Assembly: GCA_049304055.1 (NCBI GenBank) | Contig: JBAQNT010000007.1 | Span: 55,370 to 119,369, forward strand | Source: Microgenomates group bacterium | GTDB lineage: Bacteria > Patescibacteriota > Microgenomatia > UBA1406 > GWC2-37-13 | Reading direction: 5' to 3' | DNA: 64,000 nucleotides | In this document: positions 1 to 64,000 of the stretch, piece after piece | Layout: each line of letters opens with the position of its first letter | How positions within the stretch are numbered: position 1 is the stretch's first letter | The notes under the pieces: generated by a model | What the model saw: only the letters and a program-made list of their open reading frames with translations | What the model was told of the DNA's origin: nothing | Database searches by the model: none | Made by a program: the position numbers and the translations under genes

Positions 1-983
1 TCTTTTCCACCGAATGGACTGGTATTGGGGCCGACACTGATTTTGATTGTCGGATCCTCAACTGTGATATGAGGCATGCTTTGTGGGAATGCAGGATCAC
101 AGACGGTCTGACCAATCGTCAAGATTGGGATACCTGCGATTGTCGCAATATCTCCCGCAACGGCCTCATCAACCTCGACTCTGTTGAGTCCTGAGGTCGT
201 GAAAAGTTTTGCGATTTTATATGATCCTAATACTTTATCGTTTTCTCCAACGACAGCAACCGTTTGATCTTTCTTAAGCGTGCCTTGAGAAATCTTTCCG
301 ATACATAATCTTCCGACATAATTATCATAATCAAGTGTCGATATCTGCATCTGGAGTGGTTTATCTGAGTTCACGTCAACATTCGGGAATTCTTTGAGAA
401 TGGTTTCAAACAGCGGAGAAAGATCACCTTCCATATCTGCTGAATACTTTTCAGGAAGCTTGTAAAATGCCTTTCCATCACGGCCAACTGCGAACAATGT
501 TATGAATTCAAGTGAGGAATCATCTTCGGCAAGGTCCAAGAAAAGACTTTCTATTTCTGAAATGATTTCTTCTGGGCGTGCGTCTCTTTTATCGATTTTA
601 TTGATGACAAGTACGATCTTGAGACCTGCTTGCAGCGCTTTTTTAAGGACGAATTTTGTCTGAGGAAGTGGACCTTCAGCAGCATCTACCAAGAGTATGG
701 CACCTGAGGCCATGGTGATGGTGCGTTCTACTTCACCACCAAAGTCAGCATGTCCCGGTGTGTCGATGATGTTGATTTTTGTATCCTTATAGAAAACGGA
801 GGTATTCTTTGCCAAAATGGTGATTCCACGCTCTCGTTCAAGATCATTTGAGTCCATGATAAGCTCTTGGCTCATTTCTTTCTGGTTGTCACGGAATGAA
901 TGTGTTTGCTTCAAAAGAGCATCAACCAATGTTGTTTTCCCGTGATCGACGTGAGCGATGATAACGATATTACGAATCTCCAT
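1..983 (-). CDS. typA: Translational GTPase TypA/BipA, N-terminal ~327 aa (rest lies left of the window)
   Basis: My own reverse-strand translation from ATG at 983-981 gives [26 protein letters not shown]...[19 protein letters not shown]...[16 protein letters not shown]...[13 protein letters not shown]. These are the G1-G4 GTPase motifs plus the TypA-type [14 protein letters not shown] stretch. The frame is open to position 1. It is absent from the ORF track because it is truncated. Confidence 0.85.
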
Positions 984-1115
984 AAGATATATAGTGTGTG
1001 GAATCTTTCAACGCAAAAAATAATGAGTCGAAGAAGCTCCAAATTATGAACATACTCTTATACACCATTTCTTCGCTCTTTTGGGGGAAACAGGGATTTC
1101 TTTCGCATCATCCTA

Positions 1116-1124
1116 TGATAGAAT
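1116..1124 (+). promoter_or_regulatory. Candidate extended -10 promoter for tRNA-Gln
   Basis: TGaTAGAAT at 1116-1124, 12 nt upstream of the tRNA 5' end. No good -35 element. Confidence 0.3.
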
Positions 1125-1136
1125 ATACCATAGGCT

Positions 1137-1210
1137 TGCCCGGTCGTCTAACGGTAGGACATCAGACTCTGAATCTGATTATCTTGGTTCAAATCCAGGC
1201 TGGGCAACCA
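1137..1210 (+). tRNA. tRNA-Gln (anticodon CUG), CCA encoded
   Basis: Hand-folded cloverleaf. Acceptor TGCCCGG/CTGGGCA (one G-U pair), D-arm GTCT..GGAC, anticodon stem TCAGA/TCTGA with loop CTCTGAA (anticodon CTG). T-arm CTTGG/CCAGG with loop TTCAAAT, discriminator A, then CCA. Confidence 0.85.
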
Positions 1211-4200
1211 ACACAAAATTACAAATCCTCCCCTTCACATAGATAAGCTTGTAAGTATTTCCTGTTATATATTTTGCTATTCCTTCTGATTTAAGAGCGG
1301 CTTTCTCTATGTCGGCTTGCGTTGAAGCTACAGGAACGACAACAGTTCCGCGGAATTTGCCATTTACCTGGACCGGGACCTCAACGATAGTTTCTCTGAC
1401 ATCAACGGCAGTCTGCATGGGCCAATTGCTTAAGTGCACCGATTTTTTTTCATTAAAGATATCTCTCCATATCTTTTCAGATACAAATGGTGCGAAGGGT
1501 GCCAAAATCTGTATGAATTTTCGTGATTCATCCCTGGATAACTCAGGCTTTGACTCATACATATTAAGAAACTCCATCATGGCGGCAATCGCTGTGTTGA
1601 ATTTTGTCTGTGAAATGTCATCTCCCACTTTCTGTATTGTCTTATTGAGCTTGTTTACTAATTCTGGATTTGATGATTGAGTAAACGACTGAGTCGCATA
1701 CAGGCTCCAAACACGCTTCACGAAACGGTGTGCGCCTTGGAGGGCTTTCATCGACCAAGCGATTTCCATGTTGAACGGCGCCATAAACATCTCATACAGT
1801 CGAAGAGTGTCTGCCCCATACTGCGCCACCACATCATCTGGGTTGATGGTGTTTCCCCATGACTTACTCATTTTTCTATGATCTTCTGCTAAAACCATCC
1901 CAACATTACGGAGTCTTAAGAATGGTTCTGGATAATTAAGAAGCCCCAAATCGCGCAATGCCTTAACCCAAAAACGTGCATAGAGAAGGTGTAAGACCGC
2001 GTGTTCCGCTCCTCCCAGATACCAATCAACTGGCATCCATTTATTTTCTTTCAAGCTAAGTTTGAACTCTTCCAAAGATTCATTCCTCGTATCCTGTCCA
2101 AAACGAAGGAAATACCAACAACTCCCCGCCCAGTTAGGCATGGTGTCAGTTTCTCTTTTTGCACTTCCCCCACAAACAGGACAGACTGACTTTGAGAATC
2201 CAGCGATCTTTGATAATGGAGACTCACCTGTGTCTGTCGGCTCATATGATTCCGTATAGGGCAGTTCAAGAGGAATGTCTTTTTCATCAATCATCGTCCA
2301 TCCACCAACCATACGTGTTTCGATAAATCTCAACAGCTCAAACTGTTCTGGTGCATCTTTTGTGCCGGCACTGAAATGTGCTTTTCCTGGCATAACATAT
2401 ACATTTGCTTTCCCAAATTGTTTTTCGGCAAACAGCTTCATTTCTTTGGGCAGATAGGGGTCATTTTCTCCGAAAACGACAGTTATTTTACGAACGTTCT
2501 TTTTTATCTTATCCCAATCTATTGGATGTGCATTATAAAGAGTAGCCATAGCATCAGCAGTTTCTTGATTGAATGCTTTTGCCAATACCGGCTTATACGC
2601 TTCATCCACATAGAGGACTGGAGCAACGAGCACCAATTGATCAATTTTTTGGTTTTGAGCAATATGGAGTGCCGTTCCTGCACCACTTGAGTGCCCAATG
2701 ATGATTGAAGATGTTCCTATGAAATCCTTATAGTTATCTTGCAGAAATGCCTGTCGCGTTTCATAGCTTGGCATACGCGCATCAGGAAGTGTTGGACTGA
2801 CCGTCTTTACTCCTGCTGACTCCATATGGTTACGAAGCCATGGAAACCAATTCCCCTCGCCATTCCCCCATGTACCGTGGATAATCATCATGTTCGTATC
2901 ATTTCCTTTCTTTTCACAGGCATCGCAATGAACCATCGGAATAGGTTCACCCCAGTATCTCTGACGTGAAAAAATCCAATCACGGAGATGATATGTCGTA
3001 ATGCGCTTTCCCCACTTCTTCTCTTCGATATGATCCATAATCTTCGCTGTGGCAGTATGTATATCCATATCGTTTAGGAATCCTGAATTCATCATCACAC
3101 CTTCCTCTTCCTGAACCTGTTCACGCTTCGTAATTGGTGAAACGTCTCCATCTTTGCCCTTCACGACACGGATTATTTCTATTCCAAACGTCTGTGCAAA
3201 ATCAAAGTCTCGCAAATCATGTGCTGGTACACCCACTACCGCACCCGTCCCAAAGCCCATAAGGACAAAGTCAGATGTCCAAACAGGTAGTTTCTTCCCG
3301 TTCAGATTATTGATAGCATAAAGTCCGGTGAAGGCGCCTGTTTTCTTCTTCCCTTCCGATTCCCGCTCCATTTCGCTTTTTGATGCAGTTTTGGTGCGAT
3401 ATTCCTCCAATCCCTGCGCGATTTTTGCGTCAACGGATATTTTCCCCGTGATGATATCCGTTATGAGTTTATGTTCCGGAGCTAAGACAATGAATGTTGC
3501 CCCAAAATTGGTATCGGGCCGTGTTGTGAAGCATGTTATTGACTCATTGGTATTTTCTATCGCATAAACGATATTGATGCCTGATTTTTTTCCGATCCAA
3601 TTCTTTTGCATTTCAAGAATGCCCTTTGGCCAATCGAGCAGTTTGAGGTCCTCAAGGAGCTGTTCTCCGTATGCTGTTATGCGAAATATCCATTGTGGGA
3701 GCTCTTTTTTTGTTATTTCGCTTCCACATCTCTCATGAGTGCCATTTGCAAGCACTTCTTCTTCTGCCAGACCGGTTTTACATTTGGGACACCAATGGAT
3801 GGGAGTGTTTCTTTTATACAACAGACCCATCTTAAAGAACTGCATGAAGAGCCATTGTGTCCATTTATAGTAACTAGGATCGGTCGTTGCGAATTCACGC
3901 TTCCAGTCATACGATAACCCAAGCATATTCATCTGCCTTTTGAAGTTGAGTATGTTTCCTGGTACCATGTCGAGCGGGTTCTTATGCGCTTTGATTGCGG
4001 CATTTTCTGCAGGTAATCCGAATGCATCCCATCCCATGGGGTGCAGTACCTGTTTTCCTGACATCTTGAAGTATCTCGCCATGACATCTGTGCCTGTATA
4101 TATACGAACGTGCCCAACATGAAGACCGGCACCTGATGGATATGGAAACATCGAAAGGCAATATGCTTTATTCTCGTTATTCTTTTCACTAGACCCTGCG

Positions 4201-4283
4201 GTCAGATAGACCTGTTCTTTCCCCCATAACTCTGTCATCTTTGATTCAAATTCTGATGGGTTATATTTCGCTTTATCGTCCAT
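1179..4283 (-). CDS. leuS: Leucyl-tRNA synthetase (1034 aa) with a ~200-aa alpha/beta-hydrolase-like insertion
   Basis: Class I motifs PYPSGAGLHVGH (HIGH) and KMSKS. The CP1 editing region contains TTRPDTNFGATF. Zn-knuckles HCDAC and CPVCGG..KRETDTM are present. The extra domain lies between the knuckles (see finding). Confidence 0.93.
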   Translation of the reverse strand: MDDKAKYNPSEFESKMTELWGKEQVYLTAGSSEKNNENKAYCLSMFPYPSGAGLHVGHVRIYTGTDVMARYFKMSGKQVLHPMGWDAFGLPAENAAIKAHKNPLDMVPGNILNFKRQMNMLGLSYDWKREFATTDPSYYKWTQWLFMQFFKMGLLYKRNTPIHWCPKCKTGLAEEEVLANGTHERCGSEITKKELPQWIFRITAYGEQLLEDLKLLDWPKGILEMQKNWIGKKSGINIVYAIENTNESITCFTTRPDTNFGATFIVLAPEHKLITDIITGKISVDAKIAQGLEEYRTKTASKSEMERESEGKKKTGAFTGLYAINNLNGKKLPVWTSDFVLMGFGTGAVVGVPAHDLRDFDFAQTFGIEIIRVVKGKDGDVSPITKREQVQEEEGVMMNSGFLNDMDIHTATAKIMDHIEEKKWGKRITTYHLRDWIFSRQRYWGEPIPMVHCDACEKKGNDTNMMIIHGTWGNGEGNWFPWLRNHMESAGVKTVSPTLPDARMPSYETRQAFLQDNYKDFIGTSSIIIGHSSGAGTALHIAQNQKIDQLVLVAPVLYVDEAYKPVLAKAFNQETADAMATLYNAHPIDWDKIKKNVRKITVVFGENDPYLPKEMKLFAEKQFGKANVYVMPGKAHFSAGTKDAPEQFELLRFIETRMVGGWTMIDEKDIPLELPYTESYEPTDTGESPLSKIAGFSKSVCPVCGGSAKRETDTMPNWAGSCWYFLRFGQDTRNESLEEFKLSLKENKWMPVDWYLGGAEHAVLHLLYARFWVKALRDLGLLNYPEPFLRLRNVGMVLAEDHRKMSKSWGNTINPDDVVAQYGADTLRLYEMFMAPFNMEIAWSMKALQGAHRFVKRVWSLYATQSFTQSSNPELVNKLNKTIQKVGDDISQTKFNTAIAAMMEFLNMYESKPELSRDESRKFIQILAPFAPFVSEKIWRDIFNEKKSVHLSNWPMQTAVDVRETIVEVPVQVNGKFRGTVVVPVASTQADIEKAALKSEGIAKYITGNTYKLIYVKGRICNFVLVAQPGFEPR

Positions 4284-4322
4284 TTTATTTAAATTTAAAA
4301 TTTTTTAATTTTTAATTAAAAA

Positions 4323-5345
4323 TTAATCAAATCGCTTCAGTAAATTATACACCTTCTCTTTTATCTTTTCAGTCACGAGAACACGCACGGCTCCGACACT
4401 CTGTTGACCATACCACACCGCTGATCCAAGCGGAGCAAGTAGGATTGTCGGGAGCGTCAACAGGTCTTCCTCCCCTGTAATGAATAGCTGTTTTGTGGCC
4501 TTATTATGCCCTGAATGAATTAGTGAAGATATCTTGATTATTGCTTCTCTTTGGATTGTCCCTTTTTCATTTAAAGCATATTGACAATCTAATTGCTGTA
4601 TTTTTTTGAGAATAGTCTTATTTAGGGCTTTTCGCTGTGTTTTTCCGTCAATCACCGAAATGGATGGGAATTTTCCATTTTTTTGGAGTTCACTCGTTAC
4701 GACGTCTCCTATCGAAATATCCAAAGGTATATCGCTATTAGCTTCAGATTCGAACTCTTTACTCGCACCTTCTGCAAATTGATGAGGGAACTGCGAAAAT
4801 GAAGAAAAAATGCGGCCCAATGGATGCCTTAAACCCCCTCTAAGCGATTCTGGCAGAATAAATACTTTTCTGCTAATTAGGAACGAATAATAGCCTCTCC
4901 CTGTTCGGGTGATCAACCCTTGCCGAATACGTTCTGATGAGATAACCTCTCCATTCTCATCTTCAACAAGGGGAACTATGTATATAAAAAGGGGCTTCAT
5001 ACCAAGCTTTAGTCTCATATCATTGATCTTCTTTCCACCTATAGATGTGTCTTTTGTGAGAAAAAGAGCTTCAAAGTCGTTTTTTTTGATAGTAGGACCA
5101 AAAATATCATGCAGTTTCACTATTTCCACCGTTTTCTTGTGCAGTGTCGCAAATTGGAGGACTGTTTTTTTTCGGACAACATATGATTGAATGGAGTGAC
5201 TATATCGTTTATGCCTTACCATTGCCCCATCTGTGATACCTATCGTTACTTTTTCTCCTGCTCTAAAAGCACTCAGAAGCAACTGTTCATGACCCTTATG
5301 GAAATGGTCAAATGTTCCTCCGCAAACCACATGATGCAGTTTCAT
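4323..5345 (-). CDS. Fusion of archaeal-type phosphopantetheine adenylyltransferase (N-terminal) and DUF359-type GTP-dependent dephospho-CoA kinase (C-terminal)
   Basis: N-terminus HVVCGGTFDHFHKGHEQLL is the cytidylyltransferase GGTFDxxHxGH signature. The C-terminal half has LRHPLGRI...ISIGDVVTSEL...ISVIDGKTQRK, which is typical of the DUF359 family. Confidence 0.7.
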   Translation of the reverse strand: MKLHHVVCGGTFDHFHKGHEQLLLSAFRAGEKVTIGITDGAMVRHKRYSHSIQSYVVRKKTVLQFATLHKKTVEIVKLHDIFGPTIKKNDFEALFLTKDTSIGGKKINDMRLKLGMKPLFIYIVPLVEDENGEVISSERIRQGLITRTGRGYYSFLISRKVFILPESLRGGLRHPLGRIFSSFSQFPHQFAEGASKEFESEANSDIPLDISIGDVVTSELQKNGKFPSISVIDGKTQRKALNKTILKKIQQLDCQYALNEKGTIQREAIIKISSLIHSGHNKATKQLFITGEEDLLTLPTILLAPLGSAVWYGQQSVGAVRVLVTEKIKEKVYNLLKRFD

Positions 5346-5353
5346 ATCAAGAT

Positions 5354-5362
5354 ACTATACCA
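5354..5362 (-). promoter_or_regulatory. Extended -10 promoter (TGgTATAGT) 8 nt upstream of the ATG at 5345
   Basis: The reverse complement of 5354-5362 reads TGGTATAGT. The gap to the start codon is 8 nt (5346-5353). Confidence 0.45.
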
Positions 5363-5449
5363 CAGCTACGTCTTAAACTCTAAACCCTATATCCCTTTTA
5401 GCTATAAGGTTGAATGTTTAAGCCTGCAGATTTGTAGTATATTTAATCT

Positions 5450-6544
5450 ATGCCCCCAATTCATCCCCGCGTCCGTATAGTGATAGTATTAGTGCTTTCT
5501 TTTGCCTTAAGTGGAATTTTGATGAAATATACACAGGAATCCCCTCAAGATGGGACACCATCCATCCAAATCCAAAATATCGCTTCCGATTTCTCCCGTT
5601 CCATTTCAGACTCCAGTGCTGGCATCCTGAGTACCTTACAGTCTGTCCGCATCCCTACCCTTATATCCCTTTCGCCTTCCACACCTGTGGATCCTGTCGA
5701 TACTGCACCTGAGCCGACTCCTGATGAATGGTTGATAGAACCCACCTCTCCTCCCGAAGCTCCTACTTCCACCCCCGCCATCCTTAACCCTGCTGAGCCC
5801 ACCTCGCCTCCCTATACAACCCAAGCTCCTCCTAAAAATCCAACAATTCGCCCAACCGCTCCTCCTCAGCCGACAAAAGTGCCAAAACCGACGAAAGTTC
5901 CCAAACCAACGGAGGCTGTCTATCCACCGATAAATGATGATGTCCGACCCGGAACAAGCATCGAGGAAATCATGAAAGATGTTGAAAAGAGAGCGTGTGT
6001 TCCGTATAAGCTCCTTATGGCCATACGTACTCTTGAAGCGGGAAATTGGTTTAAAAATATGAGTGCAACAACCGCAAAGATGTATAACACCTATGGATGG
6101 TGGAAAACAGCGGATAAGGGGACTGTGTGTGCTGGATTGGGCTATTATACTCAATCTGGGATTATTCCTCCTGATAGTGCTGGGGCAGGTGAAACATGTA
6201 GCAGTAAAATAGGCCTTCAAACATATGATCTTAAGATTATGGGTATTATGCAAATCTCAGAACAAGAAGAGCAGGTTACTCGAAAATACACGATAAAAAC
6301 ATTGCCTAAAAATATAGATAGACGTGTGTTATTTGATAACATGCTCATATTTGGAATAGCCACAAAAAATAGAGCTGGAAAATTTCCCCAACCCAGTTGC
6401 TCTGACTGGCCACAAGAAACAGTTAAGGAAGTGGCGCGTATTCATGCATCAGGAAGTTCTGGATCCTGTAATTACACTTACTCACAGAACGGCAAGTCAG
6501 GAAATTACTGTAATGAAGTGTGGGATCTCTATAAATCCTACTAA
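5450..6544 (+). CDS. Membrane-anchored protein with a Pro/Thr-rich linker and a C-terminal SLT-like lytic transglycosylase domain
   Basis: N-terminal TM segment IVIVLVLSFALSGILM. The PT-rich stretch includes a PTKVPKPTKVPKPTE mini-repeat. LMAIRTLEAGNWF and GIMQISEQE resemble the catalytic-Glu and GLMQ motifs of SLT domains. Confidence 0.5.
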   Translation: MPPIHPRVRIVIVLVLSFALSGILMKYTQESPQDGTPSIQIQNIASDFSRSISDSSAGILSTLQSVRIPTLISLSPSTPVDPVDTAPEPTPDEWLIEPTSPPEAPTSTPAILNPAEPTSPPYTTQAPPKNPTIRPTAPPQPTKVPKPTKVPKPTEAVYPPINDDVRPGTSIEEIMKDVEKRACVPYKLLMAIRTLEAGNWFKNMSATTAKMYNTYGWWKTADKGTVCAGLGYYTQSGIIPPDSAGAGETCSSKIGLQTYDLKIMGIMQISEQEEQVTRKYTIKTLPKNIDRRVLFDNMLIFGIATKNRAGKFPQPSCSDWPQETVKEVARIHASGSSGSCNYTYSQNGKSGNYCNEVWDLYKSY

Positions 6545-7639
6545 TTACCTGGTTATCTGATAGCTTTTGACTGTTTCTAGAAGTTTTTTCGCTTCTTCAC
6601 TATCTTCAAAATGCTTTCTGACGGGCTGCAATAATTTATCAATAAGTATAACGACCGTATTTTTTAAGTCCATTGGGTGCAACTTCTTTTCAGCAAATGC
6701 CGCTTCCAGTTCTGCGTAGGTTTTAAATCGCAGTGTCCCGCCCCATTTTTCCGGGCGTTCGACAACGAACTCAGTGATGCTAAGTCGCTCAAAAGACTCA
6801 AATATAATGTATTTGCAATATTCAAGCACTGGATTTTCCTTTACATCCCCCTCCAAACAATATGCCTTATTAATTTTTCGCTGTACATCTTCTTTCGTAT
6901 CGGTCATGAATATCGCGGTATCGGGCTTTGACTTGGACATCTTCAGTTCGATGGTCCTTTGGAGTGCGTCCTGCTCATTTGAGACAGGTTTTGCCAGCCC
7001 GCGAAGCATGTGATGGCTGACGACAACCGGTTTCCAGTATCCCAACTGTTGCCCGACTTCCCGCGCCAACATATTCACTTTGCGTTGATCCATGCCAAGT
7101 TGGGTAATTTTCGCACCCAACATGAAAATGTCAGCAACTTGCATACAGGAGTAGATGATATGTGCGCCAGTAAGCTTTTCAAGTGACTCCTCACGTCCCA
7201 TCATCTCGGCAGTCCGGATGAACCGTTTCAACGCATTTGATTTTCCGACCTGCACGACAAGTTTCCAGTATTCTGGATTCTTTGCCATATCAGACGCCCA
7301 CATGAACTCAACGTTATCAAGGTCCATGCCGCTCGCCCGCCAGACCTCAATAAAATATTTTCCGACAGTCTTTATCTTTTCCAAGTCCCCACCCATCTTG
7401 TTGTTCGCCATCGCGTGCCAATCCGCAACCCACATACGGAACTTGACTCCAGCCTTGATCATTTTATTCACGTTGATCGCACGAAGAAGACCTTGTGCAA
7501 TATGAATTTGTCCAGACGGTTCAAATCCGTCATATGCAATAAGCTGTTCGCCGCTTTCAAGAAGGGATTTCAGTTCCTCTCCTCCGATTATTTCTTCACC
7601 CACCTCGTTAATAAGATTCAGCTTATCTTCTGTATTCAT
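6545..7639 (-). CDS. tyrS: Tyrosyl-tRNA synthetase, archaeal/eukaryal type
   Basis: YDGFEPSGQIHIAQG (HIGH region) and KMSKSKPD (KMSKS). The C-terminal RPEKWGGTL...KKLHPMDLKNTV closely parallels the Methanocaldococcus-type TyrRS as I recall it from memory. Confidence 0.85.
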   Translation of the reverse strand: MNTEDKLNLINEVGEEIIGGEELKSLLESGEQLIAYDGFEPSGQIHIAQGLLRAINVNKMIKAGVKFRMWVADWHAMANNKMGGDLEKIKTVGKYFIEVWRASGMDLDNVEFMWASDMAKNPEYWKLVVQVGKSNALKRFIRTAEMMGREESLEKLTGAHIIYSCMQVADIFMLGAKITQLGMDQRKVNMLAREVGQQLGYWKPVVVSHHMLRGLAKPVSNEQDALQRTIELKMSKSKPDTAIFMTDTKEDVQRKINKAYCLEGDVKENPVLEYCKYIIFESFERLSITEFVVERPEKWGGTLRFKTYAELEAAFAEKKLHPMDLKNTVVILIDKLLQPVRKHFEDSEEAKKLLETVKSYQITR

Positions 7640-7686
7640 ATGTTTTATTATACATCGTCAGAAATAAATGGTATTATAGTTTTAAT

Positions 7687-8298
7687 ATGGTATGGCCAGC
7701 AAACAGTGAAATAACTTCCAATGTCGTCAAGTCAAAAATACAGGTCAACCTCCCTAGCTCCGATAAACCATTCCTTATTCCCGCAACGGAAAAAATGCCG
7801 GAATTTCCTGATATGACTAATTGTTCGACAATAAAGCTCCCCGATTGTACGCCTGCGGGATCTATCGTCCTTGCCTATTCCGGATCTCCTCAGTTTGATG
7901 CAAATTTTACAAGTTCAACTACCGAACGACGCAACGTAAAGGTAAGAAGATATGTCGTCGGAAAAAATGGAGACGCCTTCACGCTGACTGAAGAGCCTTT
8001 TGCGCCAGACAGAACCCCCGAAAATGATTCTTTCCTTGAACTTGCGGAAACTGAACTTCTTCCCATCCTTGACCTTCAGCAGGACAATAAAATCCCCATA
8101 AAGAAAAGGCTTGAGCAGATTGATGCAAAGTTCCCTGGGATCGCAATCGGACAAGATCTTAAACCTCCAGCAGGTCATGCACTCATGTTACTTGGGACAA
8201 CTCACCATCAAGTCGTTTCAGGACTCCTCACTCCCAAAACACTTGCTGACTATAAAAACTCATTGGGTGCACCAAAACCAATACTATCTCATCAATAA
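7687..8298 (+). CDS. Hypothetical protein (203 aa)
   Basis: Long ORF with no competing frame. TGgTATTAT extended -10 at 7669-7677, 9 nt before the ATG. No recognisable domain. Confidence 0.5.
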   Translation: MVWPANSEITSNVVKSKIQVNLPSSDKPFLIPATEKMPEFPDMTNCSTIKLPDCTPAGSIVLAYSGSPQFDANFTSSTTERRNVKVRRYVVGKNGDAFTLTEEPFAPDRTPENDSFLELAETELLPILDLQQDNKIPIKKRLEQIDAKFPGIAIGQDLKPPAGHALMLLGTTHHQVVSGLLTPKTLADYKNSLGAPKPILSHQ

Positions 8299-8642
8299 AA
8301 CGCTCCTTGGACCCATTTTTTAGGCAACTCCTCTACTTTCCTATCTTCTGGATGCGTAAATGCATAAAACTGTTCCCCTGTGTGTTTGTGGACAACCATA
8401 TCTTCTCGCCCGTCGTCAAATCTGTAGAGCGTGTCAAAGTCGCCCCACGCCTCAAACAGACCCATGCTTTTATGTTTCCCTTTTGTATATGCTTCCAATA
8501 AACGAGCTTGAAAAGGCGATTGTATGATAACCCACTTAAGAAGGTGTTGATGAGTAAAAACCTGAACGCTCGCCCCAGGATGGATTATGTGAGTGGGAGT
8601 GTCTTTCTGTATCTCTGATCTGAAAACATCTCTTTCGACCAT
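8292..8642 (-). CDS. Hypothetical protein (116 aa)
   Basis: ORF preceded by TATAAT (reverse complement of 8651-8656) 8 nt upstream of the ATG. No recognisable domain. Confidence 0.45.
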   Translation of the reverse strand: MVERDVFRSEIQKDTPTHIIHPGASVQVFTHQHLLKWVIIQSPFQARLLEAYTKGKHKSMGLFEAWGDFDTLYRFDDGREDMVVHKHTGEQFYAFTHPEDRKVEELPKKWVQGAFY

Positions 8643-8651
8643 TGTGCCCTA

Positions 8652-10718
8652 TTATACACCGCCTAGTGTCGTGTCAACCATCATACGGCCGTCAACTATA
8701 TGGATACCCGCTTCCGAAACAAGCGTAGGATTCAGGTCTATTTCCTGGATTTGGCCATATGTATTCATGAGTATGCCCAATGAGTCAAGAAGCTCATAAA
8801 GCTTTTCTTCATCAACCGGAGCGGAACCTCTAAATCCTTGGATTATTTTCTGCACTTTAGACGAACGTATTTTTTTCACCATATATTCGAAAGAGAAAGG
8901 ATAGATAAAACTAACCGCAGTTTTTAGTAGCTCTGCATATATCCCGCCCAATCCCAAGAGGAGTACTATGCCAAATTGTCGATCCCGTTTTGCTCCGATG
9001 ATCAACTCACTTCCCTTCATCATCTTCTGTAGATACACATGTGGTTCGTTTGTCGTTTCAGCAAGATCCCTATACTCATGTACCAATTCTTGTTCGTTTT
9101 GGATATTTACACGCACTCCTTTTACCTCTGTCTTATGCGTAATGGTCTCTGATGCTATTTTCATGACGATTGGATAGCCTATCTCATTTCCCAGTCGTAG
9201 AACTTCTTCGGGAGACGATGCTTGGATGAGTGAGACTGGCGAGATATTAGCACTCATGAGGACCGTATTTGTTTCAGATGGCGTCAGCACATTCTTTTTT
9301 GGTATTGATACGCGTTTTTGTGGTTCTATTTCCTTTTTGGTATGAATGACTTGGTGTTGGATGTGGTCCTGGTAATGCGTTATTTTTGCCAAAGCAGACG
9401 GAAGGAAGTCATAGGTAAAAAAGCTTGCCATCTTTTCTTTCTCAAAGAGAAAGTGGGACTGTCCTACCGATTTTTCTCCCATGAAAATGGGGAATATGGG
9501 TTTTGAGAAAGAAGATTGTGCCTCAGTCAATGCTTTTGCCGTCTCTTCCACCTCCGTGTTTGCCTGTGGTGTAAGCATCACGATTACTCCTCCTATGTGC
9601 TTTTGTTGTATCGTTGCCGCAATTGCCTGGCGGTAATGGAAGGCACTCGCGTCTCCCAGGAGGTCAATGGGGTTATGAATCGTAACCTTGTCCCCACCCA
9701 TATTCTTTTTTATCGTCTCTTTCACATCCTCCGGTACGGTCACGAGCTCTAATCCATTTTTAATAAGTTCGTCCGTGAGCAATACACCAATACCTCCTGC
9801 ATTAGAAAGAATCAGTATGTCTTTTGATGTTGGCTGTCTTCCGAAACTGAATATCTTGAGTATCGACATGAACTCAAAGAACTGTCCAGCGCGAATAGCC
9901 CCACACTGTTCAAATACCGTAGAATAGACCATATCGTCGCCCACCATGCTTCCCGTATGGGAACCTGCCGCTTTTGATCCTTCAGCGGTTGATCCAGATT
10001 TCAGTATCACTACCGGTTTTATTTTTGTCGTCTCTTCCAGTATCCGTTTGAACTCCTCGCCCCGCTTCACGTCTTCCAAATACATCGCGATCACTTTTGT
10101 ATCTGGATCATCCTTCAGGAAAGAAAGCAGATCGCATTCATCCAAGACCGCCTTATTCCCCAAGCTCATGAAATAAGAAAAGCCAAAATTTTCATGTCCA
10201 ACCAGATAATCAACCATGAGGCTTCCCAATGCTCCAGATTGAGATATGAATCCCATATTACCCTTAGGAGCTGGATGCTTCAGGAACGTGACATTTGCCC
10301 CTGAGATGGTGCTCACGTATCCGATACAGTTTGGTCCAAGGAGAGTCATTCCGTATTGCTTACATTTCATAACCAAATTTTGTTCTTTTTGTGCACCTTC
10401 AACTCCAGCTTCTTTGAATCCGGCTGCATATAAGACAATGTTTTTTATGCCAAGCGTATGCAAATCGTCCAATAAATGCATAGCGGCGTCTGCTGGAACC
10501 GCTAAAACAACGAGGTCTATCGGTTTACCAATATCCGCGACTGTTTTATAGACTGGCCTATCGAACATTTTTTCATACTTGGGATTAACCAGATATATTT
10601 CTCCTTTGTAACCTTGTTTGATTATGTTTTCAACCACTAGATATCCTACTTTTTTGGGGTTGTCAGATACACCGATTATTGCGATTGAAGATGGATTGAA
10701 GAATGTTTGTAGTGACAT
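8652..10718 (-). CDS. ADP-forming acetyl-CoA (acyl-CoA) synthetase, fused alpha and beta domains
   Basis: N-terminal CoA-binding fold SIAIIGVSDNPKKVGY, a succinyl-CoA-ligase-like middle region with the GSHTGSM phosphohistidine loop, and a C-terminal ATP-grasp domain. Confidence 0.8.
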   Translation of the reverse strand: MSLQTFFNPSSIAIIGVSDNPKKVGYLVVENIIKQGYKGEIYLVNPKYEKMFDRPVYKTVADIGKPIDLVVLAVPADAAMHLLDDLHTLGIKNIVLYAAGFKEAGVEGAQKEQNLVMKCKQYGMTLLGPNCIGYVSTISGANVTFLKHPAPKGNMGFISQSGALGSLMVDYLVGHENFGFSYFMSLGNKAVLDECDLLSFLKDDPDTKVIAMYLEDVKRGEEFKRILEETTKIKPVVILKSGSTAEGSKAAGSHTGSMVGDDMVYSTVFEQCGAIRAGQFFEFMSILKIFSFGRQPTSKDILILSNAGGIGVLLTDELIKNGLELVTVPEDVKETIKKNMGGDKVTIHNPIDLLGDASAFHYRQAIAATIQQKHIGGVIVMLTPQANTEVEETAKALTEAQSSFSKPIFPIFMGEKSVGQSHFLFEKEKMASFFTYDFLPSALAKITHYQDHIQHQVIHTKKEIEPQKRVSIPKKNVLTPSETNTVLMSANISPVSLIQASSPEEVLRLGNEIGYPIVMKIASETITHKTEVKGVRVNIQNEQELVHEYRDLAETTNEPHVYLQKMMKGSELIIGAKRDRQFGIVLLLGLGGIYAELLKTAVSFIYPFSFEYMVKKIRSSKVQKIIQGFRGSAPVDEEKLYELLDSLGILMNTYGQIQEIDLNPTLVSEAGIHIVDGRMMVDTTLGGV

Positions 10719-10756
10719 ATATTCAGTGTACCATGTATCTGTACGAAGAAATGCTA

Positions 10757-12655
10757 CTAGTTTTCAATCAGTGCGGATAATGTCTTGATTACTTTTGCTC
10801 GCGCCTGCGCAAACTCTTCTGTCACCTTAAAATCATTTCCATCCACAGTTGCGTCGAGTAAGTCCATTGAATGGAATAGGGTGTTACCGCTCAGCGAAAG
10901 CGCATCAGTTACACGCTCCACCTTGCGCTTACCTCTAAAGAATTGGGCGTAAAGGACGTCTTTACTCATTTTTGAATAGTCAGCACCTGGGTCCTCGGTA
11001 AGTTCCATCATCGCCATGCGCTCCATACTACCAGGTGAATCGAGTTCCATATGTGCCATATCTTTCACGATATTGCTATAAAATCTCAGATCGTTTATCT
11101 TCAACATATTCCTTAAATTCTTATTTTCTTCTGTCCGCCAGTTGGAAACACCAAGCGGCACTGAAACTTCGACACCATTTTTCTCATAAATGGGGAATGA
11201 TGAGTGACCCATATCTGTCAACATTGCCTCTGTCTCACCCCCCAATCTCGATCCTTCACGCACCCCTATAACAAATGTTCCTCCAAACCGGGAAATGAAA
11301 AGCTTGCCGCGCTCTTCCGGAGGTATACATGACTTTATTTTTTTCCATACGTTCGTTATTGCATTGTCTGCATCAGCATAACTCATATGTTCATTCATCT
11401 CTTTCATGAATTTCAAATCAATAATCATGACGTTTGAGAAGTCTCCATGCTGAAGATGTTCCTGGAAGTCGAAACGGGTATAGATTGCCTCACCAATCAG
11501 TGGATCAAAGACGGATCGTTCTATCAGATTCAAGACAACCTCTTGGCGGGTTGTCCCCCCTCCGCTTTGATGGTCAAACAGATATGCAAGATCAAAGTAC
11601 AAGGCCAATTCGGGATGTTGTGACTGGATGAATGCTATTTTATCTTCAAAAGTCACCGTTTCCTTGGGATAAAGACTCCGTGAGGTTGGATAGTCTCTTT
11701 TATATGCATCCATATCGAAGTTTTTTCCATCTGTCGTGTATTTATTCCTTATTTTGATTAACTCCTTCGTATCAAGCAATAATCCTCGCTCAAAATACTC
11801 ATGGAACAGCATTTTGTCTGTCTCATCTTGAGGAATTTCTATCCACTTTGCTTTTTTTCCGTCCGGATTCTTTTTTAATCGGATGCTGTCCTCTTCTATG
11901 ATAAAATCCTTTCCTTCGGGCCGACGGTAATATCCCTTCTGCTCTCCCAAATGTCTTTCTATCGCTTCCAATATCCGTTCCTTTTGGTTCTGTGTATAGT
12001 TCCCGATAAGAGCAAACATGAATTCATCTCCTCCATATCTTCCTACCTCATAAGACAACTTTGAATTGTCGCGTAGCCCGATTGTCGGATCATTCCAGAC
12101 CTCATGAAGAGCACTACGCAGGGCAAAAGCAGCTTTGTTAATAAGCACGTCGCCTGGATTATGCTTTTGTCCTTCTAGATTAAAGTCGGCACTGCGCAAA
12201 TCCTGCAGATCGATGAGACCTATCTCAACCTGACTCCCTTGTGCATCATGTTCGAGAAGATTGTTTATGAGTGAAGCGCGAGAATGGATCGGCACTGGTT
12301 CAGAAGTGTATGTCACCTTTTCCATTGCTCCATCCTTGTTTTTTGCCGTAAACGTACAATCAACTTTTCTGTTGGTTCCAGCATCAAAAACATGGTCAAA
12401 CAATCCTTCAAAAAGTGCAGTTGCGTTCTCCACACCCTCAGATTCTGGATCTTTCAATATATCTATCTGACTCTTAAAAAGCCTATGCAGTGCCTTTTTT
12501 TCTTCACTGTTGCCAAGTACCTTCATCTGTCTCTCAAACACATGACCGACTGCATGATTGTAGGAATCCAATCCTTTTATTGGCATAATACCCTGTTCCT
12601 GAGCTAGTTGTAATTTGGTAAGGACACTTGCGATGTCCGCGACATATTCTGCCAT
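10757..12655 (-). CDS. Protein with two tandem GGDEF-like (palm) domains, one intact (GGDEF) and one degenerate (GGTF)
   Basis: VGRYGGDEFMFAL is encoded at about 12014-12052. The second domain has DPLIGEAIYTRFDFQEHL...MIIDLKFMKEMNE...ISRFGGTFVIGV. The track start at 12724 overlaps tkt. The ATG at 12655 (MAEYVADI) leaves a 46-bp divergent spacer, so the start remains uncertain. Confidence 0.6.
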   Translation of the reverse strand: MAEYVADIASVLTKLQLAQEQGIMPIKGLDSYNHAVGHVFERQMKVLGNSEEKKALHRLFKSQIDILKDPESEGVENATALFEGLFDHVFDAGTNRKVDCTFTAKNKDGAMEKVTYTSEPVPIHSRASLINNLLEHDAQGSQVEIGLIDLQDLRSADFNLEGQKHNPGDVLINKAAFALRSALHEVWNDPTIGLRDNSKLSYEVGRYGGDEFMFALIGNYTQNQKERILEAIERHLGEQKGYYRRPEGKDFIIEEDSIRLKKNPDGKKAKWIEIPQDETDKMLFHEYFERGLLLDTKELIKIRNKYTTDGKNFDMDAYKRDYPTSRSLYPKETVTFEDKIAFIQSQHPELALYFDLAYLFDHQSGGGTTRQEVVLNLIERSVFDPLIGEAIYTRFDFQEHLQHGDFSNVMIIDLKFMKEMNEHMSYADADNAITNVWKKIKSCIPPEERGKLFISRFGGTFVIGVREGSRLGGETEAMLTDMGHSSFPIYEKNGVEVSVPLGVSNWRTEENKNLRNMLKINDLRFYSNIVKDMAHMELDSPGSMERMAMMELTEDPGADYSKMSKDVLYAQFFRGKRKVERVTDALSLSGNTLFHSMDLLDATVDGNDFKVTEEFAQARAKVIKTLSALIEN

Positions 12656-12685
12656 GGGTGTAATTGTCTCATTGTACAGAAAATA

Positions 12686-12694
12686 TGCTACACT
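12686..12694 (+). promoter_or_regulatory. Extended -10 promoter (TGcTACACT) 7 nt upstream of the tkt ATG
   Basis: TGCTACACT at 12686-12694, with the ATG at 12702. Confidence 0.4.
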
Positions 12695-12701
12695 CAGGGA
12701 T

Positions 12702-14534
12702 ATGAATACAGTATCAACACTCATAACCCTTGCAAAACGCGTCCGTCACGGCATTATTACTTCCACCACATCGGCAGGATCAGGACACCCCTCTTCCTCC
12801 CTTTCTGCAGTTGAACTCATCACAGCACTTTTTTTTGGCGGATACTTCAAGCAAGACACCTCTAAATTTACATCGATCACGAACGATAAATTTGTCCTGT
12901 CTAAAGGACATGCGGCTCCTCTTCTCTACTCACTCTATGAAACAGCGGACGTGATAACAAAAGATGAACTATTGACTTTGAGGAAATTTGATTCGCGCCT
13001 ACAAGGGCATCCCACACCCGAAGTGCCATTCGTTGATGTGACGACCGGAAGTTTAGGTCAAGGATTGTCGGTTGGCGTTGGGATGGCTATTGGATTACAA
13101 CGTAAATCTAAAACTTCTAATGTGTATGTCCTTTTGGGGGATTCAGAATTCGCTGAAGGGCAAAACTACGAAGCCCTCCAGCTGGCTGGACACTATAAAC
13201 TTAATAATCTCATCGGTATCTTGGATGTGAACCGTCTTGGCCAACGAGGAGAGACACAGATAGCATGGGATACGGAAACATATAAGAAGCGTGTTGAGTC
13301 ATTCGGCTGGGACACAGAGGTTATCGAAAACGGAAACGACATGGAATCCGTTCTTTCTGCATTCGAAAAAAAGTTGGGTTCACCACGCACAAAACCGTTG
13401 ATGTTTATTGCGAAAACCAAAAAAGGTGCGGGCGTTTCTTTTATGGAAGATGCAGATAATTGGCATGGCAAACCCATTCCACAAGACAAATTGCAACAAG
13501 CACTTCAAGATATAGGAGATGTCGATTTTTCTGTTACCGGAACAATTGATAAACCAAAAGAAAGCGCGAGTGAGCGCATCGCAACCAAAAAACCTGTCCA
13601 ATTCAAGCTGCCAAATAGCGCAATGTCGACTCGTGAAGCATACGGACACGCACTTGCCGAACTTGCAAAGACAAATAAAGATATTGTCGCGCTTGACGCA
13701 GAGACATCAAACTCTACCTATGCTGAGTTTGTCAAGAAAGAAACACCTGACCAATTTGTCGAGTGTTATATCGCCGAACAGAATATGGCGAGTATGGCTC
13801 TTGGCCTTTCAAAAGTGGGATACGTCCCATTCGCATCAAGTTTCGCCGCATTTTTAAGCCGTGCATTTGACCAAATAAGGATGAGCCAATATTCACGTCC
13901 GAGACTGAACATCGTGGGGTCACATGCAGGCTGTTCCATCGGAGTGGATGGCGCATCCCAGATGGCGCTTGAAGATATCGCGATGATGAGAAGCATACGG
14001 GAAAGTGTCGTTCTCTATCCGTCCGACGCGATTTCAACTTATAAACTTACCGAACAAATGGTTGCAAAAACCGGCATCCATTATCTTAGAACGACAAGAG
14101 AAAAGACACCTCTATTATATGGAGTCGATGAACAGTTCCCAGTAGGTGGATGTAAAGTACATTATTGTGCAGATCAACAGTTTGATACCGTCATTATCAC
14201 CGCAGGAATAACGCTTCATGAGGCACTCAAAGCTCAAAAACAACTTGAAGAGAAGCAAATTCATACGGCCGTTGTTGATTTATACTCCATAAAGCCGCTT
14301 GATGGAGGAAAAATAAATGAACTACTGACAAAAGCAAAACACCTGATAGTGGTGGAGGATCACCATGAAGCAGGAGGCATCGGTGAGGCCGTCCTTACCT
14401 CAGTTGGACTTAAGAAAAGCATGAAGTTCACCCATCTATGTGTACGGAAAGAGCCTCGTTCAGGTAGCCCTGAAGAGCTTATGAGATATGAGGAGATAGA
14501 TGCGCAAGCAATCGTAAACGCGATCACAAAGTAA
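12702..14534 (+). CDS. tkt: Transketolase (610 aa, short single-chain form)
   Basis: SGHPSSSLSAVELITALFF, GSLGQGLSVGVGMA (ThDP binding) and DGASQMALEDIAMMRS. The track start at 12615 is a TTG inside the divergent gene region. The ATG at 12702 is preferred. Confidence 0.9.
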   Translation: MNTVSTLITLAKRVRHGIITSTTSAGSGHPSSSLSAVELITALFFGGYFKQDTSKFTSITNDKFVLSKGHAAPLLYSLYETADVITKDELLTLRKFDSRLQGHPTPEVPFVDVTTGSLGQGLSVGVGMAIGLQRKSKTSNVYVLLGDSEFAEGQNYEALQLAGHYKLNNLIGILDVNRLGQRGETQIAWDTETYKKRVESFGWDTEVIENGNDMESVLSAFEKKLGSPRTKPLMFIAKTKKGAGVSFMEDADNWHGKPIPQDKLQQALQDIGDVDFSVTGTIDKPKESASERIATKKPVQFKLPNSAMSTREAYGHALAELAKTNKDIVALDAETSNSTYAEFVKKETPDQFVECYIAEQNMASMALGLSKVGYVPFASSFAAFLSRAFDQIRMSQYSRPRLNIVGSHAGCSIGVDGASQMALEDIAMMRSIRESVVLYPSDAISTYKLTEQMVAKTGIHYLRTTREKTPLLYGVDEQFPVGGCKVHYCADQQFDTVIITAGITLHEALKAQKQLEEKQIHTAVVDLYSIKPLDGGKINELLTKAKHLIVVEDHHEAGGIGEAVLTSVGLKKSMKFTHLCVRKEPRSGSPEELMRYEEIDAQAIVNAITK

Positions 14535-14546
14535 ACTTACTCTAAC

Positions 14547-14580
14547 AAAAAACCTCCGATTTTCATCGGAGGTTTTTTTT
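14547..14580. terminator. Bidirectional intrinsic terminator between the convergent tkt and giant genes
   Basis: 10-bp stem aacctccgat/atcggaggtt with loop tttc, flanked by an A-run (14547-14552) and a T-run (14573-14580). Confidence 0.8.
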
Positions 14581-14591
14581 CATGTTAAATG

Positions 14592-17500
14592 TTATTGTGC
14601 GTTTGTTTGGCTAAATAAGTCTTCTTGTTGGTAATCCTTTAATCCCATATTGTTCAATAAAACAACTGGATCAAGGGATAAATGTTCAAAATTAAGCGTT
14701 TCTCCGGCTGCTGCATACCCGGCAAACCATTGCATGTATTTGAATGCACGTTTTCCCAGTTTTCCGTTTGGCGCAGAGACATTGTGGAAAAATTGCAAAG
14801 CAGCTGTCTTTTCTTCAGCAGATGCTGCAAGACGCTGATCAAGGTTTTTTCCATACGCTTTCGTCACATCACCATACGTTTTTAATTCTTCTACAGCATC
14901 GCCAGCAGCTTTATAAACCTGGTCTCTTATGGATTTAAGGCCGTCTATTTCAGCCTTTATCTGGTCGATTGCGATTCTATCTGCCTTCTCTCCCAAAGCG
15001 CTCATCTCATTTGTCAATTTTTCTTCTATGGCAAGGAGACTTTGCAACTCTAATCCACGTTTTTCCGCAACCGCCGTTCTCATTCCCATTATTTTTTCCA
15101 CCTGGTCGGCATCTCCCGAGATTATTTTGGTAAACATGTCAACATATGTCTTAACCAATGTCTCAACGCTTGTTGATGACTCTCCAAGACCTGTTTTTTG
15201 CATGATTTCAGCAAACTTTGCCATTACCTCAGTGCGCTGCTCCATCGTTATATTAACGATCTTTGCCAGTGAGCTAGCCATCGCTTCTGCACCGCTTTGG
15301 ATTGCACTAAGGACTGCTCCTGTCTGATTCCTGCTTACTTGGAACATATTTGGCTGTGTCATATTTCCCCCTTTTCCTGCACTTTTCTTTGCAGTTTCCG
15401 TCAACACATGGAGGAATTCCTGCATCGATTCTATTACTTTCACTTCAAAATTCTCTCCCCCTCCTGAAATACGGGCCTGTTTTACCATCTCCTCAAAGAC
15501 AGCAAACGATCCGCGTTCTTTCAGTATCTTTTCTAGGTCAGCAGCTGATTTCATTTGGTCTCTTTTTCCTTGAATATCCATTTTTGCCTCAAGTTCACTT
15601 ATCCATCCTTCACCTCTTGCCTTCAACTGTGCAAGCAGAACTGAATCCTGGCCTAAACCTTCAATACTGACCACTTGTCCGTTTTCGATACGGATAAGAG
15701 GTTTCAATCCACCCATCATTGTCTTCAGGGCTTCTTCATATTTCTTTTCGATAACAGTCAGTTCTCCAGCTAACTCATCCATGAGTCCACCAGTTTTGCT
15801 TAAGTATTTTTGTGCATTTCCTGGTATCTCATCCTGGTTGAATGTCGCGATATATGTGCTTAAGTCTTTTCTTCCCAAATCCTCCAAAATCTTTTTCATT
15901 TCTTTCTTCTGTTCTTCATCACCGAGTGCATAGGTTATACGGACGGCCTGTTCGATAAAGTTTCCCTCTTGGTCAACCTTCATGACGCCTCGTATTTTAT
16001 CCTTAAATTGATCGGTGTCTTCGTTCGTAACAATGGAAATCGCCATTCTCTTTCCACCTCTTCCCCCTAAGAACATGTATCCTCTTAACATTTCAAGAGT
16101 TGCGTCAACTGCCATCCTGGATGACTTTGTATAAATAAGCTGAGAAGCTGCCTCACTGCTTTCCGTTTGTCCCCTGAGGAGATCTCCTATATAGGTATGC
16201 TCTGGCACGACACCCGCACCAAAGGCAATTCCCGTCCAATTATGATGCTCAATCCATTTTATATAGTCTCCATAGGAGTTTGCTTTGGCGACAAATCCAT
16301 CAAAGAATTTGTGCATCATCTCATCTGACCACAGTGGCAACTCATTCTGCAGCACATGTTGCGCTGCAAGACGTATATCTTCATGGTATTTGTACGCACC
16401 TGACTTGTCATTATCCGTCAATATGTCGTGCAATAAATTGACATAGGCAGATCCGATTGTGCCAACCGCTTTAACATCTTCATTTTCTCCAAAATCCTTA
16501 AATGCTTTACCAAGTAATACCAAATGTGCCGCATTAACATCTGCAAGACTTGTTCGTTGTGCCTCGTTAGCACCTGTTGCAGGTCCTGACATCTCCAGAT
16601 CTTCAATCTGGTGGATGAGATTATATGCAAAACTTTCCCAAGCACTTCTCTTATCTCCATCTAAGGTTGTCCAGTCTTTATCGAACATGAAAGATGTTCC
16701 TGGCAATGTTGCAACCTGTCCGAAATCATCCAAGAATGCCAAAACCAACTCAAGAGCATTCTTTGAGTCTTCTGGCTTATCGCTCAATGGAATATCAAGA
16801 GCGTTCAGTATAATCTTTGTTAACGCTGGACTTACAGATGTTTCTGTATCTGCGTTAAAGAGATATTTACCTGTTGCCTTATAGACTTTATTTAGTTTTT
16901 CATACCATCTATCATCCTTCTTTTCATCTCGGAGAAGATTATATACCTGTTCACGGACCTTATTCCATTTTGATTGTCCGAATTTACGTTTATTCTTAAT
17001 AAGTCTTGTTCGCATTTCTCCTGTCACAGCAAGCTCCATAAGGATACGTGGACTGAAATTCCCCCATGCGGCAATTTGCTCAAGGATAGATAGTCTGTCG
17101 CCTTTTTTAATCATCTTTGATGATGTTTCGATTGATGATTCCAAACCATGCGTTGCGTTTGAGATAGATTTTGGATCTTGTCCAAAATCAACATCCTTTG
17201 CTTCTAGCGAGTTTACATCCTTTCCTTCATATGGGTTTTTTCCGGCAAATGTTCTGCCGAATTTTGCATACCGATAGCTAAAGAGAAGTTCAATACAAAG
17301 CAATTTTTCTTTTGGTATTACATTCTTTTCTGCCAGATTGGTTTCGATATATGTCGTAAAATCACCCAATCTGTTTCTGTTTGTAACACTCTCATCAATG
17401 ATTCGTTTTATGAATTCCACCTGTATCGAGCCTATCGTACGGACAGATTTTGCACCTTGATACTCATTTTCCCCAGCTCTTCTTTTTTCTCTCGCAGCAA

Positions 17501-20500
17501 GTTCAATTGCCACAGGTGACACTGAAAGGAAATTGAAGAATTCAAACGCCATTCTCTGTCGAAGATCTGGATCTTCAACCTTGTCCAAAGCCTTAAACAT
17601 CTCATCGACTCCCGCTCGAAGAAATGCTCCTACATATCGGAAATCTCGTGTCTTGAGCGCGTCCATGAACTTCTCATGATTTGAGTCGGCGATGACCGAA
17701 AGGTCTCCTTGGTTCCCTTGTGTTGTGTTGCCTTCGTACTTTAATGCAAGATATGTTCTCCAATAGTTACCGAATTCATTTTGAGCAGCTTCGACTCCTT
17801 CTATGACTGCGCTTCCCATTATTTCATCTATTTCTTTCTGCAATTTTTCTTTTTCGTCTGCTTGATCGCTCCCTGTACCTAACGCTTTAAGCTGTTCTCT
17901 GAGTGTATCTGCACTTTTTTCCTTTGCTTTTTGCGCTACATCTCCCTTCAGAACTGCGCTCAGCGATAACTTTTCTGCGGCATATTCTGCAGCATCAGCA
18001 CCGAGCACTTCTGAAATTCGTCCGAATAAGGTTTTGAGTGTGCTCAATGATTTTATTGTCTGTTCATTTGTTGAGGCACTATCAATTGCTGTCTTTATTG
18101 CATCTTGAACGTTCGTAAGTAATTTATAGCAAATTTCAGGAAATGCAGATTTGACCTCCTCTGGCTTTTGCTCTTTTTTCATCGGCTTGAGGAGATTAAT
18201 CATCCCATCTACCTGAAGCATAAGGGACTGGACCACATTAAATTCACTCCCAATACCATAGTGTGGATTCTGAATATGACTTACCAATCTTTTACCGAAT
18301 TCTGGATCACTGGCTTGATCGAAATAGAACTTAACCATACCCTCAACAAAAGTAGGCTTACCATCACTTTCTCTTTTGAGAGTTTCTTGTACAAATGAAT
18401 TAAACTCATCTGCCACCACATGTTTTTGTTTTGTGTCAAGATTTGCGACAGATAGTGGAAGTATGCCTCCAGTTATGTCGGTTGAATCCAACCATAGTAA
18501 TAACTGCTTAAATCCAACTTCTATAAACTTCTGTTGCATCTCTGGAGCAAGTAATTTTACTGTATCTTTTACTGACGTAAAATGTGCTTTCGTATCTTCA
18601 AGAATCTGTTTTACGCTTGCCGTATGCAATCCTCCATGCCCAAACTTTTTGTCGACTATGTCTGAAATATATGTGTTCCAGAATTCGATCAGAGGTTGTT
18701 CAACCAGTTGATTATTTGTCTCAACTCGCAATGTGTTTAGTTCATCCTTTGTTATCTTTCCATGTTCTTGGATGAATACTGCAAGTCGTCCTCCTATCTG
18801 GAGCGTGCCATTTTGAGTCAACACATTGTATTCTGCACTACTTATTTCGCCTGTTTCCTCTATTTTTTTTGCTATTTCAGCATATAATTTACCCTTTCCA
18901 AAGATCTCTTCTGTGAGACCTGTTTCTGTTACTGACGTGAATAATGATTGACTTTCAGAAGTAGAAAATGCACCTTTTAACTCATCTGTAGCTGCGTGAT
19001 GGATTTCTCCCAATTTTTTTACTACAGTCGTATCTAATGTGCGAGCTTCGCGTATTGTGGCCTTGATTTTATCTACTGTGACTTCATATACCTGAGCTTG
19101 TTTGTCGTTACCTTGTCTTTTTGCACGGCTGATCAGATCTTTTGCTTGCTTAACGAAAGTGTCAGCTAGACTAAATTGTCCAGCATCAGCTCCATAATCT
19201 GCGTCCTGTATTCTTGCAACAAGCTTATCTAAGAATGCTTTTGTAGACTCAGGGGTTTCTATTTGCTGATCATAAAAGTCAGTTTGACCAGTTACTACTT
19301 CAGGGTTGACGCTAGTAAACACTGCTTCCGCTGTGTTTTTGTATAGATCTCGAATTGCAGGGTTTTTTGTCTTCTTATATGCATCAAGTAGTTTTTCTTG
19401 TACGACCTCAAACATTCCTGCCTGAAGAGATACGTTGGCTCTTCGTTCATATGCGCTAAACAGACCGCCAATGACTCCAGCAATTGCCGATGTGGCCTCT
19501 TCTGACTTACCTCCCAATCCATATCCAGGATTAGATATCATATCAACCCACATGGTCAGTTCAGCATGTAGTTGATCGCTTTTTGCTAATTTTCGTCTTT
19601 CTATTTCATCATCTCCTAGTCTGTGTTTTGCAACTAGATCAAATCGCTCGGTAAGACTGTTGACTTGTGTATCAAAGTAAGCAGTATCTATCGTATGTTT
19701 TGCGACATCTGCAAATACACGACCTAACGAAAGAGCCGCTCTTCCGTCCACCTGAGTTCTAAGACCTTCAAGTAATTGTCTTTTTGCGGCATTCATTATC
19801 TGATATCTAGTCTTTGAGGGGAGCTCTTGATATGCATCGCTTTCTAAAAACGCCTTTAGTTCGACTTCGATTATGCTTTTTGTCTCTCTGCCGTCTTCAA
19901 CAGTAAATGGATGGGTTCCACCTATACCGTAAGTTGCATTTTCTATCCCTGTTCTCGTTCCTATGAACATGTTAGGAATCATCGATCCCGTTTCTTTTGC
20001 AGCTTCATCTGCGATATTCGCAGTGATATTGTGCCAATATTGTTTTCTCCCGTCTGCTAGGTTTTCATTATCTAAAATAAGATCTTTGTAGTAATCTCTT
20101 AATTCTTCTCGCTCTCTTTCATTTACGTGCTCCCTATCAAATCCTGAAAGCAACATTTCACGTCCAACTTCTATAAATCGTGATGCATAGTCACTCCACC
20201 CGCGATCATGCAATGATCCAACAACCTCATTATAGAAATTTTTTATTTCTTTGGTCGTCGGCTTATGTTTACCTTCTCCATATTTTCCATGCGTTATCTG
20301 TGATACCATAAAGGACCAAAACTCTTCAGGCTCCAATTGCCCCGCTTTTGTCACTTTTTCGTTCAAAATCAAACCCATTCCAGTGAGACGTCGGGAGAAG
20401 AATGGGAGAAGTTCGCGTGCAGCATGAAGGTATGCTGTTCCAATCGATGCGCCTTCGCTAGGGATATATGGCACACGTGATAATTCACGAGAACCGGCAC

Positions 20501-20531
20501 CTTGGTTACTGAGAGATATGAGTTTGGACAT
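14592..20531 (-). CDS. Giant orphan protein (1979 aa), predicted cytoplasmic and helix-rich
   Basis: Uninterrupted 5.9-kb ORF with its own promoter. No signal peptide or TM segment. Charged and coiled-coil-like composition. No catalytic motif that I can recognise. Confidence 0.85.
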   Translation of the reverse strand: MSKLISLSNQGAGSRELSRVPYIPSEGASIGTAYLHAARELLPFFSRRLTGMGLILNEKVTKAGQLEPEEFWSFMVSQITHGKYGEGKHKPTTKEIKNFYNEVVGSLHDRGWSDYASRFIEVGREMLLSGFDREHVNEREREELRDYYKDLILDNENLADGRKQYWHNITANIADEAAKETGSMIPNMFIGTRTGIENATYGIGGTHPFTVEDGRETKSIIEVELKAFLESDAYQELPSKTRYQIMNAAKRQLLEGLRTQVDGRAALSLGRVFADVAKHTIDTAYFDTQVNSLTERFDLVAKHRLGDDEIERRKLAKSDQLHAELTMWVDMISNPGYGLGGKSEEATSAIAGVIGGLFSAYERRANVSLQAGMFEVVQEKLLDAYKKTKNPAIRDLYKNTAEAVFTSVNPEVVTGQTDFYDQQIETPESTKAFLDKLVARIQDADYGADAGQFSLADTFVKQAKDLISRAKRQGNDKQAQVYEVTVDKIKATIREARTLDTTVVKKLGEIHHAATDELKGAFSTSESQSLFTSVTETGLTEEIFGKGKLYAEIAKKIEETGEISSAEYNVLTQNGTLQIGGRLAVFIQEHGKITKDELNTLRVETNNQLVEQPLIEFWNTYISDIVDKKFGHGGLHTASVKQILEDTKAHFTSVKDTVKLLAPEMQQKFIEVGFKQLLLWLDSTDITGGILPLSVANLDTKQKHVVADEFNSFVQETLKRESDGKPTFVEGMVKFYFDQASDPEFGKRLVSHIQNPHYGIGSEFNVVQSLMLQVDGMINLLKPMKKEQKPEEVKSAFPEICYKLLTNVQDAIKTAIDSASTNEQTIKSLSTLKTLFGRISEVLGADAAEYAAEKLSLSAVLKGDVAQKAKEKSADTLREQLKALGTGSDQADEKEKLQKEIDEIMGSAVIEGVEAAQNEFGNYWRTYLALKYEGNTTQGNQGDLSVIADSNHEKFMDALKTRDFRYVGAFLRAGVDEMFKALDKVEDPDLRQRMAFEFFNFLSVSPVAIELAAREKRRAGENEYQGAKSVRTIGSIQVEFIKRIIDESVTNRNRLGDFTTYIETNLAEKNVIPKEKLLCIELLFSYRYAKFGRTFAGKNPYEGKDVNSLEAKDVDFGQDPKSISNATHGLESSIETSSKMIKKGDRLSILEQIAAWGNFSPRILMELAVTGEMRTRLIKNKRKFGQSKWNKVREQVYNLLRDEKKDDRWYEKLNKVYKATGKYLFNADTETSVSPALTKIILNALDIPLSDKPEDSKNALELVLAFLDDFGQVATLPGTSFMFDKDWTTLDGDKRSAWESFAYNLIHQIEDLEMSGPATGANEAQRTSLADVNAAHLVLLGKAFKDFGENEDVKAVGTIGSAYVNLLHDILTDNDKSGAYKYHEDIRLAAQHVLQNELPLWSDEMMHKFFDGFVAKANSYGDYIKWIEHHNWTGIAFGAGVVPEHTYIGDLLRGQTESSEAASQLIYTKSSRMAVDATLEMLRGYMFLGGRGGKRMAISIVTNEDTDQFKDKIRGVMKVDQEGNFIEQAVRITYALGDEEQKKEMKKILEDLGRKDLSTYIATFNQDEIPGNAQKYLSKTGGLMDELAGELTVIEKKYEEALKTMMGGLKPLIRIENGQVVSIEGLGQDSVLLAQLKARGEGWISELEAKMDIQGKRDQMKSAADLEKILKERGSFAVFEEMVKQARISGGGENFEVKVIESMQEFLHVLTETAKKSAGKGGNMTQPNMFQVSRNQTGAVLSAIQSGAEAMASSLAKIVNITMEQRTEVMAKFAEIMQKTGLGESSTSVETLVKTYVDMFTKIISGDADQVEKIMGMRTAVAEKRGLELQSLLAIEEKLTNEMSALGEKADRIAIDQIKAEIDGLKSIRDQVYKAAGDAVEELKTYGDVTKAYGKNLDQRLAASAEEKTAALQFFHNVSAPNGKLGKRAFKYMQWFAGYAAAGETLNFEHLSLDPVVLLNNMGLKDYQQEDLFSQTNAQ

Positions 20532-20542
20532 ATTTTTTCTGT

Positions 20543-20571
20543 ATTATAACATATAACTATAGGTTTGTAAA
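20543..20571 (-). promoter_or_regulatory. Sigma70-type promoter TTTACA-17-TATAAT (with TG extension), 11 nt before the giant-gene ATG
   Basis: The reverse complement of 20566-20571 is TTTACA and of 20543-20548 is TATAAT. TGT sits immediately upstream of the -10. Confidence 0.6.
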
Positions 20572-20646
20572 ACTAAACCTAAATTTATAAATTTATAGCC
20601 TTAATATATATTAAAATTGATAATTTAATACTTATAATAATTTTTA

Positions 20647-23106
20647 TTAATCCTTTTTAATACCAATATATGAACTCACTTCTCTCAATCTTTCAACTGT
20701 TTTTGGTACATATTCTGTCCCATGTTTTTGAAATATACTGAGGACGTCTGTAACTGTTTTGATCCTATGGCCTCCTTCTAGGTGCCGCATATTTGCAATC
20801 AGAATCGTTTCTAATGCTTCCTTATTTATATGGGGATATTGTCTTACTTGACCGCGTAGACCGCTTGGATATGTTCGGGCTGTTTTCCAAAACCAACTTT
20901 CTGCTTTTTCTTGACGATGTTCTTGCTTACAAAGTTCAAACGCAAGTTGCATCACTTCCTTTCCAATTAATTCTTTACGGACGTGTGCAACACGAAGATC
21001 GTTCTCTATTTGAGTGCTAATACCGTTCTGAGCAAGTATATCCTCGAGTTTTTGCATTTGATTTCTTGTTTCTCCGTCCCACCATAGTTTTACCTCATCA
21101 ACCCTTTTTGAAAGATTCTCATATACAATATTCCGCTCATCTTTTTTATTCTGGCTTGCTTGTTTTTTTCTAAAATCAGCCTCGATAGTCGCAAAATCAG
21201 GTCTTTGCACCATATCAAGAAGTCCACCTAAATCTTTATGTTCTCTTGCTCTATGCGCTCGTTCGGTTATGGTAAGCAGCGTCTGCATATCATGCCATTC
21301 ATTTGAGTTGAAATCGGCATTTTGTTCCTGTGCAACAAGTGCAGCGTACACCTTTAACGTTCTGTGTTTCTTAAGTATTTCTTGAATCTCAGGATGAGAT
21401 GCATTTATGAGATTATGTATCGCATGGTGGGCAAAGGAGTTTCTACGATCCATTGCCTTTTGTTCATTGTGGTCTTTTATCCTTAACCTCACTACATTTA
21501 GCCCAACGAGGGCTGCTCCTATCAGACCAAGAAATGAAAAGCCATTATATGCCCGCTCAGCAAATATTGGGTATGTTGGTTTGTCTATTTGCCCAGCAGA
21601 AAGTTCATATACGTCCAGAGGCATCGTCTGGCTATAACCATTCTTATCTGTCATTGTTAGGCTCATATCATTTACCAATCCCATTTGACCATAGGGAACC
21701 TCACAATTAAATGTGTTTACCTGGGCAACCGGTGCGACCGGATTACAGTTAATCGTGGTATCAGAACCGTTTACCATTTTTTCAATTCCTTGCCATAAAC
21801 TTCCTGGACTCATCGCAGTACTTTGATGACCTTTTACTTCTATCGTTTCTACGCTTTGAGTTGAGTCGTTTGAGGTTATTGTTATTCGCAGATCTTTACC
21901 CTTCCATGCGTCGACATGTGCCCCATATGCAAATGGATTATAGATAGGTTGTTGGGTTGTTGCAGTAGTTGACCTATGCGCAGGATCAGAAACAGCAAAT
22001 TGAATCGGTTGATTGTTCATATCGACTCGGGCAGCCCCAAGTGGGACACTTCCTGTTTGACCTTCTGGAATATGTACTCCATTTACTACACAATCAGCGT
22101 CATATGCAACTTCAACACAAGTAAATCCGTCCAATATGATTTGTCCCTTCAGGATTTTTACTGTGCCCGAATACATGAATTGTGGACTCCCTTCCAGTCC
22201 AAGAGTTGGCGCAACAAAAGTAGTATGTGTTTGAAAGCCATTACTTTCTGCCGTGATGAGTGTTGATTCCCCATCTCCTGCTTTTACTGGGACATTCAAG
22301 GCTTCACCCTGTTGTTGGGTTGCTCCAACTTTTATTGAATCAGCTGAAAGTTCACATGCTGTGTCACATGCAACAGCCACACTGTATTGATCGTTTTTAT
22401 AAACGATACCTGATTGGACAGTTGGATTGGCTCCAATCGCAACATCAATCTGTGATGTATTACCTGCGATATCTTTCATGGTCGCAACCGCTCTGTGCGA
22501 TGGGTCATTTATCACAGCAGACACCTGACCATTCACTATGGGAGATGTAATTCCTTCAACTGTGAACATCCCATCTTCACTACAGTTTGCCTGAATTGTA
22601 TTGCCAGAAAACCCTGTTTGAGTGCAGGCGATTTCTTGTGTGTCGAATGTAGCAGATCCACTTGCACTCCCCGCAGTCACACATGAACCGCTTGAGTCAA
22701 CTGCTTGTATTTCCATCATGATAGATGCGACCCCCTGCACCCCATCTTGCGGTGTCAAATTGACCGTCATTTCACCTGTTATTGGATTATATGAAACATT
22801 AGCGGTTACAAGCTGTGCATTAGAAATTTCGATGTTTGGTGGACATTTGACTAAGTCTATTGAATCGCTAAACGCAGCGGGGATTGTTATAGATTGTTGA
22901 AACTGTTCTGAAACAAACTGAGGAAGGTTTAATGCATATTGTTGGGGAGGTGCTTCTGACCCACACGCTGTCAAGACAGCCTCGGCAATACCAAGTGCAA
23001 GGAATGTCGCGATGTTTTTTGATGTAAGGAGTGTGTGATGTTCAGGCATGCGAGCAGACATCCGATGTTCCATCTTACGACGTCTATGCTCTTGCTTGGC
23101 AGACAT
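20647..23106 (-). CDS. Bitopic envelope protein (819 aa): lipoprotein-like signal, ~480-aa extracytoplasmic beta-rich region, one TM, ~275-aa cytoplasmic helical tail
   Basis: The lipobox-like ALGIAEAVLTAC follows a basic N-terminus. The second TM, FSFLGLIGAALVGLNVVRL, is encoded at 21481-21540. The track start at 23145 is a TTG. The ATG at 23106 sits 10 nt after a TATAAT. Confidence 0.75.
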   Translation of the reverse strand: MSAKQEHRRRKMEHRMSARMPEHHTLLTSKNIATFLALGIAEAVLTACGSEAPPQQYALNLPQFVSEQFQQSITIPAAFSDSIDLVKCPPNIEISNAQLVTANVSYNPITGEMTVNLTPQDGVQGVASIMMEIQAVDSSGSCVTAGSASGSATFDTQEIACTQTGFSGNTIQANCSEDGMFTVEGITSPIVNGQVSAVINDPSHRAVATMKDIAGNTSQIDVAIGANPTVQSGIVYKNDQYSVAVACDTACELSADSIKVGATQQQGEALNVPVKAGDGESTLITAESNGFQTHTTFVAPTLGLEGSPQFMYSGTVKILKGQIILDGFTCVEVAYDADCVVNGVHIPEGQTGSVPLGAARVDMNNQPIQFAVSDPAHRSTTATTQQPIYNPFAYGAHVDAWKGKDLRITITSNDSTQSVETIEVKGHQSTAMSPGSLWQGIEKMVNGSDTTINCNPVAPVAQVNTFNCEVPYGQMGLVNDMSLTMTDKNGYSQTMPLDVYELSAGQIDKPTYPIFAERAYNGFSFLGLIGAALVGLNVVRLRIKDHNEQKAMDRRNSFAHHAIHNLINASHPEIQEILKKHRTLKVYAALVAQEQNADFNSNEWHDMQTLLTITERAHRAREHKDLGGLLDMVQRPDFATIEADFRKKQASQNKKDERNIVYENLSKRVDEVKLWWDGETRNQMQKLEDILAQNGISTQIENDLRVAHVRKELIGKEVMQLAFELCKQEHRQEKAESWFWKTARTYPSGLRGQVRQYPHINKEALETILIANMRHLEGGHRIKTVTDVLSIFQKHGTEYVPKTVERLREVSSYIGIKKD

Positions 23107-23116
23107 ATAGTCACGT

Positions 23117-23145
23117 ATTATATCAAAAACTATAGGTTTTTTCAA
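23117..23145 (-). promoter_or_regulatory. Sigma70-type promoter TTGAAA-17-TATAAT (TG-extended), 10 nt before the ATG at 23106
   Basis: The reverse complement of 23140-23145 is TTGAAA and of 23117-23122 is TATAAT. Confidence 0.55.
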
Positions 23146-23253
23146 GAAGATGTATGAGTTTAGAAGTTATCCCTCTATAATATACTATATAGGGAAATTA
23201 CTCATTTTTTTTCATTTGCTATAAGTAGCAATAAGGAAATTACACCTTATATA

Positions 23254-25758
23254 TCAAATATGTATAATTTTCTTGACTCCCCGTATTCCGATAAGAACAG
23301 ATGCGGCAAGAACGATGAATATACCGAATTGGCTATAACTTACCTGGGAAACATTGAATATCGCAGCGATAGACGGAATACGTACGATAGCAAATTGCGT
23401 CATGAATGGAAACAGGAATGATGCCAAGAATACGGGCGAAATAAGCCTTTTAAGATGTGTGTGTAGTGATCTGTGGGATAACCACAGATCAACGTATATG
23501 AATGACTGGATAAGCGTAAGGACTGAAAATACTGCAGCTTTTGCGACTCCATCAGATACACGTAAGAACAACGCATATGTCGTAAGCGTAATTATGCTTG
23601 AAATGATGCCTACAGCCAAAATATAATGGCGTTCCTTATTTTGCAGTAATTCCAGTTCCTTTTGCGGCTTTTCCTTCATCAAATGTCCCGAACGTGGAGA
23701 AAATGAGAGTGATAGCGCTGGAACTCCATCAGTCACTAGATTGATATACAGGAGCTGTATGGGAAATAGTACATGATTGAATCCCAACATCAGGCCGCCA
23801 ATAAGCGTTATTGCTTCCGATACATTACAGGAAAGTAGGTATTGAATAGCATTTTTGAGGTTTTTTATGATATTCCTTCCCTCTTCAACCGCATTAACGA
23901 TTGATGCGAAGTTGTCATCTGTAATGACCATATCGGCTGTTTCACGCGCGACGTCCGTTCCCACAAGACCCATAGCGACGCCTACGTCAGCTTGTTTAAG
24001 CGCAATTGCATCATTTACCCCATCTCCTGTTACCGCTACCACCTCTCCTAGTTTTTGGAACAACGTAACGATCCTATGCTTATGGAAAGGGGTCGTACGT
24101 GCAAAAATAGCCGTGGTCGGTAATACTTTCATCAGTTCTTCATCTGAATATTCTTCCAATTGCTTTCCAGTCAAGATATCGTCCCCTTCTTTCATTATTC
24201 CCGCTGTAACGCCGATCGCCTCAGCTGTCCTTTCGTTATCTCCCGTTATCATGATGACACGAATGCCTGCCGTCTGTGCGCGTTCTACTGCTTCTCTCAC
24301 CTCTGGACGAGGCGCATCGTGGATAGCGACCATACCAAGGAACACTGAGTCATTGAAGTCTCCTACGTTATCGACACCTGTTTTGTATGAAAAAGCAAGG
24401 ACCCGCAATCCTTTGCGCGCCCATGCATCCATCTGGTCTTCTATTTTTTTTCGCTCTTCCTTTGTTAACGGATGCACCTGTGTCCCCTTTTGGATCGATG
24501 ATGTTATCTCAAGGATCGATTCAGGAGCTCCTTTTGTATAGATTGTTTTCTCCTGACCTATTAATACACTCATCCTTTTTGTCACACTATCAAATGGGGA
24601 TTCTTCAATGAGTGTATGTTTTTTTCGTTCTGTCTCTATGACTATGCCTATTTCCTTCGCCATGAAAAGCAAGGCTCCCTCTGTTGGATCGCCCAATACG
24701 TCGCTTGAGCCATGGTCATGCTTATAGACCAATGACGCGGTTGAACACAGGATGCCATTCTGGACAAGATGCATGAATGGGTGATTCTCAAGGTTCGGTA
24801 ACTCCTCGACATATGTCTTATCATCCACAAATACTTCCTTTACCTTCATCCTGTTTGTCGTCAGTGTGCCTGTCTTGTCGGTTGCGATAAGGGTAATACT
24901 TCCCAGCGCTTCAATAGCCGACAGCTTGCGAACTATGGATTTTTTCTTACTCATCTCATTGACTCCGATCGCCAAAGTGATTGTCATGACAGCTGGAAGC
25001 CCCTCAGGGACTACTGCGACAGCAAGCGAGATGGAGAGCAAAAATGCAGGGAAATACATTTCCCCTTGAAGGAGTGAGACTACAAATACTATTACCGCCG
25101 AGACCACTCCCACTATTCCAATAGTTCTCGTCAGTTGTTTTAGCTTTTTTTGCAGCGGGGTTTCAGTGTCAATGATCGTGCTCAGTTCGTGGGCAATATG
25201 TCCAAACTTTGTCTGCATTCCCGTGTGTGTTACCTGGATCACTCCTCTTCCCTTCGAAACGATTGTTCCTGAAAATACCTCTTCGCCTTTTTGTTTGGCT
25301 ACTGGAAGGGATTCACCTGTTAACGCTGATTCGTTGAGTTCGATATTCCTGCTTTCAAGCAATATTCCGTCAGCAGCAATTTTTACCCCTTCTTCAACGA
25401 TGCAAATGTCCCCCGGAACAACTAGGTTGCTCGTTATCTCCTGTTCCATCCCATCCCTCAAAACTCTCACTTTTGCCACCGACATCTTCTTCAGAGCGGC
25501 AATTGATTCTTCTGCTTTTGCTTCTTGGTAGATGCCGAAAAGTGCGTTTAAAATGACGATTGCAATGATAAGCCCACCATCAACTGCCTCACCTATAATA
25601 AATGAGAGTCCCGCCGCGCCTAAAAGGAGTAATGTCAAAAAATTATTAAATTGTTCAATAAATTTCATGAAGAATGTCTTCTTTTTACCTTCCGATAATA
25701 CATTTTCGCCATGTTCTAATAAAAGTTCAGTTGCTTGTTTTAAAGTTAATCCTTGCAT
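23254..25758 (-). CDS. P-type ATPase, Ca2+-transporting (type IIA-like)
   Basis: DKTGTLT phosphorylation site, the PEGLPAV TM4 motif, TGDN, and the GDGVNDAIALKQADVG hinge. Confidence 0.9.
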   Translation of the reverse strand: MQGLTLKQATELLLEHGENVLSEGKKKTFFMKFIEQFNNFLTLLLLGAAGLSFIIGEAVDGGLIIAIVILNALFGIYQEAKAEESIAALKKMSVAKVRVLRDGMEQEITSNLVVPGDICIVEEGVKIAADGILLESRNIELNESALTGESLPVAKQKGEEVFSGTIVSKGRGVIQVTHTGMQTKFGHIAHELSTIIDTETPLQKKLKQLTRTIGIVGVVSAVIVFVVSLLQGEMYFPAFLLSISLAVAVVPEGLPAVMTITLAIGVNEMSKKKSIVRKLSAIEALGSITLIATDKTGTLTTNRMKVKEVFVDDKTYVEELPNLENHPFMHLVQNGILCSTASLVYKHDHGSSDVLGDPTEGALLFMAKEIGIVIETERKKHTLIEESPFDSVTKRMSVLIGQEKTIYTKGAPESILEITSSIQKGTQVHPLTKEERKKIEDQMDAWARKGLRVLAFSYKTGVDNVGDFNDSVFLGMVAIHDAPRPEVREAVERAQTAGIRVIMITGDNERTAEAIGVTAGIMKEGDDILTGKQLEEYSDEELMKVLPTTAIFARTTPFHKHRIVTLFQKLGEVVAVTGDGVNDAIALKQADVGVAMGLVGTDVARETADMVITDDNFASIVNAVEEGRNIIKNLKNAIQYLLSCNVSEAITLIGGLMLGFNHVLFPIQLLYINLVTDGVPALSLSFSPRSGHLMKEKPQKELELLQNKERHYILAVGIISSIITLTTYALFLRVSDGVAKAAVFSVLTLIQSFIYVDLWLSHRSLHTHLKRLISPVFLASFLFPFMTQFAIVRIPSIAAIFNVSQVSYSQFGIFIVLAASVLIGIRGVKKIIHI

Positions 25759-25780
25759 ATCCTGTAGTTTAAAACTTAAA

Positions 25781-26326
25781 TTAATTAATGCTGAGTGCCT
25801 TAAGCTTATGCATCACTTTCATTTTGCCAAGCGCTGCATATGCTATCTCCATTGTTTCCAAAATACTTGCAACCGTCCTGTTTGCTTCATCAAATGTCAC
25901 TGCCCGGACATTATGAGGAAAATAGTGGAAGATTTCGTTTCTCCCCAATTTCCAGGTTTTCCATACACGGTCTGCCAACTCTCTTGATCCATTCTGTCTC
26001 ATTTTTTCAAATAATGACCTATTTCCCAGCTTCATTATTAAATGAGGTGAGAGTAATTTACCAAGACGCAAATGGTCGGAAATATAATCAAGATGAGAAA
26101 TGAATCCGATATCCTTGAACATCTGCTTCAAGAACCCTTCATATGCTTTTGCGAAGGGAAAAATAAGGAAAGAGTAATCTTTGAAACGATAGGCGTGGTC
26201 CTGGATCACTTCGTTCATGAGGTATTGACCCTCATCGATAAGGTCCCGTTGTGTCTGTGAGAGATATGCCCACAACATTCCCTTTGTTGATTCTTCCACG
26301 ACTTGAGGTTGAGTTTGACCCAGCAT
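25781..26326 (-). CDS. Hypothetical protein (181 aa) with a HEPN-like Rx4H motif
   Basis: All-helical composition. GRNEIFH (R-x4-H) lies near the C-terminus. The gene has its own promoter and sits 22 nt upstream of the ATPase gene. Confidence 0.4.
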   Translation of the reverse strand: MLGQTQPQVVEESTKGMLWAYLSQTQRDLIDEGQYLMNEVIQDHAYRFKDYSFLIFPFAKAYEGFLKQMFKDIGFISHLDYISDHLRLGKLLSPHLIMKLGNRSLFEKMRQNGSRELADRVWKTWKLGRNEIFHYFPHNVRAVTFDEANRTVASILETMEIAYAALGKMKVMHKLKALSIN

Positions 26327-26332
26327 ATATTA

Positions 26333-26361
26333 AATATACAACAAAAGAGAGACAGTGTAAA
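26333..26361 (-). promoter_or_regulatory. Sigma70-type promoter TTTACA-17-TATATT, 6 nt before the ATG at 26326
   Basis: The reverse complement of 26356-26361 is TTTACA and of 26333-26338 is TATATT. Confidence 0.55.
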
Positions 26362-26373
26362 CCAGTTTGGAGA

Positions 26374-26394
26374 AATCCTAAACTCTAAACCCTA
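26374..26394. repeat. Left array of CTAAA-type heptad repeats; left arm of a 16-nt perfect inverted repeat
   Basis: Reads tcctaaa/ctctaaa/ccctaaa. The segment 26374-26389 (aatcctaaactctaaa) is the exact reverse complement of 26466-26481. Confidence 0.7.
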
Positions 26395-26465
26395 AACAAA
26401 ACTCAAACAGAACTAAATCATAAATAGTTACATTTTTATTCTTTTTTTTCCTATTTTATTTAGAA

Positions 26466-26490
26466 TTTAGAGTTTAGGATTCAGGGTTTA
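26466..26490. repeat. Right array of TTTAG-type heptad repeats; right arm of the inverted repeat
   Basis: Reads aatttag/agtttag/gattcag/ggttta. There are 76 nt of AT-rich spacer between the arms. Confidence 0.7.
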
Positions 26491-26528
26491 ATCTTAGTAG
26501 CATCTTATACTACTTATAGTAATTACTA

Positions 26529-26556
26529 TTGCAATAGTGAACTTATTTGATATACT
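26529..26556 (+). promoter_or_regulatory. Candidate promoter TTGCAA-16-TATACT for the TrmB-led operon
   Basis: TTGCAA at 26529-26534 and TATACT at 26551-26556, about 30 nt upstream of the ATG at 26587. Confidence 0.35.
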
Positions 26557-26586
26557 TATATTGGTAGCATTTCAAACAACTAACAT

Positions 26587-27369
26587 ATGAATACATTACT
26601 TGAGACTGTTGGATTGACCCAAAATGAAAGCGCAATTTATCTTTCTCTCCTCAAACATAAGGAAAAGACAGCAGCTGAGATCGCACGGACCCTTCATATG
26701 GATAAATCTTCCTGCTATCGAGCTGTTGATTCGCTCATCGAGAAGGGATTACTCATCGCAAATCCAAGGAAAAGAGGGACAACTCACTCGGCAGTATCAC
26801 CGGACGTGCTAAAAGAGTTACATGAACAGAAGATTCGGGAGTTGGAAAATAAACGGTCTGAGTTGGATACGTTCATTGTTCATTTGCTGAAGCAGGAAGA
26901 ATCCAAACGCAGCACCTTCATCAAGGTCGAGACTGGGATTGAAGCGATACGAAACGGGATGGAACAAAACCTTGATGCTGCTGTCCATGCTCCAAATAAG
27001 ATGATTAAGGAGTTCTATCGTCTGTCATTCCCCTATTTTAAAGATAGAGAGCACGCAAAATGGGTCAATGAGTTCGCAAAACGCCGCATTGCAGCTGGGG
27101 TTGCCATCCGCCAAATTGTTGACTTTGCGGACCTTGATGTATTTGCACCCATTATGAAAACGGATAAGAAATTGCTGAAGGAAATCCATCTCATGCCGAA
27201 AGAAATGAAAGGACTATACGGCGTACGCATATCAGGCGATATCACTCACATCATCAGTTTCGATACTGATCAAAATTATATTGACATAACTATAAAAGAC
27301 ACGTACGTTACATTACTTATGAATTCGCTCTTCGATTTCATGTGGGAGCACAGTAAAAAATACATATGA
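26587..27369 (+). CDS. TrmB-family transcriptional regulator
   Basis: N-terminal winged helix LTQNESAIYLSLLKHKEKTAAEIARTLHMDKSSCYRAVDSLIEKGLL plus a C-terminal effector-type domain. Confidence 0.7.
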   Translation: MNTLLETVGLTQNESAIYLSLLKHKEKTAAEIARTLHMDKSSCYRAVDSLIEKGLLIANPRKRGTTHSAVSPDVLKELHEQKIRELENKRSELDTFIVHLLKQEESKRSTFIKVETGIEAIRNGMEQNLDAAVHAPNKMIKEFYRLSFPYFKDREHAKWVNEFAKRRIAAGVAIRQIVDFADLDVFAPIMKTDKKLLKEIHLMPKEMKGLYGVRISGDITHIISFDTDQNYIDITIKDTYVTLLMNSLFDFMWEHSKKYI

Positions 27370-28223
27370 ACTGGATTGCTGCAAGTATGCTCATGTTCAT
27401 CTCTTCAATCGTATATTATCTCACCATTCGTTTGGGACAAAAAAGAGGGGTAACGGTAAAGGAATACATGGCCATAAACTACCCGCTTCCTGCTCTTGTC
27501 TTTTTTTTGATGATCCTATGGCGAGGTAGTTCTTTTGCCGTGTCATTTACCGTCATTCCGCTCATCCTGTTCCATGGAATAATACTCGAATATATCGGAG
27601 GAACCCTTTCATATAAAGCTATTCATGCTGCTCCAAATGCAGGATACAGTCTTGTCATCCAAAAAAGTTATGCTATTTTTACGAGCATTGCGGCTATTTT
27701 TCTTTTTAATGCTCCCCTGCCCGTATGGAAGTTTGGGACAATTGTCATGATTATCGTGTTTGCCGGTATATTATCCATTGACCCAAAAGGCACACACAAG
27801 ACAAAATCTCATTGGTTCGTACTTTCACTTATTCCCTTCCTCTTTTTCGGATCAAATTCACTGGTAAGTAAGTATGCCGTTTCGATTGCGGGAACAGAAC
27901 TTATTGTATATTTGTTTTGGTTATTTCTTCTGATGAGCATAATCACCACAATCGACATCCTTCGCGGAAAACATGCTCTCACATTCACTAAATCCCACTG
28001 GAAAACACTTGCGCTTATTGGAGTAAGCGGGACCTCCTTTTATTACTTCAAAAATGTTGCACAAATTGCGGCTCCTAATGTCGGCTATGTGGGAGCTATA
28101 AATACCGCTTCAAATGCTTTTGTCGCATTACTTGTGGCCTTTCTTTATAAGGAACATATGTCCTGGATCAAGTTTATCGCTGTAGTCGGTGTCGTTGTTG
28201 GAATTATTTTTATCATCTTATAA
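27366..28223 (+). CDS. EamA/DMT-family transporter
   Basis: About 10 hydrophobic segments in two halves. Overlaps the regulator gene by 4 bp. Confidence 0.6.
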   Translation: MNWIAASMLMFISSIVYYLTIRLGQKRGVTVKEYMAINYPLPALVFFLMILWRGSSFAVSFTVIPLILFHGIILEYIGGTLSYKAIHAAPNAGYSLVIQKSYAIFTSIAAIFLFNAPLPVWKFGTIVMIIVFAGILSIDPKGTHKTKSHWFVLSLIPFLFFGSNSLVSKYAVSIAGTELIVYLFWLFLLMSIITTIDILRGKHALTFTKSHWKTLALIGVSGTSFYYFKNVAQIAAPNVGYVGAINTASNAFVALLVAFLYKEHMSWIKFIAVVGVVVGIIFIIL

Positions 28224-28231
28224 CCCATCAT

Positions 28232-29914
28232 ATGATTAAAGCTCTTGTTTTTGATTTTGGAAATGTCATCGTGACAAATGACTGGAACTATACGTGTCTA
28301 GAAAAAGACCGGGAGTTTACCTCCTATTTTGGCGTGACGATGCAAGATTTCAAAAAAGGATGGGATGTGGCATGGCCACTCATACGAGTTGGAGATGTAT
28401 CAGAGGATGAATTTTGGAGATTGTTCTTGAAAGAATCAGGCGTGCAGAATATCGACATACCCCATGCTAAAATGCTCTGGAGAAAATATCAAAGTACTCT
28501 TCCTGGGATGATCGACCTTATTATCCGTCTTCGCAATCGATATGTGCTTGTAGGTTGTACTGACAACGGAAAAGAGTGGGTTGAATATTATAAACAGACG
28601 TACTATTTAGATAGTTATTTTGATGCGATTGTATGCTCAGCTGAGGTCAAAGATCACAAACCAAACCCAAAGATATATGAGGTGGCCATTCATAAAACAG
28701 GCGTCAATCCGGATGAAATTTTATTCATTGATGATTCAAACAAACCACTTGAAGGAGCGAAAAAGGCAGGAATGCAGACTCTTCGATTTGTAAATGCTAT
28801 TCAACTGGAACAGGACCTGAAAAAATATAATATTAATACGGACGTACTAGATGTATCATCACGAGCGCATTCCTTTTACTGGCAGACTGATAGACAGATA
28901 TCCGAGCTACAAGTTAAACACATTTTCCAGGACAGACACTCCTTCTTCAACGAAAAAAGTGCACGGAGCGCAATTGAACAGAGTATGGGAAAGAAAGTTG
29001 CCAGCATCATCCCTCCCATCAAATCGGGAAGCATTAATAGTGTCGTCAAAGCGACACTTGACGATGGGACCGATATCATCATGCGTATGCATCCAAATGG
29101 CCTTAAAAATGGATATTTCTGGGCAGAAAAGGCAGTGGCAGATGCCGCCCGCCAAATAGGTGTTCCCACCTACTGCACTTATGCTATCGGAGACACAAAA
29201 GAGCATGTGCCGTTTGATTACATGATTATTTCCTGTGAACCGGGAAAAAATATCCACAACAGTGGCCCGTATGAAAAAAGTGTCGAAAAAGCTCTTGTTC
29301 AGGATACAGGTAAGCTTCTTGCACTCACTCATTCCGTTCATACCATAAACTATGGTTTTTTTGATAACGCTATCGCAAAGAAAAGCGGAAACCTCATGGG
29401 GATCCACGAACAATGGAAAGATCATATCTATTCTTCGCTTGAGGCAAATCTCGCATATTTATTAGATAAAAAATCTATATCACATAACGAACGTGAAATA
29501 ATAAATAAAATATTTACTGATCACGACAACATTATTTCCTGTGCTTCACCTCGCCTTATTCACAATGATATGGCAGATTGGAATGCACTCACCGATGGAA
29601 CGAAGATAACAGCATTCATCGATTGGGATGAAAGTTTCTCAGGTGACCCAGTATGCGATTTTTCTGCTTATTCTGTCTTTTATGATGACAATAGGCTTGC
29701 CAATCTCATTACCGGATATGAAACCATTACCAAACTCCCAATAGATTTTGAGGCTAAATTTCACCTATATCGCTTACGATATATCATTTCGAAATTGACA
29801 CTCAGGACAAAGCGTTCGATATATGATCAAACCGATTTCTTAAGACAAAATCTTGTATTCGCTCAACAGTTACTAAAAAAAGAGTTCAATTGGTATGGAT
29901 ACAAACAAATATAA
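28232..29914 (+). CDS. Fusion protein: HAD-superfamily hydrolase (N-terminal) plus aminoglycoside/choline-kinase-like phosphotransferase (C-terminal)
   Basis: LVFDFGNVIV and FIDDS are HAD motifs. LIHNDMADWN...FIDWDESFSGDPVCDFS corresponds to the HxDxxxxN catalytic loop and DxD of APH-type kinases. Confidence 0.7.
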   Translation: MIKALVFDFGNVIVTNDWNYTCLEKDREFTSYFGVTMQDFKKGWDVAWPLIRVGDVSEDEFWRLFLKESGVQNIDIPHAKMLWRKYQSTLPGMIDLIIRLRNRYVLVGCTDNGKEWVEYYKQTYYLDSYFDAIVCSAEVKDHKPNPKIYEVAIHKTGVNPDEILFIDDSNKPLEGAKKAGMQTLRFVNAIQLEQDLKKYNINTDVLDVSSRAHSFYWQTDRQISELQVKHIFQDRHSFFNEKSARSAIEQSMGKKVASIIPPIKSGSINSVVKATLDDGTDIIMRMHPNGLKNGYFWAEKAVADAARQIGVPTYCTYAIGDTKEHVPFDYMIISCEPGKNIHNSGPYEKSVEKALVQDTGKLLALTHSVHTINYGFFDNAIAKKSGNLMGIHEQWKDHIYSSLEANLAYLLDKKSISHNEREIINKIFTDHDNIISCASPRLIHNDMADWNALTDGTKITAFIDWDESFSGDPVCDFSAYSVFYDDNRLANLITGYETITKLPIDFEAKFHLYRLRYIISKLTLRTKRSIYDQTDFLRQNLVFAQQLLKKEFNWYGYKQI

Positions 29915-30917
29915 TCGTGTTGGACTAGGAACATTCCCTCTTTCTGGAGTATATAATCCTATTTCCCATCAACAAGCGCTGTCGTTGGTTGAATGTTTTT
30001 TAGAGCAGGGAGGGTATTACATTGATACCGCGCCTATGTATGGATGTACACAAGTTGAATCTCTTCTTGGTGCCATTCTTCCCAAAAAAAGAAGGGATAC
30101 TTTTTACCTCGTGTCAAAGTGTGGAAAGGAAATGTATCCATCGCAGCATACATGGGAAGCAAAAGCAAAATATGCGGACGTTATAAAACAGTGCGATGAT
30201 TCACTCAAGAGGCTAAAATTGGATTATATAGACCTCTATCTTATTCATTCACCTGATAAAGAAACCCCATTCGAAGAAACACTGCGCGCGATGAGCGACC
30301 TCAAAAAGAGCGGGAAAATACGAGAAATAGGTGTATCAAATGTGACGCTTGACGAACTGAAACAGTATCGCGCCTACGCAGATATTCACTATGTACAAAA
30401 CCGTTTTAGCTTTATAAACAGAAGCATCTCACCGGAATACTCAACTTATCTCAAACAAAACAATATCTTCCTTATCCCATATGAAGTACTTGAGCTTGGG
30501 CTTCTTACCGGATCGGTAGTCGAAGAAGATCAATTGGGCCAACACGATGTGCGTGGGACAACGGGTTTTTTTCAAGGGGACCCCCTTGCTGAAACCCGGA
30601 ATTTAGTAAAAGACGCAGTATTCCCGCTTGCCCGTGAATATGGCTTTACGGTAGCTCAGACAATGATTGCTTGGACTCTTTTGCAGCCTCAAGTATTTTT
30701 TCCGATTGTGGGAACGACAAAACCTGATTATGTTGAAATTAATCTGAAGGCAGAAAGTATTGAGTTGAGTAGTGATATGCTCCAAAAATTGGATTCAGCC
30801 TATCAAGCACTAGTTGAAGTTGTCAAAACAAAGTTTCATACCACAATAAAAGACTTTAGAGGACTCAATAATAGATATTATTCAGACTTCGATTTTAAAA
30901 AGTATAATATTTTTTAA
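29895..30917 (+). CDS. Aldo/keto reductase
   Basis: GLGTFPLSG, IDTAPMYG, LDYIDLYLIHSPD and IGVSN motifs. Confidence 0.85.
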   Translation: MDTNKYNRVGLGTFPLSGVYNPISHQQALSLVECFLEQGGYYIDTAPMYGCTQVESLLGAILPKKRRDTFYLVSKCGKEMYPSQHTWEAKAKYADVIKQCDDSLKRLKLDYIDLYLIHSPDKETPFEETLRAMSDLKKSGKIREIGVSNVTLDELKQYRAYADIHYVQNRFSFINRSISPEYSTYLKQNNIFLIPYEVLELGLLTGSVVEEDQLGQHDVRGTTGFFQGDPLAETRNLVKDAVFPLAREYGFTVAQTMIAWTLLQPQVFFPIVGTTKPDYVEINLKAESIELSSDMLQKLDSAYQALVEVVKTKFHTTIKDFRGLNNRYYSDFDFKKYNIF

Positions 30918-30981
30918 AGTGGCTTTTTTATTACTGTTTACATAATTAATAACCATACTCATTTGTTACAATAAATCCCCT

Positions 30982-31575
30982 ATGACCCTTGAACAGTATT
31001 TAGCCCAACACCCAAAAAAATACCTCATTTTTGACCTTGATGATACGCTTGCTCATCTCAACATAAACTGGAATACCATACGTCAGGGAGTTTTTGATAT
31101 TGTCGCACAACAGGATGAACAGCTTGTCGCAGATACTGTAAATGAGCGCTTTGCGACAATCTATCTTGCAAATCGAGCGGTTACAAAACATGGGGAAAAA
31201 ATGAAGGACGAAATCACGAAGTTCTGGACAGCATATGAAAAAAATAATTACTCAGGATATATACCAAATAGTGGACTGATCACAACACTCAAATCACTAG
31301 ACCTCCGTTACAAAAAATATATCTGGACCACAAATACTGAGTTTCCTATTAATGACTTCATACAGAAGGAAGGATTAGGCAGTCAATTTAAAAAGATTGT
31401 TTCCCATAAGACATCGTTATACCTCAAGCCTGAGGCCGATGGATTTAAAGACATATATGTCCCTGGTACACCGCTTTCTGATTATCTTATGATTGGAGAC
31501 AGTATCAATGATATGGGAGCAGCAAAAAATGCGGGTATTGATTTCTTTGAAATCGACTATTTTACGCGTCAATAA
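30982..31575 (+). CDS. HAD-superfamily hydrolase
   Basis: LIFDLDDTLA (motif I) and IGDSINDMGAAKNAGI (motif IV). TGtTACAAT extended -10 at 30964-30972, 9 nt before the ATG. Confidence 0.75.
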   Translation: MTLEQYLAQHPKKYLIFDLDDTLAHLNINWNTIRQGVFDIVAQQDEQLVADTVNERFATIYLANRAVTKHGEKMKDEITKFWTAYEKNNYSGYIPNSGLITTLKSLDLRYKKYIWTTNTEFPINDFIQKEGLGSQFKKIVSHKTSLYLKPEADGFKDIYVPGTPLSDYLMIGDSINDMGAAKNAGIDFFEIDYFTRQ

Positions 31576-31591
31576 AGCCCGTCCGTTGGCA

Positions 31592-31620
31592 TTGACATTG
31601 GATATTGGGAGGGTTACAAT
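31592..31620 (+). promoter_or_regulatory. Sigma70-type promoter TTGACA-17-TACAAT, 11 nt before the ATG at 31632
   Basis: TTGACA at 31592-31597 and TACAAT at 31615-31620. Confidence 0.6.
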
Positions 31621-31631
31621 TGGCAATACCT

Positions 31632-32306
31632 ATGAAGAGACTCTTCGAACTCATAAATAGAAATTTCGAAAACACCTTTCTCCTCCACTCTGGTCAGTAT
31701 AAACACAACACCCTTCCCATCATAACCATATCCAGAGAAAGAGGTTCAGGTGGTCGGCCTATCTCATATCTGGTCGCAAAAAAACTAGGTAACCCATGGC
31801 AGGTATATCATAAGGATATTGTGGACGAGATTGCGAATGAAACCTCCCTTGATCCTGAGCTCATCAAACAGTTGGATGAATCGAAGGGTTCCGTGATTCA
31901 AGAGCTTCTCAACACCATATTCGGGAAAAAAATGCTAACGATGAATGCCTACTACAAGCATCTCCTGCACATACTGGCATCGATCGGCTCAAAGGGGTAT
32001 GCTATTATCATAGGACGTGGCGCCAATTTCCTTTTTCCGAATGCGCTCAAAGTGCGTATCGTGTCGGATATGCAGTTTCGTGAGCAGTCGATGATCAAAT
32101 ATGAGCATATCTCCCTTAAAGAAGCGCGTAAACAGATAGCTGATTCGGACAAAGAAAGAAATGAGTTTAGCATATCCCTGTTCCAACATGATCAACGCAA
32201 GGCCCATCATTATGATGTCGTCATTCGCACAAGCGGACATATTAATGTTGAGGAAGCTGCAGACGTCATCGTCTATCTCGCAAAAAAGAAGTTTAACCTC
32301 AAATAA
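31632..32306 (+). CDS. Cytidylate-kinase-like family protein
   Basis: ITISRERGSGGRPISYLVAKKLG P-loop-like N-terminus, typical of the cytidylate kinase-like 2 family. The track start at 31605 is a TTG lying inside the promoter. Confidence 0.6.
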   Translation: MKRLFELINRNFENTFLLHSGQYKHNTLPIITISRERGSGGRPISYLVAKKLGNPWQVYHKDIVDEIANETSLDPELIKQLDESKGSVIQELLNTIFGKKMLTMNAYYKHLLHILASIGSKGYAIIIGRGANFLFPNALKVRIVSDMQFREQSMIKYEHISLKEARKQIADSDKERNEFSISLFQHDQRKAHHYDVVIRTSGHINVEEAADVIVYLAKKKFNLK

Positions 32307-32337
32307 AAAAAAGAGCGGGATAAACCGCTCTTTTTTT
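32305..32337. terminator. Bidirectional intrinsic terminator between convergent operons
   Basis: Stem gagcgg/ccgctc extended by A/T pairs, loop gataaa, with an A-run on the left and a T-run on the right. Confidence 0.75.
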
Positions 32338-32355
32338 GTTATTTTCTATAAGTGA

Positions 32356-33114
32356 TTAGGCCGCTTCTTCTATTTCGACTCCGACAGAAAGTCCCATCGA
32401 AGACGCTATAAAGACATTCTTGATTTGTGCTTTTCCAACTGCATCGATAAATGCTTGCGCATTTTCTGTCAGCTGTTTGGAATCATAGCTTAATTTACCG
32501 ATCATCTGGTGGATGATAGGGAATTTTGGCTCTGTCTTCCAACGTAACGTTCCTTTCATGAATTTCTTTGCGACCTCATCTGGGGTTGCGGAAACTGTAC
32601 CTGCTTTTGGATTTGGCATAAGTCCCTTTGGTCCCAATACCTTTGCAAATCGTGCCAACTTTGACATGAATGAAGGATGAGTGATGAGGACATCAAACTC
32701 GATCTTACCTTGTGCGAGCTGCTCAAGGACCGTGTCATTTACTATTGCGACTCTTACTGTTTTTCCTGTTGAATGAGGAAGTTCCACTTCACCACGAAGA
32801 CCTGTCTTCACCACATTCATATGAAGGTCGACAGATTCATCAAATGATGCATATTTTGCCTTTTTGAGAAGTTCTATTGCCTCGGCGAGTTTCATCATCT
32901 TCTTTTCTCCCATCTTCTTTTTTGCCTCAAGATATTTCTTTCCTCTTACTTTTTTTGATACATTCTTTTTTGGTGTTGCAGCCTCCACTTTTACCTCTTT
33001 TTCACTTTTCTTTGATTCTACGACGACATCATTTTCTGTCTGCTCAGTAGATTCTGCCTTATGTTGTTTGTCGATATCGGCGAGTCCCACTATTTGTTTG
33101 CGATTTTTTCCCAT
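32356..33114 (-). CDS. rplA: 50S ribosomal protein L1 with a ~55-aa Lys/Glu-rich N-terminal extension
   Basis: The L1 core runs from RGKKYLEAKKK...FDESVDLHMNV...GKTVRVAIV...LGPKGLMPNPKAGTV. It is preceded by MGKNRKQIVGLADIDKQHKAESTEQTENDVVVESKKSEKEVKVEAATPKK. Confidence 0.9.
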   Translation of the reverse strand: MGKNRKQIVGLADIDKQHKAESTEQTENDVVVESKKSEKEVKVEAATPKKNVSKKVRGKKYLEAKKKMGEKKMMKLAEAIELLKKAKYASFDESVDLHMNVVKTGLRGEVELPHSTGKTVRVAIVNDTVLEQLAQGKIEFDVLITHPSFMSKLARFAKVLGPKGLMPNPKAGTVSATPDEVAKKFMKGTLRWKTEPKFPIIHQMIGKLSYDSKQLTENAQAFIDAVGKAQIKNVFIASSMGLSVGVEIEEAA

Positions 33115-33139
33115 GGATTAAATTCTGTAAATATAATAA

Positions 33140-33565
33140 TTATAATTCTGAGTCAATACCCATGCTGCGCGCAGTACCAGCAACCACTTTTTTTGCGGCC
33201 GCCATATCGTTTGCGTTCATGTCAGGCATCTTGTCTTTTGCAATCTGCTCAAGTTGAGCGGATGTAAGCTTTCCGACCTTTTCAGTGTTTGGCTTTCCGG
33301 ATGCTACTGTCAATCCAAGAGTCTTTTTTATCATTGCTGAGACTGGAGGAAGTTTTGTGATGAAGGTAAATGATCTGTCTTCATACACAGTGATGACTGC
33401 TGGGATAACATTACCTTTTAATTTTGCCGTTCGTGCATTATATTCCTTAATAAAGTCCATGATTGGGACACCGTGCTGACCTAATGCTGGTCCGACTGGT
33501 GGCGCGGGTGTTGCTTCACCTGCAGCCAAATTAAGTTTGAGTTGTGTTTTTATTTTTTTTGCCAT
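33140..33565 (-). CDS. rplK: 50S ribosomal protein L11
   Basis: [35 protein letters not shown]. Confidence 0.95.
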
Positions 33566-33579
33566 ATATGTCTACCAAA

Positions 33580-34170
33580 TTATAACTTTGCGACCTGTAG
33601 GAAGTCGAGTTCCACAGGAGTCTCACGATCGAAGATTGATACCAGAACACGAACCTTGCCCCGTTCGTCATCCACTGCTTCAATCGTTCCAAGGAAATCA
33701 GCAAATGGACCTTCCGTTATCTTAACTGCTTCTCCAACGCTAAACTTCGTCTTAAATTTCGGTTGCTCTTGCTGGACGAACTTCATGATAGCTTCAACCT
33801 CTTTATTTGAGATAGGGGTTGGCTTGAGTCCTGCTCCAACAAAACCGGTAACGCCTTCTGTCGTACGAACAACGAGCCATGAATCATCATTCAAGATCAT
33901 CTTTATCAAGATATATCCTGGAAATACTTTTTCTGTTGCTTTTGCTTTTTTTCCTTTTTTGATCACGACGATATCTCTCATCGGAACGACAATATCGAAG
34001 ATACTATCCTCAACTCCCAAGCTTTTTATGCGTTGAAGAAGTGCTTGTTTAACCTTGTTTTCATACCCAGTCTGGATGTGAATAACATACCACTTAGCAT
34101 CAGCTCCCATTGCAGTAGCTGTTTTTAGTGCTTCTTTTTGTTCCTGTTGGACTGTTGTGTCCATATCCAT
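33580..34170 (-). CDS. nusG: Transcription termination/antitermination factor NusG
   Basis: NGN domain KWYVIHIQTGYENKV plus KOW motif FSVGEAVKITEGPFADFLGTIEAV. Confidence 0.9.
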   Translation of the reverse strand: MDMDTTVQQEQKEALKTATAMGADAKWYVIHIQTGYENKVKQALLQRIKSLGVEDSIFDIVVPMRDIVVIKKGKKAKATEKVFPGYILIKMILNDDSWLVVRTTEGVTGFVGAGLKPTPISNKEVEAIMKFVQQEQPKFKTKFSVGEAVKITEGPFADFLGTIEAVDDERGKVRVLVSIFDRETPVELDFLQVAKL

Positions 34171-34203
34171 TCAAAAAATAAATAAATAAAACTATATGAG
34201 AAA

Positions 34204-34401
34204 TTATCGTGATTTTGCTAAGACTTCAAGACCTTTCGTCAATAGAACATCAATTATACCCACATACACCCCAATAATCAAGGATATGCCTATGACTATT
34301 ATGGTGAGCCTTGTTGTTTGTTCCCGAGTTGGCCAAGTGACCTTCTTGAGTTCTTCAACAATTCCATTTGCAAATTGCGTTTTAAGCACAGGTTTTGCCA
34401 T
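34204..34401 (-). CDS. secE: Preprotein translocase subunit SecE
   Basis: 65 aa with ELKKVTWPTREQT followed by a single TM. Canonical position upstream of nusG. Confidence 0.85.
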   Translation of the reverse strand: MAKPVLKTQFANGIVEELKKVTWPTREQTTRLTIIVIGISLIIGVYVGIIDVLLTKGLEVLAKSR

Positions 34402-34409
34402 ATGTGCTT

Positions 34410-34418
34410 ATTGTAGCA
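34410..34418 (-). promoter_or_regulatory. Extended -10 promoter (TGcTACAAT) 8 nt before the secE ATG
   Basis: The reverse complement of 34410-34418 is TGCTACAAT. Confidence 0.5.
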
Positions 34419-34430
34419 TACATTTTCCAT

Positions 34431-34436
34431 TATAAT
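34431..34436 (+). promoter_or_regulatory. -10 element TATAAT 8 nt before the ATG at 34445
   Basis: TATAAT at 34431-34436. The track start at 34439 is a TTG between the -10 element and the ATG. Confidence 0.4.
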
Positions 34437-34444
34437 GATTGAAT

Positions 34445-35098
34445 ATGACTGCAGAATTGGTTCATTCATTCATTCTAATAGTATGTATAGTCGTTTCCTT
34501 TATTTTTCCCCAGACAACTCTGGCTGCATATAATATTGAGCTTGCTGCATTGCTCTTAGTTATATTCTTCATAGCGCGAAGGTTTTCCTTTTTTTCACGA
34601 AGGACCCGCCTATTTGAATCGGTCATATTCACGCTTATCGTGCTTGGCACAGTCAATACCACAGGAGGCCTTCAATCTCCCTTCTTTTTCCTGGTCGATT
34701 TCCTTCTTTTTGCACTAGCACTCCTTCTGGAGCCCATTATCCCTATCATCGTGACGTTGGTTTTGATGTTGTTCTTCCTTGTTGGTGCCGAACAGACATC
34801 ATTCAATCAGCTTCTTCCCATTTTCTCTCTCGCACTCATGACGCCGTTTGCCATGATATTAGGGAACGAATATGAGGAAACAAAACAACTTAAAAAGACC
34901 ATCAGCTCCCAAACAGAAAATACGTTCCTGTTCATGTCCCTCATGCTCAAAAACCACCTCAAGGAGATGTCAACCCTCATCGATAACTTCAGAGGTGAAC
35001 ATGAGCTCAATTCACTGAGACGCCATATAACCAACGTTGAACGGCTTATAGACATGTTTGAAAAGCAAGAGCCAGGCGTGGATGGAGAAAAGAAATAA
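34445..35098 (+). CDS. Polytopic membrane protein with a C-terminal cytoplasmic helix (sensor-kinase-like N-terminal module, no ATPase domain)
   Basis: About 6 TM segments, a TGGLQSPFFFL motif, then a helical tail LKNHLKEMSTLIDNFRGEHELNSLRRHITNVERLIDMF. Confidence 0.5.
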   Translation: MTAELVHSFILIVCIVVSFIFPQTTLAAYNIELAALLLVIFFIARRFSFFSRRTRLFESVIFTLIVLGTVNTTGGLQSPFFFLVDFLLFALALLLEPIIPIIVTLVLMLFFLVGAEQTSFNQLLPIFSLALMTPFAMILGNEYEETKQLKKTISSQTENTFLFMSLMLKNHLKEMSTLIDNFRGEHELNSLRRHITNVERLIDMFEKQEPGVDGEKK

Positions 35099-35135
35099 TC
35101 AAATTGCAGGAGTTATCACCATTTACTGAATTCAC

Positions 35136-35960
35136 ATGCATCGCGGATCCATTCTATCGAAGTTCTCCATAATCTTTGCCCTCGTCTCTCTGTCTGTTTA
35201 TGCAGCTGCACTCGTTTCACCTGTTTTTGCCATCAACATGAATTCGGATGAGTATCGCATCCAGTTTGGCACGGTAAACAGTGGAGGAAAGAAGATGACC
35301 GATTCAAGCTATAAATTAAGCACGTCCGTAGGTCAAGCCGCAGCAAAAGAGTTCCAATCAAACGGATATATCGTCAAGGCGGGGTTTCAATATATCTATT
35401 CCCGAATTCCTTTTACCTTTTCCCTTTCGACTGTCCGGGTCGATTTAGGGACCCTTATCCCGAATACCCCTTCAACTGGTACTGTGGGATTGGAAGTCTC
35501 TTTTGGTGGAGCCGGTCAATATTTGGTAACCGCACGAGCTGATAGTCCCTTATCGACAAACGCGTACACCAGCACCATCCCGTTTACCAGTTGTGATGGA
35601 GGCATTAATACCTGTACCATAACCGTAGCGAAGCCGTGGACAAGCACTTCACTCTACGGGTTTGGATACAATATGACAGGTGAGGATATTCCGACTGATT
35701 TTATTGACGGTACCTATTATCGTCCATTTTCCAATTTAGTGACTCCGGAGACTCCTGCCGTAGTCATGCAGAGCACCAATGTCACAGCAGATATCTCACC
35801 GACTCCCAATCCAGCCTTTACCCCTGCTCCCGTCCTTACCGGAGTCCCACGGGATACTGTCCATCAATCAACAATGACGATGAAGGTCAATATTTCCAGT
35901 ATCCAGCCCGCCGGTACCTATGCAACGATTGTGCGTTTTCTAGCAACACCATCGTTTTAA
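35136..35960 (+). CDS. Secreted beta-rich surface subunit (274 aa), paralogous in its C-terminal domain to the 517-aa protein at 40263
   Basis: Signal peptide ending SPVFA. N-terminal SxxYxL triplet pattern (SDEYRIQFG..SSYKLSTSVGQ..SNGYIVKAGFQYIY). The C-terminus is ISSIQPAGTYATIVRFLATPSF. Confidence 0.7.
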   Translation: MHRGSILSKFSIIFALVSLSVYAAALVSPVFAINMNSDEYRIQFGTVNSGGKKMTDSSYKLSTSVGQAAAKEFQSNGYIVKAGFQYIYSRIPFTFSLSTVRVDLGTLIPNTPSTGTVGLEVSFGGAGQYLVTARADSPLSTNAYTSTIPFTSCDGGINTCTITVAKPWTSTSLYGFGYNMTGEDIPTDFIDGTYYRPFSNLVTPETPAVVMQSTNVTADISPTPNPAFTPAPVLTGVPRDTVHQSTMTMKVNISSIQPAGTYATIVRFLATPSF

Positions 35961-35976
35961 ATAAAAATGTCAAATT

Positions 35977-37002
35977 ATGTTTAATAATCAAATCAAGATG
36001 AATTGTGCATTCAAGATTCCAAATTTGAGACATGTCATTGTATTGGTCTATTTGTTTATTGGTCTATTTGTTTATTCTGGCAGTGTGTTTGCCCAGCAGG
36101 TCACCCTTTCAATTGACCCCCCCATCGTCCAAGCAAAGATAAAACCTGGAAAATCAATATTGGTTGCCTATACCGTTGAAAATAAAGGCGACCCAACCAA
36201 TCTGCAGTTTCTTATTCGCCCCTTTATACCGGTAGGACAAAATGGGTCTCTCACTCTTGTCCCTCAGTTGGAAGGCCCCGTTCAATTCAATTTGGAAAAT
36301 GCCGACGTTATCCTTGAAAAGCCTTTTTTCTTTGCATCAAAAGAAAAAAGACAAGCAGTCGTGCGGATACACATCCCCAAAGGAATCCCTGATGGGGACT
36401 ACTACTACATGATAATCGCCGAAACAGTCCCTGCTTTTTCGCTTGCAGGCCAGTCAACAGGCGTTGCATCTGCATCGTTGGGTGCACCACTTCTCATCTC
36501 CGTGACTGAGTCCGGAATAACAGACATCCAAGCACAAATCGCTGAATTTTCATTCAAACCTAACACCATCGTCTCTCTTGGTAAACGGACGTTTCATATC
36601 GTAGACAGTGCTGACACTGTTACTGTTACTGGATCGGCGCGTAATATGGGTAAACACATGGTCCAACCAAATGGGATTATCACCCATCGATATGGAAGTA
36701 CAAAAAAGAACTATTCGATTGTTCCACAGAATATACTCAGCAATTCTCAACGTCTGCTCAAAGTAGATGGAGAGATCCAGGGGGACAGTACCACTACCGT
36801 ATCACTCCCCCATCTGACAATCGGTAAACATATTGTCACAGCGGCTATTTCATTTAATGACGATTCCTCCGTCCACTACAAAACCATTGAATTTATTGTT
36901 TTACCTATTCGGTTGTTGAAAATAGTGATGGTTTCATTTGGCTTGGTTGCTCTCTATTTTCTCTTGCGTCGTAAGAATAACCGAAATTCCCAAAAAAAAT
37001 AA
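35977..37002 (+). CDS. Secreted Ig-like protein with a C-terminal TM anchor and basic tail (341 aa)
   Basis: Signal peptide ending VFAQQ, then LSIDPPIVQAKIKPGKSILVAYTVENKGD. C-terminal VMVSFGLVALYFLLRRKNNRNSQKK. Confidence 0.7.
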   Translation: MFNNQIKMNCAFKIPNLRHVIVLVYLFIGLFVYSGSVFAQQVTLSIDPPIVQAKIKPGKSILVAYTVENKGDPTNLQFLIRPFIPVGQNGSLTLVPQLEGPVQFNLENADVILEKPFFFASKEKRQAVVRIHIPKGIPDGDYYYMIIAETVPAFSLAGQSTGVASASLGAPLLISVTESGITDIQAQIAEFSFKPNTIVSLGKRTFHIVDSADTVTVTGSARNMGKHMVQPNGIITHRYGSTKKNYSIVPQNILSNSQRLLKVDGEIQGDSTTTVSLPHLTIGKHIVTAAISFNDDSSVHYKTIEFIVLPIRLLKIVMVSFGLVALYFLLRRKNNRNSQKK

Positions 37003-37108
37003 AGAGCGCTAATGACACTATTTAGCCCTTCTGATTGATATATATCACCTCACTTGTTGCTTATAGTCCCTTGTGTCCCCTCTACTCCTTTGATATCTCT
37101 TTATAGAT

Positions 37109-37750
37109 ATGAACGGATTTATTGAATCCTGCAAACCCATCATAAAAAAATATCTATTTGAATGCACACTCCTTCTGGTTGCCTTCTGTATAGGATCCGT
37201 TTCTTTGTTATTGTTTATAAATGATTCGGACGTTGAAGTTTCAACTAAAACCCAAGTGGAAAGTGTGAAACCTGAGCAAAAGAGGGAAATCGTTGTTGAT
37301 GTTTCTGGTGCAGTCCACAAGCCATTCGTTTATACATTCACTCCATCAGCCCGTTTTATCGATGCGATTCAAAAAGCAGGAGGATTGACCGATGAGGCAG
37401 ATAAGGCATTTGTCTCAAGAAATATTAATTATGCACGTATCCTTTCGGACCAGGAAAAAATATATATCCCCACCCTCAGCGATACGACAAACGGGGTGAT
37501 TGGCGAAAATAAACGCATAATCGAATATATCCTACCCAACGCCTTTTCAAGTGTGACAAACGACACAAAGAAGACGAATATCAACACAGCTTCAGCTCTC
37601 CAATTGGATCAACTCCCTGGAGTCGGAAAAGTACAGGCAGAATCTATTATCCAGGGTAAACCTTATTATTCTTTGGAAGATCTGATTGACAAAGAAGTTG
37701 TCTCAAAGTCTACGTATGAAAAAATTAAGGACCTGATTAGTGTGTATTAA
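37109..37750 (+). CDS. comEA: Competence protein ComEA (DNA receptor)
   Basis: N-terminal TM, an SLBB-like region VDVSGAVHKPFVY, and the helix-hairpin-helix NINTASALQLDQLPGVGKVQAESII. Confidence 0.8.
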   Translation: MNGFIESCKPIIKKYLFECTLLLVAFCIGSVSLLLFINDSDVEVSTKTQVESVKPEQKREIVVDVSGAVHKPFVYTFTPSARFIDAIQKAGGLTDEADKAFVSRNINYARILSDQEKIYIPTLSDTTNGVIGENKRIIEYILPNAFSSVTNDTKKTNINTASALQLDQLPGVGKVQAESIIQGKPYYSLEDLIDKEVVSKSTYEKIKDLISVY

Positions 37751-37756
37751 AACAAC

Positions 37757-38554
37757 ATGAATCACCTCCTTGTAAATGCACTGATCGGAATCGATAACAC
37801 GCTCCATGAACCATATGCCTCTCTTTTAAAAGGGCTTGTATATGGCATTCCGATTCAAATAGATCCCCATTTAAAGTCGGCAATCGTTCAAAGCGGGCTT
37901 GCCCATCTGGTCGTTCTCTCGGGTACTAATATAACTCTCCTTGCATCGCTCACTGAGAGGATATTTTTCTTTTTGGGAAGAAAGATGGGAACTATGTTAC
38001 AGTTAGTATTTTTGGGCATGTTTACCGGTATGGTAGGGGCGCAACCACCTTTGATGCGGGCTATATTTATGTTTTTATGCACGACCGTTTGTTATATGAC
38101 TGGACGCCCCTCTTATGCACTCTGGAATTTATTTCTTTCGCTTCTCTGTATAGCTTTCATTTGGCCGCAGTGGCTGGAAACCGTTTCCCTCCATCTTTCC
38201 GTTGCGGCAACTATCGGCATCATCATATCTACACGATTGAAAAATCTCCTACCGATGAAGACACCTATATGGATTGATGTCCTTTTTGAGTCATGGATAG
38301 TATTTATTATTACCACCCCTCTTACTTTCTTTCATTTCAGGACCATCTCTTTGATAAGTCCAGTGAGTACAGCGCTTGCTTCGTGGATCATTGTCCCATT
38401 GATGATTGGAGGATTGTTTATATCTCTTGCATACCGACTTTTGCCCGTTGTCACCATCCCCATTTCAAGCGGTGTGTTCGCTGGATTAAGATATCTTCTC
38501 TGGGTCATAGAGATAACAAGTAGCATCCCTTTTGGGTACTTACAATTCAAATGA
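37757..38554 (+). CDS. comEC: ComEC/Rec2 membrane (competence channel) domain protein
   Basis: LLKGLVYGIPIQIDPHLKSAIVQSGLAHLVVLSGTNITLLA is the signature start of the Competence domain. Several TM segments follow. Confidence 0.75.
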   Translation: MNHLLVNALIGIDNTLHEPYASLLKGLVYGIPIQIDPHLKSAIVQSGLAHLVVLSGTNITLLASLTERIFFFLGRKMGTMLQLVFLGMFTGMVGAQPPLMRAIFMFLCTTVCYMTGRPSYALWNLFLSLLCIAFIWPQWLETVSLHLSVAATIGIIISTRLKNLLPMKTPIWIDVLFESWIVFIITTPLTFFHFRTISLISPVSTALASWIIVPLMIGGLFISLAYRLLPVVTIPISSGVFAGLRYLLWVIEITSSIPFGYLQFK

Positions 38555-38561
38555 AATACAT

Positions 38562-39302
38562 ATGCTCAGGATAGGAACCAGCATACTTTCTATTATCGTT
38601 TTATTATATTTTCAATCTGCGGTAACTCGTACCTCGCATATCATCTTTTGCGACATCGGACAAGGTTCAGCTACTTTTGTCACAGTCGGAAGCGTACAGA
38701 TACTTATAGATACCGGCCCCAATATGAGGACGCTCGCTTGTATTGGGAAACATATGCCATTCTTCGATCATACTATTGAATTTGTCATCATCTCTCATGA
38801 TCAAAAGGATCATGCGGGAGCACTTCCTGCTCTCCTTAAAAAATATAAGATTGGTCATATCATTGGTCCTCCTGAAATAGCCAAAAGAAACGGAAACATA
38901 CCCTTCACCACAGTGACGAACACCGTCAGATTCACGATTAATTCTCTTCAATTAATCATAATCAGGGCTTCTCAAAGCTCTACTGATTTGAACGAAGCAG
39001 CGAATGTTGTCACCATACGGTCCCCACTCCACGTCATATTCCTCACATCGGACATCAATGGATTTGAATTACAAAGGTTGATACCCACAGATACCACTAT
39101 CCTATCGATTCCCCATCATGGCTCCAAATATGGTCTCTATCCAGATTCACTTGGATTAGCACGTCCCACCCATGCAGTGATAAGTGTCGGAAAAAAGAAC
39201 ACATATGGCCATCCTTCGAAAGAGGTGTTGGATATATTGAAAGCCAAGAAGATACATCTATGGAGAACGGATGTGCAGGGAGAACTGGTGATTGACTTGT
39301 GA
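38562..39302 (+). CDS. ComEC-type metallo-beta-lactamase domain protein (separate ORF)
   Basis: One TM, then IIFCDIGQGSATFV, VIISHDQKDHAGAL and SIPHHGSKYG as found in ComEC C-terminal MBL domains. The track start at 38532 is a TTG that overlaps the previous ORF. Confidence 0.7.
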   Translation: MLRIGTSILSIIVLLYFQSAVTRTSHIIFCDIGQGSATFVTVGSVQILIDTGPNMRTLACIGKHMPFFDHTIEFVIISHDQKDHAGALPALLKKYKIGHIIGPPEIAKRNGNIPFTTVTNTVRFTINSLQLIIIRASQSSTDLNEAANVVTIRSPLHVIFLTSDINGFELQRLIPTDTTILSIPHHGSKYGLYPDSLGLARPTHAVISVGKKNTYGHPSKEVLDILKAKKIHLWRTDVQGELVIDL

Positions 39303-40049
39303 TTATGAAAGCAAGATCCCCTGGATTTCCTTGAATATATTCATTGCCTCAAAACCAATCCAGCTTTCGCCGATAAGTTCCTTGGGAAGTCCTGGGTCTT
39401 CTCTGAGGATTGATACATACTCTTTGAGAACGTTGGTGAATTTCTCCACCTTCTCTCCATCCCCCGATAATATGCTGTGCCATTTTTTGAACAGTTCCCG
39501 ATATTTCTTATCAAGAGAGGACTTGCCCCAAACCTTTTCGATGAGGGTAGCCTTGTCACCAAAAACATGATCTGCTTCAAATGACTGCATATACTGCTCT
39601 TCTTGTTTTCCTGATACGAGTTCACGAAGCGGCTCGATGATTGGGTGTGGAGTTAACCAAAAAGACCTATGCCAAGGCCCTAAACCCCATCCTTGCATCT
39701 CGCGTCTTAATCTGTCTCGCAACTCCCGTTTTGATTCCGGGATTTCATAGGAAATGATTCGAAGTTTTCCGTCCCATTGTTCTTTGAGGAATCGAAATGA
39801 TGGAAATTCGAGACTGAGTGCTCTAAATCCTTTCAGGGTCAATTTATAGGCAGGGACTTCATCCCGACTTGTACCCTTTTCTATCTCACCAACTTTGATG
39901 AGTGAAGAAAGGGTCGATTGTGTTTTTTGATTAAGTGTGAAGTCGAAGAGTTGTTGTGTTTTTTCATCCAACAAGACTTCGCTAAAGTCAACGTTTGATA
40001 AAAGAAAAAGAGCGAGTAATATTTTCGTCCGACGTTCTTTTATTCCCAT
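39303..40049 (-). CDS. PaaX-like transcriptional regulator family protein
   Basis: QWDGKLRIISYEIPESKRELRDRLRREMQGWGLGPWHRSFWLTPHP matches the PaaX C-terminal pattern. The ATG at 40049 was chosen because a near-consensus promoter ends 10 nt upstream of it. Confidence 0.6.
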   Translation of the reverse strand: MGIKERRTKILLALFLLSNVDFSEVLLDEKTQQLFDFTLNQKTQSTLSSLIKVGEIEKGTSRDEVPAYKLTLKGFRALSLEFPSFRFLKEQWDGKLRIISYEIPESKRELRDRLRREMQGWGLGPWHRSFWLTPHPIIEPLRELVSGKQEEQYMQSFEADHVFGDKATLIEKVWGKSSLDKKYRELFKKWHSILSGDGEKVEKFTNVLKEYVSILREDPGLPKELIGESWIGFEAMNIFKEIQGILLS

Positions 40050-40059
40050 ATATGCCACC

Positions 40060-40088
40060 ACTATAACAGACGGAAAAATACATGTCAA
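40060..40088 (-). promoter_or_regulatory. Sigma70-type promoter TTGACA-17-TATAGT, 10 nt before the ATG at 40049
   Basis: The reverse complement of 40083-40088 is TTGACA and of 40060-40065 is TATAGT. Confidence 0.6.
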
Positions 40089-40207
40089 TATGTAAATTGA
40101 AAATAATTGCGTCAATTTTTTAAAACAAAATAAGATGCAGATATGCTGCGGTAGAAGTTGGTGAGGTGACGTAAGCAAAAACAAACTAGAAACACATTAA
40201 AATACAT

Positions 40208-40236
40208 TTGACATTAGATGTGAAATCATCTTTAAT
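40208..40236 (+). promoter_or_regulatory. Sigma70-type promoter TTGACA-17-TTTAAT for the second surface cassette
   Basis: TTGACA at 40208-40213 and TTTAAT at 40231-40236, 26 nt upstream of the ATG at 40263. Confidence 0.5.
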
Positions 40237-40262
40237 GAAACTAATACCTTTAAGTTACTTAT

Positions 40263-41816
40263 ATGAAACTCATACCAAATATGAACAGAAATACGAAGCG
40301 ATGTTTTTCTTCCGTTGTATTGTTTTTCTTCTTGATTATGCAGGCACTTCCCTTCCTCCCTGCGTCTGTACTAGATATACCATTAATAAAAAAACTAAAT
40401 CAAAACAACCTGTCGTTTTTCCGTCCACATATGCTTGATGCAGCAGGACTTTCCTCAGCATCAGCAACGTTATCCAATCCACGTCTGTCATATCAAGCAG
40501 GTATCAGTACCACGATTGCAGCAGGAAACACAGTCATGACGATTACGGGATCCGGTAATGCAGACAATGATACAAATCACTTGTTCCCAAACGATCCTAT
40601 CGCTGTTGGGACGAATATGGGCATCAAGGTAACTTCGATAGTGGATGCGACGACTTTTACGATTGATACAGGACTTGCCACGGGCGTAACAAACACAAGC
40701 AAGGTCTATGCAACACAGTCAGGAACACTTACTACATCCTTTTATACTGCAAGCGCTATCCCAGTTGGAGGAAGTATCCGCATCGCAGTCCCTGCATCTG
40801 CGGGAAGTGTTTCCGGTAGTCCAAATGATGGTGCTCCAGATACTGCAACCTTAGCAAATAACGGATTTGATTTGAACTTTATCACAGCGAGTGATGTCAC
40901 CTGTCCTGGTGGATTTGCCGCAGGAACTCTTACGGCTGGTACTGGAGGACCTTCAAATCCACATATAATCACCTGTAATTGGTCAAACGGTACATCAGCT
41001 CTTCCTGCTGGAGCGAATCTCTCGGTGACAATCGGAACAGCTTCAAAAGGACTTGTTAACCCAGCACCTGCTGCAAGCCATGTCCAAGGACAAGCGGATT
41101 CCTATACTATTGACATCTCCACGAAAAGCACCGCAAACGGTGGTGGATCAACAATCGAAGATATTGGTACGAAAGTAGCTCCAGTTGAAGGAGTGTTGGT
41201 GTCTGCAACTATTGATGAAACGCTTAATTTTACCGTTGCAGCCGTAACTTCAGCGAACTTACCTACCACATGTGGCTTCACGCCAGCTGGTAACTTGATT
41301 ACCTCAACGGCCACGACAGTGCCTTTTGGAAACAGCATCACGGCAAATACGTTTTATAATGCCGCACAGCAATTGACGGTTTCAACGAATGCTCCTGGAG
41401 GATACAGTGTGAAAGTTGAGGAAAACGATCAAATGGGAAAAGAAGGTAAAGTTTGTACCGGAGCTGCGGCAGGAGAGTCAACAAACTGTATCAAGGATAC
41501 GACATGTGATGGCTCATCGTGTACGGAATCGACATCTGGCGATTGGGCAACAGGTACCAATAACGGTCTTGGTTATTCACTTGCTAATGTTTCAGGAACA
41601 AATGCGAGCTTTCTTTATAATGAATCTGCAAGAACATTCTCTGCAAAGCAATTCTCAGACCAGGAAGTTCCAGAGACAAAGCAGAATATCATGGCCTCGT
41701 CCGGCGTTGTAAGTGGTGATTCTGCCTGCATCATATACAGACTCTCTGTATCGGGTACACAGCCTGCAGGATACTACTACAACAAGGTTAAGTATACAGC
41801 CAGTGCAACATTTTAA
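40263..41816 (+). CDS. Secreted beta-rich surface subunit (517 aa)
   Basis: Signal-like N-terminus and a Thr/Gly/Ala-rich beta composition. The C-terminal domain ...TVSTNAPGGYSVKV...NNGLGYSL...SVSGTQPAGYYYNKVKYTASATF parallels the 274-aa protein. Confidence 0.75.
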   Translation: MKLIPNMNRNTKRCFSSVVLFFFLIMQALPFLPASVLDIPLIKKLNQNNLSFFRPHMLDAAGLSSASATLSNPRLSYQAGISTTIAAGNTVMTITGSGNADNDTNHLFPNDPIAVGTNMGIKVTSIVDATTFTIDTGLATGVTNTSKVYATQSGTLTTSFYTASAIPVGGSIRIAVPASAGSVSGSPNDGAPDTATLANNGFDLNFITASDVTCPGGFAAGTLTAGTGGPSNPHIITCNWSNGTSALPAGANLSVTIGTASKGLVNPAPAASHVQGQADSYTIDISTKSTANGGGSTIEDIGTKVAPVEGVLVSATIDETLNFTVAAVTSANLPTTCGFTPAGNLITSTATTVPFGNSITANTFYNAAQQLTVSTNAPGGYSVKVEENDQMGKEGKVCTGAAAGESTNCIKDTTCDGSSCTESTSGDWATGTNNGLGYSLANVSGTNASFLYNESARTFSAKQFSDQEVPETKQNIMASSGVVSGDSACIIYRLSVSGTQPAGYYYNKVKYTASATF

Positions 41817-41833
41817 TAATTACGCCCTATAAC

Positions 41834-42844
41834 ATGAAAAACACCATGCATACGATCAGAAGAACCTTTTTCGCTCTCTTAATAAGTGTCGTATGCTTTG
41901 CATCATATACCACCTACTCAATGGCTCAATCGGTGCTTCCTTTCACCATAAGTCCCGCACGACAACAGATCACCATCAATCCTGGAGAAGAAGCGCAGAT
42001 ATCAGTTAAATTTTATAATCAAAGCGATATTCCCGTAGCGGGAGTGGTAAAAGTAGCTGACTTTATCGTTGATGACGATAAGGGTACCCCACGTATCGTT
42101 GAAGATGTAACTCAAGCGTCCCCAAAATACTCCGCATCAGAATGGGTTACATTGCCATTTGATCGGATGGGTATCGCTGCAAACGATAAGACAGTCGTAC
42201 AAGCAACACTCAAAGTCCCCCAAGATGCACGACCGGGTGGAAGATATGCAGCTATTTATTTTGAACCCACCACAGCCGTTGCACAACCTGTTGGAGAAGC
42301 GGGCGCAAGTATCACCCCTCGTATAGCATCCCTCCTCTATATCCGTGTACAAGGACCTATGACTGAGTATGCTTTTATTTCAAATATGTTCGCACGTTCG
42401 TTTTATGAATATGGACCTATTGAAGTGACCGCACAAATCACCAATAAGGGAGATTATCATGTTCGCCCTCGTGGCACATTCACCCTGAGTAATACGTTTG
42501 GTGGAATGATAGAACAGACGAGCGTCAAGGAAGCAAATATCTTTCCAGATGCACTGCGCACATTTACGGCAACAGTGGGAACAAAATGGATGGCTGGCAG
42601 ATATAAGATAAGTCTTAATACATTGTATGGTGAACAGATGAAAGCAGCGGATAGATCCGTTTACGTCTGGGTATTTCCATGGAGAGCGGCAATAGTCGTA
42701 GCGCTCAGCCTGCTTATTCTTTGGATCATAGGGAGATCAATCTATAAGAATATCGTCATGAAGGAAGTAACACTCGAACAAGAGCTGTCCCATGACCGAG
42801 AAGAAATAGAAAAACTAAAGAAGCAACTGAACAAACGTGAATAA
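41834..42844 (+). CDS. Secreted Ig-like protein with a C-terminal TM anchor (336 aa), paralogue of 35977..37002
   Basis: Signal peptide, then FTISPARQQITINPGEEAQISVKFYNQSD. C-terminal TM AAIVVALSLLILWIIG plus a charged coiled tail. Confidence 0.75.
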   Translation: MKNTMHTIRRTFFALLISVVCFASYTTYSMAQSVLPFTISPARQQITINPGEEAQISVKFYNQSDIPVAGVVKVADFIVDDDKGTPRIVEDVTQASPKYSASEWVTLPFDRMGIAANDKTVVQATLKVPQDARPGGRYAAIYFEPTTAVAQPVGEAGASITPRIASLLYIRVQGPMTEYAFISNMFARSFYEYGPIEVTAQITNKGDYHVRPRGTFTLSNTFGGMIEQTSVKEANIFPDALRTFTATVGTKWMAGRYKISLNTLYGEQMKAADRSVYVWVFPWRAAIVVALSLLILWIIGRSIYKNIVMKEVTLEQELSHDREEIEKLKKQLNKRE

Positions 42845-42860
42845 CAGTCTGTCTAGTCAT

Positions 42861-43841
42861 ATGAGGACTATTCTATCCCTCACTATATTCTTCCTCATGT
42901 CGTCTATCCCAAGAGCTGTTTCTGCAGCTGTTATCAATCCAGTGGATAAGGAAGTAACCGTATCGGTGACCATCAGCAACAGTGTTGATGTGACCCCTAC
43001 CCCACCACCAAACGATAATCGTCGGTTTAGTATTTTTGGCAACACATCACCGAATGCAAAAGTGGTCATCCAGAATCCAGGGATACATAGTGAGACATAT
43101 GCCAATGCAGAAGGAGTTTTTAATTTTGAATATCTCTTCCTCGCACTCTTCCGTGAAGATATCTGTATCATTGCTCATGATACTGAGAACAGGAGCACCC
43201 CACCTCTGTGTATTCCACCCCCCCTCGATCAAGAAAACAAGAAAATTGGTCCTATACTATTACCTCCTTCAACCTCAATAAGCAGTGGAAACGCATATAT
43301 CGGAGATACTGTTACATTGACTGGTCAAACAATACCTAATGCAGACGTGAAGCTTTCAATGTTCACGGATGAATTGAAACAAAACAAAAAGCTGTCCCTT
43401 ATTCCATCTGCTTATGCTTATACCTTACCTCAGTTTGCCCTCAATTCAAACAAAAAAGGTGAATATTCCCTTACGCTGCCCACTGCTAGCTCGCAATTCT
43501 TAAGGATGTTCACACGGGCGATTTATGAAGGAAATTCAACACCTAAAGGTCTTACTCTCATCCTGGACATCTTCCCGCTCTGGATGATTCTTTTCAAATT
43601 TTTTTCGACCTATCTGACACTTCTTAAGAATCATCTTGTCGAGCTCATTATCCTTCTCCAGCTTTACTTCCTTCTCATGTACTTCCTCAAACATTATTTC
43701 CATCCACACACCATCAGTAATCATAGGAAAAACTGGCTTGCGCTGCGTCAGACGACACTCATGAGTATGCCACACGAGCTTGCGATGAAGGAACATCGCG
43801 AGTTGGTTATCCGCTCGGTCGCTCTCGCTCTGTCTTATTGA
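42861..43841 (+). CDS. Secreted protein with two Ig-like segments and a hydrophobic C-terminal region
   Basis: Signal peptide MRTILSLTIFFLMSSIPRAVSAA. FGNTSPNAKVVIQNPG.. and GDTVTLTGQTIPNADVKL are beta-sandwich-like. TM-like LILDIFPLWMILF... The track start at 42837 is a GTG. Confidence 0.6.
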   Translation: MRTILSLTIFFLMSSIPRAVSAAVINPVDKEVTVSVTISNSVDVTPTPPPNDNRRFSIFGNTSPNAKVVIQNPGIHSETYANAEGVFNFEYLFLALFREDICIIAHDTENRSTPPLCIPPPLDQENKKIGPILLPPSTSISSGNAYIGDTVTLTGQTIPNADVKLSMFTDELKQNKKLSLIPSAYAYTLPQFALNSNKKGEYSLTLPTASSQFLRMFTRAIYEGNSTPKGLTLILDIFPLWMILFKFFSTYLTLLKNHLVELIILLQLYFLLMYFLKHYFHPHTISNHRKNWLALRQTTLMSMPHELAMKEHRELVIRSVALALSY

Positions 43842-44251
43842 TAGAAAGATAATCTCGCCTTTTGAGGTAGTTTAAGTTCGTCTATGCTGATTTCTAGGTA
43901 ATATTCTCCAGGTGTGGTCGAAGAGAGATCGAACTGAGCCTTACCCGTAGCATCTGTTGCCTCTTGTACCGCAGTAAGCACCAATCGTGGATCCTGACTG
44001 AGTAGGACTTTCTTTCCGAAAACTCCAAGTCCCTGACTGTTCAACACGAAGACGGTAACTCGTATTTTTTCTTTTCCGTCAGATTGGGCCTTCAATGGAT
44101 TGGTGAACACATAGGAATTGTCAACGGAGATGTCCACCTTTACACTACTTGCCCTACTTCCAAAGAACTGTGTCTCATAAAAAAAGAAGAAGAGAGAGAA
44201 CGAAATAAGGACAAGGAAAAATAAAATGGCTGATAACAAGAACTTCTGCAT
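43835..44251 (-). CDS. Membrane-anchored Ig-like (Big-type) domain protein (138 aa)
   Basis: N-terminal TM LLSAILFFLVLISFSLFFFF, then KIRVTVFVLNSQGLGVFGKKVLL...TDATGKAQFDLSSTTPGEYYL. TGcTATACT extended -10 lies 6 nt before the ATG. Confidence 0.6.
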   Translation of the reverse strand: MQKFLLSAILFFLVLISFSLFFFFYETQFFGSRASSVKVDISVDNSYVFTNPLKAQSDGKEKIRVTVFVLNSQGLGVFGKKVLLSQDPRLVLTAVQEATDATGKAQFDLSSTTPGEYYLEISIDELKLPQKARLSFYQ

Positions 44252-44616
44252 ATGATGAGTATAGCAAATTTACCAATAGCAAGCCGTAACAACTTTTTTC
44301 CAAATACACAGAAAGCCGTTCGCATACGCCACTTCATTTACCTTTCTTATCATGAAGCCCTAATCTGAAAATTCAGGCATAGAATATTCATTGATTAAAT
44401 ATGCTTAAACTTAAGCAATGTATCAAAGTTCGGTTATTACTTCCAATTTTGATCACAGGCAATTACTATAGGAGATATGATATAGATTGATACTATAAGG
44501 TAGGTTAAATTTAAATGCGGTAATTAAATTAAATCAACTTAAATACTCTTAATTGAGGCTTCTCACACCTTTGGGGATCGATGAAAAACTATATCAAAAC
44601 ATACAACAACTACCTC

Positions 44617-44644
44617 TTGACACTATTATTATTATTGTTATATG
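44617..44644 (+). promoter_or_regulatory. Sigma70-type promoter TTGACA-16-TATATG (TG-extended), 9 nt before the ATG at 44654
   Basis: TTGACA at 44617-44622 and TGtTATATG at 44636-44644. The track start ATG at 44642 lies inside the -10 element. Confidence 0.5.
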
Positions 44645-44653
44645 CTGAGATAT

Positions 44654-45115
44654 ATGTCGAATAGGTATAATTTTTTTTATTTCGAGGCTACATTTAAAAA
44701 ATACCTTCATGCGGGAAACGCAGGAGCCGCCACTATCAAGAGCTATCTCTCAGATCTCCATTTTTTCTTTACGTGGATGCAAAATGAAAAGGAAATTAGT
44801 GAATTAGACCTATATGACGCTCCAAACATATTTACTCACTCATTGGTTCACGAATATCATTCATTCCTTCTAGCCTCGAAAACCCCCTCCTCTACGTATG
44901 ATAGGCGCCTCTCAAGCCTCAGACAGTTCTTTGCCTTCTGCGTGGCCCAGGCGTGGCTAAAATCCAACCCTGCACATGAGTTTGATAGATACACCAAGAC
45001 AGACCAACTGAACGACATTATTACTAGATTCAAAGATCACTTGAAGACCAAAAAGGTCAGTGATGACGTATTAGCGCGTCACATCAATACGATTAGAAAC
45101 CTTATTATCAATTAA
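44654..45115 (+). CDS. Stand-alone phage-integrase N-terminal SAM-like (core-binding) domain protein, with no catalytic domain
   Basis: TIKSYLSDLHFFFTWM and YDRRLSSLRQFFAFCVAQAWLKSNPA fit the tyrosine-recombinase core-binding domain. The ORF stops after about 153 aa without an R..HxxR..Y catalytic domain. Confidence 0.6.
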   Translation: MSNRYNFFYFEATFKKYLHAGNAGAATIKSYLSDLHFFFTWMQNEKEISELDLYDAPNIFTHSLVHEYHSFLLASKTPSSTYDRRLSSLRQFFAFCVAQAWLKSNPAHEFDRYTKTDQLNDIITRFKDHLKTKKVSDDVLARHINTIRNLIIN

Positions 45116-45123
45116 TTAATACT

Positions 45124-45309
45124 ATGAGCTATTTAAATAAAGGTCTTTCAGCTTCAAAAATGGGTGCCTTATTGGCTTTTGAACGCCTTAAAATATGGTT
45201 TGATCCTGCCGTTACAGGCTCCCCTTATGAGTCAGAAGGCCCACGAAACAAGCCACAGACCCAAAAAAGATACCCATTTATACCGAGAAAACTAAGCATG
45301 CGGATGTAA
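45124..45309 (+). CDS. Small hypothetical ORF (61 aa)
   Basis: Only positional support, between the SAM-like gene and the giant gene. No motif found. Confidence 0.2.
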   Translation: MSYLNKGLSASKMGALLAFERLKIWFDPAVTGSPYESEGPRNKPQTQKRYPFIPRKLSMRM

Positions 45310-45395
45310 GTAAGGAACCAATATTAGCAGAGCAATGCATAGTCTGCTAGTTTCAGTATAATTCATATTTGGCCTGTCAGGACAATCTAAACTAA

Positions 45396-48300
45396 ATGAA
45401 GATACTAACAAATAAGACAATTAGCTCCTTCCTCTCCAAACTCACCCTTGACTCTATTCCTGTGCATGAAAAAGTAGAAAAGATCCAATTTGTCGTCCAG
45501 TTCATTGATTGGTTGACCGACAGTAAAGAACTCTCTCCTGGAGACGCGATACGATTTCGCAACGAATTATATAAGAAAAAGAGAGAGTTATCATATAAAC
45601 AGGCTCCAAAACTCTCATTACCTTTAAAATATGTTGGATTTAGCCTCGGAATACTATCGTTACTCCTGGTCGTGGGAGGTATATATATCCGCTTTTTCCG
45701 CAATACCAATACGCCGTTTGCTTATTCTACGGCTCCCGTACAGGCTGGACGTACCATATCATTCCAAGGTCGCCTGACTGACTCACTGGGTAACCCCATC
45801 AACGCCCCCATTGACATTACCTACAACTTTTATACTGCTCCAACCGGTGGAACTCCTATAACCGGATCAACAAGAGTCTGTACTGCAGGACCAGACCAAG
45901 ATGGCGTATTCTCATCCTTAATCGGTAATGATTCAGGACCAAGCTGTAATACGGAACTCCCCAACTCCATATTCACTGAGAATACAACGGTATATTTGGG
46001 TGTTACTGTTGGAACTGAACCAAGCGAGATGACCCCCAGACAGCAGATTGCGAACGTAGGATATGCAATCAATTCAGAGACACTGCAGGGCATGCCGCCA
46101 GGCCAATCTGTCTCCAACGTCCCCTTTATCAATCAGGATGGTAACATGCTAATCGGCGCCTCAAACCCAGGTATACGTTCTACCTATGCAAGCTCTAACT
46201 TCACCATATCGAGCGCTCAGGCAACAACCATACAATCAGCAGGAAGTGGGGATATTACCCTCTCTGCAAGTGAGGGAGGAAGCTTACGATTCAAGGCATA
46301 TAACGGTACGCTAGAGGAGGTTATGACCATCCTCAACACCGGGAGAGTCGGTATTGGCATAACTGCCCCACGAGCGCTACTTGACGTAAATGGAGATGCA
46401 ACTGTATCGGGAAGCCTTATCGCAGGAGGTCAAATCAAGGTTGGAGAGTTTACCTCCCCACCCACGAATCTGGGAAATGGCTCTTTATACTATGACAGCA
46501 ATACAAACAAGATATATTTCTGGAACGGCACTGCTTGGGCAGATATGGGATCAGGGACAACCCAGTACTTTCAACGAACACTGGGAAGCTTGGCTCCCAC
46601 CTACATCACCGATGATATCAACCTTGGAGCTGTGGCAACAGGAAGCGCTATAGTACATCTTCCTGGAACTAACAATCAGAATGCATGGTTCAATTTGGGA
46701 ACGGGAAATGTGGGAATTGGAACGACTGCTCCTCTATCCAAATTCAGTATTGGAGCAAGTGGGGATCCAAGTTATACTGCGTACATATCTAACGGCGATG
46801 ATTACGGTATATTTGGAAGTGGTAATAACTATGGAGTGTATGGATCAGGTGGCAGTGCCGGCGTTTATGGTTTTAGCTCAACCAATAATGGAGTACTTGG
46901 TTCTGCTGCGGGCACGGGTACTGGTCTATATGGCACAAATAGCGGAGGTGGATTTGGTGCATATGCCACTTCCGTATCTGGAACCGGAGGTTATTTTGCT
47001 TCAACAAATGGTGTCGCACTTATTACAGGTACTGGCAATGTCGGTATCGGAAATCCTTCCCCTACAGCTAAACTTGATGTGAGCGGTAACTTAAAAGTAA
47101 GTACTTATGCCACTGTGTCTGGTTCGTTAGCCCTAGGTACATCTAACGCAGCTGCAGGTCCTGGCAACTTAAGTATGTCCGGAAATCTCCTCACGGATGG
47201 AAGTATAACGTTCTCATCGTTAGCCACCGGTATCGTACGGAGCACTTCCGGATTACTGTCATCATCTGCAATCAATCTTGCAAGTGCAGATGTCACAGGC
47301 CTTCTTTCATCAACAAATGGAGGAACAGGTGCAGACAATTCAAGTGCAGCACAATACAGCGTTCCATATTACTCCTCAACGGGAGTGCTTGGTGGAATTC
47401 TCACACCCGGATCAGTTGGATATGTACTCTCCACCAATGGCGCAGGAGGCGCTCCTTCATGGATAAATGCATCTGGAGTAGGTACGAACTATTGGGAAAT
47501 CGCAAACGGCGCACTTTATCCAGTAAATGCTACGCTCGACGCTTTTATAGGAGGTGCAGCGTCTGCATCAGCTAAATTTGCATTCCTTAATGTCAGCTCC
47601 GGCACTCCTACCGCTTCGATATCTGGCACAACTGCAAACGTAAATACTTTCATTGATGGAAATGGAAATATAGGGACGACAAATAGGACTTCGCTCGTAC
47701 TGGGAAACTCAGCCACATATGACTCAACAGGCAATATCTTACTCAACCCGAACGGGACGGGAAATGTAGGTATTGGGACAACTAATCCGGACTATGCATT
47801 GGATGTTGCAGGAAATGTGGGGATCAATGAATACATCTATCATAATGATAATAATCAGCGTGATTACTTCAGATTCTTGAATGATAGGGCGATATTGGTA
47901 ACAGGCAATAGTGTAATATTCGACACACAAAGTGAAAATTTCAACGTGAAAAGCGGTACATTATTTGTACAGAATTCGTCAAGCAATGTAGGTATCGGAA
48001 ATATCACTCCTGCACAAAAGCTTGATGTTGTCGGCAATGCCACTGTTTCTGGTGACTTGATGGCAGGTGGGCAGCTTCAAATCGGACGTTTTGGCTCTGA
48101 GCCAACCGCAGTAGGTGTCGGATCCTTCTACTTCAACACGACAGATAATACACCTTATTATCATAATGGGACAACATGGACTGCTTTTTCTTCAGGTGGC
48201 GCAAACTATTGGAACATCTCAAGCGGTGCTATATATCCGATAAACTCCACACTCGACATGCTTATCGGCGGTACGGCCTCTGCATCCGCTAAGTTTGCAT

Positions 48301-51300
48301 TCCTCAATGTGGGTGGTGGCACACCCACTGCATCGGTCGCCGGCTCATTGGCAAATGTGGCTACCTATCTGACAGGAGATGGAAACTTAGGCACAACTAA
48401 TATGGCAGCCCTAACTGTAGGTGGCGCATCGACCGGGTCTATCCAACTATCACCAAAAGGCACGACGGGACTGTTTGTTGATGGGAGTGGAAATGTGGGA
48501 GTTGGAACGACTGCTCCTGCTAATCCTCTTGAAATAGCCTCAACAAACAATCAATTAAGATTATCCTATACGAGTGGAAGTGTTTACTCTACCCTCTACA
48601 CGGATAGTTCTGGTTATACTCACCTCTCAGGAACCGGTGGCAGAACAATTAATGATAATGGTATATTCCGCTCAAATTATCTTTGGGATAACGGAACAAG
48701 TCTCAGCATCCAAACTGTAGGTACCGGCAGAAATATCATTGTGTCCACGTCAGATGTCGCAGATGACATCCAATTACAACCAAGCGGGGGTAATGTAGGA
48801 ATAGGGATAGCAAGCCCTAATTATGTACTTGATGTAGTGGGCGACATCAACCTCACAGGAGCCATCCGCGCCAATGGCGATGCAGGAACGAGTGGTTATA
48901 TCCTCACATCAGCTGGAGGTGGAGTAAATACATGGACCGATCCCTCCACTTTAGGAAGTGGCGCCAATCTATGGAAGATAACGAATGGCGCTCTTTATCC
49001 CGTGAATGCGACACTTGACGCATTTATCGGCGGTACGGCCTCTGCATCAGCTAAGTTTGCATTCCTGAATGTGAACTCAGGTACCCCTACCGCATCGGTC
49101 GCCGGCTCATTGGCAAATGTGGCTACCTATCTGACAGGGAACGGTAATTTAGCTACAACCAACATGGCAGCCCTAACTGTAGGTGGCGCATCGACCGGGT
49201 CTATCCAACTATCACCAAAAGGCACGACGGGACTAAATATAAATGGAAATGGAGATGTGGGGGTTGGGATAGTTCCAGATTCAACAGCCAGATTGCAAAT
49301 ATATAAATACAATGGAACAAATAATGCAGCAACGACCGGAACGCTCAGTAATATCTTGTTGTACCAAACCGCCTCATCTGACTTTAATAATAACGCTTTC
49401 CAATACAATCTTCAGACCGCTGCAAATACAGGTGTTACAAACAACTGGTCACAAATAGGATTTGGTGGAGGTGTACAGATTGGCGCCAGTCATTTGGGTA
49501 CATTTGGAACGGTTACCGGAATTAATAACTGGAACTACATCCTTGCAGGAGCTGCAGGTACTGTTTCTTCAATGAATGGGATGTGGATAAATCAAACAAG
49601 CACTGGTGCTAATACTACCAGTATTACCAATAGCAGAGGTATATATATAAGTACACCAACACTCAATGGTGCCACATTGGCAAACAACTATGGAATATAC
49701 TTGGAGGATCAATCTTCAATTGGAGGTACCAGCAACTACTCTATATATTCAGCGGGTGGAGCTAATTATTTCGCTGGAAATACAGGTATTGGAATTTCTC
49801 CAACTTATAAATTAGATGTTTCAGGCGATATTAATCTCACTGGCGCCCTTCGTGCAAATGGAAGCGCAGGTACAACCGGATACATTCTCACATCAGCTGG
49901 AGGTGGAGTAAATACATGGACCGATCCTGCGTCGCTTATAACTGGTGGAGAAACGCTCTGGACAATCCTCAATGGTGCACTCTATCCTGTAAATGCTACG
50001 GTCGATACATTTATAGGAGGAACAGCGTCTTCATCAGCTAAATTTGCATTCCTGAATGTGAACTCAGGTACTCCTACTGCCTCCATATCGGGAACTACTG
50101 CTAATGTGAATACATTCATCGATGGTAATGGAAATATTGGGACAACAAACAGAAAGACTCTGACTATTGGCAACAGTACGACATATAATACGACAGGAAA
50201 TGTGTTGATAAACCCAAACGCTGCAAGCAATGTTGGAATCGGTACGATTGATCCACAGACATTATTCCACGTCCAGCAAGTAGCAGTGACATCCACCGCT
50301 GAGGAGATTGCACGATTCAATGTGAGCGATGATGCGACGGCCTATTTCTCACTCAGAAACGGATCAACAACGGACGGACTTTTTTCACCACAGATGAGAT
50401 TCCGTGGCTCCGGCTCAACAACTGCTGGAAACATACAAGCGATGATTACAACTGATACCGGCACCTCTCCAGCACTTGTCTTTACCTCCCAACTGGCCAG
50501 TAGTGCACTCGCCACCCGCCCTGTGCTCGCTATCCGAAATTACACGACCGACCTTATGACAGTCCTTGCAAACGGGAGTGTCGGGATTGGGACAACTTCC
50601 CCACTTGCGGCACTTGATATCCGCAAGACCTCTGGGACCACTCCTGTCGCATCCATCTCTGGAGCTACATCCAAGTCCACGTTAGTCGTTGACCAATCGG
50701 GAGTAGGAGATATTATGACCGCTTCCTCATCGGGCGAGACACGCTTTGTGGTCAAGAATAATGGCAATGTGGGCATTGGTCTTACCAATCCAACTTACAA
50801 ACTTGATGTCAACGGAACCGTGCGAGGTGATATATTCACCGATACAGTAGGCAGCGGAGCATACTATGTCGATCCATCAGGTGACTCGGTGTTCGGCGGA
50901 GGCTTAAGCTTAGTGGGTGGCTTTACGGCATCTTCTGCATCGGTATCAGGCAATCTTACCATGGGATATGGTGGACAGTTGCGCTCAGCATATGGCCCCC
51001 TTAACCTTGCCTATAAATCAGGTCTCAATACCTGGTCTACCGGACTGATTCTGCAGGATACTACGGGAAATGTGGGAATAGGAACGATTGCGCCTGTTGC
51101 AAATCTCCATGTATTCTCTGCCGCAAATGCACAGATGCGACTGGAAACAGGTGCTAATGCAGATGGAGCATTTAATATCTTGGAAGATGGTGGCGCTAAT
51201 GACCATGGCGCATCCTTTGCTCTTGATGGTACTAATAATGTTGTTTCTTGGCAAAGCGTGCTTTCAGGAGTAGGTACGAATGTACTTTCTATTCCTTATG

Positions 51301-53957
51301 CGGGAACCTATGCTAACAGAATTGGGATAAACACAACAACCCCTCTTGCAAGTCTTGATCTTCGATCGATGTTGGGGACTATCCCTGTGGCATCCATCTC
51401 AGGAAACACGAGTCAGGCCGCACTCATTGTCGATCAATCAGGCATTGGGGATATTTTCACAGCATCCTCATCGGGCGAAACGCGATTCGTTATAAAGAGC
51501 AATGGAAATGTCGGTATTGGAGTGTCCGATCCGACCAGTAAGCTGTCGATTGCAGGCACCAGTTCCACTATTTCAAACTTGAGTGGTGACATCGTCTTTG
51601 ACTCCGCTTCAAATAATATTTCTTTCTCTAACGATAATCTTATTAATGTGGGGAATATTGCCTCGATTGGACAGATACAAGTGGGTGGCTTTGCAAGTCC
51701 ACCTACTTCGATCGGAAATGGTGCGATGTATTATGACACGGTAAACAATAAGATATTCTATTGGGATGGGAGCGTCTGGTCTGAGATGGGTTCAAAATAT
51801 TGGCAAAGAACTTTGGGGAGTCTTTCGCCACAATATATAACGGACGCGCTTAATTTGGGAGCGATTGCGAGTGGAAGTGCACTTGTCCACTTGCCTGGAA
51901 CCAACAATCAGGATGCATGGTTTAATCTGGGAACAGGAACTGTGGGTATCGGGACCACGACTCCTGATTCAGGCGGATATGGATATAAATTGGATGTCAC
52001 GGGCACAATGGTTGCCGATCAGTATTTTGACTCGGCATCAAATTCCTATTATGTCGATCCCGCGGGAGACTCGGTGTTGGGTGGTAACGTCACATTGGGT
52101 GACATTTTCATGATCGATGGCACGCCTCTCATATCCTCCCTTAATGCAGGCTCTTATAGCACGATAACCATCAAAGGATCGGGAGACACGACAACTGCAT
52201 CGCTCTGTGTGGATGAGGGTACAGGTTCTGCATGTGACGGTAAAATCAATGCCGGCACCATCGACCCTCCGTATACCATTAATGGGAAAAAATACGCCAC
52301 ATACCTCCCTTCTATGACCGGCGTTAAAGAAGAGACGACCGGAAAGGTCATGTTGACCGAGCGAAACGAAGAAGCAAAGGCATATATCAAACGCATAGCG
52401 CTTGGAAACCAGCACGAAGATTCAGACTTGTGGCTTTTTGCAAAAGCGACAAACCTGAAAGACCAAATACAGGATATGACTGTCCTTCTTTCTTCAAATA
52501 CCAATGGAAAAACATGGTACTCCGTGGACCCAGCAACAATGGTGCTCACGTTCTATTCATCAACCCCAAGCGAAGTGTCCTATCGCCTCACTGCTCCTCG
52601 ATTTGATGCAGGTCGATGGGCCAATACCAGACATGAGAGTGATTTTGGCACTGGTTTTATCCTGAATGACAGGGGGAATATCCTTGCCGGAGATGCACCT
52701 ACTTATACTGCGCCAAAGATAGTAGCTCAAGGGACTGTATTCACTCTTATCGGAAACTTTATCGAAGAATTCACCGCCGCAAACCAAGCACTGTTCGCAA
52801 ACATTACCGCAGGTATTATATCGACCCAGAAAATAATATCCCCAATTGCTGAAATCGATACATTGAATGTAAGTAATAAAATACAGTCGAAAGAAATTAA
52901 TACAGAGCTCTTGAAAGCCTCAAACACCATTGAAACCCCGCGATTGAATACGAATGTTATCGATATTGGGACACAGTCGGGACAGCTTGCAAAACTCGTC
53001 ATCAATGGACTGTATAATACGCCAGTCGTAACGATAGATGCAGAAGGATCGGCTACGTTTGCAGGAACATTGACCGCAGAGGCTGTCCAAACAGAGAATG
53101 CGTCGATCTCAGGGACACTCATCGCAAAAGAGATACAATCTGAAACGATTGACGCGCTTTCTACCCAACTTGCAAGCAATTCATCCACTCTCGCCTCTTC
53201 ATATCAGGAACTGAGTGGCGATATCAATGCTGTACAACAAGAGTTGGCGGCATTAAGAACTTCACCACTTCCAAATGCATCGTATTATCAAAATCTGGAT
53301 GCAACATATAATTCACTATCTATTACAGATACAGCAAACATCTATAAAGCATACATATCAGACTCATTGGTTGTTGGCTCCCTCTTTATGGAGGATCACT
53401 CGATACTTGCGCTCGCCTCCGATCTCTCCATCTCATCGCTTGGCACGATAACGTTTTTTGATGGATCAGTTATCATGGCAAAAAATGGAAATATCACATC
53501 AAAAGGTGAGATTTCAGCCTCCTCTCTTGCTATTAAGAACAAGGAGGGTGTTACCGTTGCTGAGATTGACGCATCAGGCTCCGCTCGATTCAACGAAGTA
53601 ATTGCAAAGAAATTTTCCCTTGAGTCGATCGCGACGCAAGGGGCTCTTATTGCCGATTCAGGGATAGTAAATAATATCAATGTCCCAATACCAGCCATCA
53701 AGACAAATGCTGAGGTCGCTGGAATTGGGGCTGTACCTCAAGACGCCAAAGAAGTCATCATTTATAATGACAATGTTACGGAAGATTCCCTCATCTATCT
53801 GACTCCAACTTCTGACAACATGCAAGGTCAACTTTCTGTAAGTAAAAAGGTGACCTGTGCACCAAACGCAACACTTCCCTGCACGCCTTATTTCATCGTA
53901 TCTTCCAGTCTGTTGATACACACTGAAACTCCCTTTAACTGGCTTATCATCAATTAA
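45396..53957 (+). CDS. Giant membrane-anchored fibre/adhesin-like protein (2853 aa) built from tail-fibre-like repeat modules
   Basis: The N-terminal cytoplasmic ~75 aa are followed by the TM GFSLGILSLLLVVGGIYI. There are dozens of GNVGIGTT.P..KLDV motifs and recurrent G(N/S)GxxYYDxxxNKxxxWxGxxW motifs. Gly/Thr/Ser/Asn-rich beta composition. Confidence 0.9.
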   Translation: MKILTNKTISSFLSKLTLDSIPVHEKVEKIQFVVQFIDWLTDSKELSPGDAIRFRNELYKKKRELSYKQAPKLSLPLKYVGFSLGILSLLLVVGGIYIRFFRNTNTPFAYSTAPVQAGRTISFQGRLTDSLGNPINAPIDITYNFYTAPTGGTPITGSTRVCTAGPDQDGVFSSLIGNDSGPSCNTELPNSIFTENTTVYLGVTVGTEPSEMTPRQQIANVGYAINSETLQGMPPGQSVSNVPFINQDGNMLIGASNPGIRSTYASSNFTISSAQATTIQSAGSGDITLSASEGGSLRFKAYNGTLEEVMTILNTGRVGIGITAPRALLDVNGDATVSGSLIAGGQIKVGEFTSPPTNLGNGSLYYDSNTNKIYFWNGTAWADMGSGTTQYFQRTLGSLAPTYITDDINLGAVATGSAIVHLPGTNNQNAWFNLGTGNVGIGTTAPLSKFSIGASGDPSYTAYISNGDDYGIFGSGNNYGVYGSGGSAGVYGFSSTNNGVLGSAAGTGTGLYGTNSGGGFGAYATSVSGTGGYFASTNGVALITGTGNVGIGNPSPTAKLDVSGNLKVSTYATVSGSLALGTSNAAAGPGNLSMSGNLLTDGSITFSSLATGIVRSTSGLLSSSAINLASADVTGLLSSTNGGTGADNSSAAQYSVPYYSSTGVLGGILTPGSVGYVLSTNGAGGAPSWINASGVGTNYWEIANGALYPVNATLDAFIGGAASASAKFAFLNVSSGTPTASISGTTANVNTFIDGNGNIGTTNRTSLVLGNSATYDSTGNILLNPNGTGNVGIGTTNPDYALDVAGNVGINEYIYHNDNNQRDYFRFLNDRAILVTGNSVIFDTQSENFNVKSGTLFVQNSSSNVGIGNITPAQKLDVVGNATVSGDLMAGGQLQIGRFGSEPTAVGVGSFYFNTTDNTPYYHNGTTWTAFSSGGANYWNISSGAIYPINSTLDMLIGGTASASAKFAFLNVGGGTPTASVAGSLANVATYLTGDGNLGTTNMAALTVGGASTGSIQLSPKGTTGLFVDGSGNVGVGTTAPANPLEIASTNNQLRLSYTSGSVYSTLYTDSSGYTHLSGTGGRTINDNGIFRSNYLWDNGTSLSIQTVGTGRNIIVSTSDVADDIQLQPSGGNVGIGIASPNYVLDVVGDINLTGAIRANGDAGTSGYILTSAGGGVNTWTDPSTLGSGANLWKITNGALYPVNATLDAFIGGTASASAKFAFLNVNSGTPTASVAGSLANVATYLTGNGNLATTNMAALTVGGASTGSIQLSPKGTTGLNINGNGDVGVGIVPDSTARLQIYKYNGTNNAATTGTLSNILLYQTASSDFNNNAFQYNLQTAANTGVTNNWSQIGFGGGVQIGASHLGTFGTVTGINNWNYILAGAAGTVSSMNGMWINQTSTGANTTSITNSRGIYISTPTLNGATLANNYGIYLEDQSSIGGTSNYSIYSAGGANYFAGNTGIGISPTYKLDVSGDINLTGALRANGSAGTTGYILTSAGGGVNTWTDPASLITGGETLWTILNGALYPVNATVDTFIGGTASSSAKFAFLNVNSGTPTASISGTTANVNTFIDGNGNIGTTNRKTLTIGNSTTYNTTGNVLINPNAASNVGIGTIDPQTLFHVQQVAVTSTAEEIARFNVSDDATAYFSLRNGSTTDGLFSPQMRFRGSGSTTAGNIQAMITTDTGTSPALVFTSQLASSALATRPVLAIRNYTTDLMTVLANGSVGIGTTSPLAALDIRKTSGTTPVASISGATSKSTLVVDQSGVGDIMTASSSGETRFVVKNNGNVGIGLTNPTYKLDVNGTVRGDIFTDTVGSGAYYVDPSGDSVFGGGLSLVGGFTASSASVSGNLTMGYGGQLRSAYGPLNLAYKSGLNTWSTGLILQDTTGNVGIGTIAPVANLHVFSAANAQMRLETGANADGAFNILEDGGANDHGASFALDGTNNVVSWQSVLSGVGTNVLSIPYAGTYANRIGINTTTPLASLDLRSMLGTIPVASISGNTSQAALIVDQSGIGDIFTASSSGETRFVIKSNGNVGIGVSDPTSKLSIAGTSSTISNLSGDIVFDSASNNISFSNDNLINVGNIASIGQIQVGGFASPPTSIGNGAMYYDTVNNKIFYWDGSVWSEMGSKYWQRTLGSLSPQYITDALNLGAIASGSALVHLPGTNNQDAWFNLGTGTVGIGTTTPDSGGYGYKLDVTGTMVADQYFDSASNSYYVDPAGDSVLGGNVTLGDIFMIDGTPLISSLNAGSYSTITIKGSGDTTTASLCVDEGTGSACDGKINAGTIDPPYTINGKKYATYLPSMTGVKEETTGKVMLTERNEEAKAYIKRIALGNQHEDSDLWLFAKATNLKDQIQDMTVLLSSNTNGKTWYSVDPATMVLTFYSSTPSEVSYRLTAPRFDAGRWANTRHESDFGTGFILNDRGNILAGDAPTYTAPKIVAQGTVFTLIGNFIEEFTAANQALFANITAGIISTQKIISPIAEIDTLNVSNKIQSKEINTELLKASNTIETPRLNTNVIDIGTQSGQLAKLVINGLYNTPVVTIDAEGSATFAGTLTAEAVQTENASISGTLIAKEIQSETIDALSTQLASNSSTLASSYQELSGDINAVQQELAALRTSPLPNASYYQNLDATYNSLSITDTANIYKAYISDSLVVGSLFMEDHSILALASDLSISSLGTITFFDGSVIMAKNGNITSKGEISASSLAIKNKEGVTVAEIDASGSARFNEVIAKKFSLESIATQGALIADSGIVNNINVPIPAIKTNAEVAGIGAVPQDAKEVIIYNDNVTEDSLIYLTPTSDNMQGQLSVSKKVTCAPNATLPCTPYFIVSSSLLIHTETPFNWLIIN
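47481..50272 (+). repeat. Four copies of a ~110-aa intragenic module arranged A-B-B-A
   Basis: Copies lie at 47481-47810 (A), 48195-48536 (B), 48954-49305 (B) and 49941-50272 (A). All begin (N/L)xW.I.NGA(L/I)YP(V/I)N(A/S)T(L/V)D..IGG(T/A)AS(A/S)SAKFAFLNV. The two B copies share exact stretches of 47 and 71 nt (48402-48472 = 49164-49234). Confidence 0.85.
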
Positions 53958-53979
53958 ATTTAATACAGCAATTTGACCC

Positions 53980-54008
53980 TTGACATGATATAAAAATTCC
54001 TCTACATT
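53980..54008 (+). promoter_or_regulatory. Sigma70-type promoter TTGACA-17-TACATT, 9 nt before the ATG at 54018
   Basis: TTGACA at 53980-53985 and TACATT at 54003-54008. The track start at 54012 is a TTG. Confidence 0.55.
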
Positions 54009-54017
54009 GAATTGTAT

Positions 54018-54641
54018 ATGAGCGACGAAATGAAGGAAGAAACCAACACAAAAAATGCCAAACATACTAGTGTTGACGCGATAATCCTCGTTGCGTTGGT
54101 TGTCGTATTGGGTGCTCTCGGCGGATATTATTTGATGAATCGCTCACCAAAACAAACTAATGTCCCGACATCCGTATCCCCTTCTCCTGTAGTGACACAA
54201 GAACAAAGTGTTCCTACAACAATCAAGGAGCCAGCATCCACAACCACAACTGTAACCACAAAACCTGTCAATTCACCTACCCCATCCCCAAAACCGATTC
54301 CTCATGGATCCAAGAATTTTTATGTTTCAATCGGTAGTGAAGTCAAAGGTCCTCGAATGGGGAAAGGAACGATTGACCCATATGATCCAGTCGTTGGTGG
54401 GAAACAAAGACTTACCATTGAAGTCAATGATACTGTCCCTGTCCAGAAAGTCGTGGCGATAATCAAAACCGATAAAAAAACCTCTGAACCTCATATGTTG
54501 ACGGCAGGTGCAGGAGTCACCAACAAGGGCAACTGGTCTGGAGAATGGACGATGGATGATTCATATCTATACACATATATATTATCCATTCAAGCAACAA
54601 GCGCTAGCGGAACATCGAGTGTTGACATTACACTCAGATAA
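54018..54641 (+). CDS. Membrane-anchored protein with a PT-rich linker and a small C-terminal beta domain
   Basis: TM AIILVALVVVLGALGGYYL, linker SPSPVVTQEQSVPTT..SPTPSPKP, then a ~110-aa domain. Confidence 0.6.
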   Translation: MSDEMKEETNTKNAKHTSVDAIILVALVVVLGALGGYYLMNRSPKQTNVPTSVSPSPVVTQEQSVPTTIKEPASTTTTVTTKPVNSPTPSPKPIPHGSKNFYVSIGSEVKGPRMGKGTIDPYDPVVGGKQRLTIEVNDTVPVQKVVAIIKTDKKTSEPHMLTAGAGVTNKGNWSGEWTMDDSYLYTYILSIQATSASGTSSVDITLR

Positions 54642-54643
54642 GT

Positions 54644-55645
54644 ATGAATATACTATTTAACTTTGTTCTTGCAACACTTCTTTTGTTTGTTCCTTCTTTG
54701 GCATTCGCAGGATGTACATACAACACGGTCGGCACAACAAGCACCATAACCTCTTCATGTTCATTTGATAACACCGTTGATGGATTTGATACCGGAACAG
54801 GGCTTGAAAATACAAGTGAACTTCGTATTTCAGGCGGAACATTGACGATTGGAGGGAATCAGGCTATTGCACTTGGAAAATTGACTCTTACCGGAGGGGC
54901 TCTTGCCATCATCGATGGTGGAAAACTCCTCCTGAATCGAGTCTTATGGTACACGGACGCAGATAATGATGGATATGCGACAACCGCACTCCCGAAGTCA
55001 GACCCATTACCAGGACCACTCACTCCGACCCCAACTGGATTCAAGAGAAGAGTTGCATTTACTCCGACAGGAGTTGACTGTAATGATTTGGCTAGCGAGG
55101 TGAAGATTTCACATACACAATGCTATGCAGATGCTGATGCCGATACATATACGAATGGTTTAGCGCCAAATTCCACTTGTTTGAGTCACGCTACATGCCC
55201 ACTTTCGACTAGCACAAGTGCATCAACACACGGTGCGTCAGTCGTTAGCCATACCTCACCCAATGAGTTAAGGGACGCGGCAACCACTAATGACTGTGGT
55301 GATACAGTGGCAAATGCAAAACCAGGGCAAACAGCTTACTTCTCTACGCCATTCTTGAATAATTCTGGAGTCTCACAATATGACTATGACTGTTCCGGAA
55401 ATGGTACAGCTGCGGGCGAAACAAAAGATCCATCCCAACCACTCTATGTATGTAATGTTACTGGCTGTGCATCCCATTATTTCACGATAAGCGCAGGATT
55501 TACAACGGCTACAGCTTGTGGAGCGACCGGTACATGGAAAACATATGCAGGTGCAGGAGGCGCCGCTTGTACAATCAATATCGCAGGGGCTGGTGTCACC
55601 TGTCCTGCTGGAACAACATCCTCAGTTGTTCAGAAATGTAAGTAA
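54644..55645 (+). CDS. Secreted Cys-rich protein with DADxDGY-type motifs
   Basis: Signal peptide ending LAFAGC, WYTDADNDGYATT and CYADADADTYTNG motifs, and many Cys residues in the C-terminal half. Confidence 0.6.
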   Translation: MNILFNFVLATLLLFVPSLAFAGCTYNTVGTTSTITSSCSFDNTVDGFDTGTGLENTSELRISGGTLTIGGNQAIALGKLTLTGGALAIIDGGKLLLNRVLWYTDADNDGYATTALPKSDPLPGPLTPTPTGFKRRVAFTPTGVDCNDLASEVKISHTQCYADADADTYTNGLAPNSTCLSHATCPLSTSTSASTHGASVVSHTSPNELRDAATTNDCGDTVANAKPGQTAYFSTPFLNNSGVSQYDYDCSGNGTAAGETKDPSQPLYVCNVTGCASHYFTISAGFTTATACGATGTWKTYAGAGGAACTINIAGAGVTCPAGTTSSVVQKCK

Positions 55646-55647
55646 AA

Positions 55648-57381
55648 TCATTCTTGGGATTGTTCTTGAAGTGACTTAATCTTCTTTTGAACGGCATTAT
55701 ACGTGTCCTGTTGTATCTTTTTTGGGTCTTTCAAAAGGATTCTTTCATAGTTTTCTAAGTATGCAGTAGCATATCTATCAGCTGCCTTTTGGCCCTCAAG
55801 GTCTCTTTTTAGGGTATATAGCTTCTCCATACGGTCAACCAAGCTATCACCATAGATATACCCGCCCCACAGGAAGCTTTCTTCATATGCCTGAAGCGCC
55901 TTCTTGTCGTAGTATCGGCTCCCGAACTCCGTATATTTATCTCCTACATATTCCAACCGGAAGGCATCGATGCTGAAGGCGTTTTGATACTGATTAATGT
56001 ATGATGCAATCGTAAAGCGGCTTTCATATTTATGACTTTTTTCAATGAGTGTCTCCATATTCTCACGATCAAACGGATAAATTGCTTGAGCTATTTTATA
56101 CTGACCACTTTTTATGAGAAATGAATGCGTAAAAAGGAGTTGGATATACACAACTCCTATGCTTGTGACTATCAAAAGCGCCTTTTTGGGCATTGAGAAT
56201 ACCCGCACTTTATCGTTTGATGCAAGCGCCAGACCTCCGAGTATAAAAAATAACATCCATAACTGTGTATATGTATACGTGGAAAACCCCAGGAAACTGA
56301 TACATAATGAACTGAAAAGCAGAAAGGATAGGCTTTTTTTATCGGCGGCGACAATGATATAGCACACCAACAGAACAAGACCCGCGGCAGCAAAAATTCC
56401 CTGCTCAGCAAGCATGTCGATTATCAGATTGAAGCTCGTTATGGTTGAAACAAAAAGTTCGTCCGTAAATCTATAAGATAAATAGGGAAAATTACCCTGA
56501 CCAATCCCTACAAATGGCTCCAGAAGGAACCCTTTTATTCCCATAATCCAATATGGCGAACGTGAAAATATAAGTGGACGAGCGTGCAACATCCCCTGTA
56601 TCGAACTGTTATTTTGCAGGAGTGTAAGCGTTTCGTTATTGACCCTTGTGACAAAAAGCATACATGCTCCCAATATGAAAAGCCCATTCACTCCAAGAGA
56701 AATTACCAATGATAAGGATTCCTTCTTGATAAGGGCGCGATGCGAGTAGAAAAGAATAAGAAGACTTACTGCAAGTGTGATGTATGCTGTTCTGGAAAAA
56801 GAAAGGAGAAATATAGGGAGCAATAATATGAATGGAACAAGCCATATTTTCTTTCTTTTGACAAAAAAAGTGTAGATAGAAATCAGTAAGGGAAACACTA
56901 AATAGTCGCCGATTGTCTTATGGAGATATGCGGGATTGAAGAGGAGATTGAGCCTGACACCCTTTATAAATTCACGTCCGTATGGGGTGTATAGACAGAA
57001 TAACGAGACCGCAACAAACACCACCGCCAATGCCACAATCAATCTTGGCAATTGTTTTTTTATGAGCTTTGCATGTTGAAAAACATACAAAAACAAAAGC
57101 ACCAAACTCAAGTCTCTCAGGAATAATTCTATAGATACTCCTATCTGTTTTGAATTGATGAGGGAAATAAATGAACTCCCCATATAGACGATGGATAACC
57201 CTAAAAACACCTTCGGGATCGAATAGTGTTTTTTGGGATCAAACAAAAAAAGAAAAAGCGGAAGGGCGAAAATGAAAAAATACAGAAACCGCAAATCCAG
57301 TATGAAATGGATACCTTCAACGAGTGAAATTGCCAAAAAAGTAACGTAAAAAACACCAAGATGTAGTTTGTGCCGAACCAT
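55648..57381 (-). CDS. O-antigen ligase/polymerase-like (Wzy_C-type) polytopic membrane protein with a C-terminal soluble helical domain
   Basis: About 12 TM segments. LLSFSRTAYITLAVSLLIL, a large loop and VGIGQGNFPYL fit the O-antigen ligase family pattern. The ATG at 57381 is supported by TGtCATAAT 6 nt upstream. The track start at 57561 overlaps the pilin gene. Confidence 0.55.
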   Translation of the reverse strand: MVRHKLHLGVFYVTFLAISLVEGIHFILDLRFLYFFIFALPLFLFLFDPKKHYSIPKVFLGLSIVYMGSSFISLINSKQIGVSIELFLRDLSLVLLFLYVFQHAKLIKKQLPRLIVALAVVFVAVSLFCLYTPYGREFIKGVRLNLLFNPAYLHKTIGDYLVFPLLISIYTFFVKRKKIWLVPFILLLPIFLLSFSRTAYITLAVSLLILFYSHRALIKKESLSLVISLGVNGLFILGACMLFVTRVNNETLTLLQNNSSIQGMLHARPLIFSRSPYWIMGIKGFLLEPFVGIGQGNFPYLSYRFTDELFVSTITSFNLIIDMLAEQGIFAAAGLVLLVCYIIVAADKKSLSFLLFSSLCISFLGFSTYTYTQLWMLFFILGGLALASNDKVRVFSMPKKALLIVTSIGVVYIQLLFTHSFLIKSGQYKIAQAIYPFDRENMETLIEKSHKYESRFTIASYINQYQNAFSIDAFRLEYVGDKYTEFGSRYYDKKALQAYEESFLWGGYIYGDSLVDRMEKLYTLKRDLEGQKAADRYATAYLENYERILLKDPKKIQQDTYNAVQKKIKSLQEQSQE

Positions 57382-57403
57382 GTTATCATTATGACATATA
57401 TCC

Positions 57404-58108
57404 ATGAAAAAGAATAGAATAGCCATGACTCTTCTTGAAATACTTATCGTGATCACTGTATTTGCCGTATTGGCGGTCAGCGTTATCATTCTTATGGATC
57501 CGGCAAAAATGTATGGGCGGGCGCTTGATACCACAAAAAAAACCGATTTGGCAAAATTCAAGAAAGCAATGGAGGAATATTTTAATGATAAGGGATGTTA
57601 CCCGTCCCCCAATATGGTGTGCTATACGGGAGGAGATAACGCGACCCCTGCCGGAAACCCCTGCTATATCTGTGGAGACGAAGCCACATCCCCTCAATTA
57701 AAGCCATATCTTGAAACTCTTCCCTGCGATCCAAGCCACCCCAAGCAAAAATTTTATTATTCAGTCGACACATATGCGTGTCCCAAAATGTATCGTATCT
57801 ATGCAAAATTCAATATCCAGAATGATGAATCAAGTTTGGATGTCGGATGTGCACAGTCTGGATGCGGTCCTTCCCTTCCGTGGGGATACGACTATGGTGA
57901 ATCAAGCCCCAATATCTGGCTGAATAGATCCGGAGTCTACAACTGTTATACCCGAGACGCAAAATGCAATAATTGTGGAGGTCCTGGAAACTTAGGAACC
58001 GATGCATATACCAACTGCCTCAAGAGCGTGGAAACAGGTGCCTGTATCACTATCTATAGCTCTCATGAGGCATGTTGTACTGATAACCCCAATGTTGGAT
58101 GTACCTGA
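57404..58108 (+). CDS. Type IV pilin/pseudopilin-like protein with an N-terminal prepilin cleavage/methylation motif and a Cys-rich globular domain
   Basis: MKKNRIA/MTLLEILIVITVFAVLAV has a basic leader, Glu at +5 and a hydrophobic helix. The C-terminal domain has about 16 Cys. Confidence 0.7.
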   Translation: MKKNRIAMTLLEILIVITVFAVLAVSVIILMDPAKMYGRALDTTKKTDLAKFKKAMEEYFNDKGCYPSPNMVCYTGGDNATPAGNPCYICGDEATSPQLKPYLETLPCDPSHPKQKFYYSVDTYACPKMYRIYAKFNIQNDESSLDVGCAQSGCGPSLPWGYDYGESSPNIWLNRSGVYNCYTRDAKCNNCGGPGNLGTDAYTNCLKSVETGACITIYSSHEACCTDNPNVGCT

Positions 58109-58126
58109 TAGTAAAATCGTCTCCTG

Positions 58127-58156
58127 TTGACACCTCATTTTTGTTACACTGAATAT
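58127..58156 (+). promoter_or_regulatory. Candidate promoter TTGACA-18-GAATAT, 12 nt before the ATG at 58169
   Basis: TTGACA at 58127-58132 and GAATAT at 58151-58156. Confidence 0.4.
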
Positions 58157-58168
58157 ATCTCATTTTAT

Positions 58169-61100
58169 ATGGTAAAAAAGACTCATTCATTACTCCAAAA
58201 GTGGTACATTGCCGGTATTGCCGTTTTACTTGTTGTGACAGCCTTTTTTATTGTTTCTCGTATCCCAAAAAAGCCGGAGCTCGGATTCAGTCGGCAACTC
58301 TTTAATCCAGGTGAATTTCACGGGACAATTCCGAATGTTTTGGATACGACGATTTCTCGCTCAGAACAGCAGGTTGAAGTCGTCGTGAAACGCGAGAATG
58401 TCTCACTCTCTTTTCAGCTGCCGATTGAGGGAACCAAAATCAAAGAAAGCGAGAATCTCCTTGCCTTTTCCTCCCCCAATGGAGAAATTACGACAGAGTA
58501 TAGTATGCGTCGGGATGGACTCAAAGAAAACATCATCCTGAATAAGGTCCCGAAAGAAAATATCTTCCCCAGCACCCTCAAGACTGAAGGGCTTATCACC
58601 AAAATATCCGCAGAAGGTATTCCTGTCTTTTTTGATAAAAATAATACCTATCAATTCCATTTTGAACGTCCGTATGTGAAGGATGCTGCCGGTGCTGTGA
58701 GCTATGCCGTGAGTTATCGGGTTGTCGGACAGGAAGAAGAGAATGTCAAGAAAACTCAGGAGCAATTTGCGACAGAACTTCTTTCTCGTTTAAAGACAAT
58801 AAAGCAAATAGGTCAGTCATACGTTTTGCAAGTCGTCGTTGACCCTACTTGGCTTCACGACCCAAAACGTGTCCTCCCAATAACTATAGATCCGACGGTC
58901 GTCCACAATACATCAAGCACTTTTGCGACGGGGACACTGGATAATTCGTATGATTCAGGCTCCGGTGCATCCCCTATTCTTGGGAGTGGTTATCAGGAAC
59001 TTGCAGCAGACGCCAACACAGTTGGTTTGTGGCATATGAATGAGGCGAGTGGGAATGTGTTGGACTCATCTGGTAATGGAATAACAGGAACTCCAACTGG
59101 TACGACGGTTGTTGCTGGAAAAATGGGAAATGGAAGGAGTTTTAACGGAACAACCAACTATATTGAGTTTGGAGATGTGACTATATTGGATCAAGCACTC
59201 CAGGGAACTATATCTGTTTGGATAAAACCAAATTCATTACCAACCGCATCGGATTATAACAGTATTATTGCGAAAGCAGATTTCGCAGCTGCGGGGAATG
59301 CATTCTTTATTAGATTAGGTGGTGCAGAAGGCATTCGTTTCGCGGTCAGAGATGCGGCAAGTAACCAGATAAATTGTGATACTATCACATTTCCTCCTGT
59401 TGGAGAATGGACTCTTGTTACTGGAGTATTTACAAACAATCAGTGTCATGTCTATTTCAATGACGATTTAAAAGTAAGTAGTAGTGTAACTAGTTTCACT
59501 GGCATACAGAATACCACTACAACACTAAGAATTGGATCGAGTAATTATGCTTCCGAGTTATTTTTTGATGGATTAATTGACGAGGTTCGAATCAGTAATA
59601 TTGCCCGATCATTAGAAGATATAAAAGCCTCTGCATCCCGCCGCCCTAATGCTACCTATACCTCCCCCGTCATTGACCTGGGCACAAAGGCAACTGCGTG
59701 GAGCGGTCTTTCATGGGTTGAAACTGGAGTTGCAACTGGTTTTGGAGAAACTCCTTATAGTTCAACTGGCTTGATTGCTCAATGGAACCTGAACGAACGT
59801 GGAACTGCTATTGCAGCAAATTATGCTGGAACATGTGGGACATCGTGTAATGCGACTCTTACTGGATTTAGTAATACAAATGGACCAGATTTAGTTCTTG
59901 GTTCTGGGTGGACTGCCCAAAATCAACGATGGGGAGCAGGCGCTATTATGTTCAATGGAACAAGCGATTACTTAAGTGTTCCAAACCATTCATCTCTAAA
60001 TGTTACAGGTGGCCCGTTCACTATTGAAAGCTGGGTCAAACCAAGGAATCTCACTGCAAGATATACTGTGTTCAGTACAAGGACGACTAATGCCGCCGGA
60101 GGTTGGCAACTGGAAGTTGGAACGGGAAATGGTGGGACCGGAAGAGTGTCTGTTACTGGCCTTAATACCTGGATTTTTGATTCAGTTGATAAAGTTATAG
60201 AGGCAGAACAATGGAGTCATATCGTCTACACTCGAGCCTCAAATAGCGATACAGGAAAGGTGTATGTAAATGGGAAAGAAGTGCGGTCTATTACAACAGC
60301 TGCCTATACAATAGCTAATAATACTGATGTTAAATTAATTGGAGCGGGCACCTTAATAACATCGTTTTTTCCAGGGGTTATAGATTCTACAAGGTTTTAT
60401 GGAAGAGTGCTGGATGCCAATGAAATTCTATCCAACTATAATGCAACGAATGTTGAATTTCAAACGCGCGTAGGAAATACGGCAGATCCCACAGACGGCA
60501 CTTGGGAAGCATGGAAACCTATCACAAATGAAGCAACAGTCGATTCATTTGATTCCTCTCCTCTTCCTAGTTGTACCGCAAATGGCGGAGTGACGACTGA
60601 TGGAGGTAAGACATATATGTTCACCACAGGCGATCGCGCTGTGTATTTAGGTACTGAAGTAGATCAAAAGTATACTGTGCCTGAAGGCGTTACTTCAGTT
60701 ACCGTAAAAATGTGGGGTGGTGGAGGTGGAGGTGGAGCGGTAGGTGGATGGACCTATGGATATGCAGGAGGAGGTGGTGGATACACAACAGGAACAATCG
60801 CAGTTACTCCTGGCCAAGTGCTTGATGTGATGGTTGGAGCGGGAGGAGCTCCTGGGTATCTAAATTATGAAAGCTCAACAAACTCATATGGAGGTGGAGG
60901 GCGGAACTGTAATTCAGACTGCCGTTATTCAGGCCAAGGTGGAGGACGATCAGCTATTAGGTATGGAGGGGTTGATTTGTTAACTGCGGGTGGTGGAGGC
61001 GGTGGTGGCTCTACATTAACAACATCAAGTAGCTCAGCTGGAGGCGCTGGAGGAGGGACATCTGGTGCTGCTGGTTCTGCCGCTGCAAGTCCAGCTGCTG

Positions 61101-64000: not shown

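What the first reader, a model, noticed from the sequence alone, without database searches (positions are those of the whole stretch)
2304..2903. Complete alpha/beta-hydrolase domain inserted between the zinc knuckles of leucyl-tRNA synthetase
Bacterial LeuRS is typically about 800-880 aa (E. coli, T. thermophilus). This one is 1034 aa.

The extra ~200 aa sit exactly between HCDACEKKG (2904-2930) and the conserved G-WTMIDEKDIPLELP...CPVCGGSAKRETDTM segment. Canonical enzymes have only a few residues at that position.

The insert reads as a self-contained serine hydrolase of the YdeN/RBBP9 type:
- MMIIHGTWGNG (oxyanion region)
- a nucleophile elbow IIGHSSGAG (about 2677-2697)
- VVFGENDPYLP (acid)
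- MPGKAHF (His)

A putatively catalytic esterase built into an aminoacyl-tRNA synthetase could be an extra deacylase or proofreading activity, or a moonlighting one. I do not know of a described LeuRS with this architecture.
Basis: partly seen in the sequence, partly recalled or inferred. Interest (0 to 1): 0.72.

Follow-up and report, generated by a model that had tools for sequence, protein, structure and literature searches.

The report
Serine hydrolase domain nested inside LeuRS
The leucyl-tRNA synthetase of this uncultured ultrasmall (CPR) bacterium carries a complete, conserved and apparently active serine-hydrolase domain looped out of one of its zinc hairpins; related bacteria show the same arrangement at three different places in the enzyme, and I found no description of it in the literature.

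Summary
Window 1179-4283 (-) encodes a complete 1034-aa bacterial LeuRS. Residues 461-660 (window 2304-2903) are a 200-aa insert between the two Cys pairs of the Zn2 hairpin, where T. thermophilus LeuRS has 3 residues.

The insert is an RBBP9/YdeN-type alpha/beta hydrolase:
- Pfam PF06821 scores above its cut-off.
- The AF2 model has pLDDT 91 and TM 0.74-0.81 to 2qs9, 7oex and 1uxo.
- Ser532, Asp608 and His636 are invariant.

It is not an assembly artefact. Eight other LeuRS at 65-88% identity, from independent assemblies and in the same gene order, carry it. Its dN/dS (0.04-0.07) is close to the host's.

The main new result is wider. Of the 150 best representative relatives of the insert, 20 are LeuRS or LeuRS fragments with the domain in one of three loops (Zn2, or two sites in the CP1 editing domain). 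Several also carry NUDIX or ITPase inserts. All 28 embedded copies keep the triad.

Function is unresolved. My best reading is an autonomous, active aminoacyl or aminopeptidase-type hydrolase hosted in a permissive LeuRS loop. An extra proofreading site is possible but unsupported. I found no published description.

The parts
1179..4283 (-). leuS: complete bacterial-type leucyl-tRNA synthetase, 1034 aa, the host protein
   Evidence: The ORF was listed. TIGR00396 scores 914 bits against a cut-off of 548. Pfam finds tRNA-synt_1, tRNA-synt_1_2 and Anticodon_1. The full-length AF2 model has pLDDT 85.7 and aligns to LeuRS 2bte, 4aq7 and 3zgz with target-normalised TM 0.81-0.84.
4110..4121 (-). HIGH motif (HVGH, residues 55-58)
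   Evidence: Checked by translation. It is invariant in alignment A1.
3027..3605 (-). CP1 editing domain (residues 227-419), canonical: T-rich peptide TTRPDT at 3510-3527 and HDLRD at 3207-3221
   Evidence: PF13603 scores 195.5 bits over residues 227-419. The motifs were found and their coordinates checked.
2916..2930 (-). First Zn2 knuckle, HCDAC (Cys453, Cys456), which aligns to T. thermophilus LeuRS C439/C442
   Evidence: The alignment to 1h3n/2v0c is. Both Cys are invariant in A1. The Zn2 domain is named in PMC9424281.
2304..2903 (-). Inserted RBBP9/YdeN-type alpha/beta serine hydrolase domain (residues 461-660)
   Evidence: PF06821 gives E 7e-10. The AF2 model has pLDDT 91.2 and pTM 0.89. 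Foldseek matches 2qs9, 7oex, 9fcr and 1uxo at TM 0.74-0.81. The domain is absent from P0013 and P0014, which are about 82% identical outside the insert and CP1. dN/dS is 0.04-0.07.
2874..2879 (-). His469-Gly470 of IIHGTWG, the probable oxyanion-hole region after strand 1
   Evidence: These residues are invariant in 118 family members. The oxyanion role is inferred from the general alpha/beta-hydrolase architecture.
2682..2696 (-). Nucleophile elbow GHSSG; Ser532 (2688-2690) is the predicted nucleophile and aligns to RBBP9 Ser75
   Evidence: The phmmer alignment to RBBP9 is. The Ser is invariant in 118 of 118 family members and in 28 of 28 LeuRS-embedded copies.
2460..2462 (-). Asp608 of GENDPY, the predicted catalytic acid
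   Evidence: It is invariant.
2376..2378 (-). His636 of GKAHF, the predicted catalytic base
   Evidence: It is invariant.
2166..2183 (-). Second Zn2 knuckle, CPVCGG (Cys701, Cys704), which aligns to T. thermophilus C484/C487
   Evidence: The alignment is and the invariance.
1860..1874 (-). KMSKS loop (residues 804-808)
   Evidence: Checked by translation. It is invariant.

Best explanation
The gene is the organism's housekeeping leucyl-tRNA synthetase. All of its own catalytic, editing, zinc and tRNA-binding elements are intact.

A stand-alone small serine hydrolase of the PF06821 (RBBP9/YdeN) family is abundant in CPR bacteria. In an ancestor of a small Microgenomates/Roizmanbacteria-like clade, one such hydrolase was inserted into the tip of the Zn2 hairpin, a variable surface loop. 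Since then it has been inherited vertically under purifying selection.

Shown:
- The insert folds as an independent alpha/beta-hydrolase domain with a complete Ser532-Asp608-His636 triad.
- It evolves under nearly the same constraint as the host.
- The zinc ligands on both sides of it are kept.

Inferred: the domain works as an autonomous second active site on the LeuRS polypeptide. It uses a Ser acyl-enzyme mechanism to cleave an aminoacyl linkage (amide or ester) of a substrate with a free alpha-amine and a hydrophobic side chain. This is what the only characterised family member, RBBP9, does.

Inferred: LeuRS serves mainly as a permissive, constitutively expressed carrier. The same three LeuRS loops also carry NUDIX and ITPase domains in other CPR lineages. 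Any coupling to leucylation, whether supplying Leu from peptides or clearing aminoacyl esters, would be a secondary benefit. The LeuRS moiety itself charges tRNA-Leu canonically.
For: Host intact:
- TIGR00396 scores 914 bits.
- HIGH, TTRPDT, HDLRD, the 4 Zn2 Cys and KMSKS are all present.
- The full-length model aligns to LeuRS structures with target-normalised TM 0.81-0.84.
- The gene sits in the syntenic position of the leuS gene of an insert-less relative, on a 1.2-Mb contig.

Insert is an RBBP9/YdeN hydrolase.

The triad is invariant in 118 family members and in 28 of 28 LeuRS-embedded copies at three insertion sites.

Purifying selection: for the window against P0007, dN/dS is 0.066 for the insert and 0.038 for the host at unsaturated dS. 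Insert identity of 66-91% tracks host identity of 75-93%.

The insert is not recent or foreign DNA. Its GC content of 0.41-0.45 matches the host's and there are no flanking repeats.

The donor family is abundant as stand-alone proteins of about 182 aa in CPR, with 2816 hits.

[quoted passage not shown] The window clade keeps the RBBP9-like GHSSG motif. It also has an invariant Tyr563 (insert position 103) that aligns to RBBP9 Tyr99.

Carrier model:
- The insertion sites coincide with loops that vary in length in insert-less relatives.
- NUDIX and Ham1 are inserted in the same loops.
- The hydrolase is also fused to L22, FtsY, LspA, Peptidase_S51 (twice) and S9.
- The embedded domains are acidic, like the stand-alone ones.
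Against: No activity or substrate was tested, and none could be.

LeuRS is heavily over-represented as host. It accounts for 20 of the 150 best representative clusters, against one or two for any other partner. No IleRS, ValRS or MetRS appeared, although they have similar architectures. A purely passive carrier model does not explain this.

Two of the three insertion sites lie inside the CP1 editing domain, which would fit a link to proofreading.

An equivalent of the RBBP9 alpha-amine anchor Glu108 is only tentatively present. Insert position 117 is D/E/N and lies in a gapped part of the alignment.
Confidence: 0.5

Rival explanations
1. This is the first reader's main idea: an extra proofreading site. 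The hydrolase deacylates mis-charged aminoacyl-tRNA-Leu, or hydrolyses non-cognate aminoacyl-adenylate, in cis or in trans. It would supplement or replace CP1 editing.
For: RBBP9 forms an acyl-enzyme with free-amine Leu/Ile/Met and the authors note it may cleave amide, ester or thioester bonds.

The host preference for LeuRS is strong, and the domain is inserted at three independent sites, two of them inside CP1.

Three of the 9 insert-bearing orthologues have a CP1 in which the T-rich editing peptide TTRPDT is replaced by SAYPAW, against 10 of 112 insert-less relatives. Fisher p is 0.056.
Against: The window protein and 5 of its 8 orthologues keep a fully canonical CP1.

The variant CP1 also occurs without the insert, so the two features are not tightly linked.

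The embedded domains are acidic (median pI 6.1) and not different from stand-alone ones.

I found no precedent for an alpha/beta-hydrolase aminoacyl-tRNA deacylase.

The insert has no similarity to any known editing fold.

Most family members are stand-alone or fused to unrelated proteins.
Confidence: 0.2
2. Leucine-supply coupling. The domain is an N-terminal (Leu/hydrophobic) aminopeptidase. It releases amino acid from scavenged peptides next to the LeuRS synthetic site, in an amino-acid-auxotrophic CPR cell.
For: RBBP9 is an aminopeptidase for hydrophobic N-terminal residues. Stand-alone family members are fused to Peptidase_S51 (twice) and to an S9 peptidase. In two genomes the stand-alone gene follows a solute-binding-protein gene.
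Against: Channelling of a freely diffusing amino acid over a protein surface is implausible without a tunnel. The idea does not explain the co-inserted NUDIX and ITPase domains. No substrate specificity can be read from the sequence.
Confidence: 0.15
3. Non-catalytic role. The domain is kept as a structural, docking or regulatory module, for example binding a partner or a small-molecule signal, and the triad is vestigial.
For: RBBP9 was first described as a protein-binding factor, as noted in PMC8866121. Inserted domains in aaRS often serve as interaction modules; this is general knowledge and was not tested here.
Against: The Ser, Asp and His residues and the HG motif are kept in 28 of 28 embedded copies, across lineages only about 30-45% identical to each other. 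That is hard to reconcile with a vestigial site.
Confidence: 0.07
4. Artefact: a chimeric assembly or a mis-called ORF joining a hydrolase gene to leuS.
For: None was found.
Against: The insert is in frame with no stop codons. It is found at the same position in at least 9 sequences from different samples and assemblies (SRR22216446, ERR15087765, GCA_964562055.1 and others) at 65-88% identity, with conserved synteny. dN/dS is well below 1. GC content is uniform across the junctions.
Confidence: 0.01

Closest known systems
Human RBBP9 (PDB 2qs9, 7oex, 9fcr) and B. subtilis YdeN (1uxo); Pfam PF06821 Ser_hydrolase
   Same: They share the fold, with TM 0.74-0.81 on the predicted model. They share the GHSSG nucleophile elbow and the Ser-Asp-His triad in the same order, and are about the same size at roughly 190 aa.
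   Different: RBBP9 and YdeN are free-standing proteins. Here the domain is nested inside another enzyme. It is only about 20% identical to RBBP9 and has a lid segment about 14 residues longer than in stand-alone CPR homologues. Its substrate is unknown.
Canonical bacterial LeuRS (T. thermophilus 1h3n/2bte, E. coli 4aq7, N. gonorrhoeae 6q89)
   Same: All domains and motifs are present, and there is a four-Cys Zn2 site as in T. thermophilus and N. gonorrhoeae.
   Different: There are 200 extra residues between the two Cys pairs of Zn2, where T. thermophilus has 3.
aaRS with a nested or appended second catalytic domain: CP1 editing domains of LeuRS/IleRS/ValRS, ProRS INS, and the NCBIfam family NF040702 'isoleucine--tRNA ligase, N-acetyltransferase domain-containing'
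   Same: The architectural principle is the same: a whole enzyme domain is looped out of the Rossmann-fold body of a class I synthetase. NF040702 appeared as a weak hit through the shared class Ia core.
   Different: The inserted fold, an alpha/beta hydrolase, is unrelated to any known editing domain or to GNAT. The window protein is not a member of NF040702, scoring 53.8 bits against a cut-off of 1999.
Other CPR LeuRS found here with PF06821, NUDIX or Ham1 inserts (for example P0131, P0130, P0139 = MBP9758415.1, P0191 = RLG13644.1, L009)
   Same: They combine the same host enzyme with the same hydrolase family. Twelve of the 20 use the same Zn2 site, and the triad is always kept.
   Different: They belong to other, well-separated domain lineages with GHSLG or GHSMG elbows. 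Some have the domain inside CP1 instead, and some add NUDIX or ITPase. In public records they are annotated only as leucine--tRNA ligase.

Membership tests
Bacterial leucyl-tRNA synthetase (TIGR00396 leuS_bact) | Equivalog HMM score above the curated cut-off | tested here: met
   It scores 914 bits against a cut-off of 548.4.
Bacterial leucyl-tRNA synthetase (TIGR00396 leuS_bact) | Class I signature motifs HIGH and KMSKS | tested here: met
   HVGH is at residues 55-58 and KMSKS at 804-808. Both are invariant in the orthologues.
Bacterial leucyl-tRNA synthetase (TIGR00396 leuS_bact) | CP1 editing domain inserted after ZN1, with the T-rich peptide and the conserved Asp | tested here: met
   PF13603 scores 195.5 bits. 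TTRPDT starts at residue 253 and HDLRD at residue 355.
Bacterial leucyl-tRNA synthetase (TIGR00396 leuS_bact) | Leucylation of tRNA-Leu | not testable with these tools
   This needs an aminoacylation assay.
PF06821 Ser_hydrolase (RBBP9/YdeN) | Pfam HMM score above the gathering threshold | tested here: met
   The insert alone scores 39.5 bits and the domain within the whole protein scores 34.6 bits, against a cut-off of 22.
PF06821 Ser_hydrolase (RBBP9/YdeN) | Minimal alpha/beta-hydrolase fold superposable on RBBP9/YdeN | tested here: met
   The AF2 model has pLDDT 91.2. Foldseek's top 7 hits are RBBP9 and YdeN, at E 1e-12 to 3e-11 and TM 0.74-0.81. This rests on a predicted structure, not a solved one.
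PF06821 Ser_hydrolase (RBBP9/YdeN) | Ser (in GxSxG), Asp and His catalytic triad | tested here: met
   Ser532, Asp608 and His636 are invariant in 118 family members and in 28 of 28 LeuRS-embedded copies.
PF06821 Ser_hydrolase (RBBP9/YdeN) | Hydrolase activity, specifically aminopeptidase activity on free-amine hydrophobic residues as in RBBP9 | not testable with these tools
   There is only indirect evidence from RBBP9 (PMC8866121).
Known aaRS editing and trans-editing domains (CP1, INS/YbaK, AlaX, DTD, N2) | Sequence or fold homology of the insert to one of these domains | tested here: not met
   The insert matches only alpha/beta-hydrolase families in Pfam, in NCBIfam and in the top 50 PDB fold hits.
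Known aaRS editing and trans-editing domains (CP1, INS/YbaK, AlaX, DTD, N2) | Deacylation of mis-charged tRNA | not testable with these tools
   This needs deacylation assays.
Intein or mobile insertion | Cys/Ser at the first residue and His-Asn plus Cys/Ser/Thr at the C-terminal junction; or flanking target-site repeats or a compositional break | tested here: not met
   The junctions read KKG|NDTN and RMVG|GWTM. No flanking repeats exceed chance. GC content is uniform.

The most novel reading that the evidence does not exclude
The PF06821 domain is a new, alpha/beta-hydrolase-type hydrolytic site of LeuRS. It would act on aminoacyl esters or anhydrides made by the enzyme, namely mis-charged tRNA-Leu or non-cognate aminoacyl-AMP. 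That would make it a fourth structural class of aaRS proofreading module, recruited independently at three positions of LeuRS in CPR bacteria. The co-inserted NUDIX and ITPase domains would form a substrate-sanitising LeuRS super-enzyme.
Probability: 0.2. Interest if true: 0.9.

Novelty: new variant of a known kind. Interest (0 to 1): 0.66.

Why it matters
Aminoacyl-tRNA synthetases are among the best-studied enzymes. Their accessory domains (editing, tRNA-binding, signalling) are a classic example of how new functions are grafted onto an ancient core.

Here a catalytically intact serine hydrolase sits inside LeuRS. It recurs at three loops in many CPR lineages, often together with NUDIX or ITPase domains. 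Two readings are open:
- It is a previously unrecognised quality-control or substrate-supply activity of a synthetase.
- It shows how genome-reduced bacteria pack housekeeping enzymes into permissive loops of essential proteins.

Both readings can be tested directly with a recombinant protein and an S532A mutant.

The case also gives a natural map of three insertion-tolerant sites in LeuRS, which is useful for protein engineering. It adds a bacterial context for the poorly understood RBBP9/YdeN family.

Tried and rejected
- A word-indexed homologue search with the insert alone found only 5 proteins and missed the orthologues. The full-length query and the exhaustive representative search were needed.
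- A combined MAFFT alignment of LeuRS plus stand-alone hydrolases (A4) placed the hydrolases outside the insert columns. I discarded it for structure prediction and used a LeuRS-only alignment (A5) instead.
- The first GTDB genome scan, with single-sequence peptide patterns, found nothing. The second, with an alignment, found 5 species representatives.
- The NJ tree of 161 hydrolase domains gave no support for deep branches (bootstrap 0). It therefore cannot say whether the embedded domains come from one capture or several. Only the three distinct insertion sites argue for several events.
- I looked for a stand-alone PF06821 gene in the window and in the syntenic locus of the insert-less relative and found none.
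- Gene neighbourhoods of three stand-alone homologues show no tRNA or aaRS link. In one case the gene overlaps a HIT-family gene by 4 nt.
- Intein, IS element and assembly-chimera explanations were rejected.
- Nine literature searches found no description of a LeuRS with a hydrolase, NUDIX or ITPase insert. Most subscription-journal papers are not in the library.
- The geometry of the hydrolase pocket relative to the LeuRS active sites could not be examined, because model coordinates are not exposed.
Full report
**1. The observation**

The window carries one long ORF on the minus strand, 1179..4283, of 1034 aa. It is a bacterial leucyl-tRNA synthetase. TIGR00396 scores 914 bits against a cut-off of 548, matched in two stretches that are interrupted by the insert. 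Pfam finds tRNA-synt_1, the LeuRS editing domain PF13603 (residues 227-419) and Anticodon_1.

HIGH (HVGH 55-58), the T-rich editing peptide TTRPDT (253-258), HDLRD (355-359) and KMSKS (804-808) are all present. Their coordinates were checked by translation.

Residues 461-660 (window 2304-2903) have no counterpart in canonical LeuRS. The flanking sequences align to T. thermophilus LeuRS ...HCEAC442 and P446VPEEELP.... So the 200 residues sit where Thermus has three. They lie between the first (C453, C456) and second (C701, C704) cysteine pairs of the domain that structural papers call Zn2 (PMC9424281). All four Cys are invariant in the orthologues.

**2. What the insert is**

Scanned alone, it passes the gathering threshold of Pfam PF06821 Ser_hydrolase at 39.5 bits against 22, E 7e-10. 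It also passes three general alpha/beta-hydrolase families: Abhydrolase_6, Abhydrolase_1 and Hydrolase_4.

By sequence its nearest solved structures are human RBBP9 (E 2e-8) and B. subtilis YdeN (E 2e-4).

An AlphaFold2 model built on 118 sequences is confident, with mean pLDDT 91.2 and pTM 0.89. Foldseek against the PDB puts RBBP9 (2qs9, 7oex, 9fcr) and YdeN (1uxo) in the first seven places, at E 1e-12 to 3e-11 and TM 0.74-0.81. Larger esterases follow at E about 1e-8.

The nucleophile elbow GHSSG (Ser532), Asp608 (GENDPY) and His636 (GKAHF) are invariant in the 118-sequence family alignment.

In the full-length model (pLDDT 85.7, pTM 0.80) the insert keeps the same secondary structure at pLDDT about 60-95. 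The rest superposes on LeuRS crystal structures with target-normalised TM 0.81-0.84.

**3. Not an artefact; conserved within the lineage**

A search with the whole protein found eight other LeuRS of 1025-1078 aa, 65-88% identical, all with PF06821 at the same place (P0006-P0012, P0015). They come from different samples and assemblies. They lie in the same gene order: ADP-forming acyl-CoA synthetase, a class Ic aaRS, a CTP_transf-DUF359 fusion, leuS, then BipA.

The nearest insert-less relatives, P0013 and P0014, are about 82% identical outside the insert and CP1. They have about 20 unrelated residues at the site. P0014 lies in the same syntenic position on a 1.2-Mb contig. The insertion therefore arose within a small clade whose neighbours are labelled Roizmanbacteria, Microgenomates or Patescibacteria. 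Four GTDB species representatives carry it.

Insert identity of 66-91% tracks host identity of 75-93%. Nei-Gojobori dN/dS is 0.066 for the insert and 0.038 for the host in the only pair with unsaturated dS (window against P0007). In the window-P0006 pair the values are 0.037 and 0.030. GC content is uniform across the junctions and no flanking repeats exceed chance. The junctions have no intein signature.

**4. The wider pattern**

An exhaustive phmmer search of 1.84 billion representative proteins with the insert gave 1310 relatives at E<=1e-3. Most are stand-alone CPR proteins of about 182-195 aa. A profile search found 2816 of these, with source names such as CPR3, Gottesmanbacteria and Daviesbacteria.

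I scanned the longer proteins among the best 150 with Pfam. Twenty are LeuRS or LeuRS fragments. Landmarks and pairwise alignment to the insert-less P0014 show three insertion sites:
- **Site A**, the Zn2 hairpin (after P0014 residues about 456-479). It holds the window clade's representative P0015 plus P0126, P0127, P0001, P0142, P0153, P0197, P0207, P0224, P0139, P0246 and P0265. L009, a 1053-aa LeuRS from the GTDB genome scan that is not among the 150, uses the same site.
- **Site B**, inside CP1 after HDxRD (after about 374-400). It holds P0130, P0131, P0133, P0191 and P0170.
- **Site C**, at the start of CP1 just before the T-rich peptide. It holds P0129, which has two tandem copies, and P0152.

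P0192, a fragment, could not be assigned to a site.

Seven of these proteins also carry a NUDIX domain at site B: P0129, P0130, P0152, P0153, P0197, P0207 and probably P0246. P0139 and P0170 carry a Ham1/ITPase domain at site C.

All 28 embedded hydrolase copies keep Ser, Asp and His.

In an NJ tree the window clade plus P0126 (bootstrap 76), a second site-A group (bootstrap 96) and a third (bootstrap 87) are distinct. Deep branches are unresolved.

Public records name these proteins only 'leucine--tRNA ligase'. Examples are MBP9758415.1 from Ca. Dojkabacteria and RLG13644.1.

**5. What it may do**

The only characterised family member is RBBP9. Its Ser75 is acylated in cells by single hydrophobic amino acids: Leu/Ile, Met, Phe, Tyr and Trp. 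It requires a free alpha-amine and works as an aminopeptidase. The authors note that it may cleave amide, ester or thioester bonds (PMC8866121). The window clade keeps RBBP9's GHSSG motif. It also has an invariant Tyr that aligns to RBBP9 Tyr99, one of the residues near the substrate amine.

That chemistry could in principle apply to aminoacyl-tRNA or aminoacyl-AMP.

Several things weigh against it:
- The window's CP1 is fully canonical.
- The embedded domains are acidic and no more basic than the free ones, with median pI 6.06 against 5.68, p = 0.41.
- The same loops host unrelated NUDIX and ITPase enzymes.
- The same hydrolase is fused in CPR to L22, FtsY, LspA, Peptidase_S51 (twice), S9, HD, glyoxalase and other partners.
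- The three sites coincide with loops whose length varies among insert-less relatives.
- Stand-alone genes show no tRNA-related neighbourhood.

I therefore rank an autonomous, active aminoacyl-hydrolase or aminopeptidase-type module carried in a permissive LeuRS loop first, at about 0.5. Proofreading comes second at about 0.2 and leucine supply third at about 0.15.

**6. Novelty**

Both domain families are known, and synthetases with nested catalytic domains are a known kind. I found no description of an alpha/beta hydrolase, or of NUDIX or ITPase, nested in LeuRS in nine full-text searches. Most subscription-journal papers are not in that library.

I classify the finding as a new variant of a known kind. 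It is of real interest to aaRS and CPR specialists because it recurs, is conserved and can be tested directly.

Noticed in passing
window 3027-3605 (CP1) compared with L002 6001-9078 (P0007), P0012, P0015 and 10 insert-less relatives: The editing domain appears to have been swapped between close relatives. P0007 is 93% identical to the window LeuRS outside CP1 and the insert, but only 34% identical within CP1 (pN 0.41 against 0.04). In this second CP1 type the T-rich editing peptide TTRPDT is replaced by SAYPAW, while GTG and HDxRD are kept. It occurs in 13 of 121 related LeuRS, 3 of 9 with the hydrolase insert and 10 of 112 without (Fisher p = 0.056). This suggests recombination of whole CP1 modules, and possibly altered or lost editing.
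   Followed up: partly
window 1137-1210 (+) and 1179-1214 (-): The leuS stop codon lies inside a convergent tRNA-Gln(CTG) gene, giving a 32-nt antisense overlap. The extra C-terminal tail ...VAQPGFEPR is the reverse-strand reading of the tRNA. Only the two closest orthologues, P0006 and P0007, share it; other relatives stop 8-10 codons earlier.
   Followed up: partly
related proteins P0129, P0130, P0152, P0153, P0197, P0207 (NUDIX); P0139, P0170 (Ham1): Other CPR LeuRS of up to 1223 aa carry a NUDIX domain inside CP1 and/or a Ham1/ITPase domain at the start of CP1, usually together with the serine hydrolase. LeuRS seems to be a recurrent host for small 'house-cleaning' hydrolases.
   Followed up: partly
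related proteins P0236, P0168, P0226, P0166, P0255, P0241, P0158, P0143, P0223, P0148, P0137: The same PF06821 hydrolase family is fused to many partners: ribosomal protein L22, FtsY, signal peptidase II, Peptidase_S51 (twice), an S9 peptidase, HD, NUDIX, glyoxalase, DUF1653 and an aminoglycoside nucleotidyltransferase. It is a promiscuous fusion partner.
   Followed up: no
window 4323-5345 (-): Immediately upstream of leuS is a 340-aa fusion of a cytidylyltransferase-like domain (PF01467) and DUF359 (PF04019). It is conserved in synteny in all relatives examined. From memory, DUF359 is the archaeal GTP-dependent dephospho-CoA kinase, so this may be an archaeal-type PPAT-DPCK fusion for the last steps of CoA synthesis. 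I did not check this.
   Followed up: no
window 5450-6544 (+): This 364-aa ORF has a Pro/Thr-rich low-complexity N-terminal half, a local GC rise to 0.52 and no Pfam match. A same-sized ORF without a Pfam match occupies the equivalent position in L002.
   Followed up: no
window 6545-7639 (-): This is a class Ic aaRS (PF00579, 364 aa). Roizmanbacteria and other Microgenomates are reported to carry archaeal/eukaryal-type TyrRS (PMC5370408). I did not determine which type this one is.
   Followed up: no
L011 3561-4561: In one genome the stand-alone hydrolase gene overlaps the end of a HIT-family gene by 4 nt, so the two are probably co-translated. From memory, HIT/Hint proteins hydrolyse aminoacyl-adenylates. 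This is a single case, and the Pfam hit is marked weak.
   Followed up: no
L005-L007, L009 (GTDB genome records): Several MAGs carrying these CPR-type LeuRS genes are titled 'uncultured Gammaproteobacteria bacterium' in their records. Given the CPR-like gene content and the nearest relatives, this looks like a generic or wrong label.
   Followed up: no

What the first reader, a model, noticed from the sequence alone, without database searches (positions are those of the whole stretch)
14592..23106. Two-gene module: an 819-aa bitopic lipoprotein-like envelope protein followed by a 1979-aa orphan cytoplasmic giant
The two genes are co-oriented and 115 bp apart. Each has a strong promoter (TTGAAA-17-TATAAT at 23117-23145 and TTTACA-17-TATAAT at 20543-20571). 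A bidirectional terminator (14547-14580) closes the unit.

The upstream protein has four parts:
- a basic N-terminus with a lipobox-like LTAC
- ~480 extracytoplasmic residues rich in T/S/G/V/Q (Ig/beta-sandwich-like)
- one more TM (21481-21540)
- a ~275-aa helical cytoplasmic tail

The downstream protein has no signal peptide, TM or catalytic motif that I can recognise. It is strongly helical and coiled-coil-like (long E/K/A/L-rich stretches such as 14900-15700).

A plausible reading is a trans-envelope device in which the giant protein docks on the cytoplasmic tail of the membrane partner. It could act as a scaffold, cytoskeletal element or exported cargo. Nearly 9 kb of a small genome spent on two proteins of unknown family is a strong candidate for undescribed biology.
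Basis: inference. Interest (0 to 1): 0.72.

Follow-up and report, generated by a model that had tools for sequence, protein, structure and literature searches.

The report
Membrane protein plus giant helical-repeat partner
A group of tiny uncultured bacteria (Microgenomates/Roizmanbacteria, Candidate Phyla Radiation) keeps a pair of co-regulated genes of unknown function, one for a surface-exposed membrane protein and one for a ~2,000-residue all-helical repeat protein, and neither protein resembles any characterised family.

Summary
Both genes are under strong purifying selection (dN/dS 0.05-0.08).

The giant (G) is not a singleton. An exhaustive HMMER scan of 1.84 billion representatives found 18 other proteins (E <= 0.001; 24-32% identity apart from one closer N-terminal fragment, mostly 1,400-1,930 aa), all unnamed. 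The only taxon labels are Microgenomates and Roizmanbacteria.

Of 13 distinct related loci, 11 carry a homologue of the membrane protein (M) directly upstream. Two carry G without it.

G is not demonstrably coiled-coil. AlphaFold2 models are all-alpha, and Foldseek returns only HEAT/ARM-type alpha-solenoids, at very low TM-scores. Profile comparisons show seven ~110-aa "YGxGG" repeats followed by a highly conserved helical core.

New here: both genes carry the same deeply conserved promoter, TTGAAA...C[CT]TATA[AG]...TGnTAWAAT. The strict pattern sits in front of M/G-family genes and nowhere else in about 300 kb examined.

Best reading (inferred, not shown): M's conserved cytoplasmic "SWFW...YPHI" tail recruits G as a scaffold under the membrane. 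No homology to any characterised family was found. Function is unknown. Interest is moderate to high.

The parts
20647..23106 (-). Gene M: 819-aa lipoprotein-like bitopic membrane protein
   Evidence: ORF and translation. dN/dS is 0.076-0.079. Homologues lie upstream of G in 11 of 13 distinct related loci. No Pfam, NCBIfam, PDB, PHROG or PADLOC match.
22963..23016 (-). M signal/anchor segment (aa 31-48) ending in the lipobox-like LTAC; Cys48 would be the lipidated residue
   Evidence: Hydropathy 1.71 and the pattern [LVI..][AST..][GAS]C. Orthologues have LSGC, LAGC, MASC, ATAC or ATSC at the same place.
21547..22962 (-). M extracytoplasmic domain (aa 49-520), T/S/G/V/Q-rich with 10 Cys
   Evidence: Composition and Cys positions. 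Cys454 and Cys468 are invariant across all 9 aligned proteins; Cys88, 142 and 161 are kept in most but not all full-length orthologues. The fold was not determined.
21478..21546 (-). M second transmembrane segment (aa 521-543), followed by RLRIK
   Evidence: Hydropathy 1.86. A TM-like segment lies at an equivalent position in most orthologues, but the 1.5 hydropathy threshold found none in L003 and L005.
20650..21477 (-). M cytoplasmic tail (aa 544-819); conserved motifs SWFW (20887-20898) and YPHINK (20821-20838)
   Evidence: Tail alignment of 10 loci. The motif (D/E)SWFW ... YPH(I/L)x(K/R)exLE is shared by 8-9 of them.
23117..23145 (-). M promoter: TTGAAA (-35), CCTATAG box (23130-23136), extended -10 TGATATAAT; the ATG follows 10 nt after the -10
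23171..23225 (-). Conserved upstream boxes of M: ACTTATAGCAAA (CTTATAG at 23219-23225) and the imperfect palindrome CCCTATATAGTATATTATAGAGGG (23171-23194)
   Evidence: Conserved in the alignment of 9 loci. TATAG/CTATA words are about 17-fold enriched upstream of M and G. This is a candidate operator; that role is inferred.
20543..20571 (-). G promoter: TTTACA (-35), CCTATAG box (20557-20563), extended -10 TGTTATAAT; the ATG follows 11 nt after the -10
   Evidence: There are 22 invariant columns across 10 loci.
14592..20531 (-). Gene G: 1979-aa cytoplasmic all-alpha helical-repeat protein
   Evidence: ORF. dN/dS is 0.045-0.066. Family of 19 proteins with E <= 0.001, the query's own cluster included, in 1.84 billion representatives. 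Homology runs the full length of the protein.
20340..20531 (-). G N-terminal ~64 residues, predicted disordered and poorly conserved in the family
   Evidence: pLDDT below 50 for residues 1-54 and 56-64. Family alignment.
17502..20339 (-). G repeat region (aa 65-1010): seven ~110-aa helical 'YGxGG' repeats (motifs at aa 84, 201, 337, 446, 630, 758 and ~932), an insert at aa 505-590 and a long E/K-rich helix at aa ~823-929
   Evidence: Motif list. hhalign between repeat profiles gives probabilities up to 97.6% and E down to 3e-12. AF2 model: pLDDT 80.4, all-alpha. Foldseek hits are alpha-solenoids only.
15612..17501 (-). G conserved core (aa ~1011-1640), the most conserved part. Motifs include SPIA, GAKxxRTLG, YIET, FSP, RxxKxxRK, DDxxQVxxxPG, PYWSxE, WIExxxW, DATLxxLxGYxxLGGR and LGRxD (GAFLxAG lies just upstream in the repeat region, aa ~968-974)
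   Evidence: 86-98% invariant columns per 50-column window (two windows lower, 80-82%) among the three close relatives; dN/dS 0.02-0.04 over aa ~900-1700. Family consensus. AF2 shows helices, pLDDT mostly 60-90.
14595..15611 (-). G C-terminal region (aa 1641-1979): helical with long helices and low model confidence; conserved C-terminal ...P..LL...GL end
   Evidence: Model residues 774-808 and 817-913 have pLDDT below 50. Family alignment. No heptad signal.
14547..14578 (.). Bidirectional intrinsic terminator between the convergent G and transketolase genes
   Evidence: Strong hairpins of different sequence lie at the same position in 6 of the 9 relatives examined (L001, L002, L006, L008, L010, L011), at -20 to -24 kcal/mol; L005, L007 and L009 show none.

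Best explanation
This is a lineage-specific, vertically inherited two-gene module of Microgenomates/Roizmanbacteria-type CPR bacteria.

**Gene M** encodes a surface protein. It has a lipoprotein-type signal (Cys48), a ~470-aa Cys-containing ectodomain, one membrane span, and a ~275-aa cytoplasmic domain with a conserved SWFW...YPH(I/L)xK motif.

**Gene G** encodes a ~2,000-aa cytoplasmic, all-helical repeat (alpha-solenoid-like) protein. It has a disordered N-terminus, seven ~110-aa 'YGxGG' repeats, a very conserved helical core and a helical C-terminal region.

**Regulation.** Each gene is transcribed from its own near-identical promoter: a -35 element, a C[CT]TATA[AG] box in the spacer and an extended -10. 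The start codon lies 10-11 nt after the -10, so the mRNAs are probably almost leaderless. The genes are therefore probably switched together by a factor that reads the box. A bidirectional terminator ends the unit.

**Proposed mechanism (inferred).** G is a large interaction scaffold that M's cytoplasmic domain holds under the membrane. This would couple whatever the ectodomain binds outside the cell (a host or partner cell surface, or the organism's own envelope) to a cytoplasmic platform. It would work like an adhesion receptor plus a giant helical adaptor.

**Status of each step**
- Shown: gene structures, selection, family, synteny, shared promoter, topology signals, and an all-helical repeat architecture whose only fold matches are weak alpha-solenoid hits.
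- Inferred: cytoplasmic location of G, the M-G contact, co-regulation by a dedicated factor, and the adhesion/scaffold role.
For: **Real genes.** dN/dS is 0.045-0.079.

**Family.** 19 proteins with E <= 0.001, the query's own cluster included, among 1.84 billion representatives; most of the rest are 1,400-1,930 aa and 24-32% identical, plus one closer N-terminal fragment. Homology runs the full length of the protein. The only taxon labels are Microgenomates and Roizmanbacteria.

**Synteny.** M lies directly upstream of G, with a gap of 102-134 bp, in L001, L002, L003, L005 (and its duplicate L004), L006, L007, L008, L010, L011, L012 and L013. L005 and L007 have unrelated flanking genes.

**M homology and topology are conserved.** Evidence comes from BLASTP and from the lipobox Cys, second TM and SWFW tail motif.

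**Shared promoter.** The composite CCTATAG-N3-7-TGnTAWAAT occurs twice in the 64-kb window, exactly at the two promoters, with 0 expected. The degenerate form, C[CT]TATA[AG]-N3-7-TGnTAWAAT, scanned over about 300 kb of window plus loci, is found only in front of M/G-family genes or, in L009, the gene preceding G.

**G fold.** AF2 gave pLDDT 80.4 and pTM 0.69 for aa 1-930, and pLDDT 69.5 and pTM 0.61 for aa 900-1979. Both models are all-alpha. All top Foldseek hits in the PDB are HEAT/ARM solenoid scaffolds such as CAND1, karyopherins, condensin Ycg1 and beta-catenin. Probability reaches 1.0, but TM-scores are only 0.1-0.2.

**Internal repeats.** hhalign probabilities are 84-98% for 12 of the 15 repeat pairs (37-70% for three pairs involving r7).

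**No sign of export or enzymatic function.** G has no signal peptide or TM segment and no enzymatic family match in any library.

**Relative conservation.** G is better conserved than M: 87-93% against 77-83% identity in the close relatives, and 45-67% against 35% in L003. This fits an intracellular structural core paired with a surface-exposed partner.
Against: - No direct evidence of an M-G contact. No multimer prediction was possible, and about 12 pairs are too few for a co-variation test.
- Two loci carry G without an adjacent M. L014 has G directly behind the ATPase, with an M-type promoter. L009 has an unrelated 210-aa gene upstream. G can therefore persist without a neighbouring M, unless M lies elsewhere in those genomes.
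- L007's partner lacks most of the ectodomain and has no N-terminal signal.
- The solenoid assignment rests on predicted models and on Foldseek hits with very low TM-scores.
- The ectodomain fold is unknown.
- There are no expression data.
- Much of the synteny (ATPase-M-G-transketolase) could simply reflect shared descent.
Confidence: 0.4

Rival explanations
1. The two genes are functionally independent neighbours. They are kept together by vertical descent in a slowly rearranging small genome and merely share a regulator or promoter type.
For: Most loci share the wider order ATPase-M-G-transketolase, so adjacency is partly inherited. G occurs without an adjacent M in L014 and L009.
Against: The pair stays together in L005 and L007, where all flanking genes differ. 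The shared CYTATAR/extended -10 promoter sits in front of M/G-family genes and nowhere else in about 300 kb. In 10 of the 11 distinct paired loci the intergenic gap stays at 116-134 bp (115 bp in the window); in L013, where M is split, it is 102 bp.
Confidence: 0.2
2. G is an exported or injected cargo (an effector, toxin or surface fibre), and M is its dedicated envelope receptor, anchor or translocation helper.
For: The N-terminal ~64 residues of G are disordered and variable, as many secretion signals are. CPR bacteria live attached to hosts (PMC8080830, as context). M spans the membrane.
Against: G has no signal peptide and no TM segment, and no secretion-system genes lie in any of the loci. 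A single membrane span cannot form a channel. G is under stronger constraint than M, with core dN/dS of 0.02-0.04; fast-evolving effectors usually show the opposite. There is no toxin or LXG/WXG domain, no variable C-terminus and no immunity-like downstream gene.
Confidence: 0.12
3. G is itself an active machine rather than a passive scaffold, for example a membrane-, nucleic-acid- or nucleotide-binding protein acting through its conserved core. M would regulate or localise it.
For: The core (aa ~950-1640) is far more conserved than a generic scaffold would need to be. It has invariant or near-invariant polar residues: D989, S1005, E1015, E1135, K1179, R1182, K1354 and Q1528. It also has a basic RxxKxxRK patch.
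Against: No P-loop or other catalytic signature is conserved in the family; GGRGGKR becomes LGGRxxxR. No enzyme family or fold was matched.
Confidence: 0.15
4. The module belongs to a mobile element, prophage or anti-phage defence system.
For: Large proteins of unknown function paired with a membrane protein are common in defence islands. A weak RnlA/HEPN-like gene lies two genes upstream.
Against: There are no PHROG or PADLOC matches and no tblastn match in 50,697 phage records. The flanking genes are housekeeping genes and the chromosomal position is stable across deep divergence. Composition across the module (39-42% GC) is close to the 39-47% seen over most of the window.
Confidence: 0.03

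Closest known systems
HEAT/ARM-type alpha-solenoid scaffolds (karyopherin-beta, CAND1, condensin Ycg1, beta-catenin)
   Same: G is predicted all-alpha and is built of tandem helical repeats. These proteins are the only Foldseek matches for both halves of G. They act as large, flexible protein-binding platforms. Beta-catenin binds the cytoplasmic tail of a bitopic adhesion receptor, which is the arrangement proposed here.
   Different: G has no sequence or profile similarity to them. TM-scores are only 0.1-0.2. The repeat unit here is ~110 aa with a YGxGG loop, not ~40-50 aa. These families are eukaryotic, and alpha-solenoids are rare in bacteria and scale with genome size (PMC3837014).
Integrin-talin and cadherin-catenin adhesion complexes (functional analogy only)
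   Same: A bitopic surface receptor with a Cys-containing ectodomain and a cytoplasmic tail, paired with a very large helical cytoplasmic adaptor.
   Different: There is no homology. The interaction has not been shown here. The organism is a monoderm-like CPR bacterium. The M tail is about 275 aa, far longer than an integrin tail.
Mycoplasma attachment-organelle proteins (adhesin P1 with the cytoskeletal giants HMW1/HMW2); from my own knowledge, not tested
   Same: A small-genome, host-dependent bacterium invests in membrane adhesins plus ~1,800-aa helical cytoplasmic structural proteins.
   Different: HMW2 is a true coiled coil, whereas G shows no heptad signal. There is no sequence similarity. 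The gene organisation and lineage are different.
Planctomycete/PVC membrane-coat-like proteins (PMC2799638)
   Same: They are bacterial proteins with long alpha-solenoid regions acting at membranes, and another case of eukaryote-like solenoid architecture in bacteria.
   Different: Those proteins combine a beta-propeller with the solenoid. G has no beta-propeller, and no homology was detected.
Bacterial lipoproteins (Lgt/LspA pathway)
   Same: M has a basic n-region, a hydrophobic h-region and LTAC. A lipobox-like Cys sits at the same place in the full-length orthologues examined.
   Different: M also has a second, C-terminal membrane span and a large cytoplasmic domain, which is unusual for lipoproteins. 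Lipidation and the presence of Lgt/LspA in this genome were not tested.

Membership tests
HEAT/Armadillo repeat proteins (Pfam clans) | Significant match to HEAT/Arm/HEAT_2-type sequence profiles | tested here: not met
   No Pfam family at E <= 0.01 for G. Across the 17 family members only two single-member hits near E 0.008 appeared (IcmW, DUF1539), and none to a HEAT/Arm profile.
HEAT/Armadillo repeat proteins (Pfam clans) | Tandem ~40-50-aa helix-turn-helix repeats forming a superhelix, superposable on known solenoids | tested here: inconclusive
   The models are all-alpha, and the top Foldseek hits are exclusively solenoids with probability up to 1.0, but TM-scores are 0.1-0.2 and rmsd about 30-40 A. 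The repeat unit detected is ~110 aa.
Coiled-coil cytoskeletal proteins | Long stretches with heptad periodicity of hydrophobic residues | tested here: not met
   A crude heptad scan found no 35-residue window above threshold. The E/K/A/L content of the cited stretch (37%) is close to that of the whole protein (35%). No dedicated coiled-coil predictor was run.
Bacterial lipoproteins | Lipobox [LVI][ASTVI][GAS]C at the end of an n-/h-region signal | tested here: met
   LTAC at aa 45-48 after a basic N-terminus and a hydrophobic stretch. Orthologues have LSGC, LAGC, MASC, ATAC, ATSC or ITGC.
Bacterial lipoproteins | Processing by Lgt/LspA and lipidation of the Cys | not testable with these tools
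   Only 64 kb of the genome is in hand, and there are no proteomic data.
Polymorphic toxins / T7SS LXG-type substrates | N-terminal LXG/WXG-type domain, variable C-terminal toxin domain and a downstream immunity gene | tested here: not met
   No such Pfam or NCBIfam domains. The C-terminal motif is conserved across most of the family. The downstream gene is a convergent transketolase.
Phage tail tape-measure or other phage structural giants | Phage gene context and similarity to phage protein families | tested here: not met
   No PHROG match. No tblastn hit in the phage collection. BFVD fold hits are weak and non-specific. The neighbouring genes are housekeeping genes.
Known anti-phage defence systems | Match to PADLOC models, or a defence-island context | tested here: not met
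   No PADLOC match. The chromosomal position is stable and syntenic.
M-G module (the family defined here) | M-type gene (signal with Cys, ectodomain, TM, SWFW tail) directly upstream of a G-type gene, each with a CYTATAR/extended -10 promoter | tested here: met
   The window meets all of these features. The same arrangement is seen in 11 of 13 distinct related loci.

The most novel reading that the evidence does not exclude
The pair would be a previously unrecognised bacterial trans-membrane adhesion or signalling apparatus. A surface receptor would hold a eukaryote-style ~2,000-aa alpha-solenoid platform beneath the membrane through its cytoplasmic SWFW domain. The apparatus would be switched on by a dedicated regulator that reads the CYTATAR boxes. 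It would serve host attachment or cell-envelope organisation in episymbiotic CPR bacteria. That would make it a bacterial functional counterpart of the cadherin-catenin and integrin-talin complexes, built from entirely new protein families.
Probability: 0.25. Interest if true: 0.8.

Novelty: new variant of a known kind. Interest (0 to 1): 0.55.

Why it matters
CPR bacteria make up a large share of bacterial diversity, yet how they build their envelope and attach to hosts is largely unknown. This module takes about 8.5 kb of a roughly 1-Mb genome (a related contig is 1.13 Mb). It is under strong purifying selection and is kept together with its own promoter architecture across deep divergence. 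It is therefore likely to be important to the biology of this lineage.

A ~2,000-aa helical-repeat protein in such a small genome also runs against the reported trend that bacterial alpha-solenoids are rare and scale with genome size (PMC3837014).

The work yields concrete, testable objects:
- two new protein families;
- a new ~110-aa repeat;
- a conserved cytoplasmic motif;
- a candidate operator.

Tried and rejected
**Searches that found nothing**
- Pfam, NCBIfam, PHROGs, PADLOC and PDB-sequence searches with single proteins and with family profiles found nothing significant.
- The word-indexed protein search with full-length G or M found only relatives of 77% identity or more. Splitting off the N-terminal 800 aa of G recovered a 45% relative.
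- Two scans of GTDB genome contigs with back-translated peptides found nothing.
With a trimmed alignment it gave one extra locus.
- tblastn of both proteins against the phage collection gave no match.
- Literature searches found nothing on this family.

**Comparisons that were negative**
- BLASTP self-comparison of G showed no repeats. Only profile-profile comparison did.
- The 2,853-aa ORF at 45396-53957 is unrelated to G.
- hhalign found no repeats within the M ectodomain and no relation between the M tail and the G repeats.

**Could not be done**
The second job was therefore spent on the N-terminal half of G.

**Readings considered and rejected**
- Leaderless transcription as a feature specific to this module. 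A -10-like box about 10 nt before the ATG and the absence of a Shine-Dalgarno sequence are common across the window.
- A P-loop at GGRGGKR. It is not conserved in the family.

Full report
**Observation**

The window comes from a Candidate Phyla Radiation genome. The exact proteins are in NCBI as hypothetical proteins of a "Microgenomates group bacterium" MAG.

- G is at 14592-20531(-), 1979 aa.
- M is at 20647-23106(-), 819 aa, counted from the ATG at 23106. The ORF stays open up to a TTG at 23145, but that TTG lies inside the -35 hexamer.
- The gap between them is 115 bp.

Both promoter-like sites (23145-23117 and 20571-20543, each 11/12 with a TG extension) and the hairpin terminator at 14547-14578 are found by the consensus scan. 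The overall number of such hits in the region is no higher than in shuffled sequence, so the case for these particular sites rests on their conservation, described below.

M has:
- a basic N-terminus;
- a hydrophobic stretch ending in LTAC (Cys48);
- a 472-aa stretch with 42% T/S/G/V/Q and ten Cys;
- a second hydrophobic segment at aa 521-543 followed by RLRIK;
- a 276-aa tail rich in E/K/R/L/A.

G has no TM-like segment.

Both are real genes. Against relatives with dS of 0.6-1.7, dN/dS is 0.045-0.066 for G and 0.076-0.079 for M. The G core reaches 0.02-0.04.

**Is it an orphan?**

Pfam, NCBIfam, PHROGs, PADLOC and PDB sequences give nothing for either protein. The word-indexed search found only close relatives, 87-93% identical for G and 77-83% for M. 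Searching with the N-terminal 800 aa alone found a 45% relative.

An exhaustive HMMER scan of 1.84 billion cluster representatives with aa 780-1979 found 19 proteins with E <= 0.001, ten of them below 1e-30. One of the 19 is the query's own cluster. The others are 24-32% identical apart from one closer N-terminal fragment (48% over about 100 residues), and mostly 1,400-1,930 aa long. The only names attached are "hypothetical protein" from Candidatus Roizmanbacteria MAGs.

A 17-member alignment shows homology over the whole length. A profile of that alignment still matches nothing in the PDB, and none of the 17 members matches Pfam significantly.

G therefore belongs to a small, unnamed, lineage-restricted family. 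It is neither a singleton nor a member of any described family.

**Synteny**

I recovered 14 loci carrying G homologues; L004 and L005 are the same region assembled from two sources, so 13 are distinct.

| Loci | Arrangement |
|---|---|
| L001, L002, L003, L006, L010, L011, L012, L013 | P-type ATPase - M - G - (convergent) transketolase, where the contig extends far enough (L003 and L012 end before the transketolase) |
| L005 (a 1.13-Mb contig; L004 is the same region) and L007 | Unrelated flanking genes, but an M-type gene still sits 119-123 bp upstream of G |
| L008 | Cut by the contig end, but shows the TM segment and the tail |
| L014 | G lies directly behind the ATPase, carrying what looks like the M-type promoter and its upstream box, which suggests M was deleted |
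| L009 | An unrelated 210-aa gene lies upstream of a shorter G |

The upstream proteins are homologous to M: 35% identity over the full length in L003, and E 1e-10 in L005. They keep the same plan: a basic N-terminus, a Cys at the end of a hydrophobic stretch (LSGC, LAGC, MASC, ATAC, ATSC, ITGC), Cys residues in the ectodomain of which two (Cys454, Cys468) are invariant, usually a second TM-like segment, and a tail with a conserved (D/E)SWFW...YPH(I/L)x(K/R)exLE motif.

Variants exist. L007's partner is only 440 aa: TM plus tail, with a short N-terminal part and no signal. L013's M is split into 681 + 137 aa.

The pairing is therefore strongly conserved, in 11 of 13 distinct related loci, but it is not obligate.

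**A shared, module-specific promoter (new)**

I aligned the regions upstream of G from ten loci. The sequence T-rich -35 ... CCTATA(G/A)nnAT(n)TGnTATAAT is almost invariant, although the proteins have diverged to about 20% identity. The ATG follows roughly 10-15 nt after the -10.

The regions upstream of M show the same design, TTGAAAAAACCTATAGTTTTTGATATAAT, plus two further conserved boxes about 45 and 75-80 nt upstream of the -35: an imperfect palindrome CTATATAGTATATTATAGAG and ACTTATAGCAA.

How specific is the element?
- The composite CCTATAG-N3-7-TGnTAWAAT occurs exactly twice in the 64-kb window, at the two promoters, with 0 expected.
- The degenerate form C[CT]TATA[AG]-N3-7-TGnTAWAAT, scanned over about 300 kb of window plus loci, is found only in front of M/G-family genes or, in L009, the gene preceding G.
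- TATAG/CTATA words are about 17-fold enriched in these upstream regions.

A short distance between the -10 and the ATG, and the lack of a Shine-Dalgarno sequence, are general in this genome. They are not special to the module. The CYTATAR box is special to it.

I infer that both genes are controlled together by a factor that recognises this box.

The terminator is also largely conserved in position. Six of the nine relatives examined have a strong hairpin there, with varying stem sequences.

**Architecture of G**

| Region modelled | Alignment depth | Mean pLDDT | pTM | Notes |
|---|---|---|---|---|
| aa 1-930 | 20 sequences | 80.4 | 0.69 | All-alpha apart from a few 3-4-residue strands; first ~64 residues disordered |
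| aa 900-1979 | 21 sequences | 69.5 | 0.61 | All-alpha except one small beta-hairpin; low confidence for aa ~1673-1812 |

Foldseek against the PDB returns only HEAT/ARM-type alpha-solenoids: CAND1, karyopherins, transportins, condensin Ycg1, beta-catenin, FANCI and mTOR. Probabilities reach 1.0 for the N-terminal half. TM-scores are only 0.1-0.2, as expected for flexible solenoids of different curvature, so this identifies a fold class and is not evidence of homology. The viral structure library gives nothing specific.

A recurring motif, h..hh..I....[YF]GxGG, prompted profile-profile comparisons. Segments around aa 84, 201, 337, 446, 630, 758 and ~932 match each other, with hhalign probability up to 97.6% and E down to 3e-12. 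This defines seven ~110-aa repeats with an unrelated insert at aa 505-590. The region beyond aa ~1010 does not match the repeat.

That later region (aa ~1011-1640) is the best conserved part of the family.

A crude heptad test gives no support for a coiled coil.

**What it most likely does**

The following are shown:
- a conserved, co-oriented pair with a common and specific promoter type;
- a partner with signals for an outside-anchored ectodomain, one span and a conserved cytoplasmic domain;
- a giant, acidic (net charge -47), signal-less protein that is predicted all-helical, has seven internal repeats, and finds only weak alpha-solenoid matches by fold search.

Alpha-solenoids typically serve as protein-binding platforms (PMC11514114, PMC3837014).

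From these points I infer that G is a sub-membrane scaffold recruited by the M tail. It would link an extracellular binding event, or the envelope, to cytoplasmic partners. In this episymbiotic lineage that could plausibly serve host contact or envelope organisation.

This is an analogy to the cadherin-catenin and integrin-talin complexes and to the Mycoplasma attachment organelle. It is not a homology claim.

I put about 0.4 on this reading. The descriptive part (family, module, promoter, fold class) is much firmer.

Rival readings, with the evidence for and against each listed separately, are:
- independent neighbours that share a regulator (0.2);
- G as an active machine working through its conserved core (0.15);
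- G as exported cargo (0.12);
- a mobile element or defence system (0.03).

**Limits**

- The M ectodomain fold is unknown.
- No multimer prediction was available.
- There are no expression data.
- The taxonomic range rests on two source labels.
- Whether M is encoded elsewhere in the genomes of L009 and L014 is unknown.

**Verdict**

The module consists of two uncharacterised protein families with a new repeat type and a new conserved cis-element. As a structural class it is a variant of helical-repeat scaffolds. As a system it has no described bacterial counterpart.

Interest is 0.55.

Noticed in passing
window 58169-64000 (+), runs off the window end: A third giant ORF of more than 1,940 aa. 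It has an N-terminal hydrophobic segment and 20.6% Gly, and looks like a surface protein. The ORF listing does not show it because it runs off the end of the window. It explains the high GC and the positive GC skew of the last 4 kb.
   Followed up: partly
window 45396-53957 (+): A 2,853-aa ORF with no Pfam or NCBIfam match, unrelated to G. Its sequence is repetitive, Gly/Thr-rich and surface-protein-like. An integrase SAM-like fragment precedes it at 44642-45115.
   Followed up: partly
window 1179-4283 (-): The leucyl-tRNA synthetase is 1,034 aa, and its two matched stretches are split by an insert. The insert gives weak hits to an esterase model (aa 586-642). Pfam Ser_hydrolase/Abhydrolase hits appear in the L001 orthologue.
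   Followed up: no
window, genome-wide (for example upstream of 6545-7639, 30982-31575, 4323-5345 and 25781-26326): Almost no gene has a Shine-Dalgarno sequence, and many have a TAnAAT-like box about 8-17 nt before the ATG. This suggests widespread leaderless or near-leaderless mRNAs in this organism.
   Followed up: partly
L003 7782-7784: The G orthologue at 45-67% identity carries an in-frame TAA, and the reading frame continues in register after it. The contig has only 3.9x coverage, so this could be a sequencing error, a pseudogene or a real split.
   Followed up: partly
L014 3639-3788; L013 3428-5898; L009 748-1528: Exceptions to the pairing. L014 has G directly behind the ATPase, with an M-type promoter and the ACTTATAGCA box, so M appears to have been deleted. 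L013 has M split into 681 + 137 aa. L009 has an unrelated 210-aa gene in place of M.
   Followed up: yes
window 25781-26326 (-): A 181-aa protein with weak RnlA/HEPN-like hits, below the Pfam cut-offs. In the syntenic loci a gene of similar size (173-182 aa; homology not checked) likewise precedes the P-type ATPase.
   Followed up: no
window 37109-39302 (+) and 57404-58108 (+): A DNA-uptake gene set: ComEA-like (SLBB + HHH_3), and a ComEC apparently split into a Competence-domain ORF and an overlapping metallo-beta-lactamase ORF. There is also a pilin-like protein with a weak N-terminal methylation-motif hit, just below the Pfam cut-off.
   Followed up: no
window 10757-12724 (-) and 12615-14534 (+): The listed ORFs of the GGDEF-domain protein and the transketolase overlap by 110 bp at their 5' ends. 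In relatives the called starts are shorter (632 and 609 aa), so the true starts are probably downstream of the longest-ORF starts.
   Followed up: no

What the first reader, a model, noticed from the sequence alone, without database searches (positions are those of the whole stretch)
35136..43841. Two paralogous surface cassettes (secreted beta-rich subunit plus C-terminally anchored Ig-like partner) flank the DNA-uptake genes
Cassette 1 comprises 35136-35960 (274 aa) and 35977-37002 (341 aa). Cassette 2 comprises 40263-41816 (517 aa), 41834-42844 (336 aa) and an extra secreted protein at 42861-43841.

The subunits share a C-terminal domain:
- ..L.F.V..V.L(G)...; VS(T/F)(N/G)A.GGY/QYLV
- a Cys-containing loop
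- G(F/L)GY
- a near-identical terminal strand, SSIQPAGTYATIVRFLATPSF versus VSGTQPAGYYYNKVKYTASATF

The partners both start, after the signal peptide, with ..I.P....I.I.PG....I.V.(F/Y).N..D. Both end in one TM plus a basic or charged tail.

This layout is reminiscent of the WxL/DUF916 cell-surface complexes of Firmicutes and of chaperone-assisted fibre systems, but I see no WxL or LPxTG motifs. comEA, the split comEC and a PaaX-like regulator lie between the cassettes. This raises the possibility of a surface fibre functionally tied to DNA uptake or host attachment.
Basis: partly seen in the sequence, partly recalled or inferred. Interest (0 to 1): 0.66.

Follow-up and report, generated by a model that had tools for sequence, protein, structure and literature searches.

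The report
Pam-type pilus genes, split in two
The two gene cassettes are real paralogues and together encode a Pam-type pilus, a thin surface fibre of ultra-small CPR bacteria first described in a 2026 preprint. This makes them a new member of a known system, and the DNA-uptake genes between them look like a lineage-specific insertion.

Summary
All five ORFs exist as stated.

- **Subunits:** profile comparison gives 99% probability, E 5e-18, over the C-terminal domain.
- **Partners:** profile comparison gives 98.9% probability, E 4e-17, over the full length.

The system is a Roizmanbacteria/Microgenomates version of the CPR "Pam" pilus (Troman et al., bioRxiv 2026).

- **S1** is a PamT-like tip subunit.
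- **S2** is a two-domain shaft pilin. Its inter-domain linker is the most conserved segment and the least confidently modelled, as expected of a donor strand.
- **C1 and C2** are membrane-anchored, two-Ig-domain chaperones. C2 aligns at E 4.5e-35 to the protein next to a bona fide Pam pilin in a Saccharimonadales genome.
- **The third protein** has PamR-like anchor architecture.

The WxL/DUF916 hunch is half right. The chaperones are DUF916/WxLIP relatives, and the best solved-structure match is E. faecium WxLIP. The subunits are not detectable WxL domains.

comEA and comEC lie between the cassettes in 48 of 50 related genomes. In a more distant locus the cassettes are contiguous with no comE, so a functional tie to DNA uptake is unsupported.

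Novelty: new member of a known kind. Interest is moderate.

The parts
34439..35098 (+). Polytopic membrane protein (219 aa) with a helical C-terminal tail, immediately upstream of S1. It is a possible accessory component with no assigned role.
   Evidence: It is adjacent to S1 in 78 of 80 related loci. It has 4-5 hydrophobic segments. It has no Pfam or NCBIfam hit. No profile similarity was found to the positionally analogous gene in L083.
35136..35960 (+). S1: a PamT-like single-domain subunit and probable distal tip. It has a signal peptide, a conserved ~60-aa N-terminal segment and a Pam-type C-terminal domain (residues ~100-274).
   Evidence: NCBIfam NF058579 PamT scores 41 bits (cutoff 240) and NF058581 Pam_pilin_C scores 21.7 bits (cutoff 55). 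All 41 family members hit PamT (best E 5.8e-19) and 39 of 41 hit Pam_pilin_C. hhalign to the S2 C-terminal domain gives E 5e-18.
35977..37002 (+). C1: a membrane-anchored two-domain chaperone (PamC/PamD-like), paralogue of C2 and probable partner of S1.
   Evidence: hhalign C1 family vs C2 family gives 98.9%, E 3.8e-17. hhalign vs the Saccharimonadales Pam-locus chaperone P0512 gives 98.9%, E 2.8e-17. The C-terminal hydrophobic helix spans residues 306-324. It is adjacent to S1 in 72 of 80 loci.
37109..39302 (+). comEA plus comEC split into two ORFs (37757-38554 competence domain; 38532-39302 MBL domain). This is an intervening block and is not judged part of the pilus system.
   Evidence: The genes match NCBIfam TIGR01259, TIGR00360 and TIGR00361. 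The block lies between the cassettes in 48 of 50 loci, is inverted in several, and is absent from L083 and L081.
39303..40184 (-). PaaX-like regulator, divergently transcribed from S2. It is the probable transcriptional regulator of cassette 2.
   Evidence: Pfam PaaX_M scores E 1e-17 and PaaX_C scores E 2e-7. It is divergently adjacent to S2 in 47 of 50 loci, including rearranged ones.
40263..41816 (+). S2: a PamA-like two-domain shaft pilin. It has a signal peptide, an N-terminal beta-sandwich (residues ~66-305), a linker and a C-terminal incomplete-Ig-type domain (residues ~321-517).
   Evidence: The AF2 model has pLDDT 88. 25 of 51 relatives hit NF058581. hhalign to a bona fide Pam pilin (L081:1160-2185, 170 bits on NF058581) gives 89%, E 2e-6, across the linker. 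There are 568 homologues; every one that carries a source name is labelled Roizmanbacteria, Microgenomates or Patescibacteria.
41178..41225 (+). S2 linker (residues 306-321, VAPVEGVLVSATIDETL), the putative donor strand.
   Evidence: It is the most conserved 10-residue block of the protein (0.86) yet has the lowest pLDDT (47). It aligns to the MTVSASVPETLTF segment of the Saccharimonadales Pam pilin. The preprint identifies the linker as the donated strand.
41834..42844 (+). C2: a membrane-anchored two-Ig-domain chaperone (PamC/PamD-like; DUF916/WxLIP relative), probable partner of S2.
   Evidence: The AF2 model has pLDDT 86, with beta-sandwich domains at 37-145 and 164-280 and a helix at 283-335. 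Foldseek top hits are 9i1y/9i25 WxLIP (E 4e-13), then RbmA and the CfaA, CsuC, YadV, FimC-complex and CupB2 chaperones. hhalign to P0512 gives 99.9%, E 4.5e-35. Pfam PF06030 scores 21.8 bits against a gathering score of 27.3.
42269..42355 (+). C2 residues 146-174: a disordered loop followed by the strand RIASLLYIRVQG. This is the putative strand donated to the subunit groove (F1-G1-like hairpin).
   Evidence: pLDDT is below 50 at residues 150-159, followed by the strand 164-172. R163, A165, L167, Y169 and V172 are invariant or nearly so. The equivalent unstructured hairpin of WxLIP is predicted to order and complete the WxL sandwich.
42861..43841 (+). Third protein: a PamR-like terminator/anchor candidate. 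It has a signal peptide, a short conserved N-terminal strand (VTVSVTIS, nt 42951-42977), two Ig-like domains and a C-terminal membrane anchor.
   Evidence: The alignment of 36 homologues shows the motif [VT]xVS[AV]x[IV]G, two invariant Cys, an IGPVILPPT inter-domain linker and a hydrophobic C-terminus. Hydrophobic segments lie at 230-255 and 258-276. It follows C2 in 44 of 46 loci. The architecture matches the preprint's description of PamR. No structure was predicted.
43835..44251 (-). Small Big_1 (bacterial Ig-like) protein with an N-terminal membrane segment. It is a conserved neighbour of unknown relation to the pilus.
   Evidence: Pfam Big_1 scores E 4.7e-12. It is conserved after the third protein in most loci.

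Best explanation
The two cassettes are the two halves of one Pam-type pilus system of a Roizmanbacteria/Microgenomates-like CPR bacterium.

Proposed mechanism:
1. All five proteins are exported by Sec.
2. C1 and C2 stay anchored in the cytoplasmic membrane by a C-terminal helix. Each uses a flexible hairpin (C2 residues ~146-174) to supply the missing beta-strand of the incomplete Ig-like C-terminal domain of its neighbouring subunit. This is donor-strand complementation.
3. S1 has only that C-terminal domain plus a short N-terminal segment. It can accept a strand but has no N-terminal domain or linker to donate, so it caps the distal tip.
4. S2 polymerises by inserting its inter-domain linker (VLVSATIDETL) into the C-terminal domain of the previously added subunit. 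This is donor-strand exchange.
5. The third protein ends growth by inserting its similar N-terminal strand (VTVSVTIS) into the last S2, and it ties the fibre to the membrane.

The fibre most likely mediates contact with a host or prey cell. The PaaX-like gene is probably the regulator of cassette 2.

What is shown and what is inferred:
- Shown: the paralogy, homology to Pam components, the domain architectures and the conserved gene pairing.
- Inferred: strand exchange, the order of assembly, which chaperone serves which subunit, and the function.
For: - Paralogy is established.
- The whole S1 family hits the NCBIfam PamT and Pam_pilin_C models, and half of the S2 family hits Pam_pilin_C.
- In Saccharimonadales locus L081, a pilin above the NF058581 cutoff (170 vs 55 bits) is immediately followed by P0512. 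P0512 aligns to the C2 family at 99.9%, E 4.5e-35, to window C2 by plain BLASTP at E 7e-34, and to the C1 family at E 2.8e-17.
- The S2 profile aligns to that pilin across the linker.
- The S2 AF2 model has two beta domains. Its linker is both the most conserved and the least confidently modelled segment.
- The C2 AF2 model has two Ig-like domains plus a TM helix. Its best solved-structure matches are WxLIP and pilus chaperones.
- The third protein has the PamR architecture.
- The subunit-then-chaperone gene order recurs in 80 relatives and in distant loci L083-L085. L083 carries S1-like, C1-like, S2-like and C2-like genes contiguously.
- Every homologue that carries an organism label is Roizmanbacteria, Microgenomates or Patescibacteria; several TPA MAG records titled 'uncultured Gammaproteobacteria' carry the same locus and look mislabelled. 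This matches the preprint's statement that Pam homologues occur in Microgenomatia, including a Roizmanbacteria PamA-like protein.
Against: - Every window protein scores below the curated NCBIfam cutoffs. S2 itself has no hit at all.
- No NCBIfam Pam model matched the C2 or third-protein families.
- The S2-to-Pam-pilin profile match is only 89% probability.
- Foldseek of full-length S2 gave only low-TM matches (CfaB, CfaE, CupB6, SafDAA, TasA, MSCRAMMs). The PamA/PamB structures were not in the library searched.
- No multimer models could be made, so strand insertion is not demonstrated.
- S1's conserved N-terminal segment could itself be a donor, which would make S1 something other than a tip.
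- There are no expression or microscopy data for this lineage.
Confidence: 0.78

Rival explanations
1. A WxL-cluster-like, non-filamentous surface complex. The membrane-anchored DUF916-type partner permanently holds a small and a large subunit at the cell surface, and the large subunit's N-terminal domain binds a ligand. No polymerisation occurs.
For: - The best solved-structure match of C2 is E. faecium WxLIP, including the WxLIP-long WxL complex 9i25.
- 19 of 46 C2 relatives hit PF06030.
- NCBI names related proteins 'DUF916 domain-containing'.
- The layout of small subunit, large subunit and TM-anchored partner matches the published WxL cluster definition.
- WxLIP is predicted to complete the WxL sandwich with an unstructured hairpin, and C2 has an equivalent hairpin.
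Against: - No WxL Pfam domain or dual W-x-L motif is present in S1, S2 or the S1 family.
- The subunits match Pam pilin models instead.
- The S2 linker motif is conserved with a pilin family shown by cryo-EM to polymerise through that linker.
- A separate anchor-like protein with a linker-like N-terminal strand is present.
- There is no DUF3324 hit.
Confidence: 0.12
2. The fibre is functionally coupled to natural competence. It captures or guides DNA to ComEA/ComEC, which explains why the comE genes sit between the cassettes.
For: - comEA lies between the cassettes in 48 of 50 related genomes.
- The genes remain clustered in rearranged loci such as L023, L024, L046 and L053.
Against: - All 80 loci come from one fairly narrow lineage (S1 identity 44-72%), so the synteny may be inherited rather than selected.
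- The comE block is inverted independently in about ten loci, which implies separate transcription.
- The distant locus L083 has the four pilus genes contiguous without comE. L081, L084 and L085 show no comE nearby.
- The Pam preprint reports ATP-synthase and tail-fibre-like neighbours and never mentions comE.
- There is no retraction ATPase.
- A type IV pilin-like gene exists elsewhere in the window.
Confidence: 0.06
3. Unrelated secreted Ig-like adhesins with membrane-anchored Ig-like proteins that merely resemble pilus components through the common beta-sandwich fold. No shared assembly system is involved.
For: - Ig-like folds are ubiquitous.
- C2 Foldseek also lists RbmA, ciliary and transglutaminase Ig domains.
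- All curated-model hits for the window proteins are below cutoff.
Against: - Sequence-level profile matches at E 1e-17 to 1e-35 link the proteins to components of a bona fide Pam locus.
- The whole S1 family matches the PamT and Pam_pilin_C models.
- Subunit-chaperone adjacency is strictly conserved across distant lineages.
Confidence: 0.03

Closest known systems
Pam pilus of CPR bacteria (PamA/B/E pilins, PamT tip, PamC/PamD membrane-anchored chaperones, PamR anchor; Troman et al., bioRxiv 10.64898/2026.03.03.709456)
   Same: - The component set is the same: a single-domain tip-like subunit, a two-domain pilin with a conserved linker, two paralogous chaperones with a C-terminal TM helix, and an anchor-like protein with an N-terminal strand, two Ig/FnIII-like domains and a TM.
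- The taxonomic range is CPR (every homologue that carries an organism label).
- Sequence-profile links to Pam models and to a bona fide Pam locus were found.
- A giant tail-fibre-like protein lies nearby, as the preprint reports.
   Different: - The proteins are too divergent to pass the NCBIfam cutoffs.
- Only one shaft pilin is present, rather than PamA, PamB and PamE.
- The genes are split into two cassettes separated by comEA, split comEC and a PaaX-like gene, rather than forming one operon.
- No ATP synthase genes lie in the 64-kb window.
- No experimental filament evidence exists for this lineage.
WxL clusters of Firmicutes (small WxL + large WxL + WxLIP = DUF916-DUF3324-TM; Siezen 2006; Hassan et al. 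2023, PMC10599100; PDB 9i1y/9i25)
   Same: - The partner proteins share the WxLIP architecture, and WxLIP is their best solved-structure match.
- Sub-threshold DUF916 Pfam hits occur in the C2 family.
- Both have a small and a large subunit sharing a C-terminal domain.
- In both, a partner hairpin is predicted to complete the subunit's sandwich.
   Different: - The subunits have no WxL motif or domain.
- There is no DUF3324 hit.
- The C1 family has no DUF916 hit.
- WxL proteins are thought to be peptidoglycan-bound and are not known to polymerise.
- The taxonomic range differs.
Chaperone-usher pili, especially archaic/alternative classes (Csu, CFA/I, Pap/Fim)
   Same: - The two-Ig-domain chaperone fold matches (CfaA, CsuC, YadV, FimC, CupB2, EcpB).
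- The subunits have an incomplete-Ig-type domain.
- The C-terminal strand motif (PAG.Y...[VI].[FY]...F-COOH) resembles those pilins by my own reading.
- Assembly uses donor-strand logic.
   Different: - There is no outer-membrane usher and no outer membrane.
- The chaperones are membrane-anchored rather than soluble.
- The donor strand is an internal linker, not an N-terminal extension.
- The pilin carries an extra N-terminal domain.
- There are no PapD Pfam hits.

Membership tests
Pam pilus system (CPR) | [quoted passage not shown] | tested here: met
   The AF2 model of S2 has beta domains at 66-305 and 321-517 with the linker at 306-320. The linker is the most conserved block at 0.86. hhalign across the linker to a pilin scoring 170 bits on NF058581 gives 89%, E 2e-6. 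The open groove itself could not be inspected.
Pam pilus system (CPR) | Match to NCBIfam NF058581 (Pam_pilin_C, cutoff 55 bits) or NF058579 (PamT, cutoff 240 bits) above the curated cutoff | tested here: not met
   S1 scores 21.7 and 41.2 bits. S2 has no hit. Family-wide sub-threshold hits were found: 41 of 41 and 39 of 41 for S1 relatives and 25 of 51 for S2 relatives. The proteins are therefore distant relatives, not equivalogs.
Pam pilus system (CPR) | Two paralogous PapD/FimC-like chaperones that carry a C-terminal transmembrane helix | tested here: met
   The C2 AF2 model has two Ig-like domains and a TM helix. Foldseek places it with pilus chaperones and WxLIP. C1 and C2 are paralogues. 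Both align to the chaperone-position protein of bona fide Pam locus L081, at E 4.5e-35 and 2.8e-17.
Pam pilus system (CPR) | Single-domain tip subunit (PamT) lacking the N-terminal domain and linker | tested here: inconclusive
   S1 aligns to the PamT model (HMM positions 6-134) and to the S2 C-terminal domain only. No structure was predicted. The role of its conserved N-terminal 60 residues is unknown.
Pam pilus system (CPR) | PamR-type anchor: an N-terminal strand, two FnIII/Ig-like domains and a C-terminal TM | tested here: inconclusive
   The architecture was read from the 36-sequence alignment and from hydropathy. There is no model or profile match to PamR itself and no structure prediction.
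Pam pilus system (CPR) | Assembles into extracellular filaments by donor-strand exchange | not testable with these tools
   This needs multimer modelling, cryo-EM or cryo-ET.
WxL cluster (Firmicutes) | At least two proteins with a C-terminal WxL domain (dual Trp-x-Leu; Pfam WxL) | tested here: not met
   No WxL Pfam hit was found for S1, S2 or the 41 S1 relatives. No W-x-L pair is visible in the sequences.
WxL cluster (Firmicutes) | WxLIP partner made of DUF916 (PF06030), DUF3324 and a C-terminal TM helix | tested here: inconclusive
   C2 scores 21.8 bits on PF06030 against a gathering score of 27.3. 19 of 46 relatives hit it. The best Foldseek match is WxLIP 9i1y/9i25 over both domains. The TM helix is present. 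There is no DUF3324 hit. The C1 family has no DUF916 hit.
Chaperone-usher pili | Outer-membrane usher and soluble periplasmic PapD-family chaperone | tested here: not met
   No usher or PapD Pfam hits were found in the cassette proteins or in the neighbours scanned. The chaperones are membrane-anchored.
Sortase-assembled pili | LPxTG sorting signal on the subunits and a sortase gene | tested here: not met
   I saw no LPxTG motif on reading S1, S2 or the third protein. No sortase hit was found among the neighbours scanned.
Type IV / competence pili | Prepilin N-terminal methylation motif on the subunits | tested here: not met
   S1 and S2 have no N_methyl hit. Such a motif occurs only in an unrelated gene at 57404-58108.

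The most novel reading that the evidence does not exclude
The CPR Pam pilus and the Firmicute WxL/WxLIP surface clusters may be branches of one ancient system that is very widespread and not confined to single-membrane bacteria. In this system a membrane-anchored DUF916-type chaperone completes, and may hand over, incomplete-Ig subunits without an usher.

Supporting observations:
- The C2 profile finds 7,925 representative clusters.
- Relatives also occur in Actinomycetota and Deinococcus.

If this reading is true, WxL proteins might also assemble by strand exchange, and Pam pilins would be highly diverged counterparts of WxL domains. None of the papers retrieved makes this connection.
Probability: 0.3. 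Interest if true: 0.7.

Novelty: new member of a known kind. Interest (0 to 1): 0.42.

Why it matters
Pam pili were identified only in 2026, in a single cultured Saccharimonadia parasite. This window gives a complete candidate parts list (tip, shaft, two chaperones, anchor, regulator) for the Microgenomatia version. Current curated models miss that version, and databases label its proteins 'hypothetical'.

The work also yields testable sequence features:
- the S2 linker VLVSATIDETL
- the linker-like N-terminal strand of the anchor
- the C2 hairpin at residues 146-174

It further shows that the Pam chaperones belong to the DUF916/WxLIP superfamily. That suggests a route to understanding the long-unexplained WxL clusters of lactic acid bacteria and enterococci.

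Finally, it cautions against reading function into the comE adjacency.

Tried and rejected
- **Direct Pfam and NCBIfam scans of the window proteins** gave almost nothing above threshold.
- **PDB sequence searches** with single proteins and with profiles found nothing relevant.
- **Foldseek of full-length S2** gave only low-TM multi-domain matches. It did not list the WxL chain of 9i25 among the top 50. The PamA/PamB entries (25PZ/25QA) appear not to be in the April 2026 copy.
- **NCBIfam scans of the C2 and third-protein families** found no Pam chaperone or PamR model.
- **Pfam scans** found no WxL hit in the S1 family and no DUF916 hit in the C1 family.
- **The third protein** is not related to C1, C2, S1 or S2 by hhalign.
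- **The upstream membrane protein** shows no profile similarity to positionally analogous genes in distant loci.
- **The promoter and terminator scan** was no better than shuffled sequence.
- **Intergenic spacers** of 16-17 nt show no obvious shared signal.
- **Small secreted proteins upstream of DUF916 genes in Clavibacter and Deinococcus** show no profile similarity to S1 or S2. Only a similar C-terminal strand motif is visible by eye.
- **The S1 profile did not align significantly to the L081 Pam pilin** (25% probability), although both hit the same NCBIfam model.

Full report
**1. Observation**

The five ORFs exist exactly as described. Composition, ribosomal-protein neighbours and all homologues place the window in a Roizmanbacteria/Microgenomates-type CPR bacterium.

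Formal comparison confirms both paralogies.
- S1 vs S2: BLASTP E 2e-6. Family profiles give 99.0% probability, E 5.3e-18, with S1 100-274 aligned to S2 344-512.
- C1 vs C2: BLASTP E 1e-5. Profiles give 98.9% probability, E 3.8e-17, over 302 columns.
- Cross-family controls are all below 15% probability.

All five proteins have signal-type N-termini. C1 and C2 each have one C-terminal hydrophobic helix. The third protein has a C-terminal anchor of one or two helices, so it is not simply secreted.

**2. What it is**

NCBIfam gave the first lead. S1 weakly hits 'CPR-type pilus protein PamT' and 'Pam pilus system pilin subunit'. These models derive from a 2026 preprint. That work used cryo-EM to show that the parasite Ca. 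Mycosynbacter amalyticus makes filaments of PamA and PamB.
- The operon also encodes membrane-anchored PapD/FimC-like chaperones PamC and PamD, a single-domain tip PamT, and an RbmA-like anchor PamR with an N-terminal strand and a C-terminal TM.
- Language-model searches extended PamA to Microgenomatia, including a Roizmanbacteria protein.

Each component has a counterpart in the window.

*S1.* All 41 sampled relatives hit PamT (best E 5.8e-19) and 39 hit Pam_pilin_C (best E 1e-12), all below the cutoffs.

*S2.* 25 of 51 relatives hit Pam_pilin_C. The AF2 model (pLDDT 88) has beta domains at 66-305 and 321-517. They are joined by a linker with pLDDT below 50. The block VLVSATIDET in that linker is the most conserved in the protein. 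A segment that is highly conserved but unstructured in the monomer is what a donated strand should look like.

*C2.* The AF2 model (pLDDT 86) has two Ig-like domains, a disordered hairpin at 146-163 and a TM helix. Foldseek ranks E. faecium WxLIP first (9i1y/9i25, E 4e-13). RbmA and the pilus chaperones CfaA, CsuC, YadV, FimC, CupB2 and EcpB follow.

*Third protein.* The alignment of 36 homologues shows a conserved N-terminal strand [VT]xVS[AV]x[IV]G, two Ig-like domains and a hydrophobic C-terminus. This is the PamR architecture. The strand resembles the S2 linker.

**3. Direct bridge to a bona fide Pam locus**

An exhaustive profile search with the C2 family found 7,925 representative clusters. 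One of them, P0512, is named 'DUF916 domain-containing protein' by NCBI and comes from a Saccharimonadales genome.

In that genome (locus L081) P0512 lies immediately after a pilin that scores 170 bits on NF058581, well above the cutoff of 55.
- P0512 aligns to the C2 family at 99.9%, E 4.5e-35.
- It aligns to window C2 by plain BLASTP at E 7e-34.
- It aligns to the C1 family at E 2.8e-17.
- The S2 profile aligns to the L081 pilin across the linker, VSATIDETLNF against VSASVPETLTF (89%, E 2e-6).

**4. Context and the comE question**

A scan of one genome per species found 157 relatives of S1, and 80 loci were examined. The typical gene order is below, with + and - marking strand.
- L1-, L11-, NusG-, SecE-
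- membrane protein+, S1+, C1+
- comEA+, comEC-N+, comEC-C+
- PaaX-, S2+, C2+, anchor+, Big_1-, integrase-SAM-like+, giant+

Conservation figures:
- comEA lies between the cassettes in 48 of 50 loci.
- S1 is adjacent to C1 in 72 of 80 loci.
- The anchor follows C2 in 44 of 46 loci.
- The PaaX-like gene is divergent from S2 in 47 of 50 loci.

This is one lineage, however, with S1 identity of 44-72%. The comE block inverts on its own in about ten loci.

More distant loci argue against a functional link.
- L083 carries S1-like (E 4e-42), C1-like, S2-like (E 1.5e-74) and C2-like genes contiguously, followed by a large Ig-repeat protein. It has no comE.
- L081, L084 and L085 also lack comE nearby.

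The two cassettes are therefore halves of one system. The comEA/comEC/PaaX insertion is lineage-specific.

**5. WxL connection**

It also extends further. C2 finds DUF916 proteins on Clavibacter and Deinococcus plasmids.

The published WxL model has a small WxL protein, a large WxL protein and WxLIP, whose unstructured hairpin completes the WxL sandwich. This mirrors the Pam logic. The subunits here show no WxL domain. The Pam preprint does not mention WxL or DUF916, and no paper retrieved links them. Homology of the chaperones is well supported. Homology of the whole systems remains open.

**6. Verdict**

It is a divergent Microgenomatia member of the recently described Pam pilus system and not a new kind of system. 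Strand exchange, assembly order and function are inferred. The DNA-uptake link is not supported.

Noticed in passing
window 34439-35098 (+): A 219-aa polytopic membrane protein with a helical C-terminal tail sits directly upstream of S1 in 78 of 80 related loci. It matches no known family. A membrane protein of similar layout but no detectable similarity occupies the same position in distant locus L083.
   Followed up: partly
window 37757-38554 and 38532-39302 (+); loci L025, L029, L035, L062, L067: ComEC is encoded as two overlapping ORFs, one for the competence domain and one for the MBL domain. The split is conserved in nearly all 80 relatives. In five of them an extra PaaX-like ORF lies between the halves, so the split is genuine and not a frameshift error.
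   Followed up: partly
window 45396-53957 (+), 58115-64000 (+, runs off the end), 14592-20531 (-): Three giant ORFs are present (2853 aa, at least 1962 aa, and 1979 aa). The 2853-aa ORF has no Pfam hit. It is full of repeats of the type GNVGIGTT.P...LDV.G and is conserved downstream of the pilus genes, so it is probably the 'tail fibre-like' neighbour mentioned in the Pam preprint. The terminal ORF explains the high GC and GC skew after 60 kb.
   Followed up: partly
window 1179-4283 (-): The leucyl-tRNA synthetase carries an alpha/beta-hydrolase (Ser_hydrolase-like) domain inserted at residues ~465-639.
   Followed up: no
window 57404-58108 (+) and 55648-57561 (-): A type IV pilin-like protein with an N-terminal methylation motif lies next to an O-antigen-ligase-like membrane protein. 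The organism therefore also has type IV pilin genes that are separate from the Pam-like system.
   Followed up: no
window 44642-45115 (+): A 157-aa protein consists only of a phage-integrase N-terminal SAM-like domain, with no catalytic domain. It is conserved between the Big_1 gene and the giant ORF in many relatives.
   Followed up: no
window 32356-33114 (-): Ribosomal protein L1 carries a ~70-residue Lys/Glu-rich N-terminal extension.
   Followed up: no
loci L004, L005, L008, L010-L012 and many others: Many TPA MAG records titled 'uncultured Gammaproteobacteria bacterium' carry this Roizmanbacteria-type locus with the same ribosomal-protein synteny. Their titles are evidently mislabelled. 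P0448 labelled 'Pseudomonadales' (L084) may be another case.
   Followed up: no
L086 (Clavibacter phaseoli plasmid pCCh 5242-7056) and L087 (Deinococcus sp. NW-56 plasmid 4935-6822): DUF916-type relatives of C2 (hhalign 97%, E ~1e-11) occur outside CPR and Firmicutes. Each is preceded by a small secreted protein whose C-terminal strand (…AGDYSSTITLSLFE) looks like the Pam pilin terminal motif, although profiles detect no similarity.
   Followed up: partly
L084 6848-11049; L013, L016, L032, L074: Some relatives carry two S2-like pilin genes around or next to the chaperone gene. This is reminiscent of PamA/PamB/PamE multiplicity. The window has only one.
   Followed up: no
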